Positions 1 to 63,930 of a stretch of DNA of 63,930 bases are shown here, piece by piece; positions within the stretch are counted from its first letter, which is position 1; the number at the start of each line of letters is the position of its first letter. The DNA lies in IMG/VR virus record IMGVR_UViG_3300037714_000576, positions 1 to 63,930 of that record, one strand, 5' to 3'. Both the position numbers and the translations under genes were made by a program. The notes under the pieces were generated by a model that was not told where the DNA came from, searched no databases, and saw only the letters and a list, made by a program, of their open reading frames with translations. This stretch comes from a virus (Duplodnaviria; Caudoviricetes).

Positions 1-378
1 ATGGGACTCCCCGACCGTGCTCAAGCGCTAGAACCGGCTTCAGGCGCGCGGAAAGGCCCTTCTATTTGTCGTGCGGTGGCAGTGCGTCCCAAGAGAGGGT
101 CGCAATGGGACCTTCGAGCCGGTCGGGTTGTCCTTCACTTGGAGCCCCTTGCCGGCGGCGAGCTCGCGCAAGACTTGCCAATTTGGCGCCGGGGAGTGCT
201 TTCCCAGCGCTTTTCGGCTTCGCGCAGTAGCAAAGCGCGACATCGTAGTCTTGCGGCCCAGTGATCAGGCCACCGCAGATGTCGCAGTGGACGATCTCCT
301 CAAAACGTGCACGCACAAGGCCCTCGTTTACCACAAAACCCGTTGACTCACAGTAAGTAAGGGTAGACATTGCGCCTT

Positions 379-816
379 ATGTCTGAGGGTCTGTTTACCG
401 GCTTTCTGATCACAATCGGACTGGTGTCGGTAGTTATTGTGGTTGTTGGCATTCTGATGTTGCGGCGGATGCTTCACGATGCCGTACGACCACCAATGCA
501 GCCGATGAATACGGATCCAGAGTCCCAACGACAAGAACATTTGCTTGCGAAAGCCCGAAAGGCCTGCGGTACGAAAGCGTGCTGCAAGTGCAAGAATTGG
601 GATTTGGATTCTGGACGTGCGGCGATCATGCAGAATCCGGCATTTGCAATGGCTGCTCGACAACTCTCGCCGAATCGAATGGGTCGAAAAGCGGATGATC
701 CCAAGGTCAATGCGCTTCCAATCGCAGTAGACACTTGGGAATTGTTCGGTGTGTGCGGACTCGAAAACATTGGTCGGCATGCGATTGATGTGTGTGATTC
801 GTTCGAGAAGGTTTAA
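379..816 (+). CDS. N-terminal TM protein with Cys motifs; paralog of 819..1298
   Basis: Hydrophobic N-terminal helix; CxxCxxW...GVCG...C pattern shared with next ORF. Confidence 0.7.
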   Translation: MSEGLFTGFLITIGLVSVVIVVVGILMLRRMLHDAVRPPMQPMNTDPESQRQEHLLAKARKACGTKACCKCKNWDLDSGRAAIMQNPAFAMAARQLSPNRMGRKADDPKVNALPIAVDTWELFGVCGLENIGRHAIDVCDSFEKV

Positions 817-818
817 CC

Positions 819-1298
819 ATGAGCGAAGTGGCGCGTAACAATCCCGCTTGGCGCAAATTCGCAACCGAAGTTGCACGCGACACGGAAGAACGCGTGGAGC
901 ACTCGGGCGACCTAGACGAAAAAATGGCCGATCCGTTGCAGGCCACGCGTGCAGGCGTGCCTGTAGAGTTCGTAGACGATCGCGGCAATCCGACAACGCG
1001 TGTCCGCGGGCCTCGTGCGGATGTTGTCCGTGGAATCACGCAAAAGGACGTCGAAAACTACGCCAATGCGCCAACCCGCGTGTGTGGCGAGTGTCGGCAC
1101 TTTCAATTGCGTGAAGGTCGACGCGAGATAGTCAAACAGAAATTCCTACAGCGTTTGGTACTTGAAGAGTCCTGGAAGATGGCCCACCTCGGTGCGCCTG
1201 CAGATCACCTAGGCGTGTGCGGACAAAAGCCTTCCATGGTCACAAGCACTATCGCCGACGCCGGCACGTGCCCCGGATTCTCTAGACGGCGGGGTTGA
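819..1298 (+). CDS. Cys-motif hypothetical protein
   Basis: CGECRHF...LGVCG...C; tightly packed with neighbours. Confidence 0.7.
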   Translation: MSEVARNNPAWRKFATEVARDTEERVEHSGDLDEKMADPLQATRAGVPVEFVDDRGNPTTRVRGPRADVVRGITQKDVENYANAPTRVCGECRHFQLREGRREIVKQKFLQRLVLEESWKMAHLGAPADHLGVCGQKPSMVTSTIADAGTCPGFSRRRG

Positions 1299-1640
1299 AT
1301 GGAGCTCGTATTTCATTGGGTACGGTACGTGCTGATCTTGTGGGGGCTCGTGTACATCGTGACGCAGAGCGCGATCATGCTGCCCTTTCGTATTGGATTA
1401 CTGCGTATGTCGACATTCTTCGGTGCACTCGTGTTTTGTCCCGCGTGTTCCGGATTCTGGCTCGGGTTGATTCTAGGTGCACCTGGGATCTATGGTCCGC
1501 CGCTTTCGCAGTATTCGTATGCGTGGGCAGAGAGCGCGGTGATTTCGACTGTACTCGGTTACTTTTGGACTGTCTATTTTGGCGATCCGCACGGACTTGA
1601 ACGTGCAATACATGCGGTGAAAGAACATGACGCCGCCTAA
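1299..1640 (+). CDS. Small membrane protein, DUF1360-like
   Basis: Three hydrophobic segments, LVFCPACSGFW motif. Confidence 0.65.
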   Translation: MELVFHWVRYVLILWGLVYIVTQSAIMLPFRIGLLRMSTFFGALVFCPACSGFWLGLILGAPGIYGPPLSQYSYAWAESAVISTVLGYFWTVYFGDPHGLERAIHAVKEHDAA

Positions 1641-3792
1641 CTACGATCCTGACAGAGTTGATTGGATGGCGACGTTCAAGCGGAATGAAATGCCGCCCGG
1701 TCCAATCAGAGACGTTCCGCCTATTCTTGTCATGGTCGACGGATCAATCGTGGACACCACCAAAGACAAAGACGCTGCAGAGCCAAACGCAGAGCTCAAT
1801 GCACATTTGAAGCGCCGCCTGGGTCGTCCGCCGGGTTCGGGGCCGAATCAACGTGCTGCGGCTGCAGTGGCTTCTACAACGGTAGGACCAAAAGTTGCGC
1901 AGCCGTCGTTGTCCGACGCATTGCCCGCGGGTGATGTTGATGATGCAGAAAAGCCGGAAGCTCAGGAATCTGTTATGTCAAAGCCGCGTACACAAACCCT
2001 CCCCGGCGTGACCGGTACTGCCGCAATTATTGTGCGTGAATTGCCGCTTGAGGCGATTCACGAGGCAATTGAGCGGAACCACTTTGAGAACGGTGTAGAG
2101 ATTCGGGTCCACTACAAGAACAATCGTGGAACGCCAATTTTTCTCGGTAGAACACAGGTTTCGCTAGAAGCACTCCTAACCGATCTGGAAGAGTGGCTGC
2201 GCGTGACTTACGGTGGTGGTTGTTTCCGGGTTGACACACGCGATCCTGCCACGGGAAAACGTGCATTGCCGATTCCCGTGTTTGAAGTGAATGTGCATGC
2301 ACCCCCACGGCTGATGTCGAACGGAACGGTGTTGGCACCTGGCCAAACGCCTAACCCAGGAATGCAAGGATCGTCAGCTATGAGCTCTGGTTTTCAAGCG
2401 CCGTGGCTACAAGGACAGACTCCCGCGCCAGGCGGTTTCGGGCCACCACTTGTGCCCGGGTCAATTCAGACGCCGCAAACACCTTGGTTGCCACCAGCAC
2501 CTGGGTACGGGGGTAATCCCAACGTGCATCACGTACCTGTGATGTCGATGCCTCCAGACGCAATTGCAATGACAGAGCTCCAGAAGGCGCAAACTGCGTT
2601 GGAACGTGAACGCATAGCCCGCGCAAAGGAACATGCTGAGTTTACACGCCAGATCAATGCGGTAACTGAGCGTCTGAATGAGCAAAGCTTGAAAGAGCAG
2701 GATCGCGCGCGACAACTCGATGCACAGCAAATGCGCGAGCAAATGCGTCGAATGGAAGAAGACTTCCGCGGCAGACTCGAGCAAGATCGCAATCGCCGAC
2801 CTACTTTTGACTTGGCGGCATTCGCGTCGGTCGTTGCCGCGGTCGTACCTGTTCTGACTGCAATGGTCAGTTCACGCAGCGATCAAGCGCAGCGGTCGCT
2901 CGAAATGCAGGCTGCAGGCGTCAACAATCTGATGAAGGCGACCTTGGATCGTACTGATTCGAAATGGGTCGAGAAAATGCTGGCACTGCTGCCAACGATG
3001 CTTCCGCTCGTCACTCCGATTTTCAAAGCGTGGGCGGAGCAGCGGAGTCCAACAGCACAAGCGGATCTTGTCGCGACACTTTCAGAGAATCATTTGACGT
3101 CTCTAAGTATGATGGCGAAGTTTCTCAATGAAATGACGCCATCCGGGCCTGATACACCTGCTTGGGTTGGCGTCTTTCAGCAAATGGTCGGAACCATTGT
3201 CGGGTCGATCGATTCCATGGTGAAGTCGAACAAGAGTTCTGTAGGCCTCCCCGTGCAGTCGCGACATTTGCCCGTGCCGGGTGTTGTAGCCCCGGCCCAA
3301 GCGTATACCCCCGCGCAAATCGCGGCGGGAATGCATGTTCAAGCAACACAACCTCCCATTGTGACGCCAGTGTCACGGGGTGTGCAGATTGCACAACTAG
3401 TCGCGAATTCTACCGAGGTTCCTGAGGATCTCAAAACACCAGCCTTCCTTAAGCTGATTGAAGATCTACATAACGAAGTGTCAGTAGACGAGGTCGCACT
3501 CTACTTTGCGAACCTCATGCGCGAGTTGGAAGACAATGTTCCGCAGTTGCTACAGGGTATCTGGAAGACAGACGATCCGGAGAATCTTCTGCAAGGTGTG
3601 TTCTCCAATTTGCCGATCTGGCAGTGGAACATGGGATACACGCTGAATTTCATCAGGAAGGCAGTAGATATTCTGACAACACCAGAATCGGGCGCGCCTG
3701 CGTCGGCAGTAGTGGCAGTGCCAGCAGTATCAGCTCCGGTTCCAACACAAGCGGGCCTCCAGTTCTTCACGCCCGTTGCAGCTCCTGCTTGA
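1627..3792 (+). CDS. Large Pro/Gln-rich coiled-coil protein with amphipathic segments
   Basis: 721 aa ORF; Pro-rich linkers, central E/Q/R coiled coil, hydrophobic helices. Confidence 0.8.
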   Translation: MTPPNYDPDRVDWMATFKRNEMPPGPIRDVPPILVMVDGSIVDTTKDKDAAEPNAELNAHLKRRLGRPPGSGPNQRAAAAVASTTVGPKVAQPSLSDALPAGDVDDAEKPEAQESVMSKPRTQTLPGVTGTAAIIVRELPLEAIHEAIERNHFENGVEIRVHYKNNRGTPIFLGRTQVSLEALLTDLEEWLRVTYGGGCFRVDTRDPATGKRALPIPVFEVNVHAPPRLMSNGTVLAPGQTPNPGMQGSSAMSSGFQAPWLQGQTPAPGGFGPPLVPGSIQTPQTPWLPPAPGYGGNPNVHHVPVMSMPPDAIAMTELQKAQTALERERIARAKEHAEFTRQINAVTERLNEQSLKEQDRARQLDAQQMREQMRRMEEDFRGRLEQDRNRRPTFDLAAFASVVAAVVPVLTAMVSSRSDQAQRSLEMQAAGVNNLMKATLDRTDSKWVEKMLALLPTMLPLVTPIFKAWAEQRSPTAQADLVATLSENHLTSLSMMAKFLNEMTPSGPDTPAWVGVFQQMVGTIVGSIDSMVKSNKSSVGLPVQSRHLPVPGVVAPAQAYTPAQIAAGMHVQATQPPIVTPVSRGVQIAQLVANSTEVPEDLKTPAFLKLIEDLHNEVSVDEVALYFANLMRELEDNVPQLLQGIWKTDDPENLLQGVFSNLPIWQWNMGYTLNFIRKAVDILTTPESGAPASAVVAVPAVSAPVPTQAGLQFFTPVAAPA

Positions 3793-3874
3793 TCGAGTGC
3801 ATGTTGATGTAGTAGGTAGTCAGGTGTTGGGGACGTGAGCTTGCTCCGCCCCGATAAGCTGAAACCACACATCA

Positions 3875-5539
3875 ATGATCTATCGCTCGCTCACATTGAG
3901 CACGGATTGGTTCCGTGTGACGTGGGATGTCGATCGGAGTGCTCCACCTAGTGAATGGGGCGCACTGTTGGCTATTCCCGGCATACGTTACTATCCGCGC
4001 GCACTCGAGATTCCCCGAACGGCATGGGACATGTCGCAGGTTGTAGATCTGTGTGCAGAGCTTGAGGTGACACCGCCGAAGCATTCAGACCGCTACGCAA
4101 CGATTGGTCTGTGGCAACCCTGGCAGAAGCCGCTTGCGCACCAACCTGTTGTCACGCAGCGCTTGTTAGAGACACATCGTGTGTTGCTTGCGGACGCAAT
4201 GGGTCTTGGTAAGACCCGAGCGGCAATTCAAGCCGCCGAAACGGTGCGCAGGCACATTCACCATGGCAAAAAGCCTGTGTTGATTGTCGGGCCCCTGCGT
4301 GTTCGCAGCACGTGGTTTCGTGAGCTCTTGGCAACGGGTGCGATTGAAAGCGCGAGTGAATTTTGTGCTCTGCGCACGCAAGATCAGCGGGATGCTTGTT
4401 GGAGTGACGACGCGCTTTACTATTTCATGCACTACGACATCGTGCATGTTTGGTGGCCGAAGTTCACGGCATTGCGGCCCTGTGTGACGATCTTAGACGA
4501 GGCGCACTACATCAAGAACGGACAGTCAAGGCGCGCGCGAAATGCCGCAATGGTCGCGCACATGGCCCCGTTTCGAATGCTGCTCACCGGTACTCCAATC
4601 GACAACGAGCCCAAAGATCTATACTCGTTGCTCGACTTTCTGAATGGACCGCAGACGTGGGGCTCACGAAGTCAGTTCCGCGTTCGTTACTGCGGCGCAT
4701 TCCGTGACACACACGGGTTCACTGATACCGGGCCGACGAACATGTCGGAGCTGCGAAGCCGGATGTCAGCCTATTACATTCGTCGAGAGCTTTCTGACAC
4801 AGCTGTAGAACTCCCACCGTTTACGCGTGAACTCACAGAGGTAGAAATTCCCGCAAGTCGCACGGTGAGCTACCAGCAACACACACGTCTGCTTTCGTCG
4901 CATGACATCCGGCGGCTTATTGACGCGATGCTGAGTGGTTCAGTGATGGGTTCGGATGTTGCACAAACCATGACAGCGCTCCGGCAGGTCACGAGCGAAG
5001 CAAAGATCTCCGCCACACTCGAGCTCGCGAGCGGGATTCTCGACGCGGATGGGGCCGTAGTCGTGTTCACATGGCAACGTTCGACCGCGAAGCAGCTGCA
5101 ACGCATGCTGCAGAGCTCGCGTGAGGCCATTTGCGGCGAGTTGGCGATCGACCGGCGTGAAGCCCTAATCGATAGCTTCCAGGCCCATGGCGGGGCGCTG
5201 GTGGCGACTTATGGCGCGCTTCAAGACGCTGTCACGTTGCATCGTGCACGTGCGGTGATCTTGCACGACCTTGATTATCTACCGAAAACGATGTTGCAGG
5301 CTGAGAAACGCGTGCATCGAATTGGCCAGGAATACGGCACGAAAAGCTATTGGATGGTGGCGAATCAGCTGTTTGATCGTGTGTTGCTTGCGGCATTACG
5401 TCGAAAAACGGCCGATACGGAGCTGATTCTATCGCTCCGCGAGCAAATACCGGAGCTTGGATCTACGGAGAGCCCCGAAGACATCTTTGCTTCTGGCATG
5501 GAACAGTCCATTACGGAGTGGCGCCAATGGAACATCTGA
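3875..5539 (+). CDS. SNF2-family helicase
   Basis: LLADAMGLGKT, DEAH, LTGTP, QAEKRVHRIGQ motifs. Confidence 0.93.
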   Translation: MIYRSLTLSTDWFRVTWDVDRSAPPSEWGALLAIPGIRYYPRALEIPRTAWDMSQVVDLCAELEVTPPKHSDRYATIGLWQPWQKPLAHQPVVTQRLLETHRVLLADAMGLGKTRAAIQAAETVRRHIHHGKKPVLIVGPLRVRSTWFRELLATGAIESASEFCALRTQDQRDACWSDDALYYFMHYDIVHVWWPKFTALRPCVTILDEAHYIKNGQSRRARNAAMVAHMAPFRMLLTGTPIDNEPKDLYSLLDFLNGPQTWGSRSQFRVRYCGAFRDTHGFTDTGPTNMSELRSRMSAYYIRRELSDTAVELPPFTRELTEVEIPASRTVSYQQHTRLLSSHDIRRLIDAMLSGSVMGSDVAQTMTALRQVTSEAKISATLELASGILDADGAVVVFTWQRSTAKQLQRMLQSSREAICGELAIDRREALIDSFQAHGGALVATYGALQDAVTLHRARAVILHDLDYLPKTMLQAEKRVHRIGQEYGTKSYWMVANQLFDRVLLAALRRKTADTELILSLREQIPELGSTESPEDIFASGMEQSITEWRQWNI

Positions 5540-5751
5540 TCACAGACAAAGAATTTGAAGAGACGTTACTGTACTACAAGAAGAAATACGCCGCATTGAT
5601 GCGTCAACCGGATACGAGTCCGGCCGAAGCTTGCGTTATTTTGCTCGCTTCGGTGATCGACACTGCGTTACGCGTAGTGTTCACCGAAGAAAACGCACAG
5701 ATTGCGGATCTTGAAGAGCGCATGGCAGTGCTTGAAGGTCCGGAAGATTGA
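5527..5751 (+). CDS. Hypothetical protein
   Basis: Fills gap in operon. Confidence 0.55.
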   Translation: MEHLITDKEFEETLLYYKKKYAALMRQPDTSPAEACVILLASVIDTALRVVFTEENAQIADLEERMAVLEGPED

Positions 5752-5754
5752 AAA

Positions 5755-6822
5755 ATGCCGAAGCTTTCATTCACAGTGCCGTTAGGAGGTCGGTTAGGCG
5801 TTCCAAAGGAACGGCCGTCTGTCTATCAAGTGCTGCAAATGCCGGATACTGGCGCTTCGCCGCGTGGCTCAACCTATCGCAAGTCACTTCTGCAGTGTCC
5901 ACACGAGCATGGTTTGTTGTATGAAATTGGACTTCGACCCGAGCAACCGTCCGAAGCATTGACAGTAGGTCTGGTCTTTCACTATGCATTGCAGCGGTAC
6001 TACGCGGAGATCCTTCGGTATCAACGGGAATTTGTGCGAAAATGGGTGGAGAAACACCCGGAAGATCCATGGGGATATCGCGGTCAAGACGCCTTTTTCT
6101 TTGGGAATCACTCGGATGCGGCCGCGGTTGCGTGGAATTCCATCCGTGATTTGGAGTCTGCGCCCGGCTATTTGGATACCTGGGAGGTTGTTTCTCGGGT
6201 AGTTGACCGATATTTGGACTTCTACAACCTTCGGGACCGCTGGGAAATCGTCGCTGTGGAAGTGACTGTGGAATATTACGGACGCATGTCCGGCAGTTTC
6301 GACTATACAGCCCGGCTCGATTTGGTTGTCGTTGACTGGTCTGACGGGTGTCTCTACAACGTAGAACACAAGACAGCCCGTTGGGTGTCGCAAGACTTGG
6401 TGGACTTCTACGATCTTGACCTCCAGATCCTCGGACAAGTCTGGCTCGCGACCAATTGTGTTGATTGGGCGAAAATGGGCCTCCCAATGTTTGGCGGCTG
6501 CAAGATTAACATTGCATCCAAGCAGAAGACTCCTGTATTGATCCGTCACGATGTGCTTCCGGGTGTTCAGGCACTACAAGCCTTTGAACGCATGGTTGGA
6601 CAGGCGGAGACACTCAGGGGGGTTCACGAAATGCTCGGTTGGCCGAAATCACTCGGCCACTGCGCAGGGTACGCACGCGGCTATTCAAAGTGTCAGTTCT
6701 ATGAGTTGTGTCGTGGGTACCCGCTCGAGACTGTCAAATCACTCAAGCTCTGGCGTGATCCGCCAAGTGGCTTTGTTTTCAAGAATCCAGACGCACCAAC
6801 AGTTGAGGATCACAATGTCTGA
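5755..6822 (+). CDS. PD-(D/E)XK exonuclease (Cas4/AddB-like)
   Basis: N-terminal QCP, GLVFH, E...RLDLV...EHKT, Q, C-terminal C...C..Y..LC cluster. Confidence 0.85.
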   Translation: MPKLSFTVPLGGRLGVPKERPSVYQVLQMPDTGASPRGSTYRKSLLQCPHEHGLLYEIGLRPEQPSEALTVGLVFHYALQRYYAEILRYQREFVRKWVEKHPEDPWGYRGQDAFFFGNHSDAAAVAWNSIRDLESAPGYLDTWEVVSRVVDRYLDFYNLRDRWEIVAVEVTVEYYGRMSGSFDYTARLDLVVVDWSDGCLYNVEHKTARWVSQDLVDFYDLDLQILGQVWLATNCVDWAKMGLPMFGGCKINIASKQKTPVLIRHDVLPGVQALQAFERMVGQAETLRGVHEMLGWPKSLGHCAGYARGYSKCQFYELCRGYPLETVKSLKLWRDPPSGFVFKNPDAPTVEDHNV

Positions 6823-7282
6823 CCCAACACCGGAAGAAGAGCTTGCAGTAAAACTTGCAGCTGCGTACGAATCACGGAAAGGTGATGGGCACTCGATGCC
6901 TGCAGCAATGCTGAAAGCATGGCGGGATGTGTGCGGTCCGGCTGAAGGTAAAGTTTTTGGACGGTTGAACCCCGCTGCTTTTGGGACGTCGCCGATTCCA
7001 CCACCGTCACAGTTCATGGAACCGGTAGTTGAACACTCGGTTGAGCCGGCAGTTGTGCGAACTGAATCGGAGCGGGTCTACGACGCATTGGAGGGTTTTG
7101 ACAGCCTTGCGGCGTTGAAAGGCGCACTGTGGTACTTCGCTGCAGGTACAGGTACAAGCCGCGGAGATGCAGACCGCCGCTCGTTAAGCGGCGTGTGTAT
7201 TGAAAGCATTGTGTTTCAAATCATTGGTGAAGCACCTGTGGATGTGGAGCGTCTTATTGTGGAAGTTACGTTGGAGGTCTGA
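6815..7282 (+). CDS. Hypothetical protein
   Basis: ATG after GAGG, overlaps upstream stop. Confidence 0.6.
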   Translation: MSDPTPEEELAVKLAAAYESRKGDGHSMPAAMLKAWRDVCGPAEGKVFGRLNPAAFGTSPIPPPSQFMEPVVEHSVEPAVVRTESERVYDALEGFDSLAALKGALWYFAAGTGTSRGDADRRSLSGVCIESIVFQIIGEAPVDVERLIVEVTLEV

Positions 7283-7284
7283 CC

Positions 7285-8085
7285 GTGTTCAAGACGCTCA
7301 ACGCAAAAGACCTTCAAGAGCCATGGACACGTTGGTTCCTGTACGGCGACACCGGTACAGGAAAGACGACGGCGGCTGCAACCTTTCCAAGGCCGCTCTT
7401 TCTTGTGCCCGTCAACGAGAAGTCCGTGACGGTGCTTGCGGGGTACAACGTCCCGTTTCTGCTGATCAAGGATTGGTCGTCTCCATTCGACGAGACAAAT
7501 GGTGTTGGCGGGATGAATCCGGTTTTGCAACGCATCGAAACCGAGTATAGACGTGATCCGAATGCGTTTCCGTACGATACCATTGTCGCGGAGGGGCTCA
7601 CGCACCTTGCGGAGCTCATCAAGGATGAGCTGACGCAGGGGTCGAAAGTGAGCATGGATGTACAGAAGTACGACAAGATAACAAGCTACTTCCGGAACAT
7701 TCATGCGCGGCTTTCGAATCTCGAGACACATCTAGTGTTTTGCGCGCTGGCTCAGCTGGATGAGAAAACGGAGCGGGGTGATGCGTATCTTTCGAAGAAG
7801 GTGCGCGAAGTGATTCCGAGCTCGTGTGATGTCTATGCGTACTTGACGGCCACGGACCGGGGTACGGACAAGAACGGCAATCAGTTGCCCAAAGAGCACA
7901 AGATGTATACGCAGTCGCGGGGTCAGTGGAAAGCGCGCTCCCGCTGCAAGCGGCTACCCGCGCTGATTCAGAACTTCAACTTCAACGACATCAAGCACCT
8001 GTTGTCGAATGTAATTGATGGTGCGCCGGTGGTGGTCGACACGCCAACGCAAGTCGATGGCGAGCCAGTAGCGGTTGGTGTGTGA
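7285..8085 (+). CDS. Sak4-like AAA_24 ATPase (recombination)
   Basis: LYGDTGTGKTT Walker A, YDTIVAEGLT Walker B-like; next to exonuclease. Confidence 0.82.
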   Translation: MFKTLNAKDLQEPWTRWFLYGDTGTGKTTAAATFPRPLFLVPVNEKSVTVLAGYNVPFLLIKDWSSPFDETNGVGGMNPVLQRIETEYRRDPNAFPYDTIVAEGLTHLAELIKDELTQGSKVSMDVQKYDKITSYFRNIHARLSNLETHLVFCALAQLDEKTERGDAYLSKKVREVIPSSCDVYAYLTATDRGTDKNGNQLPKEHKMYTQSRGQWKARSRCKRLPALIQNFNFNDIKHLLSNVIDGAPVVVDTPTQVDGEPVAVGV

Positions 8086-8129
8086 GTTTTGCGAGCGGAT
8101 TGTCCGCTCGGTTGTAAGGGGAGAATGCA

Positions 8130-8720
8130 ATGTCACAACTAGAACTCAACAAGGGCGACAACTTCATTTTTGGTGTCGACGTGTCGGCATCGATGCAGAC
8201 CACGGATTGCCCCGGCAATACGTCTCGAATCGAATACCTCAAGGAAACGGTGATCGCGTTTGCGACCGAAGCTTCGAAATGGGACGAAGATGGGATCGAC
8301 GTCATTTCGTTCGGTGCAAACGTGCGCACGGTGAAAGGCGTCACGGCCGAGAAAGCCAAGGAGATCATTGGCGCCTTCAAGGCAATCGAGGGCATGACTG
8401 ACACCGCAGCGTGCATCCGCGAGGCTTACAAGCTGCACAAGGCCGGTGGTTACCCGCAGACCGTGCTGTTCCTGGCCACTGATGGGGCGCCATCCGACCG
8501 CGAGGCCGTGAAGGATGCAATCCGAACGATCGCGTCCGAGCTCAAGGACGAGCACGAGTTTGCGATTTCGATTCTCACGGTCGGTGACATCGGTCCCGAT
8601 TTGCAGTCATTTCTGATTGAACTCGATGACAATCTCAAGGCGAAGCACGATATCGTTGATGTGAAGCATCTTGAAGCCGTCGACTTCATGGCTGCCTTTG
8701 CGGGCGCCCTTCACGACTGA
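8130..8720 (+). CDS. vWA domain protein
   Basis: MIDAS DVSAS...T...TDG; SD GGAG upstream. Confidence 0.88.
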   Translation: MSQLELNKGDNFIFGVDVSASMQTTDCPGNTSRIEYLKETVIAFATEASKWDEDGIDVISFGANVRTVKGVTAEKAKEIIGAFKAIEGMTDTAACIREAYKLHKAGGYPQTVLFLATDGAPSDREAVKDAIRTIASELKDEHEFAISILTVGDIGPDLQSFLIELDDNLKAKHDIVDVKHLEAVDFMAAFAGALHD

Positions 8721-8744
8721 ACGAAAGCAGAACGGAGAGTCATC

Positions 8745-8966
8745 ATGGAAAAGATTGCAGTTCGTGCGCCACACCGAGCGGACTTCGCGTTATCGCTTCG
8801 CGATATGGTGACTCTCCGTTCTGCGCCACCATTGCTATTCGCTGCAGCAACGTTGTTCTTGCTCACAGGCAATGTGATCGTGTCAGCGCTTGCTGTCACT
8901 GTCACTTCATACGCCCATGCGCTCTGGGCGCGGTTGATCGAAGCGAAAGAATCCTCGGGCGTCTAG
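8745..8966 (+). CDS. Small membrane protein
   Basis: Two hydrophobic segments, GGAG SD. Confidence 0.55.
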   Translation: MEKIAVRAPHRADFALSLRDMVTLRSAPPLLFAAATLFLLTGNVIVSALAVTVTSYAHALWARLIEAKESSGV

Positions 8967-8998
8967 CGGTAGGATTGGTTCGAATACGGCTCGGGGAA
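8951..8998 (+). pseudogene. tRNA-derived remnant lacking anticodon arm
   Basis: CGTCTAGCGGTAGGA D-arm joined directly to GGTTCGAATACGGCTCGGGGAA; similar to tRNA at 9105. Confidence 0.6.
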
Positions 8999-9002
8999 CG
9001 AA

Positions 9003-9087
9003 GGGCTCATTGGTATCTTCAGCATGTTGATTTCCTGATCGTCATTGCGTGCTGAATGGCTAGGTCCGATTCCTAGCGGGTCCACCA
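9003..9087 (+). ncRNA. tRNA-like RNA resembling the tmRNA tRNA-like domain
   Basis: Acceptor GGGCTC/GGGTCC with G3.U70, ACCA end, T arm CTAGG-TCCGATT-CCTAG, no D stem, 9-bp helix 9018-9026/9048-9056. Confidence 0.55.
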
Positions 9088-9104
9088 AAGGTTGAGAGTA
9101 GCGA

Positions 9105-9175
9105 TTCCCGATCGTCTAGTGGAAGGACGCCCGCCTCTGACGCGGGCTACGTCGGTTCGAATCCGGCTCGGGAAC
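9105..9175 (+). tRNA. tRNA-Gln(CTG)
   Basis: Full cloverleaf: TTCCCGA/TCGGGAA, anticodon arm CCCGC-CTCTGAC-GCGGG, T loop TTCGAAT; CCA not encoded. Confidence 0.9.
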
Positions 9176-9187
9176 TAGGGGGGTGTG

Positions 9188-9433
9188 ATGAGAGCGCAAA
9201 TCAAAGGACCTGTGTCGACGCGAGTACCGATTGAGATCGCTGAAAGCGATCGGCAGTGGTTCTCAACTGAGCGCGCTGCAGCATATCTTGACATGTCGGT
9301 CAAGGCGCTTTTGAAGCACGTAGAGCGCGGAAATATTGCCCCTGAGGCGTTCGGTCAGCGAGGCCGCGCACGAAGCCACCGATTCTCACGAGGGACGCTT
9401 GACGCGTTCATGCGGCGCGGCAACGCTGCTTGA
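9188..9433 (+). CDS. xis: Excisionase-like HTH protein
   Basis: WFSTERAAAYLDMS...RFSRGTLDAF pattern, directly upstream of integrase. Confidence 0.8.
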   Translation: MRAQIKGPVSTRVPIEIAESDRQWFSTERAAAYLDMSVKALLKHVERGNIAPEAFGQRGRARSHRFSRGTLDAFMRRGNAA

Positions 9434-9436
9434 ATT

Positions 9437-10645
9437 ATGGCGAAAACGACCAAATCAAGTGACGGTCTCAAGAAGATTGGCCCCGGAAAGTGGCTCGCAC
9501 GCATTGTTGGCCCTCGTGACGCAGACGGCAAACGAACAGTCGATACGGATCGGATCATCGAAGCGGATACGAAGATGCAAGCAATGCAACTCCGACAAAA
9601 GCTTTACGACGAACTCGTAGGTGACGATTCAGAGTGGACCGTTGAACAAACGGTCGCGGCTTGGTTGCCTACGGTGCACATCGGTTCACTGCCAGTTCGT
9701 ACGACGCACATCAATCGTTTCAAGTTGCGTTTCGGTGGGCGGCGTTTGAGTGCTGTGGCGCCTGTTGAAATTCAGCGTTGGCTTGCTGAGTTGGACTGTG
9801 GCGACACTACAGCGAACGCACATCGCGGTTCCGTTTTGGCGCTGTACAAATTTGCACGCCGTCAGGGTCGGCTGGTTGGCAAGAATCCGTTGCTAGAAAC
9901 TGAAAAACGCGAGACGTCACTGAGCACGGAAGAAGAGCTAGCGGCGCTGCATGCGCCTGTGAAGAGCAATGTGTTGATTGGGGACGCGTTGGTGCGCTTC
10001 TTCGAAGCACTCAACGAAGTCAATCCGGATTTGTACCCCGTTGCTAAAACTCAGTTGTTGCTGGGGTGCCGGTGGGCTGAAGTTGCCGCACTTCAGTGGC
10101 AGGACATTGACTGGGCGACGGGCGCGGTTTTGATTCGCCGCGGCATTGCGCGTCTGGGCGTTAGCGTCCCCAAAGCGCGGCGAAAGCGTGTCGCGGCGTT
10201 GGGGCCTATGGGGATTGCGTTCTTGCGGGGGCATTGCGCGGTCATGGAACAACGCAAGTGGCCTGGCTGGGATGTGTGGGTGTTTCCGCGGCCTGTCACA
10301 GGCCACCCCCGGCCAAAAGACACGTGGGCGTACAACACGGTGCACACAGCAGTTGCAGCCGCCCTGGCGGCTGCCCAAATCGACATTGCGAAGAACACGC
10401 ACGCCTTTCGCCACACCTACGTCACGCTCTCGCGCGCGCTCAACAGCGACGATGTGATGCGGGCTTCGGTCGGCCATTCGGGGGCGGGGTTGACCGAGAC
10501 GTACACCGACGACAGCCATCGCGTGGCGGAGGTCGTGTCGTTGGCAGAGGCCTTCGAAGCGCGGCTTCAAAACGCCGGTGGGGGTTTTGGTGGGGTTGGT
10601 TCAGAGAAAAGCCTGAAAAACAGGGATAAACGAACGAAGGTGTAG
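9437..10645 (+). CDS. int: Tyrosine integrase
   Basis: GCRWAE (R), HAFRH (HxxR), VGHS...TETY (H, Y); N-terminal arm-binding and core-binding regions. Confidence 0.93.
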   Translation: MAKTTKSSDGLKKIGPGKWLARIVGPRDADGKRTVDTDRIIEADTKMQAMQLRQKLYDELVGDDSEWTVEQTVAAWLPTVHIGSLPVRTTHINRFKLRFGGRRLSAVAPVEIQRWLAELDCGDTTANAHRGSVLALYKFARRQGRLVGKNPLLETEKRETSLSTEEELAALHAPVKSNVLIGDALVRFFEALNEVNPDLYPVAKTQLLLGCRWAEVAALQWQDIDWATGAVLIRRGIARLGVSVPKARRKRVAALGPMGIAFLRGHCAVMEQRKWPGWDVWVFPRPVTGHPRPKDTWAYNTVHTAVAAALAAAQIDIAKNTHAFRHTYVTLSRALNSDDVMRASVGHSGAGLTETYTDDSHRVAEVVSLAEAFEARLQNAGGGFGGVGSEKSLKNRDKRTKV

Positions 10646-10771
10646 ATCTCCTGGATCTACAGAGTGGGGATCTGAGGGGACACCTGTCGTGTTTTTGCTG
10701 AGGAAAATGCGACAGGTCTAGACAGGGATCGCCGGGTTTCTCCACCGCTGGTGGGGGAACTGGTGGGGGAA
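10577..10771. other. Putative attP: arm-type repeats flanking inverted-repeat core
   Basis: GGTGGGG pairs with 12-bp period at 10577/10589 and 10750/10762 (CTGGTGGGGGAA x2), inverted copy 10738-10746; IR TGTAGATC-N5-GATCTACA 10641-10661. Confidence 0.6.
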
Positions 10772-10907
10772 AGCTCCAGGCCGTGCACGCGTACGGCCTG
10801 TGGGCCCGCTGGGAAAGTTCTGCGCTGCGCATGTCGCGGCGTTGGGGGAGCTCGAGCGCTTGGTGCGCCCGGCTTCGATTTGGGGAACGCCAATCGAGGG
10901 GACGATT

Positions 10908-11426
10908 ATGCCGAGACTGAATTACACCGTACGTGAATCGAGCGGCTTCGAGGTGTGGCCGAAGGGCCCGTACAACATGCGGATCCTCAAGGTCGATAGT
11001 GGGGTCTCGAAAGAGAAGAACAACCCGCAGGTCATTCTGAAAATGGAGTGCATCGACGGGCCGTACGAGGCCAAAAAAAAGACGTGGTGGATCACGATCA
11101 GCGAGAAGAGCGGTTTCGACCTCGGGCCCGTTCTCGAAGCTGCGATCCCGGGCCTGTACGAAGCCGTGCAGGCCGAGTCCGATTCGGATGGCAACAAGCG
11201 CATTTCGTACGCGTTCGACACCGATGATCTGATCGACAAGATCATCACCGTCGATATGGACATTCGCCGGGACGACAAGGGCAACGAGCAAAACAACTGC
11301 CGCGCGCGGCCGTACGAGCCCGGCGGTGTTGTTGCGGCCGCAACCAACAATGGCGGCGTCGAGCCGGCCAAGGACGCCCAGCCACAGGAGCGCCAGGCAA
11401 CCGAGCGTCGGCGAGCGAGCGCCTAA
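10908..11426 (+). CDS. Single-stranded DNA-binding protein (DUF669-like)
   Basis: FEVWPKGPY..I.KV..SK..N.Q..L OB-like pattern, flexible tail; typical partner of Sak4. Confidence 0.72.
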   Translation: MPRLNYTVRESSGFEVWPKGPYNMRILKVDSGVSKEKNNPQVILKMECIDGPYEAKKKTWWITISEKSGFDLGPVLEAAIPGLYEAVQAESDSDGNKRISYAFDTDDLIDKIITVDMDIRRDDKGNEQNNCRARPYEPGGVVAAATNNGGVEPAKDAQPQERQATERRRASA

Positions 11427-11944
11427 TGGGCTCCGGGGACGACAAGCCAACGGGCGAAGGGCAAACGGGCGAGCCGATCACCGATCAACCGTCGGGTGTC
11501 GTCCCGCTTCTCACGCCCGAGCAAATGATGGAGATCTTGCAGCAGCAGTACGCTGTGATCTCCGCTGAAGTATTCGGGGTCCTAAAAGTACTCGCGCCGC
11601 ATCTTTCAGACGATGAGGCGGCAGCGATCGCGCAGCATGTCACGCACGAACAGCTGGATCAGAAACAGATCCCCATGATCGTGCGTTCGATGATCAATCC
11701 GGACGATGTTGCAAAGCATCCGACGATGCACCTTTACGTGCACGACGCGAAATTCAAGATCGAGATGAAGGCGCCAAAGCGTTTGGAGAACATCAAAGAT
11801 CCGCGTGCAGCTGCGCAGAGTGCTGTGATGCTTGCCTTCCTACTCGCGCCGGGGGCGCGCGCTGTCCTGCGCGCATTCGGCTTCAAGTACAACCTCGCAC
11901 AATCGCAGACGCCCGCGGGCGGACGCGTAATCTTGTCGTCATGA
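11426..11944 (+). CDS. Hypothetical protein
   Basis: TAATG coupling to upstream gene. Confidence 0.7.
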   Translation: MGSGDDKPTGEGQTGEPITDQPSGVVPLLTPEQMMEILQQQYAVISAEVFGVLKVLAPHLSDDEAAAIAQHVTHEQLDQKQIPMIVRSMINPDDVAKHPTMHLYVHDAKFKIEMKAPKRLENIKDPRAAAQSAVMLAFLLAPGARAVLRAFGFKYNLAQSQTPAGGRVILSS

Positions 11945-12183
11945 TTCGACGCCGAAGACAGTTCGTAACACGTACCGTCCGCATTCAAATGCGTACGATG
12001 TTGCGTTGGATCACTGAGTTCGAACAAAACGCAAAGGAACTCGCCGGTGGTTTCCATCCCGATTCGCGTGAAGAAATCCGGGAGACTGCAGCCACACGTG
12101 CAGCTGTCCTTCGGTATGTTGTCAAAAGTCGGACACGCGAACTACCCAAGGGTGAAGTGAAGGTCCGAGTCAAACTGGACTGA
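11941..12183 (+). CDS. Hypothetical protein
   Basis: ATGA overlap. Confidence 0.55.
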   Translation: MIRRRRQFVTRTVRIQMRTMLRWITEFEQNAKELAGGFHPDSREEIRETAATRAAVLRYVVKSRTRELPKGEVKVRVKLD

Positions 12184-12193
12184 GGGGATCAAA

Positions 12194-13087
12194 ATGCCTG
12201 AGCTCGAAATGCGTCGCGGCGTTGTCGCGCGTTGGCGGATTCAACCGCGCGAAAACGAACGTTTTGGCGTGCTGCTGCTAGAAAATGACAGCACACCCTA
12301 TGCGGGGGCCTTCCCAAGCGTTGAACGTGGCGATGAGCTTGCGATGTTCGCGTTTCTGAGCGATCACGCCAAGTACGGGGCGCAGTACAAGGTTCAAAAG
12401 GTCGTCCTGCACATTCCGGGGAAGATGAACCTCGTGAATTGGCTGTTGTTGCGGCTTCCCAACATCGGGCCTGTGCGTGCACGGGCGATCAAAGAGCAGT
12501 TCGGCGAGATGATCTGGCAAGTTCTGGAGTCAGACCCACGGCAGCTCACGACGATCGATGGGATTACCGACGAACGTGCTGACAAGCTTGCGGAGATCTA
12601 CAATCAGGAGAAGAAAGGTATCGATGTCTTCCTTTCGCTCTTGCAGCTCGGTGTTGATCCCAAGACGCTGATCACACTCATCAAGAAAGACATCCACATT
12701 TGGCAGCTGCAAGCTTGGCTCGATACCGATGTCTACCAGCTCGCAGCACAAGGTCTGCTCCGCTTCGATGAGGTCGATTCTATTGGTGAGGCGAAGCAAA
12801 TCGACAAGGAAGATGCGCGCCGTGTCTGTGGGGCTGTTGTGTCGATCCTTCGCGACCGTCGCAAGGACGGTCACACGGCGACGCCATACAACGTTCTGCG
12901 TATTGAGGCACGCCGGTTGTTGAAGGTTTCTGACTCAGTCATCGACTTGGGGATCAACAAGGCACCTGAGCTCCCGTTCCCTGCGCACTTCGCATTCTTC
13001 GGACAGCAAGTGCAGTGGGTTGAGCACGCCGAAGCGGACATGGTCTTTGGGCAGGCGCTTGGTGTTCGACAGGCGAGCGCAGCATGA
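12194..13087 (+). CDS. RecD2-like helicase N-terminal part (OB + HhH)
   Basis: HAKYGAQY, LPNIGPVRARAIKEQFG, LTTIDGIT, FDEVDSI, DARR, DGHT motifs. Confidence 0.82.
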   Translation: MPELEMRRGVVARWRIQPRENERFGVLLLENDSTPYAGAFPSVERGDELAMFAFLSDHAKYGAQYKVQKVVLHIPGKMNLVNWLLLRLPNIGPVRARAIKEQFGEMIWQVLESDPRQLTTIDGITDERADKLAEIYNQEKKGIDVFLSLLQLGVDPKTLITLIKKDIHIWQLQAWLDTDVYQLAAQGLLRFDEVDSIGEAKQIDKEDARRVCGAVVSILRDRRKDGHTATPYNVLRIEARRLLKVSDSVIDLGINKAPELPFPAHFAFFGQQVQWVEHAEADMVFGQALGVRQASAA

Positions 13088-13287
13088 AACTGCCGAATCC
13101 GGATCCTGAGCATAACTGTCCATACGCGCCTAGCGAAGACTGGCGTATGTTGGCTCGAAAATACATTCAGATATTTGTACGCACGGATGGCGTACCAACA
13201 TCTGCCTACATGGTGCTGCACTTTCATGCGGCAGTCGCTGTGAACATCAATTGGTGTCCGTTCTGTGGTCAGAACTTCAAGCAATGA
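13084..13287 (+). CDS. Small Cys-rich protein
   Basis: INWCPFCG; ATGA overlap. Confidence 0.6.
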   Translation: MKLPNPDPEHNCPYAPSEDWRMLARKYIQIFVRTDGVPTSAYMVLHFHAAVAVNINWCPFCGQNFKQ

Positions 13288-13381
13288 CCAATTGGCCCGA
13301 AGAAGCGTCCGATCGCAGGCTTGCCGGGTTTCTGATCATGGTGGTCGTGACATTGATTCTCGTACTCACGGAGTGAGTAGG

Positions 13382-13651
13382 ATGAGTACCTGTCTACATT
13401 CTGATCCAGTCAAGCGGTATGGTGTTGAGTGGTGCCCGACATGCGGGGCAATTCGTAAAGTTGCCGGTCCATGTGCGGGTTCTTGGCATTATTCAGAAGC
13501 GTGTCCTGAAGTTGCTTCACCGCATACGTGCGAAGATTTTGTCTGGAATGCACCGAGCAATTCTTGGCGCTGTATCGAATGTAGAAAGCCGTACGTAAGG
13601 GGGTATGGGGAACATGACCAGCCTGAACTTGGAACAGACGATGGGGGCTGA
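13382..13651 (+). CDS. Small Cys-rich protein
   Basis: WCPTCGAIR, CIEC. Confidence 0.55.
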   Translation: MSTCLHSDPVKRYGVEWCPTCGAIRKVAGPCAGSWHYSEACPEVASPHTCEDFVWNAPSNSWRCIECRKPYVRGYGEHDQPELGTDDGG

Positions 13652-14852
13652 GTCGATCTGCGAAGCGCAGGCGACTCTGGTGTGTGGTGCGGCGGGCTCG
13701 GGCAAGACGACCTTGCTCAAGGCGGCAATCGAAATGCTCGAGAAGGCAGGGAAGCGGTACATCTTGCTTGCGCCGACGGGGAAGGCAGCCCTGCGTATGC
13801 GTGCGTCAACACGCCGCCCGGCAAACACTATTCACAAAGTGCTGTTCGCGCACAACTGCGACACGGTGTTTGCCAATGTCGATGTGATCATCGTCGATGA
13901 AGCCTCTATGGTCGATGCTGAGCTCATGGGCGCACTCAGCAAGAAAGCGCTGATGTACGGGTGTCGCATCGCGCTTGTCGGAGATCCAAATCAGCTTCCG
14001 CCTGTTGGTCCAGGAAAGCCGTTTGAGGACGTCCTTCTTGCGACACCTGAAGGTGTTTCGAAAATCGCGCTGCGGACGATCTACCGGCAGCAAGGTGATT
14101 CGTGGGTCTTGGACAATGCGCACAAGATTCTCGACGGTGAAATGGTTAGTTTGACGAACACACATGATTTCCGGTTCATCGAAACTGAGGAAGAAATCAC
14201 AGGCGAAACGTTGGAGTATCTCGGGCGTATGTGGGAATCCGGCGATCATCCATCGACGTTTCAGGTGATTTCTCCGCAGCGGGTCGACAATCGTTCGTAC
14301 GATACCGGTGCAACGACTGAACGCATCAACGATGCCGTACAAAAGGGGACGACTCCGGATGGTCCGGGTGTGTTCGAGTTCGAATGGGGTCGTAAGTTCC
14401 GGACAGGCGACCGGGTCATTCAGACAACGAACAACTACCGGATTGGGATCGTCAACGGCCAGCAAGGTGTGATTGTTGCCGCGGATCTCGACGGCGTTCG
14501 TGTAAGGTTCGACGAAGCTGTGGAGGAAGATGCAATTGTCCTCTACAGCATTGTGTCGAGTGAATGTCCACACCCGCGGGAGTTGGACCTCGCCTACGCG
14601 ATTACGGTCCACAGATCTCAGGGTTCACAATGGAACAATGTGTTGTTCATTGCGGACCGTCGCCACACACGAATGCTGCAACGACGGCTTTTCTACACCG
14701 CGATTACGCGTACCGAGAAGCATTTGACGATCGTCGGCTCCCGGGAAGCGGTTGAGCGCGCGATCAAGACGAACATGCCGAACGAGCGGCGGACGCTGTT
14801 GCAAGAAAAGCTGTTGGGTAAAATCGGGTGGGTTGGGGAGGCGCGGATATGA
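13605..14852 (+). CDS. RecD-like SF1B helicase core
   Basis: GAAGSGKTT, LAPTGKAA, VDEASMV, GDPNQLPPVG, YRQ, AYAITVHRSQGS, YTAITR. Confidence 0.93.
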   Translation: MGNMTSLNLEQTMGAESICEAQATLVCGAAGSGKTTLLKAAIEMLEKAGKRYILLAPTGKAALRMRASTRRPANTIHKVLFAHNCDTVFANVDVIIVDEASMVDAELMGALSKKALMYGCRIALVGDPNQLPPVGPGKPFEDVLLATPEGVSKIALRTIYRQQGDSWVLDNAHKILDGEMVSLTNTHDFRFIETEEEITGETLEYLGRMWESGDHPSTFQVISPQRVDNRSYDTGATTERINDAVQKGTTPDGPGVFEFEWGRKFRTGDRVIQTTNNYRIGIVNGQQGVIVAADLDGVRVRFDEAVEEDAIVLYSIVSSECPHPRELDLAYAITVHRSQGSQWNNVLFIADRRHTRMLQRRLFYTAITRTEKHLTIVGSREAVERAIKTNMPNERRTLLQEKLLGKIGWVGEARI

Positions 14853-15682
14853 CTACGGAACTGCAACACAATGGGTACTCAGCAGTCATTCGTGCTGATT
14901 CCACGAATGAAGCTTGGAAGCGTTTGACCACCATGGAGATCACCTATCCCCGTTTTGTGCATTCAGAGCTTCTCACACATCGTGTGCTTTCTCGGAACTC
15001 GGCGAGCTCGCGGGCTATCCCTGTCGCAAAGATGCTGGATCGCGTAGAAAGTAATCCCGTGATGCCTGTCTGGTGGGGGCGGAATCAGTCCGGCATGCAG
15101 GCGAACGAAGAACTCAGCGAAAATGAAAAGGCGCGCGCTGTTGCACGATGGCTGGCAGCCCGTGACAGCGCACTGCAACACGCACGTGAGCTCGCGGCGA
15201 TTGGTGCACACAAGCAGATCGTCAATCGACTTTTAGAACCTTGGATGTGGATTACGGTGATCGTCAGTGCCACAGACTGGGCGAATTTTTTTGCGCTTCG
15301 TTGTCATCCCGATGCGCAGCCTGAGCTTCGCAAGATTGCTGATATGATGTGGCACGCATACAACATTAGTACGCCGCCACGTCGTCTTCAGGATGGCGAA
15401 TGGCACCTCCCGTATCTCGAAGATCGTGCGGAGATTCCAGAGAACATGTGGCAGGCGGTTTCTACGGGTCGTTGTGCACGCGTTTCGTACCTCACGCATG
15501 ACGGGAAGCGTGATCTCTCAGCGGACGTCGCGCTGCACGACAAGTTGAAAGCGCAGGAGCCGGGCCACTGGTCGCCGTTCGAGCACGTCGCAATGGCGGA
15601 CAGCACAACACAGCGATGTCGAAATTTCCGTGGGTTCATTCAGTACCGCGCGATTCTCGATACAACCAGTGTTCAGGATTAG
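14849..15682 (+). CDS. thyX: Flavin-dependent thymidylate synthase
   Basis: ELLTHRVLSRNSASSRA, NFFALR..DAQPE, HWSPFEH. Confidence 0.88.
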   Translation: MTTELQHNGYSAVIRADSTNEAWKRLTTMEITYPRFVHSELLTHRVLSRNSASSRAIPVAKMLDRVESNPVMPVWWGRNQSGMQANEELSENEKARAVARWLAARDSALQHARELAAIGAHKQIVNRLLEPWMWITVIVSATDWANFFALRCHPDAQPELRKIADMMWHAYNISTPPRRLQDGEWHLPYLEDRAEIPENMWQAVSTGRCARVSYLTHDGKRDLSADVALHDKLKAQEPGHWSPFEHVAMADSTTQRCRNFRGFIQYRAILDTTSVQD

Positions 15683-16027
15683 GTGAAGAACATGAGCGTT
15701 CGTGGCAAAGTCGAGAAAGTCGAACCGTTCAGCCGCGAATTTGAAAGTGGCCTAGTACTACCCGCTTCGCAGCGAGGTCGGCGGCATACGCGAAAGCACA
15801 CGCACTACTTCAAGAACGTAGAGCCCTATGGCGAAATCGATGTCTATCGCGTTCTGAGTCTGTTCGAGGTAACCGACCCAGCATTGCAACACGCAATCAA
15901 GAAGCTGTTGGTCGCAGGTGGTCGCGGCGCCGGTAAGGACATCAGTCAGGACGTTCAAGAGGCGATCGACACGTTGGAGCGCTGGAAAGAAATGCGCGCA
16001 GAAGATGGCCAGACAGGGGAAATTTGA
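15683..16027 (+). CDS. Conserved phage protein
   Basis: IDVYRVL..F.VTDPALQHAIKKLL.AG.RG.KD pattern common in phages. Confidence 0.7.
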   Translation: MKNMSVRGKVEKVEPFSREFESGLVLPASQRGRRHTRKHTHYFKNVEPYGEIDVYRVLSLFEVTDPALQHAIKKLLVAGGRGAGKDISQDVQEAIDTLERWKEMRAEDGQTGEI

Positions 16028-16152
16028 ACGTCGCGCGTTGCTGCACAAACGCATCGCAGTACTTGCGAAACGGGCAGCTCGGTTGTTTTCGGAGTTCAAG
16101 GCGGTTGAACAGGCTCGAGTGGCTGCAGTACGTGAACTGGAGAGGTTAGAAC

Positions 16153-19100
16153 GTGTCTCAGCTTCTGAAGATTCAACCGGTCCTTGACGCATTTTCTGAG
16201 TGCAACCGTTGTGAGCTCGCCAAGCAGAAGGTTCAAAAGCAGACATGCTACGCGAGCATCCCGAAAAAGCCTTTCAACGGCCTGATGATCGTCGGGGAAG
16301 GTCCCGGACGCAACGAGGTCGTTGAAGGACGGCCCTTCGTAGGTCGCTCGGGGCAGCTTCTGCGTGCTCTGTGCGACGCAGAAGGGCTCGACCTTGACGC
16401 CACGTATGTTTCCAACGCCACGCTGTGCCGGCCTGAAGGAACGGATTCAGGACCACTCTACGAGCGGTATCCGACTGCCATTCACGCCTGTCTGCCGCGG
16501 TTGGAGGAAGAGATTGCTCGGGTACAACCACGGGTGATTCTCGCCCTTGGTGCGGCTGCCATGGCCGCAGTCACTGGGGAAGAAGAGAAATTCATCAAGC
16601 GCGAGCCGTTCGCTTGCGATCACTGCAAACCGGCGGAGGACCGCAAGGTCGATGGAATTCAATGCTCGAAAGGCGACTGCAAACACGTTTGGGAAATCCC
16701 CTACGAGGGTGATACGGCCTTCTGGGAGACGAATCGGCCTAGCCAGTGTCCGAAGTGCACTGCGACCTGGAAGCGCCTGAAGATCCGTCGTGTCGCGTGT
16801 CCAAAGTGTCTCGGGCGGAAGATTCGTGCAGTTGAGGCCGTGCGCTTCGATTGGGAATACAACCTTACGGAAATCGCCGGTGCGATTATCCCAGCCGAGA
16901 AATACGGTTGGGACAAGTTCGGCGTGAAGTACGTAATTGCGACGTACCACCCATCGTTCTTACTTCACGCCGCGAACTCCGAAGGCTCGGGCGAAAAGAA
17001 GGTCATGGCGGGGCAGTTCGCGGCAAAAGCCGTGCAGCGACACATTCGTAAGGCGAAAGTGTTGCTTACGGAGGATCGCGGTTGGGCGTTCGAGTTCGAA
17101 GTCACCTCGAACCAGGATGCTGATGCGGCAGCGCACCTTCACGAGTACATCTTCGATGGTTGGGAACTCAGCTCGCCGTTCACATCGGACGGCCCGAATC
17201 AATCTCCCGGGTGCGATTACAATTTCTCTGCGGACATCGAAACGGAAGCGTGGGGGGCGATCTATCACTGTCGGAAATGTACCAAAAAAAGCGGGATCGA
17301 AAAGCCTGTCGGTCCGGGTGGGTGGGGCCCGAAAGACAAAGCCGCACTCTGGGTTCGTCTGCATGCGGAGATTCTTGATCATGGTTGGTGTAAGGAGTGC
17401 AATGAACACACCACGCAAGATGCACAACTTGGCGAACTGGATGCGCGCGAGATCGAGAACGTTTCGAATATCAAGGTCATTGGATTTGCTTCGCGGAAGC
17501 GTGGTCATGCGCTCGTTGTGGATACTCGGTGGATCGCCGAGTCACCGACCCTTAAGGGCATGTTGGGTGATGTCCTTTCGGACGCCAGAATCCCTAAGAC
17601 CTTTCAGAATGGTAGCTACGACATCACGGTAATCCGCAAGCTGTGGGGGATCAAAGTCGCGGGCTACACCGACGATACGCTGAATGCACATCACGTTGCG
17701 TGTCCAGATGAATCACACGGTCTTTCGCACCTTGCGTTCAAATACACCTACGCGCGTGTCTGGAAACCGCCGAAGAAGCTCAAAGGACGGCTCGCTCACG
17801 AGTCCTTCGAAGATCTGTGTCTCTACAACGCCCGCGACTGTGTTGTCACAGATGAAGTGCGTGAAGCACTCGCTGCGGAACGTATTCGCAAGGGAAACTC
17901 GGAGAACGTCTACCGTCTTGACATGAAGCTGCAGAATCAGGCTCTTGCGATGCAGTGGAATGGGATGGGCATCGATATGGATGTCGCTCGAGAGGTCGGA
18001 CGCAAAGCGATCGGACAACGCAACGAGGGTCTTTCGATGATGCGCGAGATTGCGCGCAACGATCAGTTCAACCCGAACAACCCGGAACAGCTCCGGCATG
18101 TACTGTTTGATCAGCTGGGTCAGCCTGTGATTGCTTGGACGACTGGTGGAAAGGACGGCAAGAATAAAAAGGCTTCCACGGCCAAGGAAGTCATTCTGCG
18201 GCTCGACGACACGCCCTTCAAGCGGGCATTGCTGCTCTACAAAGACGGCTACGACATCCTGAAGCAGTACTTTGACATCTCCCGTGGTGTTGCGATCCCG
18301 GGCCGCAATATCCGCATTTGGGGCGATGGCCGCATGCACGCCTCGTGGCAGCCCTTTGGAACGCGCACAGGTCGCTTCTCGAGCTCGCCGAACTTCCAGA
18401 ACTGGCCTGGTTGGATGCGCAAGATGATCGTCGCCCCGAAGGGCCGCAAGATTGTCGGCGCGGACTACGATCAGCTCGAGCTGCGTATCGTCGCTGCACT
18501 TGCGAACGATCCAGTGCTGATCAAGATGTGTCTCAATGCAGACGACAAGCGCAAGCTCGAGCCCGAATGGGATCCACACAGTTTCGTCGCGCAGCTCGCG
18601 TTCGGAGACACCTACACGCGCTTGGAGCTCAAGGATCCGAAGCACAACCCTGCGAAAGAAGTTCGCTGCAAGTGCGAGACATGCACGCGCAAAGCCTACC
18701 GGGACATCTGCAAACGGGTGATCTATGGTTTGAACTACGGGGCCGGAGAGCAGACTGTCCTTGAGGCAATCTATAACGGTGGCTACTACGGTCCTCCGCT
18801 CAAACTTGAAATGCTCGTACGGATCAAGCACGCGATCTACAAAGCCTTCGCGCGCATTCCAGAATGGCGCGAGGAGACCTACCGCAAAGCTGTCCAAGAT
18901 CAGGCGATCTTTTCGGCGATCATGAAACGTTGGCGTACGTTCCCGCTCGGGGATGTTTCCATGACCGAGATTTCGAACTACCCAATTCAATCGTCCGGTG
19001 CTGACATCATGAACATTCGCAATACACTATTCTACGAGGAGCTCGCACACGCGATCGATCCGACTTCGATGTTTCTCGCCCAGGTGCATGACGCCGTGTA

Positions 19101-19248
19101 CTATGAGGTTGATGAAGACCGGGCGGAGCAGTTTCAGGCGAAGCTGACCGAAACGCTCACGTGGGAGACCGAGCTTGTTCCTGGCGGTCAGAAAATGCTC
19201 TATTCTGCCGGCGCGCAGATCTCGGATAACTGGAAGGAAGCCGCATGA
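16153..19248 (+). CDS. Family A DNA polymerase with N-terminal family-4 UDG-like domain
   Basis: GEGPG..E..PFVG.SG and TYHPS (UDG); DIET, NGSYD, YNARD (exonuclease); TGRFSS, DYDQLELR, K...YG.NYG, NYPIQS, QVHD (pol A). Confidence 0.95.
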   Translation: MSQLLKIQPVLDAFSECNRCELAKQKVQKQTCYASIPKKPFNGLMIVGEGPGRNEVVEGRPFVGRSGQLLRALCDAEGLDLDATYVSNATLCRPEGTDSGPLYERYPTAIHACLPRLEEEIARVQPRVILALGAAAMAAVTGEEEKFIKREPFACDHCKPAEDRKVDGIQCSKGDCKHVWEIPYEGDTAFWETNRPSQCPKCTATWKRLKIRRVACPKCLGRKIRAVEAVRFDWEYNLTEIAGAIIPAEKYGWDKFGVKYVIATYHPSFLLHAANSEGSGEKKVMAGQFAAKAVQRHIRKAKVLLTEDRGWAFEFEVTSNQDADAAAHLHEYIFDGWELSSPFTSDGPNQSPGCDYNFSADIETEAWGAIYHCRKCTKKSGIEKPVGPGGWGPKDKAALWVRLHAEILDHGWCKECNEHTTQDAQLGELDAREIENVSNIKVIGFASRKRGHALVVDTRWIAESPTLKGMLGDVLSDARIPKTFQNGSYDITVIRKLWGIKVAGYTDDTLNAHHVACPDESHGLSHLAFKYTYARVWKPPKKLKGRLAHESFEDLCLYNARDCVVTDEVREALAAERIRKGNSENVYRLDMKLQNQALAMQWNGMGIDMDVAREVGRKAIGQRNEGLSMMREIARNDQFNPNNPEQLRHVLFDQLGQPVIAWTTGGKDGKNKKASTAKEVILRLDDTPFKRALLLYKDGYDILKQYFDISRGVAIPGRNIRIWGDGRMHASWQPFGTRTGRFSSSPNFQNWPGWMRKMIVAPKGRKIVGADYDQLELRIVAALANDPVLIKMCLNADDKRKLEPEWDPHSFVAQLAFGDTYTRLELKDPKHNPAKEVRCKCETCTRKAYRDICKRVIYGLNYGAGEQTVLEAIYNGGYYGPPLKLEMLVRIKHAIYKAFARIPEWREETYRKAVQDQAIFSAIMKRWRTFPLGDVSMTEISNYPIQSSGADIMNIRNTLFYEELAHAIDPTSMFLAQVHDAVYYEVDEDRAEQFQAKLTETLTWETELVPGGQKMLYSAGAQISDNWKEAA

Positions 19249-19778
19249 TTGAACCTTCCAATATTCTGTTTGAAAGAGTGCTGTCTTGCGGCTTGCGGCT
19301 TTGTGTAGTTGCTATGAACGGTGGCGGGGGTATTCACAGGGATGAGTTCATGTGGGTTGTGGAAACAAATGGGCGCCCGGTCTATCGCGGTTTCCACAAA
19401 GATTCCTCCGTTGCGTATCGTCTGATGCGTGTACATGCGGCAAGGGTTCTGAATTTGAGTGTGGAGGAATTGGATGAGTTGGGTGGTGGCGCGCGAATCC
19501 AGGAGGAAACAATGAAGCCTCAAGTATCAATGCCCGTGCAGTACTTTAGTCAGCGGACACTCGCCGCGGACAAAAAACGGCTGCCAGAGCCGGTGAAAGT
19601 AGGACCTCTACCTGCGCTCGTGTCGAAAGTGCACGACGTGGAAACGGTCAACCTGGTTGTGTTCTTGCCGACGGGTCGACATTTCATCGCGACAGACGTC
19701 ACGCTCAGTCCAACCACACCCGTGCAGCACTATTGGCAGGCGATTGAATTCGGGGGTGTGTATGCCGGGGACGAGTGA
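19245..19778 (+). CDS. Hypothetical protein
   Basis: ATGA overlap; may have internal start at MKPQV. Confidence 0.55.
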   Translation: MIEPSNILFERVLSCGLRLCVVAMNGGGGIHRDEFMWVVETNGRPVYRGFHKDSSVAYRLMRVHAARVLNLSVEELDELGGGARIQEETMKPQVSMPVQYFSQRTLAADKKRLPEPVKVGPLPALVSKVHDVETVNLVVFLPTGRHFIATDVTLSPTTPVQHYWQAIEFGGVYAGDE

Positions 19779-20244
19779 AGGCTACGAGCCTACGGGCTTG
19801 GAGCCGAATAGCGCAGTCTCGCGATTGGACCTAGATCCATCACGGTTCGATCACCAGACGGCCGAGATCTTTCTTGCGCGCCTCAATCGCGTGCTCGAAC
19901 TTCCAGAAACGACAGTGCTGGAGAAATCGCTAGACCAAATTCGGCTACTACGTGCGCAACGCGACAATGCGGTAACAGCTTTGCGGTCCGCTTGGGCCTA
20001 TGTGCACCAACGTTTTCAGGGCTTGAAGTGCGGAGCCCAAGGCACTTGGGCGCAAGCCTACGATGAGATCACTACGCATATCGGTGAACTGCAAGCCACT
20101 GTCGCCAATCTGAAGAGTCGGCGTGATGGTGTCGGCTTAAAGATGACTGATCGAGCTGAGTGGCTCGAGCTTGTGCCTTCACTGGTGGAACGTATCAAGC
20201 GTCTGGAGGACGTTGTGTTTCCGCCTGTCGAACAGGGGTTGTAG
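19762..20244 (+). CDS. Coiled-coil hypothetical protein
   Basis: Heptad-like helices. Confidence 0.6.
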   Translation: MPGTSEGYEPTGLEPNSAVSRLDLDPSRFDHQTAEIFLARLNRVLELPETTVLEKSLDQIRLLRAQRDNAVTALRSAWAYVHQRFQGLKCGAQGTWAQAYDEITTHIGELQATVANLKSRRDGVGLKMTDRAEWLELVPSLVERIKRLEDVVFPPVEQGL

Positions 20245-20248
20245 TCCG

Positions 20249-20548
20249 GTGCCTAATCCCAACCGAACACCACATGTGCAGTTCCGGCTTGATGTTGAAA
20301 CGTTTGCGTTGGTGCAACAGCGTGTAACGGAGCTCCGTTCGCAGGGAACGCTTACGACGGTGAATTTGTACTGTCGCGGGCTATTCCTTTCTGCATTGGG
20401 GCAATCGAAAGACCTCGCCTTCGCAGATGAAATTGCGCTCATGGCCCATGCGTCAAAGCACCGTGTTGCGCGGCTCATCGGGGAGCTTCTGGAAGAGCAC
20501 ATGGAGACCATCGTCCAGGCCGCTCTTACCGAGCCTGACGACGGGTGA
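20249..20548 (+). CDS. Ribbon-helix-helix-like DNA-binding protein
   Basis: HVQFRLD beta strand followed by two helices. Confidence 0.5.
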   Translation: MPNPNRTPHVQFRLDVETFALVQQRVTELRSQGTLTTVNLYCRGLFLSALGQSKDLAFADEIALMAHASKHRVARLIGELLEEHMETIVQAALTEPDDG

Positions 20549-20560
20549 TAGACTGTTCGG

Positions 20561-20806
20561 GTGGATCCGGCCGTCATTGCCTCTATCGATACGATCTTGA
20601 AAGGGGCCGGCTTTGTCGGGGTAGTCGCACTGGCCTTCGGCTGGACCGCCTACAAGCTCTACAATCGTCTGCAGGTGATCCAAGACAAGCGCGTGGAAGA
20701 CGCGCAGAAGTATGCGGATAGTATGGCGCAGGCCACATCGACGATCAAAGAGCTCACTGCAGCGGTAAACCGCATCGCGGACATGTGGGACGGGAAGAGC
20801 CGTTGA
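20561..20806 (+). CDS. Small TM protein (holin-like)
   Basis: One TM helix plus coiled-coil tail. Confidence 0.55.
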   Translation: MDPAVIASIDTILKGAGFVGVVALAFGWTAYKLYNRLQVIQDKRVEDAQKYADSMAQATSTIKELTAAVNRIADMWDGKSR

Positions 20807-21040
20807 GGTCGCTGATGCCGAAGAAACATCGCGATGACGAAGTCACACAACAGATACGTGTTGGCCGTGAAGCGCTGGACGAGGCGTTGCGCGAAAGCGA
20901 AGCGGCAGCACGACGCATTCAGAGTTCTGTTCCGCCTGGCGCGCCCGAGAACGGCACGGAAGAAAGCGATTGCGAAAGAGAGCGAGAGACCAAGCCATGA
21001 CGGCTTTGGCAGCCAAGTCTTCGAGTAAGGGGTAGACACC

Positions 21041-21619
21041 ATGTTTCTGCAAACAGGTCTCGGGCTCGCGCGGAACCAGTGGGACAACAATTTTCGCGCG
21101 TTCGATCCGAACGGGTACCAGCTGCGACGTGTCGCTGATCTCCCTTGGATGGACTTTCGAGAAGGGGACTGGACGCTCAGTAGCGCGGAGCTCCCGCAAG
21201 AGCTGTGGAAGAAGTGGATCGTGGTTCCTGACGCGCAAAAGGAGAACCACCCCGGCTATCAAACGGGTCTCGATTGCTACTATTGGGGCTTCCGGCCACC
21301 CGATGTCGCGGATCCGGTGCTTTTTGGCGTACGGAACAAGTTTGGCATTGGTGGACTGCCGGGCTCATTCAAGGTCTGCACGTTCCGCATGCCTGACAAG
21401 GCATGTCCGGACGTTTCTTGTCCAGTGCCGCGTCCATGTCCCGTTCCTGCGCCGTGCCCTGTTCCTGCGCCATGTCCGACGTGCCCCACGTGTCCCGCGC
21501 CGCAGACCCTTGCACCTGCAAAGTATGGTGTGAATGTTGGTTTGCTTGTCGCTGCGGGCCTGACTGCGGGTGTCGGCTATTACGGCTACAAAAAGGGTTG
21601 GTTCAAGCGCAGGAGTTGA
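21041..21619 (+). CDS. Putative virion membrane protein with CPxP repeats
   Basis: CPVPAP repeats, C-terminal TM, basic tail. Confidence 0.75.
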   Translation: MFLQTGLGLARNQWDNNFRAFDPNGYQLRRVADLPWMDFREGDWTLSSAELPQELWKKWIVVPDAQKENHPGYQTGLDCYYWGFRPPDVADPVLFGVRNKFGIGGLPGSFKVCTFRMPDKACPDVSCPVPRPCPVPAPCPVPAPCPTCPTCPAPQTLAPAKYGVNVGLLVAAGLTAGVGYYGYKKGWFKRRS

Positions 21620-21636
21620 CGTTTTGAAGTGAAAGG

Positions 21637-21948
21637 TTGACTGCAAGCGTGATAGTAAACACGCATGGCGTTGATCTGGAACGGCGAAGCCATCCCGGCC
21701 ACGTGCTTTTCCTGCATTTCGGACATCCGAAAGGACGGGGAAGTATGAAAAAGGGTGAACTGATCTTCACGGGGCCTGTCGTTTGCGACTGGGTTGCCTG
21801 TCGTTGTGGCGGCCGCATGTGCGTATACGAAACGGCGATCGTGCATTCGCAACCGTACTGTCAACAGTTTGAAAACATGGAGCCACGCGATTATGTCCGA
21901 TGGGTGCGTATCGGCTATCAGGCCGTCATTCCGAAGCAAGAGTGTTGA
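21637..21948 (+). CDS. Hypothetical protein
   Basis: Cys/His-containing ORF; start uncertain. Confidence 0.45.
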   Translation: MTASVIVNTHGVDLERRSHPGHVLFLHFGHPKGRGSMKKGELIFTGPVVCDWVACRCGGRMCVYETAIVHSQPYCQQFENMEPRDYVRWVRIGYQAVIPKQEC

Positions 21949-22191
21949 TTACGCTCCGCTGTTCGATTGGGTGGCAGACTGTCTTGCGGTAGCTACGCCG
22001 CAGAATGTCTGTCGTGTGCTGCGAGTTGTAGACGACAACGGATATATCCGCCGTTTTGGCGCCTACATTCCACAGCGGTACGAGTCTACTTGCCGGCAGT
22101 TTCGACGCTTGAGTGAGCTCGAACAAGATCGTCAGGCTCAAATGTGGTTCGAGAACATCGAACCCGGATTTCTGGCCCTAGGAACGCACCA

Positions 22192-22377
22192 ATGAGAATC
22201 TGCGCGAAAAATCCATTCTACAAGGACGTCATTAGGGCAGTGCGTGAAGCGTTGCCTGCGCTCGACTACAACGATGCTGCTGATATTGCAGATGGCAACG
22301 TTGAGATCGACGAAGTGCGCGCCGAACAGATTCTGGCGAAGATGCCGGATCCCGATGAGCTTTGCGAGCTGGTATGA
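22192..22377 (+). CDS. Hypothetical protein
   Basis: ATGA overlap. Confidence 0.5.
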   Translation: MRICAKNPFYKDVIRAVREALPALDYNDAADIADGNVEIDEVRAEQILAKMPDPDELCELV

Positions 22378-22559
22378 GGTGCGAACACCATCAGTGCGAA
22401 CTGTCGACACCAACGGGTGTCGACGAATGGCGCTTGCCCGATTCGCCTGAACACCCGAGTGGTGTGTTGGTGCAGTGGTGTCCGTTCTGTGGCGCTATCC
22501 GCGAGATTTGCGGTACTGAAATTGGATTCTGGCGCAAACCGTTGAACAAATGTCTCTGA
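22374..22559 (+). CDS. Small Cys-rich protein
   Basis: WCPFCGAIR, similar to 13382..13651. Confidence 0.55.
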   Translation: MRCEHHQCELSTPTGVDEWRLPDSPEHPSGVLVQWCPFCGAIREICGTEIGFWRKPLNKCL

Positions 22560-22571
22560 TTGGGCTATGTC

Positions 22572-23426
22572 ATGACTGTTCCGTTTTTACGCTGGGTTGG
22601 AGGCAAGGCAAAGTTGTTGCCGTCGTTGGTGTCGCTATTGCCGCCAAACTACGCGACACGTCGCTACGTAGAGCCTTTCGTGGGAGGTGGGGCGCTCTTC
22701 TTCCACCTCCAGCCCAAAGAGGCCTTGCTGTCAGATTTGAACCAAGATCTGATTCACACGTACGCAGCGGTACGTGATCACCCGGACACGCTCATTGCGG
22801 AGCTGGATGCATTCAACACCGCGCACAAGCATCACGGGGATGGGCACTACTACTACGTACGGGACCGTTTCAACGCCCGCTACGGCACCTGGTTGAATCG
22901 CGCGGCACAGTTCATCTACTTGAATAAGTGTTCGTTCAATGGCGTCTGGCGAGTCAATTTGAAGGGTGAGTACAACGTTCCAGCGGGAAAGTTCAAATCA
23001 GGTCCGAACATCGTGAATGAAGAGACTGTGCGTGCAGCCAGTGCGGTCCTGCACAATACAGAGCTAATTCACGGTGATTTTGAGGCGTTGCTTGTCGAGG
23101 CATGGGAAGGCGACTTCGTCTACCTCGATCCGCCCTATGTTCCGTTGTCGGAATCTGCTGATTTCACGACCTATACTGCTGGCGGTTTCGACATCGAAGA
23201 TCAGAAGCGTCTTGCGGAGGTTTACCGGAAACTGCACGAGCGCGGATGCATGCTGATGCTTTCCAACAGCAGTACGGAGATCGTCCGCGAGCTCTATCGT
23301 GGTTTCCACATCACGGAAGTCTCGGCCCTGCGTTCGATCAACTCAGACATTGCTGGACGTGGTCTGGTTACGGAGCTCGTGATTCGCAACTACGATTTGG
23401 CCGAGCGTGTCGAAACAGCTGCGTAG
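22572..23426 (+). CDS. dam: Dam-like N6-adenine DNA methyltransferase
   Basis: FLRWVGGK, YVEPFVGGG, FIYLNK..FNG, YLDPPY, LSNS. Confidence 0.93.
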   Translation: MTVPFLRWVGGKAKLLPSLVSLLPPNYATRRYVEPFVGGGALFFHLQPKEALLSDLNQDLIHTYAAVRDHPDTLIAELDAFNTAHKHHGDGHYYYVRDRFNARYGTWLNRAAQFIYLNKCSFNGVWRVNLKGEYNVPAGKFKSGPNIVNEETVRAASAVLHNTELIHGDFEALLVEAWEGDFVYLDPPYVPLSESADFTTYTAGGFDIEDQKRLAEVYRKLHERGCMLMLSNSSTEIVRELYRGFHITEVSALRSINSDIAGRGLVTELVIRNYDLAERVETAA

Positions 23427-23692
23427 TGGGCAAGAAGGGCAAAAGTTGGCGTCGTGCCCGGGACAGCGACTCTCGGCGAAAGCGCCTTCGTTTGCTGTTT
23501 CAACGCTACAACGGCCGGTGCGCGATTTGTGGATGCCAGTGCGTGATTGACACTTTTGCGGTCGATCCGTGCAAAGCGACTGTCGATCACATCATTCCGT
23601 ACGCACTAGGTGGTGAAGATCGTCAGCATAACTGGCAACTTGCTTGTTTCGCATGTAACAACCGTAAAGGTGCACAATTGGAGGTCCGCTGA
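23426..23692 (+). CDS. HNH endonuclease
   Basis: CAICG, TVDHIIP..GG.D..N.QLAC..CN..KG. Confidence 0.9.
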   Translation: MGKKGKSWRRARDSDSRRKRLRLLFQRYNGRCAICGCQCVIDTFAVDPCKATVDHIIPYALGGEDRQHNWQLACFACNNRKGAQLEVR

Positions 23693-23704
23693 ATAAATCT
23701 GTTG

Positions 23705-23962
23705 TTAGCGTGGTCGATGGGGGCGTGTGACATCGGCCCTTGAGAGCACTGCACGACCTTCCGCCGTCGTTTCGAGCTCGAGCATGATGATCTCACGTTG
23801 CGCTTCTACGCCGGCCTGATACGCGTGTGTGAATAGTCTGCGGAGTAGCGATTTCAGCATATCGGGCATTCGGAGACCGATATGTTCAAAACGCGTTTCG
23901 GCGCTCACCAAGATACCCTCCACGTCTCGAATTGCCCGGTCGATTGTAGGACGTGGGAGCAC
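23705..23962 (-). CDS. Hypothetical protein
   Basis: Only long ORF in the interval. Confidence 0.5.
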   Translation of the reverse strand: MLPRPTIDRAIRDVEGILVSAETRFEHIGLRMPDMLKSLLRRLFTHAYQAGVEAQREIIMLELETTAEGRAVLSRADVTRPHRPR

Positions 23963-24040
23963 CCCGTGATCTTAGGCACACCGGCGGTGTTCAGCGTATG
24001 TCTTCCGGGGGCGTAGCCCAAGTGGGGGAGGCGTACTGTG

Positions 24041-24640
24041 TCAGCGCGCGGCCAGCGCTCGACGTAGCTTTACACGCTGTACCTTGCCTGTAAAATCTTC
24101 TTTGGTCGGCTTTTCCTTGTGGAAACCCCACCAGACCAGGCCGCTAAGAGCAGCGACACCGACACTCAGCCCGACCCAGAATTTCGGTGAGTTCACGAAA
24201 CCCTTGGTGGGCGTGAGCGCAGCACGAACTTGACTGAGTACGGGGGGTGGTGGGGTCTCAACTAGTTCCAATTCTGCGCCCGTTTTGTGCATCACGTCCG
24301 CTTCGAATGCGACAAGTTGTTGTCCGAACTCGACGATGTTGGGCTGTACTTCGAGAAACACTCGATCGTCGGTGTGTGCACGCAGCAACTTCATTGCAAG
24401 GGCGTTCGCGGTATTCTGCAGTTCGGTGAGCCGCGTACGGATTGGATCTGCAGCTTCTTTCGGCAGACCTGCTTGCTCTACGAGCTCTGACAGATCTTTC
24501 AGCACATTGAGCGAAGCGTGAATGCGATTGCTGAGTGTTGTAGGCGTATTTTCGTCAAGCCGCGCAAGTGTGTTCGTGTCTGCGGCCGTTGTGGGTGCGC
24601 GGGTCTGTCCGAATGCGCCGTAAATCACGTTGCTTTGCAT
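24041..24640 (-). CDS. Helical protein with C-terminal TM (putative virion membrane protein)
   Basis: GGAGG SD, coiled coil, TM FWVGLSVGVAALSGLVWWGF, basic tail. Confidence 0.8.
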   Translation of the reverse strand: MQSNVIYGAFGQTRAPTTAADTNTLARLDENTPTTLSNRIHASLNVLKDLSELVEQAGLPKEAADPIRTRLTELQNTANALAMKLLRAHTDDRVFLEVQPNIVEFGQQLVAFEADVMHKTGAELELVETPPPPVLSQVRAALTPTKGFVNSPKFWVGLSVGVAALSGLVWWGFHKEKPTKEDFTGKVQRVKLRRALAAR

Positions 24641-24673
24641 AACGCCTCCGTGTGGATGGTATCATAGGCGCCT

Positions 24674-25375
24674 GTGCCCGTAACTCTGCCGAAAGCGTCT
24701 GAGCTTGCGTCGATCGAAAGCGGCGCAGGGACTACGTACCGTCTTACTCCTACAGACGCCGAGTGGGCAATTCGCATGGCGGTCTACGAAGGGTCCGATC
24801 CGACGGCTGTGCTCTGGGTGATGGCCCAGCGCTGGGTCTTGTTTCAGCTCCAAGGCGTCGGGTATACCAAGTTCGCGACGCTGCTCCGGCAGTTCTCCCA
24901 GCCGATCAACCCCAAATGGGCTGCAGACGGCGAGTTTTGCAAGCCCGGCGGCCGCTACCACGGCAAGCCCCCCTGCAGCGAGGACAAGCTCGTTCGGCGC
25001 GCTCGAGCGCAGACCGAGCCCCTCTCGGCGACGATTGCGCGCTCGCCCGAGCTCGCCGGCGCGGCCGTTCTTTGGCTCCAAGGCCTTGCGCCGAACCCGG
25101 TCCCGCGCGCGACCGACTTCGCCCAAGAGCCCGTTGCGGAAGGTTTCCTCGAAGATCACCCCGAGGCCGAAGCCATCCTGCGTGAGCCCGCCAAGAGCTG
25201 CCCGAGCTGCAACGTCATGATCGTCACGGCGGACACCCGCCGTTGGCCTGTGAACTACGTGTGGATGCGCGCTCCAAGTGGCGCAATCGCCGACGCTAGC
25301 GGCGGGGGGCGTGCTGGGGACAGGTTCGCCAAGGGCTTCGCAGAGGGGCTCGCGCGCTGGTGGAAATTCGGTTGA
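24674..25375 (+). CDS. SleB/Hydrolase_2-like cell wall hydrolase
   Basis: DAEWAIRMAVYEG...AVLWVMAQR resembles D..LAR.I..EA...AV..V..NR; QFS; NPV.RATDF. Confidence 0.5.
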   Translation: MPVTLPKASELASIESGAGTTYRLTPTDAEWAIRMAVYEGSDPTAVLWVMAQRWVLFQLQGVGYTKFATLLRQFSQPINPKWAADGEFCKPGGRYHGKPPCSEDKLVRRARAQTEPLSATIARSPELAGAAVLWLQGLAPNPVPRATDFAQEPVAEGFLEDHPEAEAILREPAKSCPSCNVMIVTADTRRWPVNYVWMRAPSGAIADASGGGRAGDRFAKGFAEGLARWWKFG

Positions 25376-25377
25376 GT

Positions 25378-25695
25378 ATGGAAATCAAGCTTGGTCGAAC
25401 GACTTGGAATGCGAAAGTGCTTGCGGACGTCGTGCACTATGGTGCGTGTCATGCTGTTCGCTTTCACGACAAAGCGTACATCTTTTCAGTCTGGGAACTG
25501 CTCTACGAGCAAGGCATGATCAAGGGTAGTTTCACTTCGTTCCAGAATGCGCTGCTTGACCTGCACAAGCACGATTTCATCACACTCTCACGTGCAGACC
25601 TTGTTGCAGCCATGGATCCAGATCTTCTACAAAAGTCGGTCACGCTTCATCCAACAGGACGCGCGGAATTCCATTTTGTGGCAGCACGCTGTTGA
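25378..25695 (+). CDS. Hypothetical protein
   Basis: F..ALL.L....ITLSRADLVAAMDP...FHFV. Confidence 0.65.
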   Translation: MEIKLGRTTWNAKVLADVVHYGACHAVRFHDKAYIFSVWELLYEQGMIKGSFTSFQNALLDLHKHDFITLSRADLVAAMDPDLLQKSVTLHPTGRAEFHFVAARC

Positions 25696-25714
25696 GAGTC
25701 GGGAAAGACGCAAA

Positions 25715-26422
25715 ATGAAACTCCGAAGCAAAAAGCTGACGAAGGGCCAAAAAGCGCTCAAATACGCCGGAATCGCTTTCGGTGCGAGCGCAGTGCTGAT
25801 CACCATTCGTGAGACGTACCTTGCGTTCGGTGCACGACGTGAGCGGCGGAGATCTGTCTACGAACAGGCGTACAAGCGCTCCAAGGAGCTCGGTGTGCCG
25901 TTGATCGTACTCGGCGATCCTGACGCGGGGCTCATGAATCACATGCTCGGCCGGCAGTGGCAATGCGGTGTCGCGCAGAACGACGTGATCTGCATCGACC
26001 CGAAAGGCTGCGGTCTGTGCCCGTCGCAGGTGCAAGGCTGGCCGGAAGACGTTCTGACGCAGTTCAAGCCACACAGTGCGGTGATCTACGATCCCGGTGC
26101 GTTTGCAATGGCCAACGACGGTGTGAAACTCGCACAGGAAATGCAGCGTGTTGCGCTGCAAGGCGAAGTCTACATGGCAGACGTCGAGCCCTGGTCTGTC
26201 GCGGCATTCTTCGAGCCGGCACGCAAACGTCGTGTGCTGGTGGAGCCTCAAGTCAGCCCAACGCGTACTCTGAGCTGGAAGCCGACGTGGTTCCGCAAAG
26301 AACCGACTTCTGCTTCGCGTGCGGAGCAAGCAATTGCGTTGAAAGGTCTTGGGTCGGGTGTTTTGGCGATGAGCGTTCCACGGGGAACTTTCGGCACGAT
26401 GGCGTATCCACCTATTCGTTGA
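25715..26422 (+). CDS. N-terminally membrane-anchored protein
   Basis: Basic N terminus + TM + alpha/beta domain (LIVLGDPD). Confidence 0.75.
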   Translation: MKLRSKKLTKGQKALKYAGIAFGASAVLITIRETYLAFGARRERRRSVYEQAYKRSKELGVPLIVLGDPDAGLMNHMLGRQWQCGVAQNDVICIDPKGCGLCPSQVQGWPEDVLTQFKPHSAVIYDPGAFAMANDGVKLAQEMQRVALQGEVYMADVEPWSVAAFFEPARKRRVLVEPQVSPTRTLSWKPTWFRKEPTSASRAEQAIALKGLGSGVLAMSVPRGTFGTMAYPPIR

Positions 26423-26483
26423 GGCGCGTGATGGAAAAAATCAACTACGCCGTGGCACGTGTGAATCCGTGTTGGGCCCAGAC

Positions 26484-26678
26484 ATGAGTCAGCACGTCTA
26501 CTTCAGGTGCGACCTTTGCAAAGAGACAATGGAGCCTGCTGACATGAGCAAAGTGACGGTGGAGTTACGTTGCTTTGAAATCTGCCGGAAGTGCGTTTCT
26601 ACTGTCTCGGTGCGATACTTGGTGGAAAGCGCCAATACCGATTTCAAGAAGAGCCCGCCCGATCCCAAAAAGAAGTGA
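26484..26678 (+). CDS. Small zinc-finger protein
   Basis: CDLC...CRKC. Confidence 0.55.
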   Translation: MSQHVYFRCDLCKETMEPADMSKVTVELRCFEICRKCVSTVSVRYLVESANTDFKKSPPDPKKK

Positions 26679-26896
26679 GTGCGTAATGTGGGAAATCCTT
26701 GGCGCCGCGAACATTCTTCTTGCGCTGGTGAACGCGTACTGTCTGTCTGTGCTGATCGTGAACCTGCGACGCGCGGAAGAAGAGAAAAATGTTGATTGAA
26801 ATCCCGCTGTGGGTTGTGTTTGCCGTCATCGCGAACACGACGCTCGCGCTCACGAAGAGTGTGATCTATCTCTGTGTGTTCAGGAGACTCTAAATC

Positions 26897-27097
26897 ATGA
26901 AAAACAACGCAGGATTCTACGTGGGGAGTGCAGTGCTGATTGGCGTTGCCGGATTCATCGCACATCGACTCGGCTATTCGAGCGGCTACACCGATGCGAG
27001 CAATCAATACAAAGAGCTCGAACGGCTTGCACAGAACACTGTGCAGACACCCGGCGCGACGGTGGCGGGCATGCGTGGTTTCTGGGGACGGTACTGA
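26897..27097 (+). CDS. Small TM protein
   Basis: AGGAG SD, TM helix, C-terminal MRGFWG. Confidence 0.7.
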   Translation: MKNNAGFYVGSAVLIGVAGFIAHRLGYSSGYTDASNQYKELERLAQNTVQTPGATVAGMRGFWGRY

Positions 27098-27195
27098 GAG
27101 CTGCGTGATACGCTTGATCTTGTAGTGCCCCAAGGAGGGGCCGCTGTCCGCCGCGAGTTGCGCGTGTGGACCATACCCGAAATCGGAGGATCGTC

Positions 27196-27342
27196 ATGGC
27201 TGCACGTCGTTGTCGCGGGGCAAAGGGTCGTTTCAAGAAGTGCGGGAGTGGTGGAGGCGGGACCCGCCGCAAGCGCGGGAAGAGCAAAGGCCGGTGCCTG
27301 CGCTACTCCAAGGGCAAGCGTCGCTGCCTGAAGCGCGGCTGA
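27196..27342 (+). CDS. 48-aa Arg/Lys/Cys-rich basic protein (not in ORF track)
   Basis: GGAGGA SD; MAARRCRGAKGRFKKCGSGGGGTRRKRGKSKGRCLRYSKGKRRCLKRG. Confidence 0.75.
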   Translation: MAARRCRGAKGRFKKCGSGGGGTRRKRGKSKGRCLRYSKGKRRCLKRG

Positions 27343-27381
27343 TCGCACTCGGAACGGTCGGACGAGGCGAAAGGAGCAGCC

Positions 27382-27717
27382 ATGGCGAGGAGACGTAAGC
27401 GCCGCACGAGCGGCACTGCAGGTACGGCCGGGCTCGGGATGATCCGAGTTCGGGGGACCCTTTGCCGGAGCCGGCGGGGCAAGTTCACCAAGTGCCGCAA
27501 GCCGGTGAAGCGCGGCCGCGGGAGCGGCTTCGGCAAGCGGCACGCGGACATTGCCGGTCGAAAGACGGCCGGACGCTGTCTGAAGTGGGGCTCGGGCAAG
27601 ACGAAGCGCGGGTTTCGCAGGTGCGCTAAGCGCGCTCCGTTGCGCGCGTCGGGTGCGGGCAAGGGCCGCTGTCAGAAGTGGTCCCGCGGGCGCACGCGCT
27701 GCATGAAGCGCGCGTAG
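27382..27717 (+). CDS. Protamine-like basic protein (putative DNA-condensing core protein)
   Basis: AAGGAG SD; very R/K-rich, repeated GRC..W..G...RC.KR. Confidence 0.8.
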   Translation: MARRRKRRTSGTAGTAGLGMIRVRGTLCRSRRGKFTKCRKPVKRGRGSGFGKRHADIAGRKTAGRCLKWGSGKTKRGFRRCAKRAPLRASGAGKGRCQKWSRGRTRCMKRA

Positions 27718-27914
27718 GGCGTCGTAGACAACGGTGGACGAAGGCGGATCAGAAAACTGATTCGCCTTTTGTAATTCGTCGCGTATTTCATGGGCGGCTG
27801 AACTCGTGAAGAAACACGGCGGCGAGTGCGGCGACGATCAGATACACAATTCCGAACCACCAACCGAGACTGAGGTACGCGGCAACGAAACAGCAGTAGA
27901 TGACGAGGGCTACC

Positions 27915-28340
27915 TTACGCATGTTCCACGCCCTCTGAAATGGGAACAACAAGGATGCTGTCACGTGCTTCGTTCGGATCGAAATTCTGCAGGACGAACG
28001 CTTCTGCCTCAAAATAGGATTCGAACGTCTTGGCACCTGCAAGCTCCTGCAGCCAATTTGCAGACTCGTTGTAGTAGAAGTACGTGCCGTTGACCCAAGC
28101 TTGCAACACGTAGGGCGCCTGTTTCACGTTTTCTTCCATATCACGAAGTATGAAGGTAGAGATCTCCCGAAAGATGTCTGCTTGCGCGCGGGCTAGAAGT
28201 CGAGGTTGTCCGCGGGAAGCCTCCAACATCAGGTCTGCCCGCGTCAGCTCAACTAGCCGCTTTGGTTCGTGGCCCAGGGGGTCGAGCTGGCGAAGGCGCC
28301 GCCTGCAGTAGCGCAAGAGCACGCCGGTTCGGAGGGTCAT
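27915..28340 (-). CDS. Hypothetical protein
   Basis: Part of minus-strand operon with ATGA overlaps. Confidence 0.6.
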   Translation of the reverse strand: MTLRTGVLLRYCRRRLRQLDPLGHEPKRLVELTRADLMLEASRGQPRLLARAQADIFREISTFILRDMEENVKQAPYVLQAWVNGTYFYYNESANWLQELAGAKTFESYFEAEAFVLQNFDPNEARDSILVVPISEGVEHA

Positions 28341-28765
28341 TCCTCGGGCTCCGGGGGCTCGGATGGCGCAGCCTCCCCGAACGTCGGCACCGGCGGGGGC
28401 GCAGGCAATTTGCCCTCAAAAGGCGGTGCAAGACGAGGTCGGATCGTGCTCGGAGGGCCGACCTGTTCGAGCTCGGCCGTGGGCGCAACCGCACGCCGTC
28501 GAAGGATCCCTTCGAGCACATCGAAACAGACGTTGAACGCGTGGGTTCCTACGCTCGAGCCGCGCGCGTCGCGGAGGCCACGCATGGAGATGTCGATCGA
28601 TCGGTACTCCACATGTAGTCCACTTGGACCACTCCACAGTGCACCGAGGGAGATCGCAGAGGCATCGTGGTACGGGGAAGTCACTGCGCGCAGGTCCACG
28701 TCAAAGACCTCTGCCGCAAGCTTCTGGAGCTCTTCGAACGTGATACGCGTAGTCGGCGGCGGCAT
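28337..28765 (-). CDS. Hypothetical protein
   Basis: Operon packing, Pro-rich tail. Confidence 0.6.
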   Translation of the reverse strand: MPPPTTRITFEELQKLAAEVFDVDLRAVTSPYHDASAISLGALWSGPSGLHVEYRSIDISMRGLRDARGSSVGTHAFNVCFDVLEGILRRRAVAPTAELEQVGPPSTIRPRLAPPFEGKLPAPPPVPTFGEAAPSEPPEPEE

Positions 28766-28769
28766 GCGT

Positions 28770-29099
28770 TCATCGTACCACCCCGGAGCTAGGCTCCATG
28801 AAGGGTCTGTAGACGCGTGTCGGACCGTCTTCTGGCTGAATTACCAAGATCACACGTTCGGGGCTTTCCCAGGCGTAGTGACACAACACGTATTTTGCGA
28901 AGTCGAATTCGGGAAGGTAGTTAATGCCCGCACCGAGCGTGAGGCATTGTGGATGTTTGTTGCCGCCATAGTGCTCTGCCAACTCCCGAAAGTCGCAATC
29001 GCAATGATGCTTCTTGAGCGACTCGTTTAGATGTAAAAGTACTTTGTCTTCATCTTCGGACAAGGAACAAATAAACGTCACACCTGATACCATGCTCAT
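28770..29099 (-). CDS. Conserved phage hypothetical protein
   Basis: GGNKHPQ...GINYL...W..PE.V.L pattern. Confidence 0.6.
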   Translation of the reverse strand: MSMVSGVTFICSLSEDEDKVLLHLNESLKKHHCDCDFRELAEHYGGNKHPQCLTLGAGINYLPEFDFAKYVLCHYAWESPERVILVIQPEDGPTRVYRPFMEPSSGVVR

Positions 29100-29335
29100 C
29101 GCGGCATGGTCCGGATAAAGCCAAAGCGTTCGAGGACTGCAATCAATCCTTCGCTGTGATCGTTGCATAAGACTGATCTGCGCGGATACGTGTGTTCAAC
29201 TCCTGGTACATGCACCGTCCAACACTGAAAGGGTGCGTCACTGTTGAAGCCGTCTCCGCTGCGAATGGTGCACATCTTCGTGCAACCTTCATGGTCGCAT
29301 CTATACGTAGAAACGCAGTCACGATCTATGCCCAT
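29096..29335 (-). CDS. Small Cys/His protein
   Basis: CDHEGC...LCNDH; overlap coupling. Confidence 0.5.
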   Translation of the reverse strand: MGIDRDCVSTYRCDHEGCTKMCTIRSGDGFNSDAPFQCWTVHVPGVEHTYPRRSVLCNDHSEGLIAVLERFGFIRTMPR

Positions 29336-29642
29336 GATTATCCCTTTCGTACTGTGCGGCGTTCAATGTTGTCATCAAGCGTGCGCGGATGATATGGCGC
29401 TGCTCGAGGATAGCATCATTCACTTCAAACTGTGGAACGTCCAAAGCGATGGCCAAACGTGCAACAACCGCCGTAAGTGTCGGCATGTGCATTGTTTCGT
29501 CTATTCGGTCAAACAACAGTTTCAGGATGTCGTTCGTTACAGACTGTGTTTGAGCACAGAGTGGATCTTTGCAGTCGCACTGCGGCATATGTACTGACTC
29601 TGAAGTGACGGTTCCATCGGGTCGAAAAAACGGAGTGGTCAT
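29319..29642 (-). CDS. Hypothetical protein
   Basis: Overlap coupling. Confidence 0.55.
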   Translation of the reverse strand: MTTPFFRPDGTVTSESVHMPQCDCKDPLCAQTQSVTNDILKLLFDRIDETMHMPTLTAVVARLAIALDVPQFEVNDAILEQRHIIRARLMTTLNAAQYERDNHGHRS

Positions 29643-29962
29643 GATGTGGCCTTTCTGGCTTCGAGCTGATCAGCGACTGCGAACTCACGTGCGACAAACG
29701 TGTCGCGGTCCCATGTGGAATCACGTTTCACATGCACCGCAGCGATTGCAAGCGCTTGAGCCCGCCACCAGGCTGCCCACGTCTCGTCAATGGAATCTCC
29801 GCGGAGTTCAACTGTTCGATAGACCTCGCGCTGGAGCATGGACGGGACCATGCGCCAACACGTCTTGCACATCAGCCACCGAGGCGGACAGGGAATTTTG
29901 CAGCCGATCGCATGGCAATGATGAACTACCGTAGATGACATTTCAGCCCTCGATTCAAACAT
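29639..29962 (-). CDS. Zn-binding phage protein
   Basis: HCHAIGC....PP..LMC..CW..VP. Confidence 0.6.
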   Translation of the reverse strand: MFESRAEMSSTVVHHCHAIGCKIPCPPRWLMCKTCWRMVPSMLQREVYRTVELRGDSIDETWAAWWRAQALAIAAVHVKRDSTWDRDTFVAREFAVADQLEARKATS

Positions 29963-30266
29963 TGCCGTGGTCTGTTAACGCGAATGCTACGGTTTCCAAC
30001 GCGCGGTTGAGGTCTTCGACAAAGGTGCTGGCAAAAGCTACTGCCAAACTGCGGAGGTCGGGCAGGCTTGGATCACCTTCAATTTCTTTCTCCGCGATTG
30101 TATTACCATCGGCATCAACAATCTGTACCGCAGCTGAATAAGAATTACCTTCTTCGAAGGACATGGCGCATACGCCTTGCAATTGGTACGGCCCGAATGG
30201 AATCCAAGTTGAGGAACCATCGGCATGATCGCGCCAAACCGGCTGCTTTGTTGTCGTCATAGTCAT
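29955..30266 (-). CDS. Hypothetical protein
   Basis: GGAG SD, first gene of leftward operon. Confidence 0.6.
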   Translation of the reverse strand: MTMTTTKQPVWRDHADGSSTWIPFGPYQLQGVCAMSFEEGNSYSAAVQIVDADGNTIAEKEIEGDPSLPDLRSLAVAFASTFVEDLNRALETVAFALTDHGNV

Positions 30267-30296
30267 TCGCTCCGTACTTCGGGTATCCTTGAAGGC

Positions 30297-30662
30297 ATGC
30301 CGTCACTCGTCCTGCGGGGGGACCCGCCCAGCACCTACTGCGCCCTGGCGTTCATCGAAGGGCAACCCCGGGCCGGCTGGCGGTTCCTCGGAGCCACGGC
30401 GGTCCGATCCTTGTTCATCTTGCCGGGGCTTGCCTTTGCGGGTGCGCGCGGGTGGGGGTTGGTCAAGGGTTCGTTGTTCGCGTCGATGTCGATCAGCACC
30501 GTGCTGCTCCTTTACTACGGCTACCAGCGGGCAAAGTCCTTGGAGACGGGCAAACCCCCACCGTGGGACAACGGTTGGGGGATTGAATCGTTGACTGCGC
30601 AAACGCAGGGTGCGCAGACATCAACTGCCGGTTTCCGTGGGCTTCGCGGACTCGCCCGGTAG
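30297..30662 (+). CDS. Membrane protein with C-terminal GFRGLRGL
   Basis: Two TM segments. Confidence 0.65.
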   Translation: MPSLVLRGDPPSTYCALAFIEGQPRAGWRFLGATAVRSLFILPGLAFAGARGWGLVKGSLFASMSISTVLLLYYGYQRAKSLETGKPPPWDNGWGIESLTAQTQGAQTSTAGFRGLRGLAR

Positions 30663-30920
30663 TGCTTCGCGCTGCTGCTGTTCGTACAGTTCTTCCGCCG
30701 CTTCAAGCTGTTCGCCGAACTGCTCGCCCAAGCGTTTGAATGCGACAGCAGAATTTTTGCCGAACGCGGTGGCGTACAGGTGCTGTGCGACAGACTCTGC
30801 CTTCCACCCGATTGGGGTGATCAACGCGACATACCCGCCATGCTGACGCCTGATCTCAACTTCAAATCGTAGCGTGCCCTGGCCAGCGCCAATCAAAGGT
30901 ACGGGTGTCCAGTCTTTCAT
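30621..30920 (-). CDS. Hypothetical protein
   Basis: ATGA overlap with 30917..31147. Confidence 0.55.
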   Translation of the reverse strand: MKDWTPVPLIGAGQGTLRFEVEIRRQHGGYVALITPIGWKAESVAQHLYATAFGKNSAVAFKRLGEQFGEQLEAAEELYEQQQREALPGESAKPTETGS

Positions 30921-31147
30921 CCGCTGACCGCCTTTCGTACGATGCGCGCATCGTTCGCTAAATCGGTGTCGAGCTGATCTGCCATGTCGCGAAGGATCGT
31001 CGACAGTACGGTGGCAATCGCTGGAATCGTCGGGTTGGATCGAACTGAGTATCCGGATCCGTACTTCCCCCGAAACACGATTACGACTGCGCCGGCAGCG
31101 TCCGTTTCTTCGCGGACGTATTCACACAGCTCATCGTATGGAGCCAT
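30917..31147 (-). CDS. Small protein, paralog of 33811..34104
   Basis: YD..C.YVRE.T.A.G.V.IV..G..G.G.S shared. Confidence 0.7.
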   Translation of the reverse strand: MAPYDELCEYVREETDAAGAVVIVFRGKYGSGYSVRSNPTIPAIATVLSTILRDMADQLDTDLANDARIVRKAVSG

Positions 31148-31189
31148 TGGATCCCCCGATCACCCGTCCCCGCGGAAGTGCGAAAGAAA

Positions 31190-31837
31190 CTACCCTGCGA
31201 GCAACGCGGCGCACTCCGCGTAAGCACTGGAGAGTTGGCTAAAGTGCTCCGGATCGGCTCCCGGCCGATCGGGGTGGCGGACTTTGGCGAGTCGCCGAAA
31301 GACGGTGTCGAGCTCGTCTCGCGGGACCGGCCAACGCTCGAGCCCTAGCACCTCCGCACACTTTGGCCGCGTAGAGATCGGGTTATCTGCCGCGAGTGTG
31401 TGAATCCGAAAACTTTGTTGCATGCGACCAAAGATCTGTGTTGCCTTGGTCCGCTGTACACCGCGCATGTGTCGAATGTTCAACGCGATCGCACGGAAGT
31501 TTCCCTGCACTGTATCCCACGCGTCGCAAGCGATCGCGCAGGTCTCTCCACTACTATCGATCCACCAGACGGCCGCCCCGGGATCCAAAGGTTCCTCGGG
31601 ATTGGTATAGAAGCTCCCGTCTCGGCGGGTGATCATGTCCGACGACAACATCACCTGGACATATCCGTTACTTCGTCTGGTAACAAGCAGACGAAGTTCG
31701 GTGATGATGATCTCTCGAGAATCCTCTAAAGGTGCGCGGTACGGTGCACGGGTTCGTTCGTGGACGGTTGTACGCCCCCAGCTCTCCGGCCATTGGAGCG
31801 GGTAGGGGCGCTCGGGAAGAGCGCTGCTAATCGACAC
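31190..31837 (-). CDS. Phage J-domain (DnaJ-like) protein
   Basis: YPLQWP..W.RT N terminus, DPGAAVWW, IACD.W; C-terminal FRRLAKVRHPD. Confidence 0.85.
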   Translation of the reverse strand: MSISSALPERPYPLQWPESWGRTTVHERTRAPYRAPLEDSREIIITELRLLVTRRSNGYVQVMLSSDMITRRDGSFYTNPEEPLDPGAAVWWIDSSGETCAIACDAWDTVQGNFRAIALNIRHMRGVQRTKATQIFGRMQQSFRIHTLAADNPISTRPKCAEVLGLERWPVPRDELDTVFRRLAKVRHPDRPGADPEHFSQLSSAYAECAALLAG

Positions 31838-32007
31838 TGAAAACCCCCCAAAAAATGTGCGGCGACACGGCAACGGGTACCACGTGGTGTTTTTCGGCGC
31901 AACAGTAAACACACTGTGGTATTTCGGATCCGAAATGGCGACGCGCCGTGAAAACGCTGCACAAATGTGATGCAGGACAAAGTCTGACGTTAGGAGACAT
32001 TTCGAAA

Positions 32008-32322
32008 ATGAAACAATGCGCGCACTGCCCGTGGAAGACGTCCACAGATCCGAACAAAGACATCCCAAATGGGTACAACCGACGTCTGCACATTCAGCTG
32101 CGACGTACGTTGGCTAAGCCGGGAGAATTAGATTTCAGACTGCGGGCGATGGCTTGTCACGAATCCCCAAAAGGCGCGGAGTATCCGTGCGTCGGCTGGG
32201 TGAACCACCAATTGAACGAAGGCAATAACATCGCGTTACGTCTGCTCGCACGAGATGGCCGATTCAAAAATCTACAACTCGACGGCGAACAACACGGCAC
32301 GTTCGAAGCCACATTGGGGTGA
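32008..32322 (+). CDS. DUF6283-like Cys-rich protein
   Basis: C..CPW, MACH, CVGW. Confidence 0.65.
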   Translation: MKQCAHCPWKTSTDPNKDIPNGYNRRLHIQLRRTLAKPGELDFRLRAMACHESPKGAEYPCVGWVNHQLNEGNNIALRLLARDGRFKNLQLDGEQHGTFEATLG

Positions 32323-32573
32323 AGAATGCGTTCGCAATTGAGGTGCAAGCACACTGGCGCCAAGGTCTTCGATTGTGAAACTGTCCGCACAGCTCGCAGT
32401 CGGTCAGAAGGAAGTCCTGCAGATTGAAATGTGCCTGCAGTGCATCGCACGGATCGGTGCGGTAATCAGTGATTGCGCGGGCGAGAGCCTAATTCAAATT
32501 CTGCTGAATGGAGAAAAACACTAGACAGCCTAATTCGAATGCACTATGGAAACCCAAAACCGGCGAGATTTTG

Positions 32574-32834
32574 ATGAACGAACCAAGCAAGTCGAAACGC
32601 ATAGCGATTGCGGCTGAGTGTATGACCGCATTGACACCCATTCTCGCGAAGTACGCTGGTATGGAAGTTGTCGTGTCTTTCAGCCTGCCACGTGAGAGCG
32701 CACCAAACACGTTCGCGACCTGCGTTGCGTCAAATATCACGGACCACGAGTATGCGATCGAGCTGCTCAACAACAGCGCACGGGAAATCAAGGAACAGCT
32801 CGTTGTGCGACACGGTGTAGGCCATGACTGCTGA
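32574..32834 (+). CDS. Hypothetical protein
   Basis: Operon packing. Confidence 0.5.
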   Translation: MNEPSKSKRIAIAAECMTALTPILAKYAGMEVVVSFSLPRESAPNTFATCVASNITDHEYAIELLNNSAREIKEQLVVRHGVGHDC

Positions 32835-33273
32835 TACCGAGCGAGATCGAATTGTGAGGCACCTCGGGTGGTTGGCTACGCAAGCAAAGTCACGCGAAGT
32901 GCAAGTCGCGCTTTCGTACGCGATGGCAACGGTGATCCGTGGTGACGCCAGCCTGAAGCAGACGCAGTCGCAACCGGAGCTTCCAAGGGATCTCTTTCAT
33001 CCCACGACGACGGCTGCACTAATAGAACGTGAGCACCGTGCACTGATCTGGAACATCGCCGCCCGAGCTGTCGGTCTCGGGATCTTCAAGATCACAATGC
33101 ACGGTGTGGCGTTGGTCATGATCACTCACCGGCATTGTCCGCTGCGGCTTGCTGATTTGCTTGCGGCAGAAGACCATGACTTTGTGCACGATATTGTGGG
33201 CATCGCGAAGCACATTGATTGGGACACCGGCAAGTTGGGTGGTGCCTTCCTTCCACGCTTTCGGAGTGTGTAA
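32824..33273 (+). CDS. Conserved phage protein (DUF6874-like C terminus)
   Basis: CPLRL..LL.A.D.DF.HDI.GI..H.D..TGKL...FLPRF. Confidence 0.7.
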   Translation: MTADTERDRIVRHLGWLATQAKSREVQVALSYAMATVIRGDASLKQTQSQPELPRDLFHPTTTAALIEREHRALIWNIAARAVGLGIFKITMHGVALVMITHRHCPLRLADLLAAEDHDFVHDIVGIAKHIDWDTGKLGGAFLPRFRSV

Positions 33274-33572
33274 TGGGCGCGAAAGACCCGAAAGTGGACG
33301 TTAAAAAGCTCCGCACGTCATTGAAACTCACACGTCCGGCATTTGCGCGGCTCGTTGGTGTTGATTTCCGAACGGTAATCCGTTGGGAAAAAGGCGATGT
33401 CGTGCCACAAGGCGCTGCTCTTGCCGTGATGCTGGCGTTTCGCACGTGTCTTGCGGACCGGGGTAGGGCTAAGGCAACACGTGTGTTCGCGAGACAAGCC
33501 ACACAGCTCGGTGGACTCGGAAGCATGCTGCTTCAGCTGTTGGAGTTCCAAAACGGGAAGAAATCTCTATGA
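33273..33572 (+). CDS. XRE-family HTH regulator
   Basis: VKKLRTSLKLTRPAFARLVGVDFRTVIRWEKG. Confidence 0.85.
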   Translation: MGAKDPKVDVKKLRTSLKLTRPAFARLVGVDFRTVIRWEKGDVVPQGAALAVMLAFRTCLADRGRAKATRVFARQATQLGGLGSMLLQLLEFQNGKKSL

Positions 33573-33814
33573 ATGTCGAAACGGAATTGGTCTACACACG
33601 TGCTGCGAGGGTGTTAGAAATGCTGACACGCACCGGTGCGCCATTGGATAAATTCACCGCAACAGCTCTGGTCATGTCCGGCGCGCTAATGGCGAAGGTC
33701 AGTACGGGTTACAAGATCACACGCGAGGAATGGCTCGCGACGTGCGCAAGTGTGTTCGATACGGCCGATGCGGTGGCCAAAGAATTTGCGGAGCCAGAAA
33801 CGAGGCCTCAATGA
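33569..33814 (+). CDS. Hypothetical protein
   Basis: ATGA overlaps at both ends. Confidence 0.6.
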   Translation: MNVETELVYTRAARVLEMLTRTGAPLDKFTATALVMSGALMAKVSTGYKITREEWLATCASVFDTADAVAKEFAEPETRPQ

Positions 33815-34104
33815 GTGCCGGACCGGGGAAATACGACGCGTATTGCACATACGTCCGCGAGGCGACGAACGCACAAGGCTGCGTACTCATTGTAATCCAC
33901 GGCGACAAAGGGATGGGTGTCAGCATTCAGATTGAACCTGGAACCCTAGTACAATGTGACATCCCGCGTGTCTTGCGCGAGCTCGCTACTAAGGTAGAAG
34001 TCGATCGCAAGCGTCTGATCGCGTTCGCGGCAGTCGCAACAGCCAAAACGACCGAAATCGCTGAACTGATCGACGTGCACACGCGCAAACCCGACGACAA
34101 TTGA
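33811..34104 (+). CDS. Small protein, paralog of 30917..31147
   Basis: Shared motif. Confidence 0.7.
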   Translation: MSAGPGKYDAYCTYVREATNAQGCVLIVIHGDKGMGVSIQIEPGTLVQCDIPRVLRELATKVEVDRKRLIAFAAVATAKTTEIAELIDVHTRKPDDN

Positions 34105-34854
34105 TTTTCGATTGTCAAGAAAGCACGATTACGAATCGCGAAATCGACTATTGCGAGCCAGAACCAGGTAGGCAAGGCCAAAAGGGGGCACGTGGCGTAC
34201 TTTTCGTAGCTCACCCCAGCTGAGCCACTTTTGGCCTACATGTACGTCGCACACTGTCGCACCTAGCCCGCGCCACCCCAGTGCGGTGCCCCACCAGAGG
34301 TTGGCATGCTACTTGCCGCATGCCTGGTATACTAGTATACCGAAGAAAAGTGCAAACATTGTAAATAGTATGTTTGCGGCCCCGTCACATAGGGGCAAGG
34401 CAAGAGAGGCCCTGCCAAGGACGTCGCTCAAAGCGCCTTCCTTGCACGAGATGGCGCCCCTCAGGGGGCGCCCTTGCAGGCCTGGTGAGGAGCCCGGCGC
34501 ACACGTTCCCAGCCACGTAGACGCTGGAATCGTGAGGCCGCAAGGGAGGTTTTGGCGCTCTTTGATAACCAAACGCAACGTAGCTCCCGTGGAGGGAACT
34601 GGTGTGAAAGGTATTCACGCACCCAGGACGACTCCACGGTGTCACTAGGCCCGCTGGCGCGGGGTAACTGGGAGCTACGTAGCGATGCTGGGCGCGCAAC
34701 GGATCGCAGTGCGCTCGAACCACAAAAACCACTCTAAAGACGATTCACACACGATTTTCTGGGCAAGCCACCAAGGTTTGCACCTTGCTCGCTACATTCG
34801 AGCGCCACAACAGGCTTTCGAATGCAGTAGGGAAGGGATCGAAAGGTCGTAAAC
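34105..34854. promoter_or_regulatory. Long palindrome-rich non-coding control region
   Basis: No convincing ORF; GGTATACTAGTATACC 34326-34341, GCAAACAT/ATGTTTGC 34352-34377, GGCGCCCC-N4-GGGGCGCC 34453-34472. Confidence 0.55.
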
Positions 34855-35229
34855 ATGACAACCAAGGCACAGTTACTGAGCGTTCTGGCCAATACCGAAC
34901 GGCAGCTTGCAGCGAGTGAACGCAGTTACATCGCGGCGTTCGAATGGTTTTGCGCCGAAACGCGCGGCGAAATGCCGCTATGCATCGACGTAGCTGGCGA
35001 CAGTGGAATTCGTGTCCTTGTGCACGGGCTGACACGCGCGTGCGGCGGGGTCGCTGTCGTGAGCCTTCCGGCCGAGAGTTTCCGGGACATGCCGGAGCAT
35101 CTCGACGACCTTCTGCCACGATGGTTTGCTGACAATGATGCCAACATCCGGCACGCCGCGCGTAGCATCGAATCGGCGCGCACGGCAGCTACCGCCTACC
35201 AGCAAACTGCACACCTGAACGATTTTTGA
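34855..35229 (+). CDS. Hypothetical protein, first gene of cassette-like array
   Basis: Stop abuts first repeat element. Confidence 0.7.
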   Translation: MTTKAQLLSVLANTERQLAASERSYIAAFEWFCAETRGEMPLCIDVAGDSGIRVLVHGLTRACGGVAVVSLPAESFRDMPEHLDDLLPRWFADNDANIRHAARSIESARTAATAYQQTAHLNDF

Positions 35230-35282
35230 AGCGCTGGCACGCACACTGCCGGCGCTTTAGGCGTTTAAGGAGAGAATCGAAC

Positions 35283-35480
35283 ATGGCAAGCAATCGCAAA
35301 ATGACTTGGCACGTGGTTACCAGTCAGGGCCGCATCGTACTCGGTGTGTACGGTGAGGCCCTGCTTTCGCACGCACAGCGGCAAGCGGCCGAGGTCGAGC
35401 GCTCCACGGGCCTGCCTGCGTTCGTCGAACAGGTGCGCGCAACGTGGGCGCGCCGGCCCTTCGTGGGAGCGTGCATCTAA
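35283..35480 (+). CDS. Hypothetical protein (array)
   Basis: ATG follows repeat SD. Confidence 0.7.
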   Translation: MASNRKMTWHVVTSQGRIVLGVYGEALLSHAQRQAAEVERSTGLPAFVEQVRATWARRPFVGACI

Positions 35481-35800
35481 ATGAAGCGTCGCAACTCACA
35501 CTTGACCGAGTGGCGTTCACTGAGATCAACGATGACGTGCGCTTCAAGACGTTGACTGACTTGCGTCTCAGTGCGCCCGAGCGCGCACGCACGGCTGGTG
35601 ACTCCAATAAGGCCTACGACTTGATCGCGAAAAGCGCGATTTCGTTCGCCGCGGACGAAGATAATGCGATCTACAGGTTCGCATTTTGCGACAGTGACCA
35701 CGGTGAGGCCATTATCAGCCGCAAGTTGGGTGTTCCGGAGTGGTGATCAAGCGTTGGGTTCGACTCCCAGCGCTATACGCGTTTAAAGGGGAACGAGGAA

Positions 35801-36313
35801 ATGAACATTGACGACACGATCGCGATCGCACAACGCGTGCTCGATCATCTGCGCACAGGCTCGATCGCCGACGCGCAGTCGACCACAGAAATCCTTGCGG
35901 CTGAAATCGCAAATCTGATCGTTGCCGCCAATGTAGGCGAAACCGTCGCAACGCGAATTGCACGGATGCAGCTTACAGATATTAAAGAGACTCGACTGGA
36001 GACACTCACAATCGCCCATCCATTAGTGGACGATGCCACGTTTGCGCAGATCTCCAATGCCCTACGTGTGAGCCGCAAGGCCACGGTGATCCTACCCGCA
36101 CACCGGTACGAGAATCTCTCGCGCGGCAAGGGATGGGCCCGCAAAGGTAAGGGTACGTCGGCTGAATGGGGCGAACGCGTAGACGGCGGCTATCGCGTCG
36201 GGCCCGGTCGCTGGACTGTGGGCGCCAGTGATGGCTTTCACCGCAAGGACGAGGATGTGTGGAACGTCGAACACATCAAGATGGGCGATATGACCTGGAC
36301 AATCGCAAACTAA
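35801..36313 (+). CDS. Hypothetical protein (array)
   Basis: Bounded by repeats on both sides. Confidence 0.8.
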   Translation: MNIDDTIAIAQRVLDHLRTGSIADAQSTTEILAAEIANLIVAANVGETVATRIARMQLTDIKETRLETLTIAHPLVDDATFAQISNALRVSRKATVILPAHRYENLSRGKGWARKGKGTSAEWGERVDGGYRVGPGRWTVGASDGFHRKDEDVWNVEHIKMGDMTWTIAN

Positions 36314-36361
36314 GCGCCACGCCTCACACCGTGGCGCCAAACGCGTTTAAGGAGACCTCAC

Positions 36362-36559
36362 ATGGACCCAAATGCATGTCTCGAACGCTGGCGCCGCGCA
36401 CTGGCCGGCAAGAATCGCAGTGAAGCACGTGCGGCACGTATGGATCTGGTCGGTTGGCTTCGAAGCGGGGGTTTTTGGCCAAAAAACATCACAACCGCGG
36501 AGCTGGCAATCTTCAAGCGCTACCACGGCCTTGTGCCATCTGCTGCCGCAAACACGTAG
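36362..36559 (+). CDS. Small phage protein (MDPNACL...W...GGF.P)
   Basis: Bounded by repeats. Confidence 0.8.
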   Translation: MDPNACLERWRRALAGKNRSEARAARMDLVGWLRSGGFWPKNITTAELAIFKRYHGLVPSAAANT

Positions 36560-36618
36560 TTCCAAGCGTCGAGTTCAACTCTCGACGCCAAACGCATTTA
36601 AAGGGGTAGTCCAAAACC

Positions 36619-36918
36619 ATGACCGTGAATCCATTTCAGTCCGCGGTAGACAATAACATCAACTTCGAACACATGCGCGCGCTCGCACTGATCGTCCGCT
36701 GCGCACACACCGAAAGCGACGTGTTCACGGGTTGCCGCGTGTATCGTGCTCTCAGCGACTACACAGAACCAAGCATCAACGGCTATCTGGAGGGTTGCCA
36801 CTTCGAAGCGTGGGTAGACGATGGCATGATTCCGTATCTCGACGCGCTGCAAGGCAAGGCGGACGAATTCCTCACGAGCCACGTCGAGACGCAGCATCAC
36901 ACGCAGATCGATCGCTAG
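36619..36918 (+). CDS. Acidic hypothetical protein (array)
   Basis: Bounded by repeats. Confidence 0.75.
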   Translation: MTVNPFQSAVDNNINFEHMRALALIVRCAHTESDVFTGCRVYRALSDYTEPSINGYLEGCHFEAWVDDGMIPYLDALQGKADEFLTSHVETQHHTQIDR

Positions 36919-36974
36919 TTCCAGGCGTCGGGTTTGACTCCCGGCGCTGTAGGCATTTAAAAGGGGTGAACACA

Positions 36975-37952
36975 ATGGACATTCACGCTCGGCTCAAAAG
37001 CTTGCGTCAATCGCGAGAAATTCTAGGAATACGTACCAAGTTTCGTCGTTGGCTGCGGAGCGAAGCCGGGCTCACACGTATGCGCGAATGTGTCGAGCGG
37101 AGCGAACCACGCAGCACCCCGGACTTTCGTGGTCCGGGATTTCACTGGATCGATGGCAAGATGTATCAGGACCCGTGGACGCCGAATTGGCGCCCGGGAC
37201 TGGAATTCAACACCGGCTCTGGCCGTGCTGCGGAATGGTGTCATGTCGCCTACGAGCAATACGCACTGATTTGCCGTCTACTCCACCAGCACATGGGGTG
37301 GAGTGGCGATAAGGTGCGACTTGCGGGCAGGTCACTCACCCAAGCGGTAAACGGGGGCGGCCACACGTGGCAGCCACCAGAACCGTTCGTGCCCGTTACC
37401 GAGCTTGTGCGCGTTGCGGCACTGCCTCCCGCGTACCCTGGAAAATGGGAATACTGGAGCACAATCGAGGCGAATTCCAACCCCGCGCGAACATGCGATC
37501 CACAGACACTGCACAAGCTCGCGCAATGGCGTCTCTGGATTGCTCGTGTAGTTGCGCCTGCGTGGGGCGAGTTTATTCTCGCGCACTATCGTGCACGGCT
37601 GGCGAACGATCCTACGTACCGTACCCCCTCGATGATCGTAGGGGAGATCCGCCGTTTGCGTGGTGCAAAGGTCACAGACTTTCGCGGTTGTTCCGGCTGT
37701 CAGTACCTCGCGCGCATCGCGTTTTTGTCGACTGAAGAGCAGGATCAGCTGCTCGCACGCGCCGCGGAACCTACGCCCGTTACGCTGGCGAATGGGCTGC
37801 AGGGGATTTGCGTGCCGTTCGGCCTTTCGGCTCCGGCGGAATACGATCGTTGTCTGATTCTCGGTTTGAGCCACGAAATTCGCGTTCGCAGTGCGGATTA
37901 CGCTGCGCTCACCCCAGAACAGCTTACTGCGGTTATTCGCGTGGGTGTGTGA
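36975..37952 (+). CDS. Hypothetical protein (array)
   Basis: ATG after repeat SD; 325 aa. Confidence 0.75.
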   Translation: MDIHARLKSLRQSREILGIRTKFRRWLRSEAGLTRMRECVERSEPRSTPDFRGPGFHWIDGKMYQDPWTPNWRPGLEFNTGSGRAAEWCHVAYEQYALICRLLHQHMGWSGDKVRLAGRSLTQAVNGGGHTWQPPEPFVPVTELVRVAALPPAYPGKWEYWSTIEANSNPARTCDPQTLHKLAQWRLWIARVVAPAWGEFILAHYRARLANDPTYRTPSMIVGEIRRLRGAKVTDFRGCSGCQYLARIAFLSTEEQDQLLARAAEPTPVTLANGLQGICVPFGLSAPAEYDRCLILGLSHEIRVRSADYAALTPEQLTAVIRVGV

Positions 37953-38141
37953 TGACAGATCCGCACGAGATGGTGATGATCGACGGGCGCATCCGGGCTG
38001 TGTACACAGCCCGGACTGGACATCGGTACTACCTCGTAGACGGCGTACGTCGCTACTTGTGTGCGTAGGAGGGATGGCCGGTGAAATAGGCGCTGAGTTA
38101 GATTCTCAGCGCCAAAGGCGTTTAAGGAGCGCAAATTTCAT

Positions 38142-38441
38142 ATGCACGAAGTCGTAACCATCAACCGAGATGGCACAAACATCCGAGTATGGCTCACAGC
38201 GCCAGACTATGGCACCGCCAATCGATTTGCGATCGAACACGCGGCATTCGAACCGGGACAGATCACATACGTCCGCAATATCGAGACACCCAACACGTGT
38301 CAGGTCGCCTATGTGAGCCTTTCAGAGCTTTGCTATGGCAAGTTGTCCATGGTTGACTTCAGTTGCAACGTTCCGGTCGGGGAATTGCCTGAATTTGCCG
38401 CGAAAACAGTCGCTTGGTTCCGTGAGCACTGGAAATTGTGA
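38142..38441 (+). CDS. Hypothetical protein (array)
   Basis: ATG after repeat. Confidence 0.7.
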   Translation: MHEVVTINRDGTNIRVWLTAPDYGTANRFAIEHAAFEPGQITYVRNIETPNTCQVAYVSLSELCYGKLSMVDFSCNVPVGELPEFAAKTVAWFREHWKL

Positions 38442-38519
38442 TGCGACGATCGGGCCAAGAGCCTCGCACCTCGCGCGGAGCACACTCCGCGCCATAGGCG
38501 TTTAAAGGGGTGAGAAATC

Positions 38520-38813
38520 ATGGTGACGTACTACCAGATCGTGCAGGCCTACCGCGGCGTCGTGACGGCTGCTCGCAGACTCGACTATGCAAAGCGCTTT
38601 TCGAGCGCGCAAATACCCAACTTCAAACCGGACACGATACTGCTCGAAGGTACGCACGCGCCGATCGAAATTGGAGAGGCCCTGAAAGTGCTCCATGTCT
38701 CGCAATCGAGCTGCCGCCCGATAACGATACAAACGCACGGCTTCCGACCCATGTGCGCAACGTCAAGTTGGAGCGTACTCGCTAAGCGTCGAGTTAGACT
38801 CTCGACGCTTTAG
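38520..38813 (+). CDS. Hypothetical protein (array), possibly frameshifted
   Basis: ATG after repeat; reads into the next repeat hairpin. Confidence 0.55.
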   Translation: MVTYYQIVQAYRGVVTAARRLDYAKRFSSAQIPNFKPDTILLEGTHAPIEIGEALKVLHVSQSSCRPITIQTHGFRPMCATSSWSVLAKRRVRLSTL

Positions 38814-38835
38814 GCGTTTAAAGGGGTAGTGAAGT

Positions 38836-39192
38836 ATGGACGTCAACATCATGATTCGTGCGCTCAACAGGCTCACAGAACCGCATTTCACCAACGGGGG
38901 GCATCACATATGCACCGGTGATGCGTCGCTGGACGGTGCGATACTTGCTGGATGGTACGCAGCGAACGCGCTGGACAGTCAGCGCGAAACGGTCAAGCGC
39001 GTGTGTGATCTGTTGCGCGCAACGCAGGAGCTCAACAAAGTACAGCACGGTGTGATCCTGTCGGGTGAGCACCTGCGGATCACTGCGGCTGATTTGTGCG
39101 ATATCCTGAACGCGATTGCGTACGCCACCAGTCTGGTGTGCGACGAAATTCGCACCTTGGAGCTACTCAAGCTCAAGAAGCCGCGATCATGA
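38836..39192 (+). CDS. Hypothetical protein (array)
   Basis: ATG after repeat. Confidence 0.7.
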   Translation: MDVNIMIRALNRLTEPHFTNGGHHICTGDASLDGAILAGWYAANALDSQRETVKRVCDLLRATQELNKVQHGVILSGEHLRITAADLCDILNAIAYATSLVCDEIRTLELLKLKKPRS

Positions 39193-39370
39193 TCGTCGGG
39201 CTGCCAACATGCGCGCTTCTGCACCTACTACTACAAGAGATCTGGCGTGTCTTGTGCCGAGCGCTTTTGCGCCTGGTGATCAAACACGTTCCTGGTGGTT
39301 GGGTCGTCGCATTCACCTAAAGCGTCGGGTTTGACTCCCGACGCTTTAGGCGTTTAAGGAGCAAGAAGAA

Positions 39371-39919
39371 ATGAACGGTGACCACGAAATTTGGTGTGGG
39401 AATACGCTAGTGGAGACACTCCACTGGACGGGCCCGGTGTATGTTTTTCCAGAGGCACCCCCAGAAAGCGTATTACTTCAGAGGCGCGCCTTTCGCGATC
39501 AAGCGATCAAGCGTGCGTTCGAGCTCCGCGGCCTTGCGTACACACGCATGAATCCAAACTGGAAAGAGATCGCACATCTCGAATTCGACTGCAAAGAAGT
39601 CAACGAAACACAAGTTGCTGCCACAACCCCGATTGGGACCTTTCTGATCGCAGCGCGGCGCGTGAAAGCTGGAGAGCAAGCTACAGCGGTAGTAGTCGGC
39701 TCAAACCTTATCGGATACGGTGAGACGGCACGGGAAGATCAAATCAGTCTGCCTACGCGCCTTGTAGGGCGGCTGTTACCGCCGGAGCGGTCCGAGTGGC
39801 GCGAGTTGTGGCTGTTTCAGCCCACTTGCTTCGGGTACGCAGACGGTACAGTAAGTTCGTACCTCGGCAGCTATCCGCGCCGGATCACATGGGTACAAGA
39901 GCCGCATTGGCCGAAATAG
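39371..39919 (+). CDS. Hypothetical protein (array)
   Basis: ATG after repeat. Confidence 0.7.
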   Translation: MNGDHEIWCGNTLVETLHWTGPVYVFPEAPPESVLLQRRAFRDQAIKRAFELRGLAYTRMNPNWKEIAHLEFDCKEVNETQVAATTPIGTFLIAARRVKAGEQATAVVVGSNLIGYGETAREDQISLPTRLVGRLLPPERSEWRELWLFQPTCFGYADGTVSSYLGSYPRRITWVQEPHWPK

Positions 39920-39947
39920 GCGTCGAGGCACCGGGAGAAATACTGAC

Positions 39948-40127
39948 ATGGCACAAAAGAAAACTCGCAAGCTCAGACCCGTCGAGCCTGAACACTTCGT
40001 TGTACAGTTCAGTCTAGTTAGTGTGCGCGGACAATACTTCTACGCGCGCTTCAAAACGCGTCGTGCGGCTCTCCGGTTTGTCGATTTCGACGATCACGAT
40101 GTGATTGAAACCGCGTGCATCCTGTAA
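39948..40127 (+). CDS. 59-aa protein (not in ORF track)
   Basis: GGAG SD; MAQKKTRKLRPVEPEHF...; stop abuts repeat. Confidence 0.6.
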   Translation: MAQKKTRKLRPVEPEHFVVQFSLVSVRGQYFYARFKTRRAALRFVDFDDHDVIETACIL

Positions 40128-40173
40128 GCCCTGGGTTGGACTCCCGGGGCATTCGGCCGTTAAAGGGGTTTAA

Positions 40174-40839
40174 ATGCTCACTAAGGAACGCGCGCACAAA
40201 GCGTGGGAAGCACGCGGCGCAGAACAGACGGTGGAACACACGCTCACAAAAGACGAGTGCGCGTACGTCAAACTGATCTGGGATCACATGCCCGGCAATT
40301 CGACGTGGATGGACGCATTTTTCTTGATCATGAATGCGAAACGCGAAGGTCCACCAGAATTTCAGCCGCTCGACTTCGTGATCGTGAAAAACACGCACGG
40401 ATACGAAGCCTATCGTGGGCGCCGTGGCATGATTCGGAGCTATGTGCCATTCGGTAAGCTGTATGTGTATCTGCGGCCTGCGGGCCAAACATACGGCGCT
40501 GATGTTGCTCTTTGCATTATCGACGAATCGGACTTAGCCAGAGACACGCCGAGTCACCAAGACGTTGTGTGTCTGACAGGTGCGACACGCGAAAACGGCT
40601 GCTGGGGGACATCAGACGAAATCAAGCCTGGTGACATTGCGGACGAATCCTTGTATTGGGAGTGGTTAGAGGCTGTGCCTCCAGCCACACACAAACTAGA
40701 TTTGATGCAAATGGGTGAACCAATGGACCACAACGGTTTGGGCGACAAGCCACGGTTTCTCACAATGCAAAAACACGGCGAACAGTGGATCTATACTGGT
40801 ATTCGTGTTCGCGGTGAGCGCGTCCAGATCAAACAGTGA
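40174..40839 (+). CDS. Hypothetical protein (array)
   Basis: ATG after repeat; C-terminal VPP...MQMGEP.DH motif. Confidence 0.7.
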   Translation: MLTKERAHKAWEARGAEQTVEHTLTKDECAYVKLIWDHMPGNSTWMDAFFLIMNAKREGPPEFQPLDFVIVKNTHGYEAYRGRRGMIRSYVPFGKLYVYLRPAGQTYGADVALCIIDESDLARDTPSHQDVVCLTGATRENGCWGTSDEIKPGDIADESLYWEWLEAVPPATHKLDLMQMGEPMDHNGLGDKPRFLTMQKHGEQWIYTGIRVRGERVQIKQ

Positions 40840-40948
40840 AAGTCGACGAAAGCCGCTCGGGTAGATTTGTAGATCTGTATGTAGATCTATAAAGATGCCT
40901 CATGGGGCCTTTGTCTCCCATTACAAAGGAAAAGAAGGGTAAGGAAGT

Positions 40949-42127
40949 ATGGCACTGAAAGCACAAGTCAAAGTTAGCGCCGTCGATCGGCCGAAAACGC
41001 TTACGCGCGCCTCGCAACAGTGGCGCGAACGCCCGGCAGACGAGTGCTTCGAAACACTGGACGCGTTGCTCGCCGCCACGCGCGGTCATCACCAGCGCGC
41101 CGTGCAGGTCAAAAAGCCGTTCCACGAAATCCGCGTCACGCATGGCACGAACGATGAAATCTACCTTGTGGGACAGGGCGGCAAGATGATCCGCCCGAAC
41201 CACTGGGCCTTCGGCCAGCTGTGCCAGCGCGTAGGTGCGCCGGCCAGCTACCTTCGCGAGCTCCCGGCACACCTGGCTGTGGAGAACCTTCGGCATGGTC
41301 TGGAGGCCGCCACCGACGAGGAAGCCGCCGTTCTGCTGGTTGAGAAGCCCGAGCAAAGTGGCGATATCGCCACGCTGCGCGCCATGACGAGCGACAAATA
41401 CACGCGCGTGTGGAATGACGAAGTCGCAGAAGCACTCGTCGCTTTGCGCGAGCGCGCGCCGTCGTGGCAGTTCCCGGAGCCTTTCCGCACTGTGGGCGGC
41501 ACGAAAGCCAATGCGTGGGGTAAGGCCGACGGCAAGCAGATCCCGATCGCGTTCGCGTCGGATCACGACATGTTCGTATTCCTGTGCGACTACGAACACG
41601 GGATCGACGTCGGGGGAAGCGTGCTTGCGCGCGGGTTTTTCGTCGAAAACAGCGAAGTTGGGGATGCGTCCTTCAAGGTGACCATGTTCCTGTTCGATTT
41701 CGTTTGCTCGAACATCCTGGTGTGGGGTGCGCGCAACGTGGCGGAGATCAAGTTTAAGCATGTTGGTGCGGTTCGCGATCGTGTGCTCGCGCGTGATTCG
41801 AAGGTGCTCAAGGCGATCAATGACTATTCCAATCTGCGCGCCAGTGAGCAGACAAGCCAAATCCTGAACGCCCAGAACGTTCTGATCGGCAAGGATGATG
41901 CTGAGGTTTTGTCAACACTGTTCGGGCGCAAGTCCTTGCAGCTCGCCAAAGGCGACATCCAAGCCGCGCAGCTCGTCGCGAACACGACGCCCCGCTACGG
42001 CAACCCACGCTCGGTCTGGGCAATCGTCAACGGTCTGACTGAAGTCTCTCAGCGCACGACCTACACAGACCAACGTATCAAGTTGGATCGCGCCGCGGGT
42101 TCGTTGCTCGAAACCTTCGCATTCTGA
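40949..42127 (+). CDS. DUF932-family protein
   Basis: HWAFGQL..VGAPASYL, LRA.TS..Y.R, ASDHDMFVFL, NSEVG, VCSN. Confidence 0.85.
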   Translation: MALKAQVKVSAVDRPKTLTRASQQWRERPADECFETLDALLAATRGHHQRAVQVKKPFHEIRVTHGTNDEIYLVGQGGKMIRPNHWAFGQLCQRVGAPASYLRELPAHLAVENLRHGLEAATDEEAAVLLVEKPEQSGDIATLRAMTSDKYTRVWNDEVAEALVALRERAPSWQFPEPFRTVGGTKANAWGKADGKQIPIAFASDHDMFVFLCDYEHGIDVGGSVLARGFFVENSEVGDASFKVTMFLFDFVCSNILVWGARNVAEIKFKHVGAVRDRVLARDSKVLKAINDYSNLRASEQTSQILNAQNVLIGKDDAEVLSTLFGRKSLQLAKGDIQAAQLVANTTPRYGNPRSVWAIVNGLTEVSQRTTYTDQRIKLDRAAGSLLETFAF

Positions 42128-42202
42128 TTCGAGCCGCAGATCTACAAACCAAGCCTTACGGCTCACACCGGGGGGCTTTGGGCGTTTAAGGGGTAGTACC
42201 AA

Positions 42203-42472
42203 ATGGCATCAAACCGTCTCACGTCGGATCTGCCGCCTCCACCAGAGCAGATCGATCCTAACGACAGAATTTCACCAGAGCTCCGCAAATGGCTCAATAC
42301 CGGCTGGCGCGCGCAATGTAGTGGTTGCGGACTGCGTTGGAGCAGTCACCAGCGACCCGGGGACACAAGGTGTCCCGACTGCAACGACTTGCCTTCACTA
42401 CCGTCGAGCCTGGCAGCGATCCAATCGATGCCGGGCCCTGCGGACAGCATATTTCGACCTATGAAAAGGTGA
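42203..42472 (+). CDS. Small zinc-finger protein
   Basis: CSGC...CPDC; ATG after repeat. Confidence 0.65.
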   Translation: MASNRLTSDLPPPPEQIDPNDRISPELRKWLNTGWRAQCSGCGLRWSSHQRPGDTRCPDCNDLPSLPSSLAAIQSMPGPADSIFRPMKR

Positions 42473-42571
42473 TCACGCAAATTCGTAATCGCGTCACTTG
42501 CTTTTGGCTAGCCCAAAGCGCTACAACCACTTCTGGTCAGTCACCACACGCCAAAGCAGAAGGGCGGCCCC

Positions 42572-42850
42572 ATGTTGATCGGCAATAAGTCCAGGAATGT
42601 CCGTGTTTCGATTCAACATATGCATCCGGCGTTGTATGCCCAGCTTGAAGTTGGTGACGAGCTCGTAATCTATCGCAACGGCCCCTTGTTGTCCGTAGCT
42701 GATGCAGACGTCGCACTTGATCACGTCTTGTACGATCTCCATACACGGCAACTGGATTGCGAAGAAATCGATGACGGCCCGACACGGCTCGTCTGGGCGA
42801 TCGTGCGAGCTCGCGATCGAGCTCGCGATCTGGCAAGCGCCGCCGAATAG
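42572..42850 (+). CDS. Hypothetical protein
   Basis: Plausible ORF followed by hairpin 42855-42890. Confidence 0.55.
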   Translation: MLIGNKSRNVRVSIQHMHPALYAQLEVGDELVIYRNGPLLSVADADVALDHVLYDLHTRQLDCEEIDDGPTRLVWAIVRARDRARDLASAAE

Positions 42851-42985
42851 GTTAGGCGCTCGGACCCCAACCCCTTTACCCCCGAGCGCCGAAACACGGC
42901 GACGGCGAGCTGCGATCACACCCCGATCGAAAACTTGCCGCGCGCCGTGTCCTTGCACGAGAGGTGCAAGCTGAGGAAGGCGACA

Positions 42986-43297
42986 ATGGACATTCAGCAA
43001 ATAAACGCCCATCGCGTGAGGTCGTTTCATGTGTTCATCGAAACGACACACACGGACCACAGCAAGGTGCAAATTGCCATCGATAGGCCGGGAACAGGGG
43101 GCTTGACGTTCTTCGAGCTCCCAGAGCCATTCGGGTGCGTATTGTCGCTGATTCTGCTGGGCTGTGCGCGGTTACAGGAGCGGATTCAACACGTACCTGA
43201 AGCGTTGCGCTCGCACCTGTCGCACGAAGCGGCGCAACAAATGCTGATTGACGAGAGTTTTGCTAACATTCCAGAACAAACACGAGAAATGCACTAA
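42986..43297 (+). CDS. Hypothetical protein
   Basis: SD-like GGAAGG. Confidence 0.55.
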   Translation: MDIQQINAHRVRSFHVFIETTHTDHSKVQIAIDRPGTGGLTFFELPEPFGCVLSLILLGCARLQERIQHVPEALRSHLSHEAAQQMLIDESFANIPEQTREMH

Positions 43298-43310
43298 CAA
43301 GGAATTGATC

Positions 43311-43913
43311 ATGAAACGGCTGTATCTGAGTTTCGCGATTCTGTTTTTCGCCGCCGCGTGCGGCAGCAGTGATGACATGGGTGAAGGCACTGACCCAGAC
43401 AACCCGGGCAACACGAAGCCTGGCAACGGCGGCAAGCTGCGGGTCGACGCAGGCAGCGATGCAGGCGCGCTTGCGGGAGACGCAAGCGGCCAGACTGAAG
43501 ACGGCGGTTCGGTCAACGGGGGCCCTAACGATGGGGGCACGGTCGACGGGAGCCGCACGGATGGTGCTGCGACCGAGAACCGCACGGATGGTGCTGCGGC
43601 CACGACCTTTGACGGGATGTGGACGGTGGTCATGACGGCCACTGCCGCAACCACCTGCACGGGCAGTCAGTTCGAAGCGCGGATCGAGGACACCTGGACC
43701 TTCACGGGTGCCACTAGCGACACGTTGAGAGGTGCGCACCTCGGTCCGAACCCCTACGAGCGCGCGCCGGGCTCGGACGTCTGGAACACCGGAGAAACGA
43801 CGATTGCCGCGACGGCCGATTTGGAACTTGTCGGGCTCGAGCTGCGCGGGACATTCATCTTCTATCGCGACACTTGCAACGTCTTTTACGACGTCCAAGG
43901 CATGCGCCCGTGA
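43311..43913 (+). CDS. Lipoprotein with D/G/A-rich linker
   Basis: MKR + hydrophobic core + AAAC lipobox; DAG/DGG repeats; duplicated RTDGAA. Confidence 0.85.
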   Translation: MKRLYLSFAILFFAAACGSSDDMGEGTDPDNPGNTKPGNGGKLRVDAGSDAGALAGDASGQTEDGGSVNGGPNDGGTVDGSRTDGAATENRTDGAAATTFDGMWTVVMTATAATTCTGSQFEARIEDTWTFTGATSDTLRGAHLGPNPYERAPGSDVWNTGETTIAATADLELVGLELRGTFIFYRDTCNVFYDVQGMRP

Positions 43914-44228
43914 ATGCGCAGGATACGCAAATCACGGATCATGCGATTCGATGTTTCTTTCGTTTTCTGCAGAGCTGCACGCGTGTGGCCGGACCAATAA
44001 ACGAACAAATTACGCTGCGGCAGTATAGTTGGGCAGCTTTTCGCCTGCGTGAGTTGATCCCTACCGCAAATTATCGCGCGACTGACACACAGGGCCGTGA
44101 GCTGTGGAAATCGCCGCCTAGTGCATACGGACTGCGATGGCTGCTCGCCTACGAACAGGATCGCAAGATTCGCAAAGTGATCTGGGTCGGCGCAATGCGT
44201 CCGCCCAGAGCCATGTGGAAGCCCGAGA

Positions 44229-44570
44229 ATGACGATTGAGCTGAAACGTCGAACAATCTACGACGCAATTGAACAGATCGTAGCGACCGCACGTAGCGAA
44301 CCACGCGACTGGCTCGTGCAATACGCAACAACTCACGGGATTGACGGCCCCGAGACGATCCGTTGCACGGTTCACCTAATGAACGAACCGGCCAAAATCC
44401 GTGAACGGCTTCAGGTGCCGCGCGAGACGGCGGTTTTCGGCGGGGATTTCGAAGATTGTGCCGTATTGGCTATTTCCTTGGCAGACGCACTCGAATTGCC
44501 GTATGAAATCGTCGTCAAGGGGACGACGTTGTATTTATACGTCAACGGGACCGAAGTTCTGCACAAATAG
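44229..44570 (+). CDS. Transglutaminase-like remnant/hypothetical
   Basis: GDFEDCAVLAISLA...LPYEIV resembles GDCED motif. Confidence 0.45.
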   Translation: MTIELKRRTIYDAIEQIVATARSEPRDWLVQYATTHGIDGPETIRCTVHLMNEPAKIRERLQVPRETAVFGGDFEDCAVLAISLADALELPYEIVVKGTTLYLYVNGTEVLHK

Positions 44571-44585
44571 CCAAGGAGGGCCGCC

Positions 44586-44981
44586 ATGTCGGATTCAGCG
44601 CTTCAATTCAGCCCGCAACCACTCGAATACCCATCGCGTCGGAAGAGGAAAGCCGCCAAGACGGCTGCGAAGCGGACGGGGAAACTGCGCTTAATGCCTA
44701 CGTACGCACCTCCGGCCCCTGTGCGACGTCCGAGCGGGTACGTTGCCGCCGAGAGCATTCGGATGCTGATCCAGGACATGTACGATGGCCGGCGTCGTTA
44801 CGGTACGCCATGCACGTACTCGGCAATATACCGGGAGCTCGGCCTGCACACAACGTTTGGCTGTGATCTGATGCGGGGCCGCATCAAATGTGTCGGTACA
44901 CGAATTATCGACAAAGTCTGCAGTCACGCTCAAATGACTGCAGCGGATCTACTAGACGAAATCACCGACGTACTTGAGTAA
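44586..44981 (+). CDS. HTH-like DNA-binding protein
   Basis: AAGGAGG SD; TYSAIYRELGLH..F..DLMRG. Confidence 0.6.
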   Translation: MSDSALQFSPQPLEYPSRRKRKAAKTAAKRTGKLRLMPTYAPPAPVRRPSGYVAAESIRMLIQDMYDGRRRYGTPCTYSAIYRELGLHTTFGCDLMRGRIKCVGTRIIDKVCSHAQMTAADLLDEITDVLE

Positions 44982-44984
44982 AGG

Positions 44985-45347
44985 GTGAGATCGATGCGTA
45001 ACGGTGACGAAATTTTGACAGCGCGCTTCGAGTTCAAATGCACGCCAAAGGAACGCGAGCAGATCCAGGTCACAGCGTATCAACGCAAGCAGACTGCAAG
45101 TGTCTTCCTACGCGAAGTCGCACGCGCAGCTATTTTGAATGAGGAAATCAGGCCCGTCGCGGCGACTTCTCTGAGCGATACAGAAGTTTGGCAAAGCGTG
45201 TTCGTGGCCTCGCTGCAGGGCAGTGCAGTCATGGCCGACAAGACCCACGCCATTGAATCAAGTCGCTCTATCATTGCAAATGCTGAGTCGATCGCTGATG
45301 CCGCCATTCTCGCGCGACGTCGGCGTGTTCTTGAATCAGCTGACTGA
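44985..45347 (+). CDS. RHH-like protein
   Basis: RFEFKCT..E...I...A.....SVFLRE. Confidence 0.55.
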   Translation: MRSMRNGDEILTARFEFKCTPKEREQIQVTAYQRKQTASVFLREVARAAILNEEIRPVAATSLSDTEVWQSVFVASLQGSAVMADKTHAIESSRSIIANAESIADAAILARRRRVLESAD

Positions 45348-45600
45348 TCGGAGTCCGATGGAACGCCCTCCAACAATCTGCCCGAGGTGCGGGCGCCAAA
45401 CCGAAACCGCAACCGAACGGCCAAAATTCCAAGGTCAAAAGGCTGTGCATTGGCAATTCATGAACGGATCGCTGGTGGTCAGCCCGCGTCGTCTGCCGAC
45501 GCCGACCAAATGCGCCCCGTGCAATCGTGGGTGGGCTGTCGATCCAAGCTCACTCACATTGGTGGAGATCGAGAATCTATAATCGAAGGGGTAGGAGATC

Positions 45601-45852
45601 ATGCCTGTGTTGCCAAAGACACATCCCGGCCCGTTCATGCCAGCGCGCGAGGCAGAGCTACGTAAGAAGCCGGCGCATTACTGCGTGCACGAGGTTTGGC
45701 CCGAGCTGGACGCGCAACGTGCACGCGTCGCCGAACTGGAGGCCGCACTAGCCTCGGTCGAGTACTATGTGCGCGAATATTCGGAGTCGCTGGCACTGCC
45801 GGCAGCGGGGCCGATTCTGCAGGTGATCCGCGGCGTGAAGCGCACGAGTTGA
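45601..45852 (+). CDS. Hypothetical protein
   Basis: AGGAG SD. Confidence 0.55.
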   Translation: MPVLPKTHPGPFMPAREAELRKKPAHYCVHEVWPELDAQRARVAELEAALASVEYYVREYSESLALPAAGPILQVIRGVKRTS

Positions 45853-46117
45853 CATATGGACACTTGGATCGGCGGAGAGGGGTACGTCCTGCGTGTGAAC
45901 GACGGCAAACGCTCGTTTCGCTGCGAAAAATGCGGAGCAAACGTGTTCCTGAAGCACCGCGACGATCCACGGCGCTACAAGTGCAACGGCTGCGGCGCCA
46001 CCTACACGGCAGAGGCCGAGGAAACATGAGCGTGCGGCGTGCCACAAGTGCCCCGAGTGCGTGCAGGCCCGGGCCAAATTGACATAAGAAACCTTCTACG
46101 AAGTGTGAGTGTGAACC

Positions 46118-46411
46118 GTGCGAACATACAAAGCCAAACTGATGCCGGTCGACGGCGAAATTGTAGACCTGGACCTACCGCCAGACATCGGCAAGGTTCT
46201 CGCTCTGCTCGGAGATGCTGAACTGTTTCAGACCGTCCGCACCCGTGAGGGAATGATGCTCGTGGACGACAACGGGCTACGAAAGGGGCTGCCGCAGAAT
46301 CCGCGCGCGTCGGACCTGTACGCGGGCGGGTATATCGCTGGGCCGGCGGTGCTGTTCACACAGGCTGAGTGGGACGTGTACGACGCGGCCTTTTCGGAGC
46401 CGGGGCTGTGA
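46118..46411 (+). CDS. DUF3846-like protein
   Basis: MLVDDNG..KGLP.N..AS.LY...IAG.AV. Confidence 0.7.
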   Translation: MRTYKAKLMPVDGEIVDLDLPPDIGKVLALLGDAELFQTVRTREGMMLVDDNGLRKGLPQNPRASDLYAGGYIAGPAVLFTQAEWDVYDAAFSEPGL

Positions 46412-46421
46412 GGTAACGCCG

Positions 46422-46646
46422 GTGAGCAACAAAAACTGCGGATACTGTTACAACCGCGGGTGTCGGGAGTGCGAGCCCGCCCTGCGCGCAGCGGAAGTCA
46501 TCACCAAGGCCGATAGCAGGGCGGCGTGGCGCGCGTACGCGGCCGCGTACCTGGCGAACGGCCGGAATGTCGACGATGCCTTCACGCTTGCTGACGAGGC
46601 CCTCCGCGCTGAGGGCCGTCACTTCGCCAGGGGGCCGGTGAGCTAG
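46422..46646 (+). CDS. Hypothetical protein
   Basis: GAGG SD, CxxC motifs. Confidence 0.5.
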   Translation: MSNKNCGYCYNRGCRECEPALRAAEVITKADSRAAWRAYAAAYLANGRNVDDAFTLADEALRAEGRHFARGPVS

Positions 46647-46768
46647 ATGGACTTCTTCGCCGCGGCACCGCCGCCAGAGCCGCACGATAGACGCACAGGG
46701 GGCCCAGAGATGACTTCGCCCGATGACAGCAAGATTCTGTTGCCCGCGCATTATGTGAGTCGTCTTGT

Positions 46769-47071
46769 ATGAGTAAAAAACGCGTGCCGAAACTGCCGTG
46801 GAAGCACCGCGGCGAATTGCGAATCACCGGTTGGGACATTCCGATCGAGTACGGCGTGGACGCGAATGGGGACGTCTGGAAAAACCACGCGCACGGCGGC
46901 GATCCGTGTGATCTAGTTACCGGTGAAGCGTTCATTCTGGAAATGCAATCAGAAGGCGATGAGATCGGCGCGCGAAAGCTCGCGACTTGGCTTGGCCTGC
47001 CAGAACCCGAGCCGGAATGGATGCGTACGGCTCGCGCGCACGGGTGGCGGCCGCCTGAGTCGAAGGCCTGA
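46769..47071 (+). CDS. Hypothetical protein
   Basis: Plausible ORF. Confidence 0.55.
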   Translation: MSKKRVPKLPWKHRGELRITGWDIPIEYGVDANGDVWKNHAHGGDPCDLVTGEAFILEMQSEGDEIGARKLATWLGLPEPEPEWMRTARAHGWRPPESKA

Positions 47072-47087
47072 CTGATACCTGAGTGAG

Positions 47088-47387
47088 GTGAATATGACAG
47101 TTCGATTTAACGGACCGACCGAATGCAAATGGCCATGTCCTTATTGTGGCACATTGCTTATCGGTGCGACGGCGATTCTCACAGTCAATCCTGGTGTGGG
47201 CCTCGAATTGCCCGGACCGGCGGCGCCCAAAATGAATGACATCACAATCTGTGGTGTATGCCATGAGATTCTTCGTTTTGGACACACAGAGTTTCACACG
47301 ATCAACCTGCAAACGCTCACCGAAGCACAACGCACAGCAATTTTGCTCGTACAAGCAACCGTACAGTTCGGGGCTGCAAAGAAGTGA
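47088..47387 (+). CDS. Zinc-finger protein
   Basis: CPYCG...ICGVC. Confidence 0.6.
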   Translation: MNMTVRFNGPTECKWPCPYCGTLLIGATAILTVNPGVGLELPGPAAPKMNDITICGVCHEILRFGHTEFHTINLQTLTEAQRTAILLVQATVQFGAAKK

Positions 47388-47394
47388 GGAAACC

Positions 47395-48222
47395 ATGCAA
47401 TTCGATGAATGGCTACGAAAGAACAACTACCAGGCGAGCACAGCCAAGCAGACACTGTCCGATCTACGACGTGTTGGCAATGCGAATGCCATGGCCGACC
47501 CCGGCGTCATCAATGCCCTGCGTCGTTACATCGCGTACGCGGTCCAATACGACGTCCGCGACGAATACACGGAAGCTGCTGCACAACATGGGATTGGTGG
47601 CGTCAAGCGCCTCCCGCACGTCAAAGACACAACGCGGAAACTCGACGCTGTCAGTTTCGAGGATGACGACTGGAGCGAGCTCGTGGAGGCGGTCAAAGGC
47701 GCCTCCAAACCGACCGATCAAGTACTGTGGGCGATGGTCACGACGGGGCTCCGCGTCGGGGATACACTCCGCGTCGAACGCGGGGCGCTCGCGGGGATCC
47801 TTGAGTCCTCGAACCCCATCATTCACATGGAAGTGAAGGGCGGCATATACCGGCCCGTGCCGATTGGCGTGCGCGAACCGTGGGAGGCGCTCGCACGCGG
47901 GGTGCTGGCGGGCAAAGCTGCGAATGTAGCCCAGTACGTCTGCGCAGGGTCTGTGGGGCCCGATGTGCGTGGCAGCTGCGCCTATCACCGCGTGAACAGG
48001 CGGTTGAAGACACTGCAACGCCAGCTCGGACTGTCCGGTCGAGCCAACACGCACCGAATTCGCCGCACGATCGCGGTCCATACCCTGGAAGAAACTGACA
48101 ACATCGTGGCAACGCAGCAGATGATGGGGCACAGAACGATGCAATCGACGTTGAAATACGTTGACGAGCGAAATCATCGGGGTACAGCCCGGTTGCAGCG
48201 CAAGCTCGCAGGCCTGGAATGA
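47395..48222 (+). CDS. Second tyrosine recombinase (XerC/D-like, no arm-binding domain)
   Basis: TGLRVGD, KGG, HRIRRT, MGH...STLKY. Confidence 0.9.
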   Translation: MQFDEWLRKNNYQASTAKQTLSDLRRVGNANAMADPGVINALRRYIAYAVQYDVRDEYTEAAAQHGIGGVKRLPHVKDTTRKLDAVSFEDDDWSELVEAVKGASKPTDQVLWAMVTTGLRVGDTLRVERGALAGILESSNPIIHMEVKGGIYRPVPIGVREPWEALARGVLAGKAANVAQYVCAGSVGPDVRGSCAYHRVNRRLKTLQRQLGLSGRANTHRIRRTIAVHTLEETDNIVATQQMMGHRTMQSTLKYVDERNHRGTARLQRKLAGLE

Positions 48223-48503
48223 GGAGTGAGGCCATGCGGAAGCTCAAGAAGTTTCTATTCTGGATTCCGGACAGCTTAGAAATGCCGCCATATCTGCGAT
48301 GGTGGATCTACGGATCACCGCCCGTTATTGGCTTCAAATTGGGCTATCAGATCTGGGCGTTCACTGAAACGGTGAATACACTGCAAATATTCTGCTTAGC
48401 AGCGGATATCTACTGGCTCTCTGTGTACGGGGTCATTTTCTGCAGTCTCCGCCATATCATCGCAGAGGAACGCGCAATGGAGCGTTGGCGGACATCAGCA
48501 TGA
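48219..48503 (+). CDS. Small membrane protein
   Basis: Two hydrophobic segments. Confidence 0.55.
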   Translation: MRSEAMRKLKKFLFWIPDSLEMPPYLRWWIYGSPPVIGFKLGYQIWAFTETVNTLQIFCLAADIYWLSVYGVIFCSLRHIIAEERAMERWRTSA

Positions 48504-49195
48504 GCGCCAAGCAAAAGCGGCGTCTCAAAGTGTTGAAGCTCGTCAAACACGTCACACAGACCTATTCCAGAGTAGATAAAGAAATAACAGATGCCCGCGC
48601 CGCGCTCCCCGGGATTCCGTGCAAACGAGGCTGCAATGCGTGCTGCCGAATGCACACAATCATCACCGCAGCTGAAGCATTCACGATCGTCGAGAAGCAT
48701 CCTGAGTTGGTGCGTTCGCGCTTGCCTGTTTTGAAAGAACAGGCGGAGATCATGACAGACCTCGCCAAGAAATACGACAATCAAACACTCAAGCACGAAG
48801 TCGTGATCGGTTCGGATTGGTGGGCGTTACAGCTGGCTTGTCCGCTACTTCTGGACGACGGCTCTTGTGGAGTCTACGCCGTACGACCTATTGCATGCCG
48901 TACACATATGGTTGTAGACGATCCGGCACGCTGCGCGATGGTGCCCGCTGTATATATCGCCCATTGTGTTCCGATTCAGCTGCGAGACGGGGCCTACACC
49001 GAAATCAGTGACAACTGGTTCGCAGATATGCGGACACACGTGTATCCGTTCGGGTCACTGCCCAAGATGGTACTCATCGCTTACAACACGCTAATGGGAT
49101 CGGGTCCGCTTTTCTCCACGCGCGCGACGAAATCAACGTCTGAGATTCCACATGAAGACGCCAAGGATTCCAGTTCCGAGCCCGACTGCGAGTAA
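48500..49195 (+). CDS. YkgJ-family Cys-cluster protein
   Basis: CKRGCNACC, CPLL...CGVYAVRPIACR. Confidence 0.85.
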   Translation: MSAKQKRRLKVLKLVKHVTQTYSRVDKEITDARAALPGIPCKRGCNACCRMHTIITAAEAFTIVEKHPELVRSRLPVLKEQAEIMTDLAKKYDNQTLKHEVVIGSDWWALQLACPLLLDDGSCGVYAVRPIACRTHMVVDDPARCAMVPAVYIAHCVPIQLRDGAYTEISDNWFADMRTHVYPFGSLPKMVLIAYNTLMGSGPLFSTRATKSTSEIPHEDAKDSSSEPDCE

Positions 49196-49939
49196 CGGAA
49201 GCCAATTGACGTCACGTTTGGGTTGAGGTTTGGGAGTCGAAACAGGAGCAGGTTTGGGAGTGGTTTTCTCCTGCTCACGACGCGCGGCGCGGTTGATATT
49301 GTAGGCAGTCGACGCTTGTGCCACGTCCTGCCAGAAGGCCGCCAAATACGCCTTTGCCGACCAGAATCGGCAGAAGCCCTCCACGGGCAAACACAGTGTG
49401 TTGGGGCCGCCAGGCGCACCTTGGTTGCAGCTCGGGACTGCGTTGACGTTCGTCACCCACGGGCGCATCGCGCGATTGTCGTAGCCGTAGAGCGCACGCA
49501 GGCCTAGGTGCGGAGACCCCATGATTTTCGTGACCGAACAGTCATCGTTGCAAGTGCCCGAGAGATCGAGCTTCGGCCAGCACTCCGGACAAGTCCACTG
49601 TCGAGGGAGCCAAGGAAAGAGTCCGGCGGAGACCCGCGCGCCGTTGGGGAGCACGCGAGTCGTCGCTGCCTGCATCCAAATTGGCTTCACACGCCGCATC
49701 CAGGGCTCGACGGCGCGCACGACCCACCCAGCATCGTCCGGGTGAATAGCTGCTGCGTGGCCGTCACAGATGATGCGGTACGTACGAGAGCCGGTCGGCA
49801 GATCGAGCGCGCCGGTCGCGAGCACCGCGCCCTGGAAGGCCTGCACCCAGTACGCCGCCATGTAGTCGTAGCCCTGGCCCGGATCGCGAAAGGTCCACGT
49901 CGGTTTGCACGGCTGCCCCAAGATGCTCGCGTCTGCCAT
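49133..49939 (-). CDS. Cys-containing protein with C-terminal TM anchor (putative virion protein)
   Basis: GGAG SD, PKP linker, TM, terminal RR. Confidence 0.75.
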   Translation of the reverse strand: MADASILGQPCKPTWTFRDPGQGYDYMAAYWVQAFQGAVLATGALDLPTGSRTYRIICDGHAAAIHPDDAGWVVRAVEPWMRRVKPIWMQAATTRVLPNGARVSAGLFPWLPRQWTCPECWPKLDLSGTCNDDCSVTKIMGSPHLGLRALYGYDNRAMRPWVTNVNAVPSCNQGAPGGPNTLCLPVEGFCRFWSAKAYLAAFWQDVAQASTAYNINRAARREQEKTTPKPAPVSTPKPQPKRDVNWLPLLAVGLGTGILGVFMWNLRR

Positions 49940-50295
49940 CGGCGCTCCCCGCGCGCAGCTCAGCGCCGGGCGCCCCTCAAAACTACACGCTTCTGCCGAG
50001 AAAACCGCCGCAATTGGCACTGATCAGCGCGAGCGGCGCCCGGCGGCGACCCGTGCGGCCCAAACGATCAGCGCAGCGCATGCCTGGCCCTCGTAGGCCT
50101 GGAGCTCCGAGCTCGTACGGCAGAGCGTCTTGTACGGTGCGCCCACCGGGTGCCACCAAAAGCCGTACGAAACCAGCTCGAGCGTCATGTATTGCTCGGG
50201 GACACCTGCCCGGAGATCTGCGATCCGCACGACGCAGCTGGCGCAGACCACGTCAGGACCAGCAAGAGATCGATTGCCGCAAAGCACACACTGCA

Positions 50296-50691
50296 CTACG
50301 GCCGGCCATTCCTAAAAGGCTTAATAAGCGTCTTGTAGAGGCGAAAAGCCTTACGAAGCGCTTCGTTGGGTTCGGGCGGATCCAGCAGTGCCGCAGCAAA
50401 TCGCTTTTGATCTTCGAGATTCAATTCCTGCTCGAACGGCATGCCTCCGAGCTCGGCACGGCCTGCGCTCGTAATCCAGTACTCCCGCTGCGGGAGGCCA
50501 CCCGCCACGCCGGGCACTTCTGCGGAGCCCACCTGCGCGGCATCCTCCAAGCGATCGAGGTGCACGTAGATTGTGCCCCGGCCCAGTTTGCCCGCCGCAC
50601 GTTCAACGAGTTCCATACCGCGCATTTTGCCGTTGTCGGCGAGCAAACGCAGGATCAATAGCTCTTTCTTCTTCGTGTCGAATGGCCACAT
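50296..50691 (-). CDS. PadR-like wHTH regulator with DUF1778-like tail
   Basis: LLILRLL...GTIYVHLDRLE...REYWITSAGRAEL; LEDQKRFAAALLDPPEPNEALRKAF. Confidence 0.75.
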   Translation of the reverse strand: MWPFDTKKKELLILRLLADNGKMRGMELVERAAGKLGRGTIYVHLDRLEDAAQVGSAEVPGVAGGLPQREYWITSAGRAELGGMPFEQELNLEDQKRFAAALLDPPEPNEALRKAFRLYKTLIKPFRNGRP

Positions 50692-50753
50692 GTGGTTGCC
50701 TCAAATTATACTCGATTCCAAAAGGCCAACACGAACTAAAATGCGTGCCGAAA

Positions 50754-51311
50754 ATGCCCATCACAATCAAAATCGGAACAATCAACCGTGGTGCAGCGAA
50801 ACGGCGCGTGCAATGGAAGTGTAAGCACGATTTGCACCGCGCACGCCGAAGAATGCCGCATCCCGATCGTGTCGCACGCGAACAACGCAATTGCTGGACG
50901 TGGGGGCGGACAGATCAACCCGGCATACGAAACAAGCGTGCACTGCTAGGGGATGGACCGTGGCTTAACGAACCCGATCGTATCGAATGGCAAGAACACG
51001 GTTTTGTATGTATGGCGATCCGACACTCCGAGCTCGGACACTGGTGTGGCTACGTCGGTGTCACTGCAGCCCACCCTTGGTACCGCTACAATGCATCCAA
51101 CCTTACGTTCGTGCATGGCGGCGTAACCAAAGCATGTGACGGCAAAATACACACATCTGATGAACCCATTTGGTGGATCGGATTCGACTGCGCGCACTAT
51201 ACAGATCTTGTACCCGGCCTACACCGTAACGGAATCATAATTCCGTGGTGCGTCTACCGCACAGAAGCCTTCGTAAGGGCTGAGGTCGCAGACCTCGCCG
51301 CGCAGCTTTAG
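50754..51311 (+). CDS. Conserved phage protein (start uncertain)
   Basis: GHWCGYVGV...HP...VHGG.T...WWIGFDCAH..D. Confidence 0.7.
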   Translation: MPITIKIGTINRGAAKRRVQWKCKHDLHRARRRMPHPDRVAREQRNCWTWGRTDQPGIRNKRALLGDGPWLNEPDRIEWQEHGFVCMAIRHSELGHWCGYVGVTAAHPWYRYNASNLTFVHGGVTKACDGKIHTSDEPIWWIGFDCAHYTDLVPGLHRNGIIIPWCVYRTEAFVRAEVADLAAQL

Positions 51312-51586
51312 CGGAGCTCCCAGGGGGCTGGGCCGTTGTTGAGGACCCGTCCGGTCGCAAGGACTGTTGACAGGAGCAGCCCGGAGACGCCGAACGCAGC
51401 GAACGCGTGCCGCCACTTGGAGTTCGTCACGCTGGCGACCACAGCCGCGGCCGAGCCCACCCCGATCACCAGGGTAATCACCGCGAAAAACTTGCGTTCT
51501 TTGGTGAGAGCTTGGGGCGCACGCGGGGTGATCGCGTATTGCACCCCGGCCTGGAAGCCGAGCTGGTACTCAGGCGACGTTTCCAC
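51308..51586 (-). CDS. Small two-TM membrane protein
   Basis: Two hydrophobic helices. Confidence 0.65.
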   Translation of the reverse strand: METSPEYQLGFQAGVQYAITPRAPQALTKERKFFAVITLVIGVGSAAAVVASVTNSKWRHAFAAFGVSGLLLSTVLATGRVLNNGPAPWELR

Positions 51587-51860
51587 CCGAGCCAGTATAT
51601 CGCAGCCTTTGGTCTGCAGGGTCGTCAGTCACCAAAGGAGTTGGTGGGTCGGCCACCTCGTCTTCGTCTTCGTCTTCGTCTTCGTCTTCGTCTTCGTCTT
51701 CGTCTTCGTCTTCGTCTTCGTCTTCGTCTTCGTCTTCGTCTTCGTCTTCGTCTTCGTCTTCGTCTTCGTCTTCGTCTTCGTCTTCGACGGCATCAGCATC
51801 AACGTCGATTTCATCGGCAGCATCGATTTCGAACGCGTTGAATTTCTCGTAGCTAGTCAT
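51570..51860 (-). CDS. Extremely acidic (ED)n protein
   Basis: ATGA-coupled in operon; flanks of the repeat are also acidic. Confidence 0.7.
   Translation of the reverse strand: MTSYEKFNAFEIDAADEIDVDADAVEDEDEDEDEDEDEDEDEDEDEDEDEDEDEDEDEDEDEDEDEDEVADPPTPLVTDDPADQRLRYTGSGGNVA
51661..51786. repeat. Perfect hexamer tandem repeat (TCTTCG)21
   Basis: Counted directly. Confidence 0.97.
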
Positions 51861-52294
51861 TCCAGAGCCCCCTTATCGTTCAATATTTGATCATCCGCTA
51901 CACGTGCTTCCAGCCATGCATCCCGACGAACGCTTTTCGGAAGCCATAGTTTCGAATGCCGCTCTAGCGACACCCAGATAACAGGACGTCCCTTCTTGCG
52001 GGCGTCCAAGAGTGCTAGTGCAACACCTTCCGAGATACCTCGATCGATGCCCACAACGGTTTGTTGTGCATGACGACCCCACTCAAGTCCGGTTTTGATT
52101 CCGATCGCTCGTTCCTCGGGGACATCGTCATACAGAAAGCGTGTGCAGAAGATGTGCGACGCAAGAGGGTAGTCGCCACGAAGTGCCACAAAACGGCATA
52201 GATCACGTGCGTACGACAAATTCAAACGCCCATCTTCAGGATCTTCTGAACGCGGCTTGAATGGGGACTCCACCAGTGTTAGTTTTCCTGGCAT
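51857..52294 (-). CDS. DUF7768/DUF4406-like Rossmannoid phage protein
   Basis: VESPF, YAR...RG..P.ASH, L.D..PEER..GI, DRGISEG. Confidence 0.7.
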   Translation of the reverse strand: MPGKLTLVESPFKPRSEDPEDGRLNLSYARDLCRFVALRGDYPLASHIFCTRFLYDDVPEERAIGIKTGLEWGRHAQQTVVGIDRGISEGVALALLDARKKGRPVIWVSLERHSKLWLPKSVRRDAWLEARVADDQILNDKGALE

Positions 52295-52965
52295 CAGTCT
52301 GGAACCTTGTGGAAGCCCCACGCATCCATTTGATCAGCGATCGCGCGAGCGCCAGTAATTTTATCTTCACTGCCTTCACCGCCTTCGGCGTTTTCGACAA
52401 GATCCGCCCACTGACGCACGAGTTGTGCTGCGAACTGGTCTTGTGCACGTAAAATGAAGAGTGGTTCGCTCAGAAGCGCACGATTGAGACAGCTGTCTTC
52501 ATTGGTGATCGCTGCAAACTTGTCTTGTGTCGTCGAACGGTCTTCTTCTGTGACCAATCCGAGCTCGTGGTACAGGTACCAGAGCGTCTCCTGAGAAATC
52601 GTAAAGCTCTCCCCGAACACACGAATTCGTGGCTTCTCGGGATCGACAGGATCGCCTGGTTTGTTCTCCTCAGCCCAAATGCCAATGAACTCGAGCGCAT
52701 TGACGTTAAAGGCCCCCCAGCCGATATCGATCATCTCCGGCCGCTGTTGGTTTTGGTTCTCGAGAAGCTGCGCGATCTGCTTGTCTTTCTCAGCAATCTG
52801 CCGATCTTTCTCGATGAGCTGATGAAAGAGGACTCGAAACATCACCTCCCGCGCTTGTTGCGCATCTTCAGGTTGCTCTGATGCGTCTTCGACCCCATTG
52901 CTGAACGAGGCCGACTGTTCTGCGGCTGCTTGCATTGACGTCCCCCAATCTAACAAATCGCTCAT
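52294..52965 (-). CDS. Hypothetical protein
   Basis: Coiled coil; C-terminal EPLFILRAQD.FA...VR.WA. Confidence 0.7.
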   Translation of the reverse strand: MSDLLDWGTSMQAAAEQSASFSNGVEDASEQPEDAQQAREVMFRVLFHQLIEKDRQIAEKDKQIAQLLENQNQQRPEMIDIGWGAFNVNALEFIGIWAEENKPGDPVDPEKPRIRVFGESFTISQETLWYLYHELGLVTEEDRSTTQDKFAAITNEDSCLNRALLSEPLFILRAQDQFAAQLVRQWADLVENAEGGEGSEDKITGARAIADQMDAWGFHKVPD

Positions 52966-53284
52966 AGCGGAGAACGCACGATCGCGTCAACGCTGCACGA
53001 CGTTTGTGGAAGAAAATTGTTGCGAACAGTAAGAAACTGAAGATCTACACAACGTGCTACACAGATCTGCGTTTCTGCTCCACTCCAATGCCGAATGCAC
53101 AATGGAGCGAGAGCGGATTGCAAAGGATCACGTCCGCGAGCGGAATCACGCTCTCCGAAAGCACATCAGCCCGCTCCACTTCGGTCGGTACTTGCCGCGG
53201 CTTGTGCCGGTAGCAGTAGTCCTGACCCCGTGGAGCGGGCTGGAGGCACTCTTGGCAGCGCGTGTTCACACCGCGCGCCTTGGC

Positions 53285-53704
53285 CTAGGCCTGGATCGCA
53301 GGTTCGTCGGTCTCTGCGCCTTCGGCGGGCTGCAAGGCAGCCTCATTCGCCTGCGCCGCGAGGCTGGTGAGTTTCTTGTACACAGCGATTTCGTCGCCGT
53401 ACTCCCCGATCACGCCCTGCATGTACACGTCCGGCGTGACGCCACGCTTCATCGCCTTGAGGCCGATACGACCCCACGCAGCCTGCTCATCCTTCGTGAG
53501 CTCGAGATCGGGATCGATCTGACGCTTCGCGCGCGGCTTGTACTTGCGGCGAGGCTTCGCGGCAACTTCGGCCGTTTCTGCACTGTGCTCTGCGGGCTGG
53601 GGATCCCCGGCAACAGGCTGCGCCGGGCGCTGGATCGTGCGCGGCGTATTCGTGGGAAGACCGCCAGCGCGGACCTGGGGTTGAGGCTCAGCATTCACAG
53701 TCAT
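53285..53704 (-). CDS. Putative DNA-binding protein
   Basis: AAAGG SD; basic KPRRKYKPRAKR followed by helices. Confidence 0.6.
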   Translation of the reverse strand: MTVNAEPQPQVRAGGLPTNTPRTIQRPAQPVAGDPQPAEHSAETAEVAAKPRRKYKPRAKRQIDPDLELTKDEQAAWGRIGLKAMKRGVTPDVYMQGVIGEYGDEIAVYKKLTSLAAQANEAALQPAEGAETDEPAIQA

Positions 53705-53830
53705 GATCAGACCTTTCTTTTCTCGGCCCCCCTTTCGGTTGGGGGTTCAACGTCGTGAACATAGCAATCCAATTGCAGATCTGCAAGACCTGCTTCGTTT
53801 GTGAAAGGCAGAAAGCCTCGGAGCCTGAAT

Positions 53831-54589
53831 CTACAGGAAACTCTCGAACATGGGGTTGCCTGAAGTGGTCGACATCAGATCGAACGCGATGGCGCTTGCC
53901 GTCGCGTTGTTCGAAATAAAGCCGTACCGCCCCAAAAAGGCTGTATTCAGGGGAAGGTTGCTCGACAGGACTCCCCGTGCTGGAGTCCCAACGACGTCGA
54001 GCCGCCGAACGGAATAGTTCACCACGGTCGCGTTACGCAGGCATTCCAGGACGAGCTCGTAGGCAACCCCTGCAGTCCGGGGCGGGAAGCTCGCACCGAG
54101 GTTGACTTTCGTCGCCGCACCTGCAGCATCGTTGTGCATTACCTGCAGATTCGCGTCGGTACCGTCCACACCAATTCCAATGACGTCTGTTAAGGTCGAT
54201 GGATCGACGTCGGTAGGGGCTGCGACACTTGCGCGGAATCCAAAGAAATACCGCTCATCTGCGACAACAGTAGGCAGACCGAAACGCTGGATGAACAGGA
54301 ATCCGCCACGATTGGATGCGTTCCCTAGAAAATGCATGAGCGCCGTGTCATTGATGCCCGCGACACTCCCAGCGCCTGCCGCCGTGATGATACCGACCCG
54401 ATTCTGCGAATCGAGCCAGCCTGTACTGGCCGGGGTACGTGCGGCCGCAGTCCCTGTGACGGTGAGCGCGACACCGAGGGAGCTAATCGCAGTGACACCT
54501 ACTGCGGGACGCACCGTGAAGAGCTCGTACTTGTCCTCTGCCGGCATGAAGGGGACATCCCGGCCCTGCGTGCTGACAACACCGCTCAT
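53831..54589 (-). CDS. Beta-sandwich structural protein
   Basis: A/G/T/V-rich beta strands, last gene of structural operon. Confidence 0.7.
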   Translation of the reverse strand: MSGVVSTQGRDVPFMPAEDKYELFTVRPAVGVTAISSLGVALTVTGTAAARTPASTGWLDSQNRVGIITAAGAGSVAGINDTALMHFLGNASNRGGFLFIQRFGLPTVVADERYFFGFRASVAAPTDVDPSTLTDVIGIGVDGTDANLQVMHNDAAGAATKVNLGASFPPRTAGVAYELVLECLRNATVVNYSVRRLDVVGTPARGVLSSNLPLNTAFLGRYGFISNNATASAIAFDLMSTTSGNPMFESFL

Positions 54590-56469
54590 GACGCCCTCGC
54601 AATCGCGCTCGCACCCGCCACCACGGCGCTCAGGCTGGCCGCAAGGGCCGCACTCGCGATCGTGTCACCGCCACCCGGACCAACCGTCAAATCGCCTCCC
54701 GGGCCTGTGACCGTGGCCGGTGGGGCATTCAGAAAGAACGCACGCCCGCCACCACGACAGGTCACACCAAAGTTGCCCGCACCGAGCCCGGTGATCGTGT
54801 TGCCCGCACCACCCGGGAAGTAGCAAGACGAACCGCCACTGCAGGCAACGCCACTGCCGGACGTCGACGCGGCCAACGTGAAAGTGGCGTTCAAAAGCGT
54901 TAAATTCGAATTTTGTCGGACGCGTGCACCGCCACCAACGCCGGTAGCGTTAAGAACGGTCGCAGCTTCACCGACGAAGCTACTGCCCTCGAAAATGTCA
55001 AGGCCCGGTTGCGCAGCGATCGTGGTGCCGGTGCAGGTCATTGCGGCAGACGTCTCGGAAATGAACGTCGAACCGCCACTGAGAACCAGACCATTGGTCG
55101 TACCGGTAAACGCACACGAGGCGTTGTTGACCACGACACGTGACTGATCGACGCTCATCCCAACGGTCGAGCTTCCACCTCCAAAGACATTCGTTGCGGC
55201 GCCACGCATCAGCACCTGCGAATTGCGCAGAATGTTCGCACCGAACGCATTGGCGTTGATGGCCGAGAAGTTACCCATCATATCGAGCATACTGTTGGTC
55301 TCGACACGCAGCGGTATGACGGCGTTTCCACCGTCACAGCTCATGCGCCGAGTGAGCGCGTAGCTGATCGACATGAGGAAGCTGCGGCAAGTGATCGCGA
55401 TGTTGTTGTTTCCCTGCAGCCACGTCACCCGAAAGAGATTGATGTCTCCAAGGGCCGATCCACCATGAATCTCGATCGTACCGCTCTGCGTGAGGCCGCT
55501 GACGTCAGTACTGTTCGGCGACATGCCGCCGACTACCAGCATTCCGCGCAGCACACAGCCTGCACCGAGCAGCACGCTTCCCTCGGTCAACAAGGCTGCA
55601 GGCCACGTAAGCCCCCAGCCAATCCAATTCGTAATCTGCGCGAAGCCTGCGAGCCCGACCCGAATCGCCCACTCATTCATGGCAGCTTCTGGCAGCACAA
55701 AGCCACCATCAACCTGAGCGTCGACAAGTGAAAGAATTCCGGGGTTAACTTCCACGCCAAACAACCGCGCGCGCGCAGAAGCAATTATCCCCCGCACAGT
55801 CGCACTACTCATCGTCAAACGCACATTGATGAGCGCGACAGGATGATACTCACGGCTCGAGCTGATCGAATCTATAATTTGGACGGTTCCGGAGACTTCA
55901 ACAGCAGTGGTTGTAAAAATCACCGCCGGGCGAATAATTGCAAAGTCCGAACCAACTCCCGGATCGATCACAGATGTTGGATAACCTGCGACCTCAACAG
56001 GCGTAACAACAGTCGCCGTGTTGTCTCGAACCGACAAACGATGGCCGTTTGCAGCGCCCGAGCGCCACTCAAGTGTCAACCCCCTGTACAGATTGACTGC
56101 GACAGGCGCGGCGAGCGTCAAATTGGTTGCGTTGGTTCCCGCCGCGGAGACACCTGTTGCAACGGTCGTGAAACCGGTATCACCTGGCTGCCCCGCACCA
56201 TCTCCAAGAATCGTCAATGCAAAAGGTAATGGCGTCCATGCGTAGGTTCCACTCGCAACATGGATCACGGCCAAAGTCGCATTGCTGGGAATCTTGCTGT
56301 ACGCACCTGCAAGCGTCAGAACCGGCGTGAGCGGGGTAAGTCCGTTGTTGGCGTCGTTGCCTGTCGTCGCGAGGTAGACATCGATCGTCGGCGGGAGCGG
56401 AAAGGGTGCGGGAATTATAGGCGAGCTCGTGACTGCATGCCCTGGCGAAATACCGGCGTTCGAACTCAT
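54586..56469 (-). CDS. Beta-helix spike/receptor-binding protein
   Basis: VYLATTGNDANNGLT...P..TL..A motif; G/S/N-rich parallel beta-helix-like repeats. Confidence 0.75.
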   Translation of the reverse strand: MSSNAGISPGHAVTSSPIIPAPFPLPPTIDVYLATTGNDANNGLTPLTPVLTLAGAYSKIPSNATLAVIHVASGTYAWTPLPFALTILGDGAGQPGDTGFTTVATGVSAAGTNATNLTLAAPVAVNLYRGLTLEWRSGAANGHRLSVRDNTATVVTPVEVAGYPTSVIDPGVGSDFAIIRPAVIFTTTAVEVSGTVQIIDSISSSREYHPVALINVRLTMSSATVRGIIASARARLFGVEVNPGILSLVDAQVDGGFVLPEAAMNEWAIRVGLAGFAQITNWIGWGLTWPAALLTEGSVLLGAGCVLRGMLVVGGMSPNSTDVSGLTQSGTIEIHGGSALGDINLFRVTWLQGNNNIAITCRSFLMSISYALTRRMSCDGGNAVIPLRVETNSMLDMMGNFSAINANAFGANILRNSQVLMRGAATNVFGGGSSTVGMSVDQSRVVVNNASCAFTGTTNGLVLSGGSTFISETSAAMTCTGTTIAAQPGLDIFEGSSFVGEAATVLNATGVGGGARVRQNSNLTLLNATFTLAASTSGSGVACSGGSSCYFPGGAGNTITGLGAGNFGVTCRGGGRAFFLNAPPATVTGPGGDLTVGPGGGDTIASAALAASLSAVVAGASAIARAS

Positions 56470-56476
56470 GGCAGTT

Positions 56477-57367
56477 CTACTGGACGTATTGCAAATGGAA
56501 GGGTGGTGCAAAGACGCTCAAGTCCGGAACGCTTCCCGCGAGCGACACCAGCTGTCCGTACATTGGGCATGCTGTCAATGAGCACAATCCGGCCCATGTG
56601 TAGCAAGTTGCTGGCGTGTAGGCCGCACCGGGGGCCCAGTACTGGTAATCACCCGCGCCATCGGGACCGTACACCACTTGCTGCAACGAGCTCAACGCAG
56701 TCAGAGCCGGACCCGTGCAATCGTCGGTCTCGTAGTAAATGATCACACCTGCGGGGTAATCGACAGTCCCGATCACAGTGTTGACCAACCAGAATGCTTG
56801 ATCGGTTGCACTCCAGTACAACGCTTCGATGTCGGTACGAAGGACATTGCGCCCGATTGACAGATTCGGAATGTCTTCATCGTCTTGATCGACGTAGGTC
56901 ACTTTCGGAGCATCTGAGCCTGTTGCGCCTGTTGATCCTGTTGCACCTGTAGCACCCACAGATCCCGTCGCACCGGTAGATCCAGTTGCACCCGCAGCAC
57001 CTGGCGCACCATTGCACGCATACGAAGTACCCGCTGAAAGAATCAGTGCAGTCCCGCCGTACGTGCAGTTCGAACCCGGCGATTCACTCGCACCGACCAC
57101 AGATTCACCGGGAACGCCTTGTGAGCCTGTCGCACCCGTGGAGCCTGTCACGCCGTTGCAAATGTAGTAGGTCTGCGCGGACTGAGAAGGAATCGTACAC
57201 GCGGGAACGTCCACGCGTTGACCGCCAGCAGAGCAATTCGATCCAGGCGATTCTGGCTGAATCGAACCACTCGTGCTCGAAATCAAACACGTCAGCACAA
57301 GTTGAGCATGTGCTGCGCTTGATGTCAGAAGCGCGAACGTAATTGCGAGAAGTGCGAACCTTGTCAT
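56477..57367 (-). CDS. Collagen-like protein with signal peptide
   Basis: Signal peptide ending AHA; two ESPGSNC..GG...CNG modules; GxT triplets. Confidence 0.8.
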   Translation of the reverse strand: MTRFALLAITFALLTSSAAHAQLVLTCLISSTSGSIQPESPGSNCSAGGQRVDVPACTIPSQSAQTYYICNGVTGSTGATGSQGVPGESVVGASESPGSNCTYGGTALILSAGTSYACNGAPGAAGATGSTGATGSVGATGATGSTGATGSDAPKVTYVDQDDEDIPNLSIGRNVLRTDIEALYWSATDQAFWLVNTVIGTVDYPAGVIIYYETDDCTGPALTALSSLQQVVYGPDGAGDYQYWAPGAAYTPATCYTWAGLCSLTACPMYGQLVSLAGSVPDLSVFAPPFHLQYVQ

Positions 57368-57825
57368 AACACCAAACCTTCCACACGCAGGTATAGGTCC
57401 GCAGCCGCCGCGGTAAATGTCATCGCAGTGGTAGAAAGACCGAACGAACATGCGCGCTCGAAAATCAGACCGTCTTGAGAGGGACTCCACGAGAATTCCT
57501 GTTGGGGATTCACAGGAATGCTCTGAATCGGAACTTGCGGATTGACCGGCACTGTAGGCTGGTCGAAAAACTGAACATAACGGATTGCCAGGTTGTTGTT
57601 GAATCCCGTGACCAGACTCAGCGTGAAACGCCCCTGATATACAATGCCACTGGCAACGAGAGCTGCTGCAGTGAAAATCAACGGGCGCGCATTGCGCAGT
57701 ACAGACTGATTGGTCTGATCGTAGTTCGATACGGGAAGAGTTGGCGGAGAATAGAACCGGTTGAGTGTCCGAATGCGCGCAAGCGTCAAGTCGGAGAGCA
57801 ACTGTGCGCCGAGAAGGGTTTGCAT
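57364..57825 (-). CDS. Small beta-sandwich structural protein (vertex/penton candidate)
   Basis: N...RYVQFFD...P...P...G..F.....STT pattern. Confidence 0.6.
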   Translation of the reverse strand: MQTLLGAQLLSDLTLARIRTLNRFYSPPTLPVSNYDQTNQSVLRNARPLIFTAAALVASGIVYQGRFTLSLVTGFNNNLAIRYVQFFDQPTVPVNPQVPIQSIPVNPQQEFSWSPSQDGLIFERACSFGLSTTAMTFTAAAADLYLRVEGLVL

Positions 57826-57828
57826 AGT

Positions 57829-58137
57829 TCATTCTCCGAGAATGCGCATAAAGCGCTGAAATTTGTCGATCCCCTGAGAGATCTGCTTTGCGAGGCCCGG
57901 ACGTTTGGACTCGAGCAAAATCTTTGTGAACTTGCCGAGCGTGTCTGTCGCTGCGTTGATTGTTTCTGCACACTCGCCGGTGTGTGCGTAGAAAAGCGGT
58001 TTGTCGACAACTCCAAATGCAACGTCTTCAGACGAAACGGGACGTCCGCAAACCCGACACCGCAAGGAATGTATCTTCTTTGAATCTTTCATGAGAGAGC
58101 TCGAGCAGACGGCGGCACCGTCAGATCGTGCAGACAT
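57829..58137 (-). CDS. Small Zn-binding protein
   Basis: CRVC...H...C; start uncertain. Confidence 0.55.
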   Translation of the reverse strand: MSARSDGAAVCSSSLMKDSKKIHSLRCRVCGRPVSSEDVAFGVVDKPLFYAHTGECAETINAATDTLGKFTKILLESKRPGLAKQISQGIDKFQRFMRILGE

Positions 58138-58167
58138 GGTCCATGTGGACTGGGTGCCGCCGGGTAC

Positions 58168-58371
58168 CTACTTCTTCTTGGGGCTGGCGCCACCGGTGCT
58201 GAAACCGAGCTGCTTGCGGGCCGCGTCCACCTCTGCCATCGCGGCACACGGCGTGCAGCCCTCTTTGCGGCGCACAGTCCGACGCGCAGCGGGGGCTTGC
58301 TGCACTTGGTGCGCGCCGATCCCTTCGACGGCGGCGACGGCCAAATCCGCCAACATGTGTAGAAAGCTCAT
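58168..58371 (-). CDS. Small protein with CTPC
   Basis: GGAGG SD, ATGA overlap. Confidence 0.6.
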   Translation of the reverse strand: MSFLHMLADLAVAAVEGIGAHQVQQAPAARRTVRRKEGCTPCAAMAEVDAARKQLGFSTGGASPKKK

Positions 58372-58706
58372 GATTTCCTCCCCTGCCGCCAGACATACAC
58401 CAAAGACAGCGCGCCCGTGGTCCCGAGAAAGAATAACCACCAGATCGGGTAGTCGTTGCGGTGCGTGACGACGTCCACCAGATTGCGGAGACTCGACGTC
58501 GCAAGTCCAGTCCGAAACGCGATCCCGTCATTCTGCGTGACCACATAGCCGAGCGTCGCGCCTGCGGCCCACGCACCGACGTACTCACCCGCCGCGCCCA
58601 CCCAATCAGCAGGCAGCGCTCGAGCGGGTACAGACGCGTCCGCAGCGGCGATCCGCAAGGGGCGCCAAGGTGACGCGTGCAGGCCCCAATCGGCTGGCGC
58701 TGGCAT
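58368..58706 (-). CDS. Membrane protein
   Basis: AGGAG SD, TM segments. Confidence 0.7.
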   Translation of the reverse strand: MPAPADWGLHASPWRPLRIAAADASVPARALPADWVGAAGEYVGAWAAGATLGYVVTQNDGIAFRTGLATSSLRNLVDVVTHRNDYPIWWLFFLGTTGALSLVYVWRQGRKS

Positions 58707-58708
58707 GT

Positions 58709-58990
58709 TCAGCTCCTGCGCCTGCGCCGCTCACGGCGTTTTGTAGCTCGAACACCACGAACCTTCGCGCGAGCTCGACGGCGACCCCTCACGCCACGCA
58801 GACCCCCGCCACAGCCGCCGTTCGCGCACACCGCGAGACGCTTTACTTGTCCGCCACAGATACTCAGCACGGCGGTTGCAGCAGTTTGCTTCTTGGCAAA
58901 TTCCACAGCTTTGACAAAGCTGTCGTAGCCCTTGACTTTCTTTTCACCCTTGGCGTGCGTGAGATAGCCGCAATTACGTGAAGTGGCCAT
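58709..58990 (-). CDS. Basic protein with Arg-rich tail
   Basis: GGLRGVRGRRR...RRRRRS. Confidence 0.7.
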   Translation of the reverse strand: MATSRNCGYLTHAKGEKKVKGYDSFVKAVEFAKKQTAATAVLSICGGQVKRLAVCANGGCGGGLRGVRGRRRARAKVRGVRATKRRERRRRRS

Positions 58991-58994
58991 AGTT

Positions 58995-59312
58995 CTACTC
59001 GGCAGCCCAGTATTCGATTAGCACTGCGATCGAGGTCGCGCCTTGCTTGGCCGCACCCCAAATCTGCTGATTCGACCGCAATCGCATTTCCATGTCCGCA
59101 CCGGGCCGTGCGACAGGACATTTGTACGTCCGATTCACGCCAAAGACCGTATCACTGTCCTCAGTCAGTGAAATGAAGATGTCGGTCCCGAATGGGATCG
59201 ATAAGACAACACGCCGAATTGCATCCTCTTCAGCGATGTCCGAATCAACAATCTTACGCAACTCTTGCGAAAGTGCAGCACGTTCAAAGGTGGTGTCTTT
59301 GCGAAGTTTCAT
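58995..59312 (-). CDS. Small beta-rich structural protein
   Basis: GAGG SD; alternating beta pattern. Confidence 0.6.
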   Translation of the reverse strand: MKLRKDTTFERAALSQELRKIVDSDIAEEDAIRRVVLSIPFGTDIFISLTEDSDTVFGVNRTYKCPVARPGADMEMRLRSNQQIWGAAKQGATSIAVLIEYWAAE

Positions 59313-59320
59313 GAAAAACC

Positions 59321-60319
59321 TCACTGAACAGCGATGAAGCCGAGAAGACCGAGATTCACATTCACAGTCGATCCTGCGCTCGCAATGAGCGCCTGCATCG
59401 TCGCGGTGATGCCATCCCCGGGCTCCCAAACGAGCGGCTGGGGGAACAGGTGTACAAGTGAACGGCCTGATTTTGGACCTAGCAACACGGCCGGAACAGC
59501 ATCGTTAGGGATCAAATCGCCTACACCGGGCGTCGTCATGTTGACGGGTCCGCGGAACCAGTCCGCACCTGTCCCATTACCGACCTGACGCACCGAAATA
59601 TACGCACGCCGCGAATCACCCGTCGGATCGACATCATCGATTTCGGCCTGCACCTGCACGACCATATCAGTCAGCATGACGGGCTCGGAACCGTCATTAG
59701 CGAAGTTGGTCACGTCGAACTCAACCCAGCCAAGATCCGTCGGCTGAACCGTCCCGGAAAAAAAATACGGCTGGTGGGTGATCAGACCTGCACCCGTGAA
59801 AGAGACAGTAATCGGAACCGCAGCACCGGGAATGCTGTAGAGACGCGCGCGGACTTTGAGCGAGTCACGCGTGCTCAAAACACAGCCCTTGTCGAAACGC
59901 CACGAAGAAGTCCCTCGCGTAAGCGCTTCGGGACCGCCGCTTGGCACGTTGGACCAAGTTGGAATCGGCGACGCCTGAATTACTGATCCGGAACCACCTC
60001 CACCGAGTTGCTGCGGGGCATTCATGTAGTACTGATCGTGGAAATTCAGATACAGGCCAACGCGCTGGAGCAAACGCTCATCCAGATCGGCACTGTTCGC
60101 CTGATTGCGCATGGTTACTGCCGCAGTCAAGTGCGTAATGAAAACCGGGAAGTCCTCCCCATTGCGAAAGACACCTGGCGCGCCAGGCACTTCCTGCGTT
60201 CCGTTCAGCTGGAAGAAATTGAAGTACGCGCGTGGCTCGAACAAAACAGCACGCGTCGGATTCGTCTTCGAAAGCAGCTGCTGGTAGGCAGAATATTCAT
60301 CTGTGAACTGATCGGCCAT
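59321..60319 (-). CDS. Internally duplicated beta protein (tandem jelly-roll capsid protein candidate)
   Basis: FRNGEDFPVFITHL vs FANDGSEPVMLTDM; FDKGCVLSTRDSL vs FPQPLVWEPGDGI. Confidence 0.65.
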   Translation of the reverse strand: MADQFTDEYSAYQQLLSKTNPTRAVLFEPRAYFNFFQLNGTQEVPGAPGVFRNGEDFPVFITHLTAAVTMRNQANSADLDERLLQRVGLYLNFHDQYYMNAPQQLGGGGSGSVIQASPIPTWSNVPSGGPEALTRGTSSWRFDKGCVLSTRDSLKVRARLYSIPGAAVPITVSFTGAGLITHQPYFFSGTVQPTDLGWVEFDVTNFANDGSEPVMLTDMVVQVQAEIDDVDPTGDSRRAYISVRQVGNGTGADWFRGPVNMTTPGVGDLIPNDAVPAVLLGPKSGRSLVHLFPQPLVWEPGDGITATMQALIASAGSTVNVNLGLLGFIAVQ

Positions 60320-60324
60320 GTCTG

Positions 60325-61497
60325 CTAACCCTCAACTGCAGTCCACCCATTGAACGAAATGCCGATTTGATAGTTCGCAGCGGCGTTCACTGTGCTCGCG
60401 GCAGGAACCACCATCGTCACATCAAGCGTTTCACCCATCGACAGTGTAATTGGATCGGGAAGGTCATACACCAACGCATCCGTAATGGTGTCGAGGACCA
60501 AACACACAGGCGCACCCGGGCGCCACCACCAATCATTAGAGCCCGGAGCATGCATCGCACGCGCACGACAACCAACGCTCGACGCGGTCATTCCAAGCTT
60601 GTACTCACGACCCGGTGACACACCTTGCAGCGCGAGAAACTGCGCTTTGGAATCATCATCGTAGTCGATCTGATCGATGAAGATGCCCATGCCATAGACT
60701 TCGCTCGAGCCGCTGCGCGTCGACTCTTGTTGCTCGAAGTCGCGTGCGTTCATCTGTGATTGAGGCGGCCAAAGCGCTACAGGAAGCGCACCCGCCTCCA
60801 CCGGAAAACCGTAATTGGCTGGCAATCCGAAGGGGATCCCCGAATAGGGATCAGGAATCGGTACGATGTTGGCCGTCGTGACAACACTCAAGCCCTTCTG
60901 TCGAGCGCTCCCGGAAAACAGCCCGCCAACTTCATGGAAGAAGAAGCGACCCGGGCGGGGTGCTGCAGAATCAGCACCGCCAAAGAAAATGTTGTTGCCG
61001 AGCCCGAAGTAGTCTGTCGTGATGCGTGTCGTTCCACTCAACGACACTTCCAATGCACCCTTGCGGGGAAGCAAGATGTTCTTGTCGAACTTCAGGTAGT
61101 TCACGCCGAACAGCGACGAATCGCTCAACGTTGAGCCTGAAATCCAACCTGTCGCACGGGGCGAATAGCTTGCCAGTGGAATCTCAGTACGTGAATAGCC
61201 CTTGCGGTACGGTGCGGAAATCTTGATTCTCGCCAAGTTGAGCATTGCGGAGTTCGCGACGCTTACCGCATCCGTACCGGGTGCAGCAGTCGACACGTTC
61301 ATAATGTCGACGGGGTAATTGACACCGCTCAACGCAAAACGATTGATCGTGATTGGATGACGCGTTGGATTGCGAAAATGCTCGCGGCGAAAGTTGAAAC
61401 GCAACGATGCGACATCCGCGGCCGCATCAACGTACGCGATCGACCATAGGCTTGCCGGCTGGTACCAAAAACCGTTATTTGGAAGCGCGTTCGGCAT
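60325..61497 (-). CDS. Paralog of 59321..60319 (tandem jelly-roll candidate)
   Basis: FRNPTRHPITINRF, FDKNILL, LPDPITLSMGETL, terminal ISFNGWTAVEG. Confidence 0.65.
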   Translation of the reverse strand: MPNALPNNGFWYQPASLWSIAYVDAAADVASLRFNFRREHFRNPTRHPITINRFALSGVNYPVDIMNVSTAAPGTDAVSVANSAMLNLARIKISAPYRKGYSRTEIPLASYSPRATGWISGSTLSDSSLFGVNYLKFDKNILLPRKGALEVSLSGTTRITTDYFGLGNNIFFGGADSAAPRPGRFFFHEVGGLFSGSARQKGLSVVTTANIVPIPDPYSGIPFGLPANYGFPVEAGALPVALWPPQSQMNARDFEQQESTRSGSSEVYGMGIFIDQIDYDDDSKAQFLALQGVSPGREYKLGMTASSVGCRARAMHAPGSNDWWWRPGAPVCLVLDTITDALVYDLPDPITLSMGETLDVTMVVPAASTVNAAANYQIGISFNGWTAVEG

Positions 61498-61552
61498 TCA
61501 TTCTCTGCAAGCGGCACACAAGCGCCAAAGAGGTCCTTCAAAAACGCCGAAA

Positions 61553-61589
61553 CCCCCGAGCACCCTAGCAGACTAGGACACCTCGGGGG
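61553..61589 (-). terminator. Hairpin/terminator after the three capsid paralogs
   Basis: Minus strand CCCCCGAG..CCTAG-TCTG-CTAGG..CTCGGGGG then TTTCGGCGTTTTT. Confidence 0.55.
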
Positions 61590-61626
61590 CGCTTGATCCA
61601 CGCGTGGGCGCGCGCCCGCGACGTGC

Positions 61627-62364
61627 TTAGGCGACGGGCCGCTTCTTGAGACCGTCCAGGTAGCCCTTGAACTGCCAGCTCTGCGACAGACCGACGATCT
61701 GACCCACCGGCGAGCTCAGGCGCGTCTTCATCACGCGATCGGGATGGATGTAGACCGGCAGCTGCCACCGGCGCTGATTGAGCGGCGAAACGTAGCCCGC
61801 CGTGCCGTAGGTGAAGTTGATCACCTGCGCCGCAGTGTTGAGCTCGTCACCCGAGCCCCACGCGGGCGCGCCAATGCCCTGGCCGTAGTAGGAGAGCGGC
61901 GCGCGAGCCTGCGGCTTCTTGATGCCCGCGCCGACGTAGAGCTCGTACATGCAGTCGCGCTGCATGCGCCTGAGATTGTCTCCCGTGAACACCGGCGCGA
62001 GCGCACCGACGTCGTTCGGAAGATTCGGAATCGCCGTGTCGTCGGTGAGCGCGAAAATCTCGTAGGTCATCGAAAAGACGATCATCGCCTCATCGTGGTT
62101 GATGCGCGCGCGTGCGACCTGGTTCGTATCCGAATCGGTCGCCATACGACCGGGGCTCGGCACCACGCCCGCCTGCGGAACGGTCTGGCCCGCGACGTAG
62201 GTGAACATCAGAAGATCCACGGAAATGCCGTTGCCGAGTCCGAGTGGATCAACAGCACTATTGATCGCGCCTTGGCCCTCGATCGTCGAGAACAGCGGCC
62301 AGTGCAGCCACTCGCTCAAGGAAACTTCGCTCCCGTCCGGAAGCTTGATTTTTTCAATCGCCAT
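61627..62364 (-). CDS. Putative single jelly-roll major capsid protein 3
   Basis: KLPDG, W..PLFST, F.Y..G..VP, DTN, PLSY..G.G, LDGLKKRPVA. Confidence 0.7.
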   Translation of the reverse strand: MAIEKIKLPDGSEVSLSEWLHWPLFSTIEGQGAINSAVDPLGLGNGISVDLLMFTYVAGQTVPQAGVVPSPGRMATDSDTNQVARARINHDEAMIVFSMTYEIFALTDDTAIPNLPNDVGALAPVFTGDNLRRMQRDCMYELYVGAGIKKPQARAPLSYYGQGIGAPAWGSGDELNTAAQVINFTYGTAGYVSPLNQRRWQLPVYIHPDRVMKTRLSSPVGQIVGLSQSWQFKGYLDGLKKRPVA

Positions 62365-62404
62365 GGAAATGCCCTCTTCGGATGTCGACGAAAGAAACTG
62401 AGCG

Positions 62405-63097
62405 CTACGCGACCGGGCGGCGACGATAGCCGTCTAGGTAGATACGAAGGCGCATGCGCGCAGTTGTCGCGAGATTCAAGCCCACGACCTGCCCCGGGCC
62501 CGCCTTCACGTCCACCGCGAGCGATTCGCCGCCCGCGACATACAACGGAGAGGCCAGCACGCGCGAATCAGCCGGCGAGACGCCACCATTGTTGCCGACC
62601 ACCGTGCCACTCGCACCACCTGACTGACGCGACAGCGATCCGCTGTTCACGTAGCAAATGCCTGTACCGGCAGGCCAGTACGAAAGCGGCGAATTCGTGT
62701 AGTCCTTGACCGCAGCGATTCGGAACTTGATCAGAAGATCACGCTGCAGACGCAACATGTCCGGCAGCGGAACGCCCGGGTTGTCCGCGTCTGGAAAGAT
62801 GTCCTGATCCGCAGCGAGGCCGACCTTGAACACTTCAACAGCGATGTTGAAGCAGATCAGCTCTTCATTCTCTGGAAGGCGATTTCCCTCACCCTGCAGA
62901 TTCGTGTCGGTGATGAAAGCCTGACGCGGCCCAACACTTCCCGGCACCGTTCCACCCGCAGAATAGCTGAATGCGGTGAGGACCGGAAACGAACCCGCGC
63001 CGACCTCCACGGTGGAATAGAGTGGCTCCGCGTTCGTCCAATCTCCCGGTTCGTACACGCGCCCGTCCGGAAGCTTGATTTTGATGAGCTGCGCCAT
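62405..63097 (-). CDS. Putative single jelly-roll major capsid protein 2
   Basis: Same motif series, ends LDGYRRRPVA. Confidence 0.7.
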   Translation of the reverse strand: MAQLIKIKLPDGRVYEPGDWTNAEPLYSTVEVGAGSFPVLTAFSYSAGGTVPGSVGPRQAFITDTNLQGEGNRLPENEELICFNIAVEVFKVGLAADQDIFPDADNPGVPLPDMLRLQRDLLIKFRIAAVKDYTNSPLSYWPAGTGICYVNSGSLSRQSGGASGTVVGNNGGVSPADSRVLASPLYVAGGESLAVDVKAGPGQVVGLNLATTARMRLRIYLDGYRRRPVA

Positions 63098-63156
63098 TTG
63101 GAAACCCTCTTGAACTTTTCGCAGAAAGAAATGCGCGGAACACGCAAGACGCGCGC

Positions 63157-63930
63157 TTAGCTCACCGGACGCTTGTAGAGACCGTCCAGATTGATCTTGA
63201 TAGTGGCAGCGACGTCACCTTCGCTTTCGAAGGTGGGGTCCTCACCTTCACCACCTGGCACCACGATCAGTCCGAACACCACCACACCACTGTTGATCGG
63301 ACCTGGATTCAGCAGATTCACGCGGTACTTCTCCTGCGACCCGATATGTCCCGGAATCACGAAGCTGCGTACTGCGTTCTGCGAAGGCCAACCAAGATTG
63401 CCCGCCGATTGAAAGATCGGCGAATCGGTCATGTTGTTCGAGCGTCCAAAGATGCCGAATCCGGTGTTGAAATACGCGAGCGACGCGTAGGCGTAGCGCT
63501 TCTGCGAAATTTCGAGTTCCAAGAGCAACATATTGCCGAGAACCATCAGACCTTCCGCAGTAGGTTGCGGAAAACCATTCGGTGCACCATCCGCGGGTGT
63601 GTACCCCAACGTGGTGAAGTCGTTCACTTCCTCAGTAAGAAAGAACGAAATTTCCGGCTTGATCGCATAGACAAGCATTTCTTCGGTGCTTGCCATCGTT
63701 CCGGGAGCCTGAACGTTCGTGTCACGCTCGGTCGCGGTCCGCGCCGTCACCGCAGCAGTTCCAAATCCCGGTACGGAACCACCGACCGTATATTGGAACA
63801 GGCTCATTTCCTGCGCGGTGAAACCGCTCTGGAGATCGAGCGAGCTCCAAATCGGCAAATCGGACCAGTCCACAAGATCAATTACGTCCCCATCGGGAAG
63901 CTTGACCTGCGTGATGGTATTCAGCGACAT
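63157..63930 (-). CDS. Putative single jelly-roll major capsid protein 1
   Basis: Same motif series, ends LDGLYKRPVS. Confidence 0.7.
   Translation of the reverse strand: MSLNTITQVKLPDGDVIDLVDWSDLPIWSSLDLQSGFTAQEMSLFQYTVGGSVPGFGTAAVTARTATERDTNVQAPGTMASTEEMLVYAIKPEISFFLTEEVNDFTTLGYTPADGAPNGFPQPTAEGLMVLGNMLLLELEISQKRYAYASLAYFNTGFGIFGRSNNMTDSPIFQSAGNLGWPSQNAVRSFVIPGHIGSQEKYRVNLLNPGPINSGVVVFGLIVVPGGEGEDPTFESEGDVAATIKINLDGLYKRPVS

Follow-up and report, generated by a model that had tools for sequence, protein, structure and literature searches.

An 85-nt phage element shaped like the tRNA-like domain of tmRNA may be a rearranged tRNA-Ala relic

Does a phage contig carry, just upstream of its excisionase and integrase genes, a tmRNA that lacks its mRNA domain, or a tRNA that merely looks like one? 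This question is raised by an 85-nt element (E2; positions 9003–9087, + strand), which a preliminary description had likened to the tRNA-like domain (TLD) of a tmRNA without the mRNA part, and for which it had proposed a role as an alanylatable decoy.

The window, by which we mean the whole stretch of 63,930 bases analyzed here (IMGVR_UViG_3300037714_000576), is recorded in IMG/VR as a ‘provirus’ with an estimated completeness of 74% and has a GC content of ~0.56. E2 is part of a small RNA cluster, and the genes on both sides of this cluster all lie on the + strand and represent a phage replication/recombination module according to Pfam and PHROG. On the 5′ side, they encode a SNF2 helicase (3875–5539), a PD-(D/E)XK exonuclease (5755–6822), a Sak4-like protein (7285–8085), a VWA protein (8130–8720) and, directly before the cluster, a 73-aa ORF (8745–8966). 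The cluster itself comprises a tRNA-Gln-like remnant (E1; 8951–8999, +), E2 and an intact tRNA-Gln(CUG) gene (E3; 9105–9175, +), with spacers of 3 nt between E1 and E2 and 17 nt between E2 and E3. Nine nucleotides further on, and 98 nt downstream of E2, follows xis, an excisionase-like HTH_17 gene (9185–9433, +; Pfam PF12728, PHROG excisionase), and then int, which encodes a tyrosine integrase (9437–10645, +; Pfam PF00589, phrog_1). We found 22 homologs of this integrase at 47–72% identity, the closest being P0002–P0005 (66–72%), and its gene lies on a 79,136-base parent contig, 15 kb of which were trimmed from the present record. On the 3′ side of int, the module continues with a DUF669 SSB-like protein, a RecD-like helicase, ThyX and PolA+UDG. 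Among the window ORFs scanned, none was recognized as SmpB, AlaRS, a tRNA-repair protein or another tRNA-related protein, and a scan of positions 8000–9700 found no promoters or terminators. Elsewhere, the window contains a second tyrosine integrase gene (47236–48222; Pfam PF00589, phrog_216) and a long (TCGTCT)n hexamer array of ~23 units (51658–51795).

E2 is predicted to fold with an energy of −32 kcal/mol, compared with −22.8 ± 3.3 kcal/mol for 200 shuffled sequences (z −2.77), two of which were equally stable. In the MFE structure, the acceptor stem is built from pairs 1–6/76–81 (G1-C, G2-C, G3.U, C4-G, U5.G and C6-G), which join the 5′ strand GGGCUCA (9003–9009) to the 3′ strand GGGUCC, the latter being followed by the discriminator A and an encoded CCA (9078–9087). 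Positions 7–15 are unpaired; these nine bases comprise A7 and the segment UUGGUAUC (9010–9017), a putative stemless D-arm remnant that includes the GG of the elbow and stays unpaired in the ensemble as well. A long helix of 10 bp follows (16–25/45–54; 9018–9027 with 9047–9056), topped by a weaker inner hairpin of 5 bp (26–30/35–39). The T arm (57–62/70–75; 9059–9077) has a stem of 5–6 bp and the loop UCCGAUU, and the ACCA tail is unpaired. With a 5-bp T stem, A7 would lie opposite C66, while in the MFE structure, G57 pairs with C75 and the acceptor and T stems contribute 6+6 rather than 7+5 of the 12 stacked pairs. The pair probabilities are 0.98–1.0 for the acceptor stem, 1.0 for the T stem, 0.77–1.0 for the long helix (at least 0.97 for nine of its 10 pairs and 0.77 for the outermost) and 0.66–0.69 for the inner hairpin. 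The features on which the preliminary description was founded, i.e. G1-C, G2-C, G3.U, the A with CCA, the T arm, the stemless GG segment and the long helix, are all found in the sequence and fold at 9003–9087, and the G3.U70 alanine identity element that it emphasized is accompanied by A73 and G2-C71.

In its architecture, E2 equals the tRNA-like domain of a tmRNA that lacks the mRNA part, but it does not match the tmRNA family models. When we searched the window with the Rfam models for tmRNA (RF00023), mitochondrial tmRNA (RF02544) and tRNA (RF00005), E2 remained unmatched at E ≤ 10, and a 95-nt scan of E2 gave no RF00023 match either. The only Rfam matches are partial and of 15.5–16.2 bits; they come from the permuted and beta-proteobacterial tmRNA models and cover the T arm and the CCA tail, whereas an ordinary tRNA-Ala reaches 28.3 bits on RF00023. 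Likewise, six of seven ARAGORN modes, which included relaxed thresholds, mitochondrial and intron settings, returned no call for E2; the 70% threshold yielded a 116-nt ‘tRNA-Asn with intron’, which we judged implausible. The sole call by ARAGORN, or by Rfam at its gathering threshold, in this region is the tRNA-Gln(CUG) gene at 9105–9175, which scores 54.4 bits on the Rfam tRNA model.

How would a genuine TLD-only tmRNA behave in these searches? Such an RNA is described for mycobacteriophage DS6A, and strong inhibition of tmRNA, perhaps through titration of SmpB, is reported for a molecule of a similar kind (PMC4131195, PMC11915505); the inhibition by a TLD-like molecule is described as independent of whether it can be charged (PMC4131195). 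DS6A is the only phage named with a TLD-only tmRNA in these two sources. We located its gene at 28478–28560 of JN698994, where 83 nt match RF00023 over the whole model with 43.2 bits (E 6.5e-14). In addition, a degenerate scan of IMG/VR for RNAs of 80–104 nt with Ala-type ends gave at least 117 stretches. Judged by acceptor pairing and folding, at least 17 of the 80 loci that we examined are of the DS6A design, representing at least 16 distinct sequences of 80–88 nt (L113, L114, to which L182 is identical, L118, L119, L136, L139, L142, L148, L149, L153, L156, L160, L165, L166, L176 and L187). All 11 of the viral loci tested match the Rfam tmRNA model at the same coordinates with 30.8–74.5 bits, six of them above its cut-off of 47 bits, and none of the 16 viral sequences was called correctly by ARAGORN. 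DS6A-type TLD-only tmRNA genes therefore appear to be common in uncultivated phages, as far as such a scan can indicate. For the decoy proposed earlier, this means that there is precedent in DS6A and at least 16 further phage genes, but the tmRNA membership of E2 itself was not borne out.

Two side observations were made on these viral contigs. L115, L127, L179 and L180 contain 80-nt tRNA-Ala(UGC)-like genes with an unusually long D stem of 7 bp, and L153 has a match to the type II hammerhead ribozyme (974–1038, − strand; 44.1 bits, above the cut-off) at a distance of ~1.2 kb from its TLD-only tmRNA-like gene.

Compared with this class, E2 deviates at the junctions between its helices. The RF00023 consensus has ..CGAC before P2 and GGAC/..AC before the T stem, and a ..AC linker before the T stem is found in 15 of 17 TLD-only sequences; in E2, ..AUC precedes the long helix and UGG stands in place of the linker. 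Its D-like loop has 8 nt, whereas this loop measures 11–14 nt in DS6A and its 16 viral counterparts. The tmRNA features that E2 does possess include a stemless GG-containing D-loop analog followed by a helix and a T arm with a 7-nt loop, as well as G1-C72, G2-C71, G3.U70, the discriminator A and CCA, a set that is shared with tRNA-Ala and does not discriminate between the two. We also built a model of the viral TLD-only class from 17 sequences (R1). E2 is its top full-length match in the window with 25.5 bits (rough E 7e-4), but R1 scores the tRNA-Ala genes described below even higher (27.9–43.8 bits), and hence says nothing on whether E2 belongs to the class. A second R1 match (42171–42244, 18 bits), which covers a ribosome-binding site and the start of an ORF (42203–42472), is taken to be spurious. 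Weak partial R1 matches also occur in an intergenic repeat, six to eight copies of which lie at 35245–42205 between genes of unknown function; its unit consists of a GC-rich hairpin with a loop like that of a tRNA T arm (GUUCGACUC type), followed by a conserved ribosome-binding stretch that resembles TTTAGGCGTTTAAGGAG.

A different affiliation emerges from the ends of E2. We derived a 25-nt pattern with 21 specified bases from its T loop, 3′ acceptor strand and CCA, and found 17 matches in 185,579 species genomes, where we estimate that ~0.3 would be expected by chance. Sixteen of these are the 3′ ends of tRNA-Ala genes with GGC or CGC anticodons, which are called by ARAGORN and score 45–62 bits on the Rfam tRNA model, and the remaining one is a 3′ fragment of a tRNA-Ala. 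All 17 come from Patescibacteria assemblies, a distribution that may partly stem from the pattern itself, which demands an encoded CCA and the GGGUCC acceptor strand, and should not be read as a host assignment. Within the window, the 25-nt 3′ end of E2 has no second match at up to three mismatches (0 expected in 100 shuffles). At the other end, the first eight bases of E2 are identical to those of one of the matched genes, the tRNA-Ala(GGC) of L002. Judged from its sequence, E2 is tRNA-derived, because the 3′ signature was found only in or beside tRNA-Ala genes. The UCC T loop, which had been regarded as a hint of decay, loses this meaning, as it is present in 16 bona fide tRNA-Ala genes. These Patescibacteria genes (L002–L018) are unusual in their own right in that they encode CCA and have C at T-loop position 55, where U is near-universal. 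In L016, which is a Microgenomates assembly, the 3′ tRNA-Ala fragment ends in CCA and lies 33 nt behind an intact tRNA-Ala(GGC) (6873–7003); this arrangement is the one typically left where an element has integrated at a tRNA-Ala gene.

The long helix, the most tmRNA-like part of E2, can likewise be read as tRNA-Ala. By eye, five of its outer pairs (17–21/49–53) lie four bases 5′ of the T stem and are in the same register as the anticodon stem of the 74-nt tRNA-Ala genes that bear the signature and have a 4-nt variable loop, with the pair outside them corresponding to positions 26:44. The 3′ strand of this stem (GCUGA) is contained in that of the long helix, and the seven bases beside it, AUUGCGU (9044–9050), would represent an anticodon loop in which U33 precedes UGC (9046–9048), an anticodon for alanine, within the A32...U38 frame known from the tRNA-Ala(GGC) genes. 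On the 5′ side, the helix runs on past the anticodon stem as A-U, in positions 22–23, which would again correspond to A32 and U33. The simplest description is therefore that the long helix would be the anticodon arm of a tRNA-Ala, whose loop is split between U33 and U34 by 20 putatively inserted bases (9026–9045) that hold the inner hairpin. Such a split would provide eight of the 10 helix pairs for free and require chance for only two, and with eight pairs inherited from the anticodon arm, the helix would no longer call for selection. There are two reservations: by our own rough estimate, the underlying pattern N-U-N-G-C-R-N occurs by chance once in 128 cases, and G37 is unusual in tRNA-Ala.

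We consider it very improbable that E2 is instead a true TLD-only ssrA gene of the tmRNA family that has diverged beyond the Rfam model. It would have the same architecture, and its sole Rfam matches are to tmRNA models; these matches, however, cover only what is common to all tRNAs, while E2 agrees with tRNA-Ala genes in its acceptor sequence, its T loop, its 4-nt linker and the register of its helix, and the 11 viral TLD-only elements tested have all remained recognizable.

In place of a D arm, for which no stem can form, E2 has UUGGUAUC. By eye, this segment resembles U8 and the 3′ part of a D arm, aligning with the ..UGGUAUUAC portion in the signature-bearing tRNA-Ala genes, while nothing corresponds to the 5′ strand of the D stem. 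The origin of the putative insertion is less clear. Twelve of its bases (9032–9043) are identical at 11 positions to the 5′ end of the neighboring tRNA-Gln gene (9105–9116; repeat D5). This is borderline, given that we estimate one such repeat by chance in a region of 900 nt, and gives only a hint of a possible recombination between tRNA genes. As an archaeal bulge-helix-bulge intron, the insertion was rejected, since the fold has one bulge only and the neighboring tRNA-Gln has a U1-A72 pair, as is typical of bacteria. Likewise, we dropped as unsupported the idea that the helix contains a tag reading frame of two codons.

Could E2 still work as an odd tRNA-Ala(UGC) with an oversized D region, refolding on the ribosome or after processing? 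By eye, an alternative fold can be drawn with an anticodon stem of five positions (four of them paired), the loop A-U-UGC-G-U and, after it, a variable loop, T arm and acceptor stem of normal form. In the prediction, this fold is 11 kcal/mol less stable with a pair probability of 0.0, the UGC anticodon being sequestered within the long helix; furthermore, no D stem is possible, and neither relaxed ARAGORN searches nor the Rfam tRNA model call E2. D-armless tRNAs and short tRNA introns are not known from bacteria. We therefore regard a working tRNA as scarcely credible.

The neighborhood of E2 offers a context in which a tRNA gene may have been rearranged. The remnant E1 was identified by alignment to the tRNA-Gln gene, the repeats D1/D2, a 3-mismatch match and its fold (z −1.5). 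It lacks 24 nt of that gene, namely the anticodon arm and the variable loop, its T stem is damaged, and the ORF at 8745–8966 has its stop codon inside E1. The differences between its acceptor stem and that of the intact tRNA-Gln are paired, which indicates that E1 descends from a different, once functional gene.

The attP cores of tyrosine integrases commonly carry the 3′ half of a tRNA, over 30–45 bp and often from the anticodon loop onwards (PMC10865867). The 3′ half of E2 (9046–9087) would fit such a core, present or former, although we find this unlikely. It lies where attP sites of this kind are usually found; against it, the T stem of E2 recurs in none of the 17 signature matches among 185,579 genomes, and tRNAs are also missing upstream of related cassettes. 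The integrase-alignment search gave one IMG/VR locus (L019) and 80 metagenome loci, of which only L019/L020, L022, L023 and L025 extend upstream of a related cassette. In these four distinct relatives, whose integrases are 31–52% identical, no tRNA was found upstream of the cassette, and only xis and int are common with the window. The intact tRNA-Gln(CUG) next to xis-int could itself mark an attP site, or could be a phage tRNA of the ‘tRNA-dependent lysogeny’ type (PMC10865867). In this contig, the phage has probably not integrated through a site adjacent to xis-int, because the attP region lies unsplit in the middle of a record classified as a provirus.

Searches for homologs of E2 offered little variation to weigh. 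Neither an exact 28-mer nor a degenerate 25-mer of its 3′ end matched any viral contig, blastn of positions 8000–10700 against 50,697 phage records gave tRNA-Gln matches only, and tblastn with PolA and Int against phage records gave nothing close. A search of viral contigs for related loci with Int, P0002 and PolA returned no relatives, and no E2 homolog was found in IMG/VR, INPHARED or the GTDB genomes. Among the public sequencing runs listed as containing the stretch, none was of RNA. Identical pieces of the E2 region occur in two sediment metagenomes, and a freshwater run contains a single 151-nt contig (depth 2) with C9023U and a GGG run at 9003 that is shorter by one G. The former change retains its helix pair (C-G to U.G) and would be structure-neutral, the latter would weaken the first acceptor pair, and the two together are too little to weigh.

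Taken together, we favor, with a probability of roughly 0.57, the reading that E2 is a rearranged tRNA-Ala(UGC) relic at a phage tRNA/att locus, whose TLD-like shape would be a by-product; this value includes the share that we assign to the 3′ half serving, or having served, as an attP core. The ancestor would have been a tRNA-Ala(UGC) gene within the small cluster of tRNAs and remnants directly upstream of xis-int. Of this gene, E2 would retain the encoded CCA, the T arm, the anticodon stem and an intact acceptor stem with G3.U70 and A73 as alanine identity elements, whereas the D stem would have been lost. The ~20 bases gained inside the anticodon loop would turn the anticodon stem into the longer helix of E2, within which the UGC anticodon is hidden. 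The resemblance to the tRNA-like domain of tmRNA would then be a by-product of these two lesions in a tRNA rather than a sign of common descent. Most likely, such a molecule would no longer work in decoding, while its well-kept 3′ half (9046–9087) may still matter as DNA, forming a present or former core of the attP type. For AlaRS, a minihelix of acceptor and T arm is a sufficient substrate if it contains G3.U70; under any of the readings, E2 RNA would be expected, if transcribed, to be cut out by RNase P and charged with alanine. The rearranged relic agrees with the tRNA-Ala-type ends, including the eight bases shared with L002, with the helix register, with the lack of a tmRNA-model match, in which E2 is unlike DS6A and the 11 viral elements, and with signs of tRNA decay or rearrangement next door, i.e. 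E1 and the 11/12 tRNA-Gln copy within E2, as well as with the position 98 nt before xis. A decayed ordinary tRNA, which the preliminary description had itself named as the opposing possibility, is largely what these ends, this register and the missing tmRNA match amount to.

Several observations nevertheless speak against a mere relic. The stems are still paired (acceptor 6/7, T stem 5/5, anticodon stem 5/5), the C9023U change of the one low-depth contig keeps its pair, and the two lesions remove exactly those parts that are missing from a tmRNA tRNA-like domain, so that selection is possible. Moreover, the anticodon loop was assigned by eye, with the chance level and the atypical G37 mentioned above, the 11/12 repeat is about what chance would give, and size and architecture are as in the phage TLD-only genes of 80–88 nt. 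Some of these points would suit an expressed, alanylatable RNA which is derived from tRNA-Ala and acts like the DS6A decoy, a possibility that we hold to be the main rival, though an unlikely one. RNase P would excise this RNA from the early transcript, and AlaRS would attach alanine to it. Having no usable anticodon, it would sequester SmpB (or EF-Tu/AlaRS), or occupy stalled ribosomes without adding a tag, and dampen host trans-translation during infection. Its size and design would equal those of DS6A (83 nt) and the at least 16 viral genes, with GG loop, T arm, ACCA and a helix capped by ~20 nt, and the AUUGGU at the start of its loop is common to L113, L114, L118 and L166. A stable fold, a CCA that is encoded here but not in the tRNA-Gln beside it, and tight packing with tRNA genes, comparable to that of L119 at 2 nt from a tRNA array, also favor a decoy, which according to PMC4131195 would not even need to be chargeable to inhibit tmRNA. 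It is disfavored by the missing tmRNA-model match, which all TLD-only elements tested do give, by the absence of the ..AC linker and of the GAC-type motif before the helix, by the shorter D-like loop, and by the failure of R1 to separate E2 from tRNA-Ala. Furthermore, homologs were not found in IMG/VR, INPHARED or GTDB, the neighbor E1 is plainly a remnant, and no SmpB or tRNA-related protein was recognized in the window. In its evolutionary form, this idea would have the phage turn a tRNA-Ala into an alanylatable mini-RNA without anticodon and D stem that interferes with host ribosome rescue during infection; we find this doubtful, also in the wider version in which the mini-RNA would converge on DS6A-type TLD-only tmRNAs or interfere with another alanyl-tRNA-dependent process.

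What follows from E2 depends on which reading is true. If it is a relic, it adds one more non-canonical tRNA-derived sequence beside an integrase and calls for caution, as two indels in a tRNA-Ala gene would suffice to produce a look-alike of the tmRNA tRNA-like domain that no detector calls. If it is a decoy, phages can reach the TLD-only design from a tRNA, and E2 would offer a small, testable RNA for the minimal needs of SmpB and AlaRS; as a mini-RNA converted from tRNA-Ala, it would show that decoys of the tRNA-like design have arisen a second time, independently. In either case, the by-product of our search may matter more, namely the TLD-only tmRNA genes, of which we found at least 16 distinct ones among 80 loci.

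E2 can be compared with several known systems. With ordinary bacterial tRNA-Ala, it has in common G1-C72, G2-C71, G3.U70, C4-G69, A73, CCA, the T arm, the anticodon stem, the 4-nt variable loop and the A32...U38 loop frame (as in tRNA-Ala(GGC)); it differs in the absence of a D stem, a ‘loop’ of 27 rather than 7 nt, A7 opposite C66 and its failure with RF00005 and ARAGORN. Small RNAs inside phage tRNA clusters are familiar from phage T4, whose stable ‘species 1 and 2’ RNAs are non-decoding and processed together with the tRNAs; they offer a parallel to E2, with unrelated sequences. Integrating elements are known to leave non-canonical tRNA fragments and pseudo-tRNAs (PMC9897764). E2 resembles these in its position beside a tyrosine integrase and an excisionase, in the truncated tRNA copy nearby and in a 3′ half that is intact from the anticodon loop onwards, the fragment in L016, 33 nt behind its tRNA-Ala gene, being comparable; unlike plain 3′ fragments, however, it has kept both acceptor strands and a complete tRNA-like shape. 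In jakobid mitochondrial tmRNA and in plastid forms of ~65 bp, the tag reading frame is absent (PMC11915505). E2 is similar to these in being a tRNA-like domain without a tag reading frame, but they are organellar, mostly permuted and co-occur with SmpB, and RF02544 does not match E2 at E ≤ 10. Finally, the DS6A-type TLD-only genes share with E2 the length of 80–88 nt, a 7-bp acceptor stem with G3.U70 (six of the seven pairs formed in E2), A73, a C-C/U-A tail, the stemless GG loop, a helix capped by ~20 nt that replaces the mRNA domain, and the T arm. They differ in that E2 has the GGGCUCA acceptor strand, the UCCGAUU T loop, an 8-nt D-like loop, no ..AC linker, no Rfam tmRNA match and a helix in register with the anticodon stem of tRNA-Ala, including a remnant of the UGC loop. 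Both are phage-borne, and their setting can be similar: the DS6A-type copy in L119 lies 2 nt from a tRNA array, and E2 is likewise packed among tRNA genes.

Follow-up and report, generated by a model that had tools for sequence, protein, structure and literature searches.

Described intergenic modules and the present elements

Two T4-like phages, RB49 and phi1, carry PeSL (promoter-early stem-loop) cassettes (Arbiol et al. 2010, PMC2839356), short repeated modules of a variable genome region that reach from the previous stop codon to the next ribosome site and start, carry a stem-loop with G-T pairs, and lie mostly before ORFans where the gene content of relatives differs. In these respects they resemble the elements described here, which lie in the window, the whole stretch of 63,930 bases that was analysed. 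In contrast, the PeSL cassettes have a consensus sigma-70 promoter at their centre and a stem-loop of variable position, whereas the present elements have no promoter consensus, hold hairpin and conserved word in a fixed register, have covarying stems and form arrays resembling a single operon. Also similar are the start-associated sequences (SAS), with their extended form (ESAS), that cluster K mycobacteriophages carry (Pope et al. 2011, PMC3203893): an asymmetric word includes or touches the ribosome site, 11-19 copies occur in one orientation and only in the non-structural half, ATG is strongly preferred, and an inverted repeat often lies just upstream. The same text reports that departures among the ESAS repeats do not support RNA pairing and favours a DNA-binding protein (PMC3203893); the present stems, in contrast, covary as RNA does. 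Moreover, the SAS described there stand 3-7 bp from the start codon, whereas in G001, a 70-kb viral contig very distant from the window, the word is 10-58 nt away and is therefore not a start signal as such.

In the early polycistron of T7-like phages, RNase III sites are conserved junction hairpins of about two helical turns with an internal loop, and are cut to yield gene-sized mRNAs with protective ends. The present hairpins also lie at junctions, and gene-sized mRNAs are the function proposed below, but their stems are short (8-15 pairs) and a conserved single-stranded word is added, which suggests a different enzyme. REP/BIME hairpins, which in enterobacterial operons protect the upstream mRNA segment from 3' exonucleases, are likewise repeated GC-rich hairpins between genes of one operon. 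However, REPs belong to the host chromosome, have a transposase of their own and lie in either orientation, often as pairs, whereas the copies here are carried by phages, always point the same way as the genes and have the extra word. Arrays of attC sites share unrelated, mostly promoterless small genes in one orientation and imperfect palindromes in which structure is kept over sequence. However, attC sites are well over 50 nt long and fold on the bottom strand, whereas the present hairpins measure 23-35 nt and fold on the sense strand, and there is no IntI. The short, near-perfect stems also lack R and L boxes and extrahelical bases, and none of the 11 element cores matches GTTRRRY, the attC box consensus.

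Eleven elements within one gene array

Each element begins with a GC-rich hairpin of 8-14 bp; after 5 nt come GCGTTTAA or a close variant of it, a Shine-Dalgarno site and then the start codon ATG. All 11 elements of the original prediction were recovered within 35228-42195, all on the plus strand and none elsewhere in the scanned window, at 42.3-64.6 bits (E <= 7.3e-10) with model R1, which was built from these same 11 elements. The next-best R1 match in the window (18.7 bits) is the reverse strand of one of them. Two decayed extra copies are missing from the original account.

34855-42472, plus strand: gene array of 17 ORFs (38-392 aa) in one direction, unrelated to one another, almost none with a family
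35228-35274, plus strand: E1, CACAC-type loop, TTTAG, GCGTTTAA, GGAG; ATG 35283; upstream TGA abuts the stem; 46.6 bits
35484-35504, plus strand: decayed copy, 5' arm and CTCACAC loop only
35748-35792, plus strand: E2, loop TTCGACT, GCGTTTAA, AGGGG; ATG 35801; 60.7 bits
36311-36355, plus strand: E3, CACAC-type loop, GCGTTTAA, GGAG; ATG 36362; 46.4 bits
36563-36607, plus strand: E4, loop TTCAACT, GCATTTAA, AGGGG; ATG 36619; 56.9 bits
36922-36966, plus strand: E5, loop TTTGACT, GCATTTAA, AAGGGG; ATG 36975; 55.8 bits
38087-38131, plus strand: E6, loop TTAGATT, GCGTTTAA, GGAG; ATG 38142; 52.7 bits
38467-38511, plus strand: E7, 8-bp hairpin, CACA tetraloop, GCGTTTAA, AGGGG; ATG 38520; 42.3 bits
38783-38827, plus strand: E8, loop TTAGACT, GCGTTTAA, AGGGG; ATG 38836; 64.6 bits
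39319-39363, plus strand: E9, loop TTTGACT, GCGTTTAA, GGAG; ATG 39371; 60.2 bits
39917-39947, plus strand: decayed copy (by eye), 5' arm GCGTCGAG running straight into a GGGAG ribosome site; ATG 39948
40125-40169, plus strand: E10, loop TTGGACT, GCCGTTAA, AGGGG; ATG 40174; 52.6 bits
42150-42195, plus strand: E11, CACAC-type loop, GCGTTTAA, GGGG; ATG 42203; 45 bits

The word GCGTTTAA occurs eight times in the window, always on the plus strand and inside an element, against 1.68 expected (0/100 shuffles reach 8); the remaining three cores are GCATTTAA (two copies) and GCCGTTAA (one copy). Each core is followed by GGAG or (A)GGGG and, 10-17 nt past the core, by an ATG that opens an ORF of 65-325 aa. 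Elements had been described as starting at or just after the previous stop, which holds for seven of the 11 (stop-to-hairpin distance 0-9 nt); three begin 14-26 nt beyond it, and at E8 the upstream ORF (38520-38813) passes through the hairpin and ends inside its 5-nt spacer. The hairpin of E9 can reach 14 bp, its lower stem then taking in the upstream TAA, and that of E11 is weaker, with one A/G mismatch and two T.G pairs. At the first decayed copy, a contig from another study (run X2) has about 37 extra letters (joints 35504>38489 and 38523>35505), an insert that, judged from the joint table, probably resembles the 3' arm, core, SD and ATG of E7. The second decayed copy lacks loop, 3' arm and core and gives no R1 match. 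The gene behind it (39948-40127) retains its ribosome site and start; therefore, the module is not indispensable for the gene that follows.

The array genes had been described as unrelated, and the best cross-match among the 17 proteins has E = 0.004. They form two runs, 34855-40839 and then the DUF932/phrog_1362 gene (40949-42127) with 42203-42472, E11 being placed after the DUF932 gene. In either run the first gene has no element in front of it and the last gene none behind it, and none separates overlapping, coupled genes. The elements thus lie only between genes of one operon.

Pairing, strand and loops

Compensatory pairing in the stems, claimed from the outset, is evident in the 11 window copies, in which 90.9% of cells are paired (78.9% in shuffles) and six of eight pairs show double changes, a count as high in 0/500 shuffles. 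With 26 copies from four sources, 95.5% of cells pair (66.4% in shuffles), all eight stem pairs show double changes, and the covariation score is 0.692 versus 0.186 (0/500 shuffles), while slid-register controls of this alignment give 24-52% pairing. The element folds on the sense strand. As predicted, imperfect pairs are T.G on that strand: ten wobbles in the 26 copies fit the sense fold and none the antisense fold (0 A.C or C.A cells), a count that may include copies related by descent and that comes from an alignment (A5) fitted to the model. All ten have the T in the 5' arm, which an RNA reading does not predict. In addition, the reverse complements of the five T.G-bearing window elements fold less well than the sense sequences, and across 29 hairpins the sense fold is more stable in 19, less stable in nine and equal in one.

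The stem ends (base and closing pair) are conserved, with GC in 22/26, CG in 24/26 and GC in 20/26, and the middle varies. A logo of 28 copies has a conserved block from -8 to about +9 around GCRTTTAA, in which TTTAA is invariant and the third core position is a purine in every copy. The functional unit is therefore a hairpin with a free, covarying stem plus the single-stranded GCRUUUAA(A) 5 nt past it. The ribosome-binding site lies outside this unit, because its spacing from the core is 10-58 nt in G001; its original inclusion as an element part is valid for the window and fails for the family.

Two loop classes had been noted, and TTNRAYT is present in seven of the 11 window copies and a CACA-type loop in four. 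The seven fit the T-loop pattern TTNRA with a G-C closing pair and thus recall t-elements and organelle tRNA punctuation, in which tRNA-like stem-loops between genes are possible processing signals (PMC1920247). Unlike those elements, the present ones have 8-10 pairs instead of acceptor plus T stem, carry no CCA, and match neither ARAGORN nor the Rfam tRNA model. Since such loops occur in 0/18 copies outside the window, the tRNA-like loop is specific to the window's lineage, and the suggested tRNA-minihelix mimicry is weak.

Element copies in relatives

The element family is also present in two metagenome relatives and, in 16-17 copies, in G001. Detectable shared proteins between the window and G001 (records 74% and 53% complete) are limited to a polymerase (24%), a helicase (26%) and a segment of a collagen-like fibre, so the element family is conserved across very distant phages, which points to strong constraint. 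In G001, hairpin and GCRTTTAA(A) hold their register, with the start codon 10-58 nt past the core (10-17 nt in the window) and the ribosome site often far downstream. The G001 array opens after about 900 nt of non-coding DNA with a gene that has no element in front, and ends at a canonical terminator made of a 10-bp GC stem and a run of six T.

The element core also adjoins the DUF932 genes of relatives, which are 59-67% identical, and the L131 counterpart of E11 likewise follows the DUF932 gene. Downstream of DUF932, the window and L131 carry different genes, and yet the element in between still aligns. Among plus-strand ORFs of at least 40 aa in L127-L131, the window matches only the DUF932 genes and, in part, 40525-40830. 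Because the genes beside a conserved element differ among relatives, the elements sit at points of gene turnover, like the PeSL cassettes of T4-like phages.

Possible functions

The hairpin-core element is a genuine intergenic signal and does not represent an integron. Our tentative reading, held at somewhat less than even confidence, is that it is a cis-acting mRNA signal for processing and stability in a long accessory-gene polycistron. This corresponds to the originally proposed RNA punctuation, which fits the RNA-type covariation, the strand bias, a strictly operon-internal position and the lack of promoter or terminator consensus, and whose cleavage step stays putative. All three runs in which the sequence occurs are DNA metagenomes. 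Sigma-70 and terminator scans called none of the 11 window elements and, in G001, no copy on its own strand. We infer action in RNA rather than in single-stranded DNA, as well as cleavage and the cleaving agent. RNase E-type enzymes require just a degenerate AU-rich site. Conservation of eight fixed letters across distant phages exceeds that need and is not explained by such cutting, and thus points to a sequence-specific partner.

A partner of this kind would be central if the element were a binding site for a dedicated RNA-binding regulator, phage- or host-encoded, with the hairpin as handle and GCRUUUAA as the specific part, which would steer the array as a whole at the level of elongation, anti-termination or translation. 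A free-sequence hairpin also stands beside a conserved linear box in nut sites and ribosomal-RNA leaders, and the word presumably resembles rRNA-leader boxA in its U-run plus AA. The fixed word at a fixed 5 nt from a free-sequence hairpin, the conserved stem base and closing pair around a variable middle, and word conservation far beyond the needs of a general nuclease agree with such a site. However, nut sites number one or two per operon against 11-17 copies here, the loops fall into at least two unrelated classes, many G001 copies are 20-58 nt from the ribosome site and too distant to block it, and no candidate protein emerged, as array proteins and neighbours include no RNA-binding family and the window and G001 share no small protein at E <= 0.05; a regulator site is therefore rather unlikely. 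Leaky attenuators or insulators, as PeSL stem-loops are, would give a falling expression gradient or dependence on an anti-terminator, and PeSL stem-loops without classic U-tracts cut reporter expression roughly like a strong terminator (PMC2839356). GC-rich hairpins do stand directly behind genes, and TTT follows the stem in most G001 copies and in four of the 11 window copies. That role is nevertheless improbable: 0/11 pass a simple U-tract test, six window copies have CAAAC, CAAAG, CATAG, TATAC, TGTAG or ATTCG past the stem, TTT where present often pairs with an upstream AAA as lower stem, and the conserved GGCR in the supposed tail is not accounted for. Moreover, the true G001 array end uses a canonical hairpin with six T, and 11-17 serial partial stops would leave distal genes almost no transcript. 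Least probable are internal promoters for some other RNA polymerase or sigma factor, formed by about 17 conserved letters from the stem end to TTTAA, with the hairpin terminating the previous unit and each cassette a transcription unit by itself in a moron-like arrangement. A conserved linear block of about 17-20 nt, the size of a single-subunit-polymerase promoter, does lie upstream of every cassette, and a shared polymerase or host sigma factor would account for conservation in distant phages. However, no element has a sigma-70-like match, the first gene of each array has no element, a start in the window would leave no leader as core and ribosome site are contiguous there, only 4/10 G001 copies keep the GG after the core where it is not the ribosome site, and a DNA promoter would not be expected to show wobble pairs that fit the sense strand. 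Sigma70_r2 had no match in these incomplete window and G001 records, nor did T7-type polymerase in a search without working controls, and the large ORFs scanned gave no polymerase family.

It is also very unlikely that the elements are mainly cassette recombination joints, whether as integron-like tyrosine-recombinase sites or as short shared homologies at which cassettes are exchanged by general or phage recombination, a process demonstrated for PeSLs. Relatives do keep the element beside unrelated genes, the 37-nt indel and an internal deletion end inside elements, and a tyrosine recombinase is encoded at 47395-48222. Of the original integron-like model, only this difference of genes beside a conserved element survives. 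The window's two tyrosine recombinases score 19.7 and 22.4 bits against an integron-integrase cut-off of 265, and Phage_integrase has no match in the 70 kb of G001 despite its 16-17 elements. In addition, wobble pairs place the fold on the sense strand, the loops, where crossover would take place, vary from copy to copy, and contigs of two other studies have the same gene order across E4, E5, E7, E8 and E10. Exchange at shared homologies cannot, as a primary role, fix eight letters and a covarying stem in phages without shared genes, and cassette exchange is more likely a by-product.

If the element is instead a processing and stability signal in mRNA, the GC-rich hairpin would shield the 3' end of the upstream cistron, and the AU-rich word, the sole such stretch in a context of 55-58% G+C, would be the cut site of an endoribonuclease, either of the host RNase E kind or a dedicated enzyme. 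Cutting there would turn every cassette into a separate mRNA segment of individual stability, whose ribosome site would stay clear of upstream sequence. As the module is common to all cassettes, its copies may also provide short homologies for gene exchange between relatives.

Structure and register of the elements

A covariance model built from the eleven plus-strand elements at 35228-42195 (R1) scored each of them at 42-65 bits and found no other element in the window, which bears out the positions originally predicted; the next-best match (18.7 bits) is the opposite strand of one element. GCGTTTAA occurs eight times in the window, against 1.7 expected, always on the plus strand and always inside an element, and the remaining three of the eleven copies carry one-letter or shifted core variants. 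The order is strict: stem, loop, 3' arm, five letters, core (a GCRTTTAA(A)-type word), GGAG or (A)GGGG, and ATG. The first stem pairs are usually GCG/CGC, 10 of the 11 copies have unbulged stems of 8-14 contiguous pairs, and hairpins span 20-35 nt. All eleven genes start with ATG, 10-17 nt past the core. The open reading frames behind the elements (65-325 aa) are mutually unrelated and have no Pfam match; their sole PHROGs match is a weak HNH-endonuclease similarity of the 65-aa product of 36362-36559 (E 2.6e-05). Two decayed copies are also present:

35484-35504, decayed copy, 5' arm and loop alone left
39917-39947, decayed copy, 5' arm fused directly to the ribosome site

At 35484-35504, a contig of another study has about 37 extra letters and, from a joint table, we infer that these resemble an element 3' arm, core, ribosome site and ATG.

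Individual junctions have further features. The open reading frame 38520-38813 runs through the entire hairpin of the eighth element (E8); its stop codon is a TAG inside the 5-nt spacer, 2 nt short of the core. A ribosome terminating there would sit on the ribosome site of the following gene. The first and the last gene led by an element both encode a product starting with MASNR (codons at 35283-35297 and 42203-42217), with different codons at three of the five residues; this shared start is probably due to chance. Masking of the ribosome site was considered and dropped: its mean unpaired probability in folds of -70 to +35 around each start is 0.40-0.76, and neither masking nor exposure is consistent.

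Stem covariation and loop classes

The stems covary as predicted, with double changes at 6 of 8 stem pairs among the eleven window copies. Across 26 copies from four sources, in an alignment that was fitted to the model (and so favours pairing) and that includes one extra row, an antisense match, 95.5% of cells are paired, compared with 66.4% in shuffles, and all eight pairs are doubly changed; slid controls in the same alignment gave pairing of 24-52%. The predicted strand of the fold was likewise recovered, with ten T.G cells and no A.C or C.A cells, and, of 29 hairpins, 19 fold better on the sense strand, nine fold worse and one folds equally. Because all wobbles fit the sense strand and this strand folds better more often, the fold is selected in mRNA or in the top DNA strand.

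A T-loop-like 7-nt loop closed by G-C is present in seven of the eleven window copies and in none of the 18 copies in a distant viral contig (G001) and two short metagenome contigs (L129 and L131), whose loops are of ACAC, ACATC or CACAC kinds. The resemblance to tRNA is therefore a feature of seven copies in one lineage. tRNA-like minihelices, or t-elements, have a coaxial stem of about 12 bp and a 3' CCA, and are recognised by tRNA models. The seven T-loop-class copies have 8-10 stem pairs and no CCA after the stem, and ARAGORN and the Rfam tRNA model, run over the window, reported only a tRNA-Gln at 9105-9175. On these grounds, the suggestion that the elements mimic a tRNA minihelix is weak.

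When the first stem letter is included, six of the seven TTNRAYT loops (35748-40169) have GANTC (as GACTC or GATTC), the site of CcrM-type adenine methylases. A phage DNA methyltransferase gene is located at 22560-23426 (phrog_56, E 1.4e-80). The GANTC in the loops may be a coincidence or a DNA-level layer.

The same element in a distant phage

A CACAC-class pattern retrieved G001, a viral contig of 70,383 bases that is estimated to be 53% complete. R1 has 17 matches in G001, all on one strand and within 13.4 kb, and 16 of these have a G[CT][GA]TTTAA core. The only proteins shared with the window are the polymerase (24%), the helicase (26%) and a collagen-like fibre segment. The hairpin, a five-letter spacer (mostly TTTAG) and GCRTTTAA(A) stay in the same register; TTTAA does not vary across the 28 copies, each of which has a purine as third core letter. 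TTTAG often pairs with an upstream CTAAA, giving stems of up to 14-15 pairs, and the ninth window element (E9) does likewise.

The ribosome site abuts the core in only 6 of 16 G001 copies, a CA-rich leader intervenes in the others, and the start codon lies 10-58 nt from the core. Since the ribosome site is mostly apart from it, the core is neither an extended Shine-Dalgarno sequence nor a start-associated word, and their tight fusion in the window reflects local compaction. In G001, about 900 nt of non-coding DNA lie ahead of the array, whose first gene has no element and whose end is a canonical terminator (a 10-bp GC stem, then six T). In the window, the first gene of each of the two runs has no element before it and the last gene has none behind it, and overlapping, coupled genes are not separated by an element. 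It follows that the elements mark positions within an operon.

The non-coding region of about 900 nt upstream of the first G001 array gene (approximately 52330-53300; 17330-18300 of L155, a piece of G001, minus strand) is repeat-rich and CA/TG-rich with several palindromes, and is presumably an operon control region or an origin. Elsewhere in G001, a 1307-aa open reading frame (27022-30945; 7022-10945 of L157, another piece of the contig) encodes an intein that includes a LAGLIDADG endonuclease domain (Pfam E 5e-15 and 1.2e-14).

Gene content and further relatives

The window record is classed as a provirus and is estimated to be 74% complete (IMG/VR). It has helicase, exonuclease, family-A DNA polymerase, DNA methyltransferase and tail-fibre-like genes, an integrase gene adjoining the tRNA-Gln, and a second, small tyrosine recombinase elsewhere. 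Megablast of 35000-43000 found no near relatives among cultured phages, and the polymerase has matches only below 27% identity; the window has no close cultured relative. The stretch is present in three runs, all of them DNA metagenomes, with no RNA dataset listed for the array. A fragment at 9059-9088, shortly before the tRNA-Gln and the integrase gene (9437-10645), resembles the 3' end of another tRNA; it consists of a T-arm-like hairpin, a 7-nt strand and ACCA, and may be the remnant of an attachment-site duplication. DUF6874 and DUF932 domains and weak NikA-like and DUF3846 matches are found around the array (32824-33273, 40949-42127, 44985-45347 and 46118-46411). DUF932 and DUF3846 are frequent in the leading regions of conjugative elements, and thus the array may be an entry-phase, anti-defence-type region.

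Searches with the element itself returned little besides G001. The strict T-loop-class pattern had no matches in viral, genome or metagenome contigs, a loose 20-letter pattern had at least 118 single matches that are apparently chance, and a 17-letter linear pattern recovered G001 again together with seven contigs, each with one weak R1 match (11.3-21.9 bits) that was taken as chance. Blastn with one element found nothing, and a literature search turned up the nine-letter word in primer lists only. Membership in a known Rfam family was not supported either: the array matched no family when the whole window was searched at gathering scores, nor when 35100-42400 was searched at E <= 10.

Protein searches extended the family. 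The polymerase found no relative in viral contigs, and the DUF932 protein (gene at 40949-42127) found none in genome contigs and, among viral contigs, only L127 (39% identity), which lacks the element. Four short metagenome contigs encode DUF932 proteins of 54-67% identity, and two of them, L129 and L131, have the same element. In L131 it directly follows the DUF932 gene, as E11 does in the window, with the same loop and core and a different but fully compensated stem. Genes beside the L129 and L131 elements have no counterpart in the window (plus-strand open reading frames of at least 40 aa, L127-L131).

The other two contigs carry repeated leaders of their own. L128, whose DUF932 protein is 54% identical, has four near-identical two-hairpin leaders of about 100 nt that include the TGA of the previous gene; one precedes the DUF932 gene itself, and one copy retains a core-like word after its first hairpin. 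This leader looks like an elaborated form of the module that has spread recently. L130 has three copies of a different repeated leader, a hairpin with a fixed word that holds the ribosome site and ends in ATG.

Leader copies in the two contigs
75-153, L128 leader
434-513, L128 leader
865-943, L128 leader
1271-1349, L128 leader
842-960, L130 leader
1356-1410, L130 leader
2060-2165, L130 leader

Recombination, transcription and regulator readings

The original prediction had offered an integron-like cassette system as one model. attC sites exceed about 55 nt in length, have R''/L''...L'/R' boxes and extrahelical bases, and carry GTTRRRY as the core at the junction; their fold is selected on the bottom strand. 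In contrast, the window hairpins have no attC boxes or bulges and are selected on the sense strand, and none of the eleven cores fits GTTRRRY. The integron integrase model TIGR02249, with a cut-off of 265, gave the products of 47395-48222 and 9437-10645 scores of 19.7 and 22.4 bits, respectively, and G001, with its 16-17 elements, has no PF00589 or tyrosine recombinase match in 70 kb. Moreover, gene order is the same across five elements in contigs of two other studies. The lack of an IntI and of attC features, the wrong strand and the constant gene order count against the integron model. Gene turnover beside conserved elements makes it probable that cassettes are exchanged at the shared module. 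Among the four short relative contigs, the element aligns where the gene behind DUF932 is a different one (near-identical strains keep the order). A 37-nt indel lies inside an element copy. This exchange is taken to be a consequence and not the selected function, and it is quite improbable that the elements are recombination joints as their primary role.

Transcription signals were no better matched. A sigma-70 scan gave 5 sites in 19 kb, against 6.9 expected, and none at the eleven elements; none of the G001 copies was called a sigma-70 promoter or terminator on its own strand. No window element has five or more T in the 8 nt after the stem; G001 has canonical terminators, one of them at its array end. 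With no window element or G001 copy called, sigma-70 promoter and U-tract terminator identities were discarded. It is improbable that the elements are leaky attenuators. Sigma-54, sigma-28, ECF-type and T4-late-type promoters, judged by eye against consensus sequences, were rejected, as they either misfit at key positions or would place the start site behind the ribosome site. Neither record (74% and 53% complete) has a match to Sigma70_r2 or to a T7-type polymerase, the latter searched without a positive control, and promoters for an unidentified polymerase are very improbable. A regulator of the nut/boxA kind that reads the word is an unlikely alternative, although one with a structural precedent: a free-sequence hairpin beside a conserved linear box, as in nut and rRNA-leader boxB-boxA, is seen in the elements. 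However, there are 11-17 copies per array, compared with one or two sites per operon.

No partner protein for the element was found in the window and G001 records (74% and 53% complete). A NusG-like candidate at 40174-40839 was rejected, as it had only faint Atlas structure rows (TM 0.27-0.33, below the bar) and no Pfam (E <= 5) or PDB-sequence support; Atlas searches with 36975-37949 and 40174-40836 gave no usable relatives.

A second repeat, TGTAGATCT, occurs in the window, often as an inverted pair (40868-40891, 42138-42146, 10641-10661, 3459-3470 and 53038-53049, among others). It has 23 matches with at most one mismatch, compared with 6.3 expected (0 of 100 shuffles), and eight of its copies are exact. 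The AT-rich gap before the DUF932 gene contains two copies, a third immediately follows the gene, and the integrase gene has a pair at its end. The sequence looks like an operator for a DNA-binding regulator; in such a role it would make the DUF932 gene a separate unit within the array.

A candidate mRNA processing signal

The alternative original model, an RNA element that cuts an early polycistron, fits the anatomy and operon-internal position of the elements once its tRNA part is removed. At junctions inside an operon, the elements repeat a stable hairpin whose sequence is free and, on its 3' side, a single-stranded AU-rich word; a processing and stability signal fits this arrangement best, and the element is tentatively predicted to be an mRNA signal of this type. 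In such a signal, the 3' end of the upstream mRNA segment would be protected by the hairpin, and a nuclease would attack at the AU-rich word. RNase E favours a purine two letters 5' of its cut and a U two letters 3' of it, a preference that R-U-U-U-A fits. The main weakness of the processing reading is that eight fixed letters, in phages with hardly any protein similarity left, are not explained by a general nuclease. Their retention across such distant phages argues for a specific reader of the word; candidates for this reader are a dedicated nuclease and a nut/boxA-type regulator. A more specific proposal, conceivable at rather low probability, is that in this clade of uncultured phages a sequence-specific endoribonuclease, of host or phage origin, reads 'hairpin + GCRUUUAA' and cuts every junction of the accessory transcript.

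Relation to described modules and implications

The literature of the past 15 years describes repeated modules before phage accessory genes (PeSL, SAS/ESAS), whose mechanism outside T4 is, to our knowledge, still unexplained. SAS is a conserved, asymmetric word at the ribosome site, a few bases before the ATG of non-structural genes only; the word described here resembles it in the window, where all eleven copies precede an ATG by 10-17 nt, but lies 10-58 nt from the start in G001. PeSL cassettes of T4-like phages are defined by a consensus sigma-70 early promoter in the module (PMC2839356); the elements share with them a stem-loop, a ribosome site and an ORFan start in a variable region, but not the promoter. 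The upstream inverted repeats of ESAS in cluster K mycobacteriophages are kept in sequence, with no RNA-type compensation (PMC3203893), whereas all eight pairs of the elements are compensating. PeSL and SAS/ESAS are the nearest described systems and, as the promoter is absent and the repeats are compensating, the element family is a member of neither.

Clear RNA-type covariation points to the RNA level for the element, its separation from the ribosome site in G001 narrows the functional unit to the hairpin and eight letters, and its conservation in phages with almost no common genes implies a conserved, discoverable partner. If the element is a processing signal, it would explain the even expression of long strings of newly acquired phage genes and would be a compact natural insulator part. 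If punctuation by a specific endoribonuclease is true, the system would be a natural counterpart of mitochondrial tRNA punctuation and of engineered Csy4-type operon insulation. Each captured gene would then be an autonomous, insulated expression unit, and the shared module would let cassettes move between phages that otherwise have no common genes.
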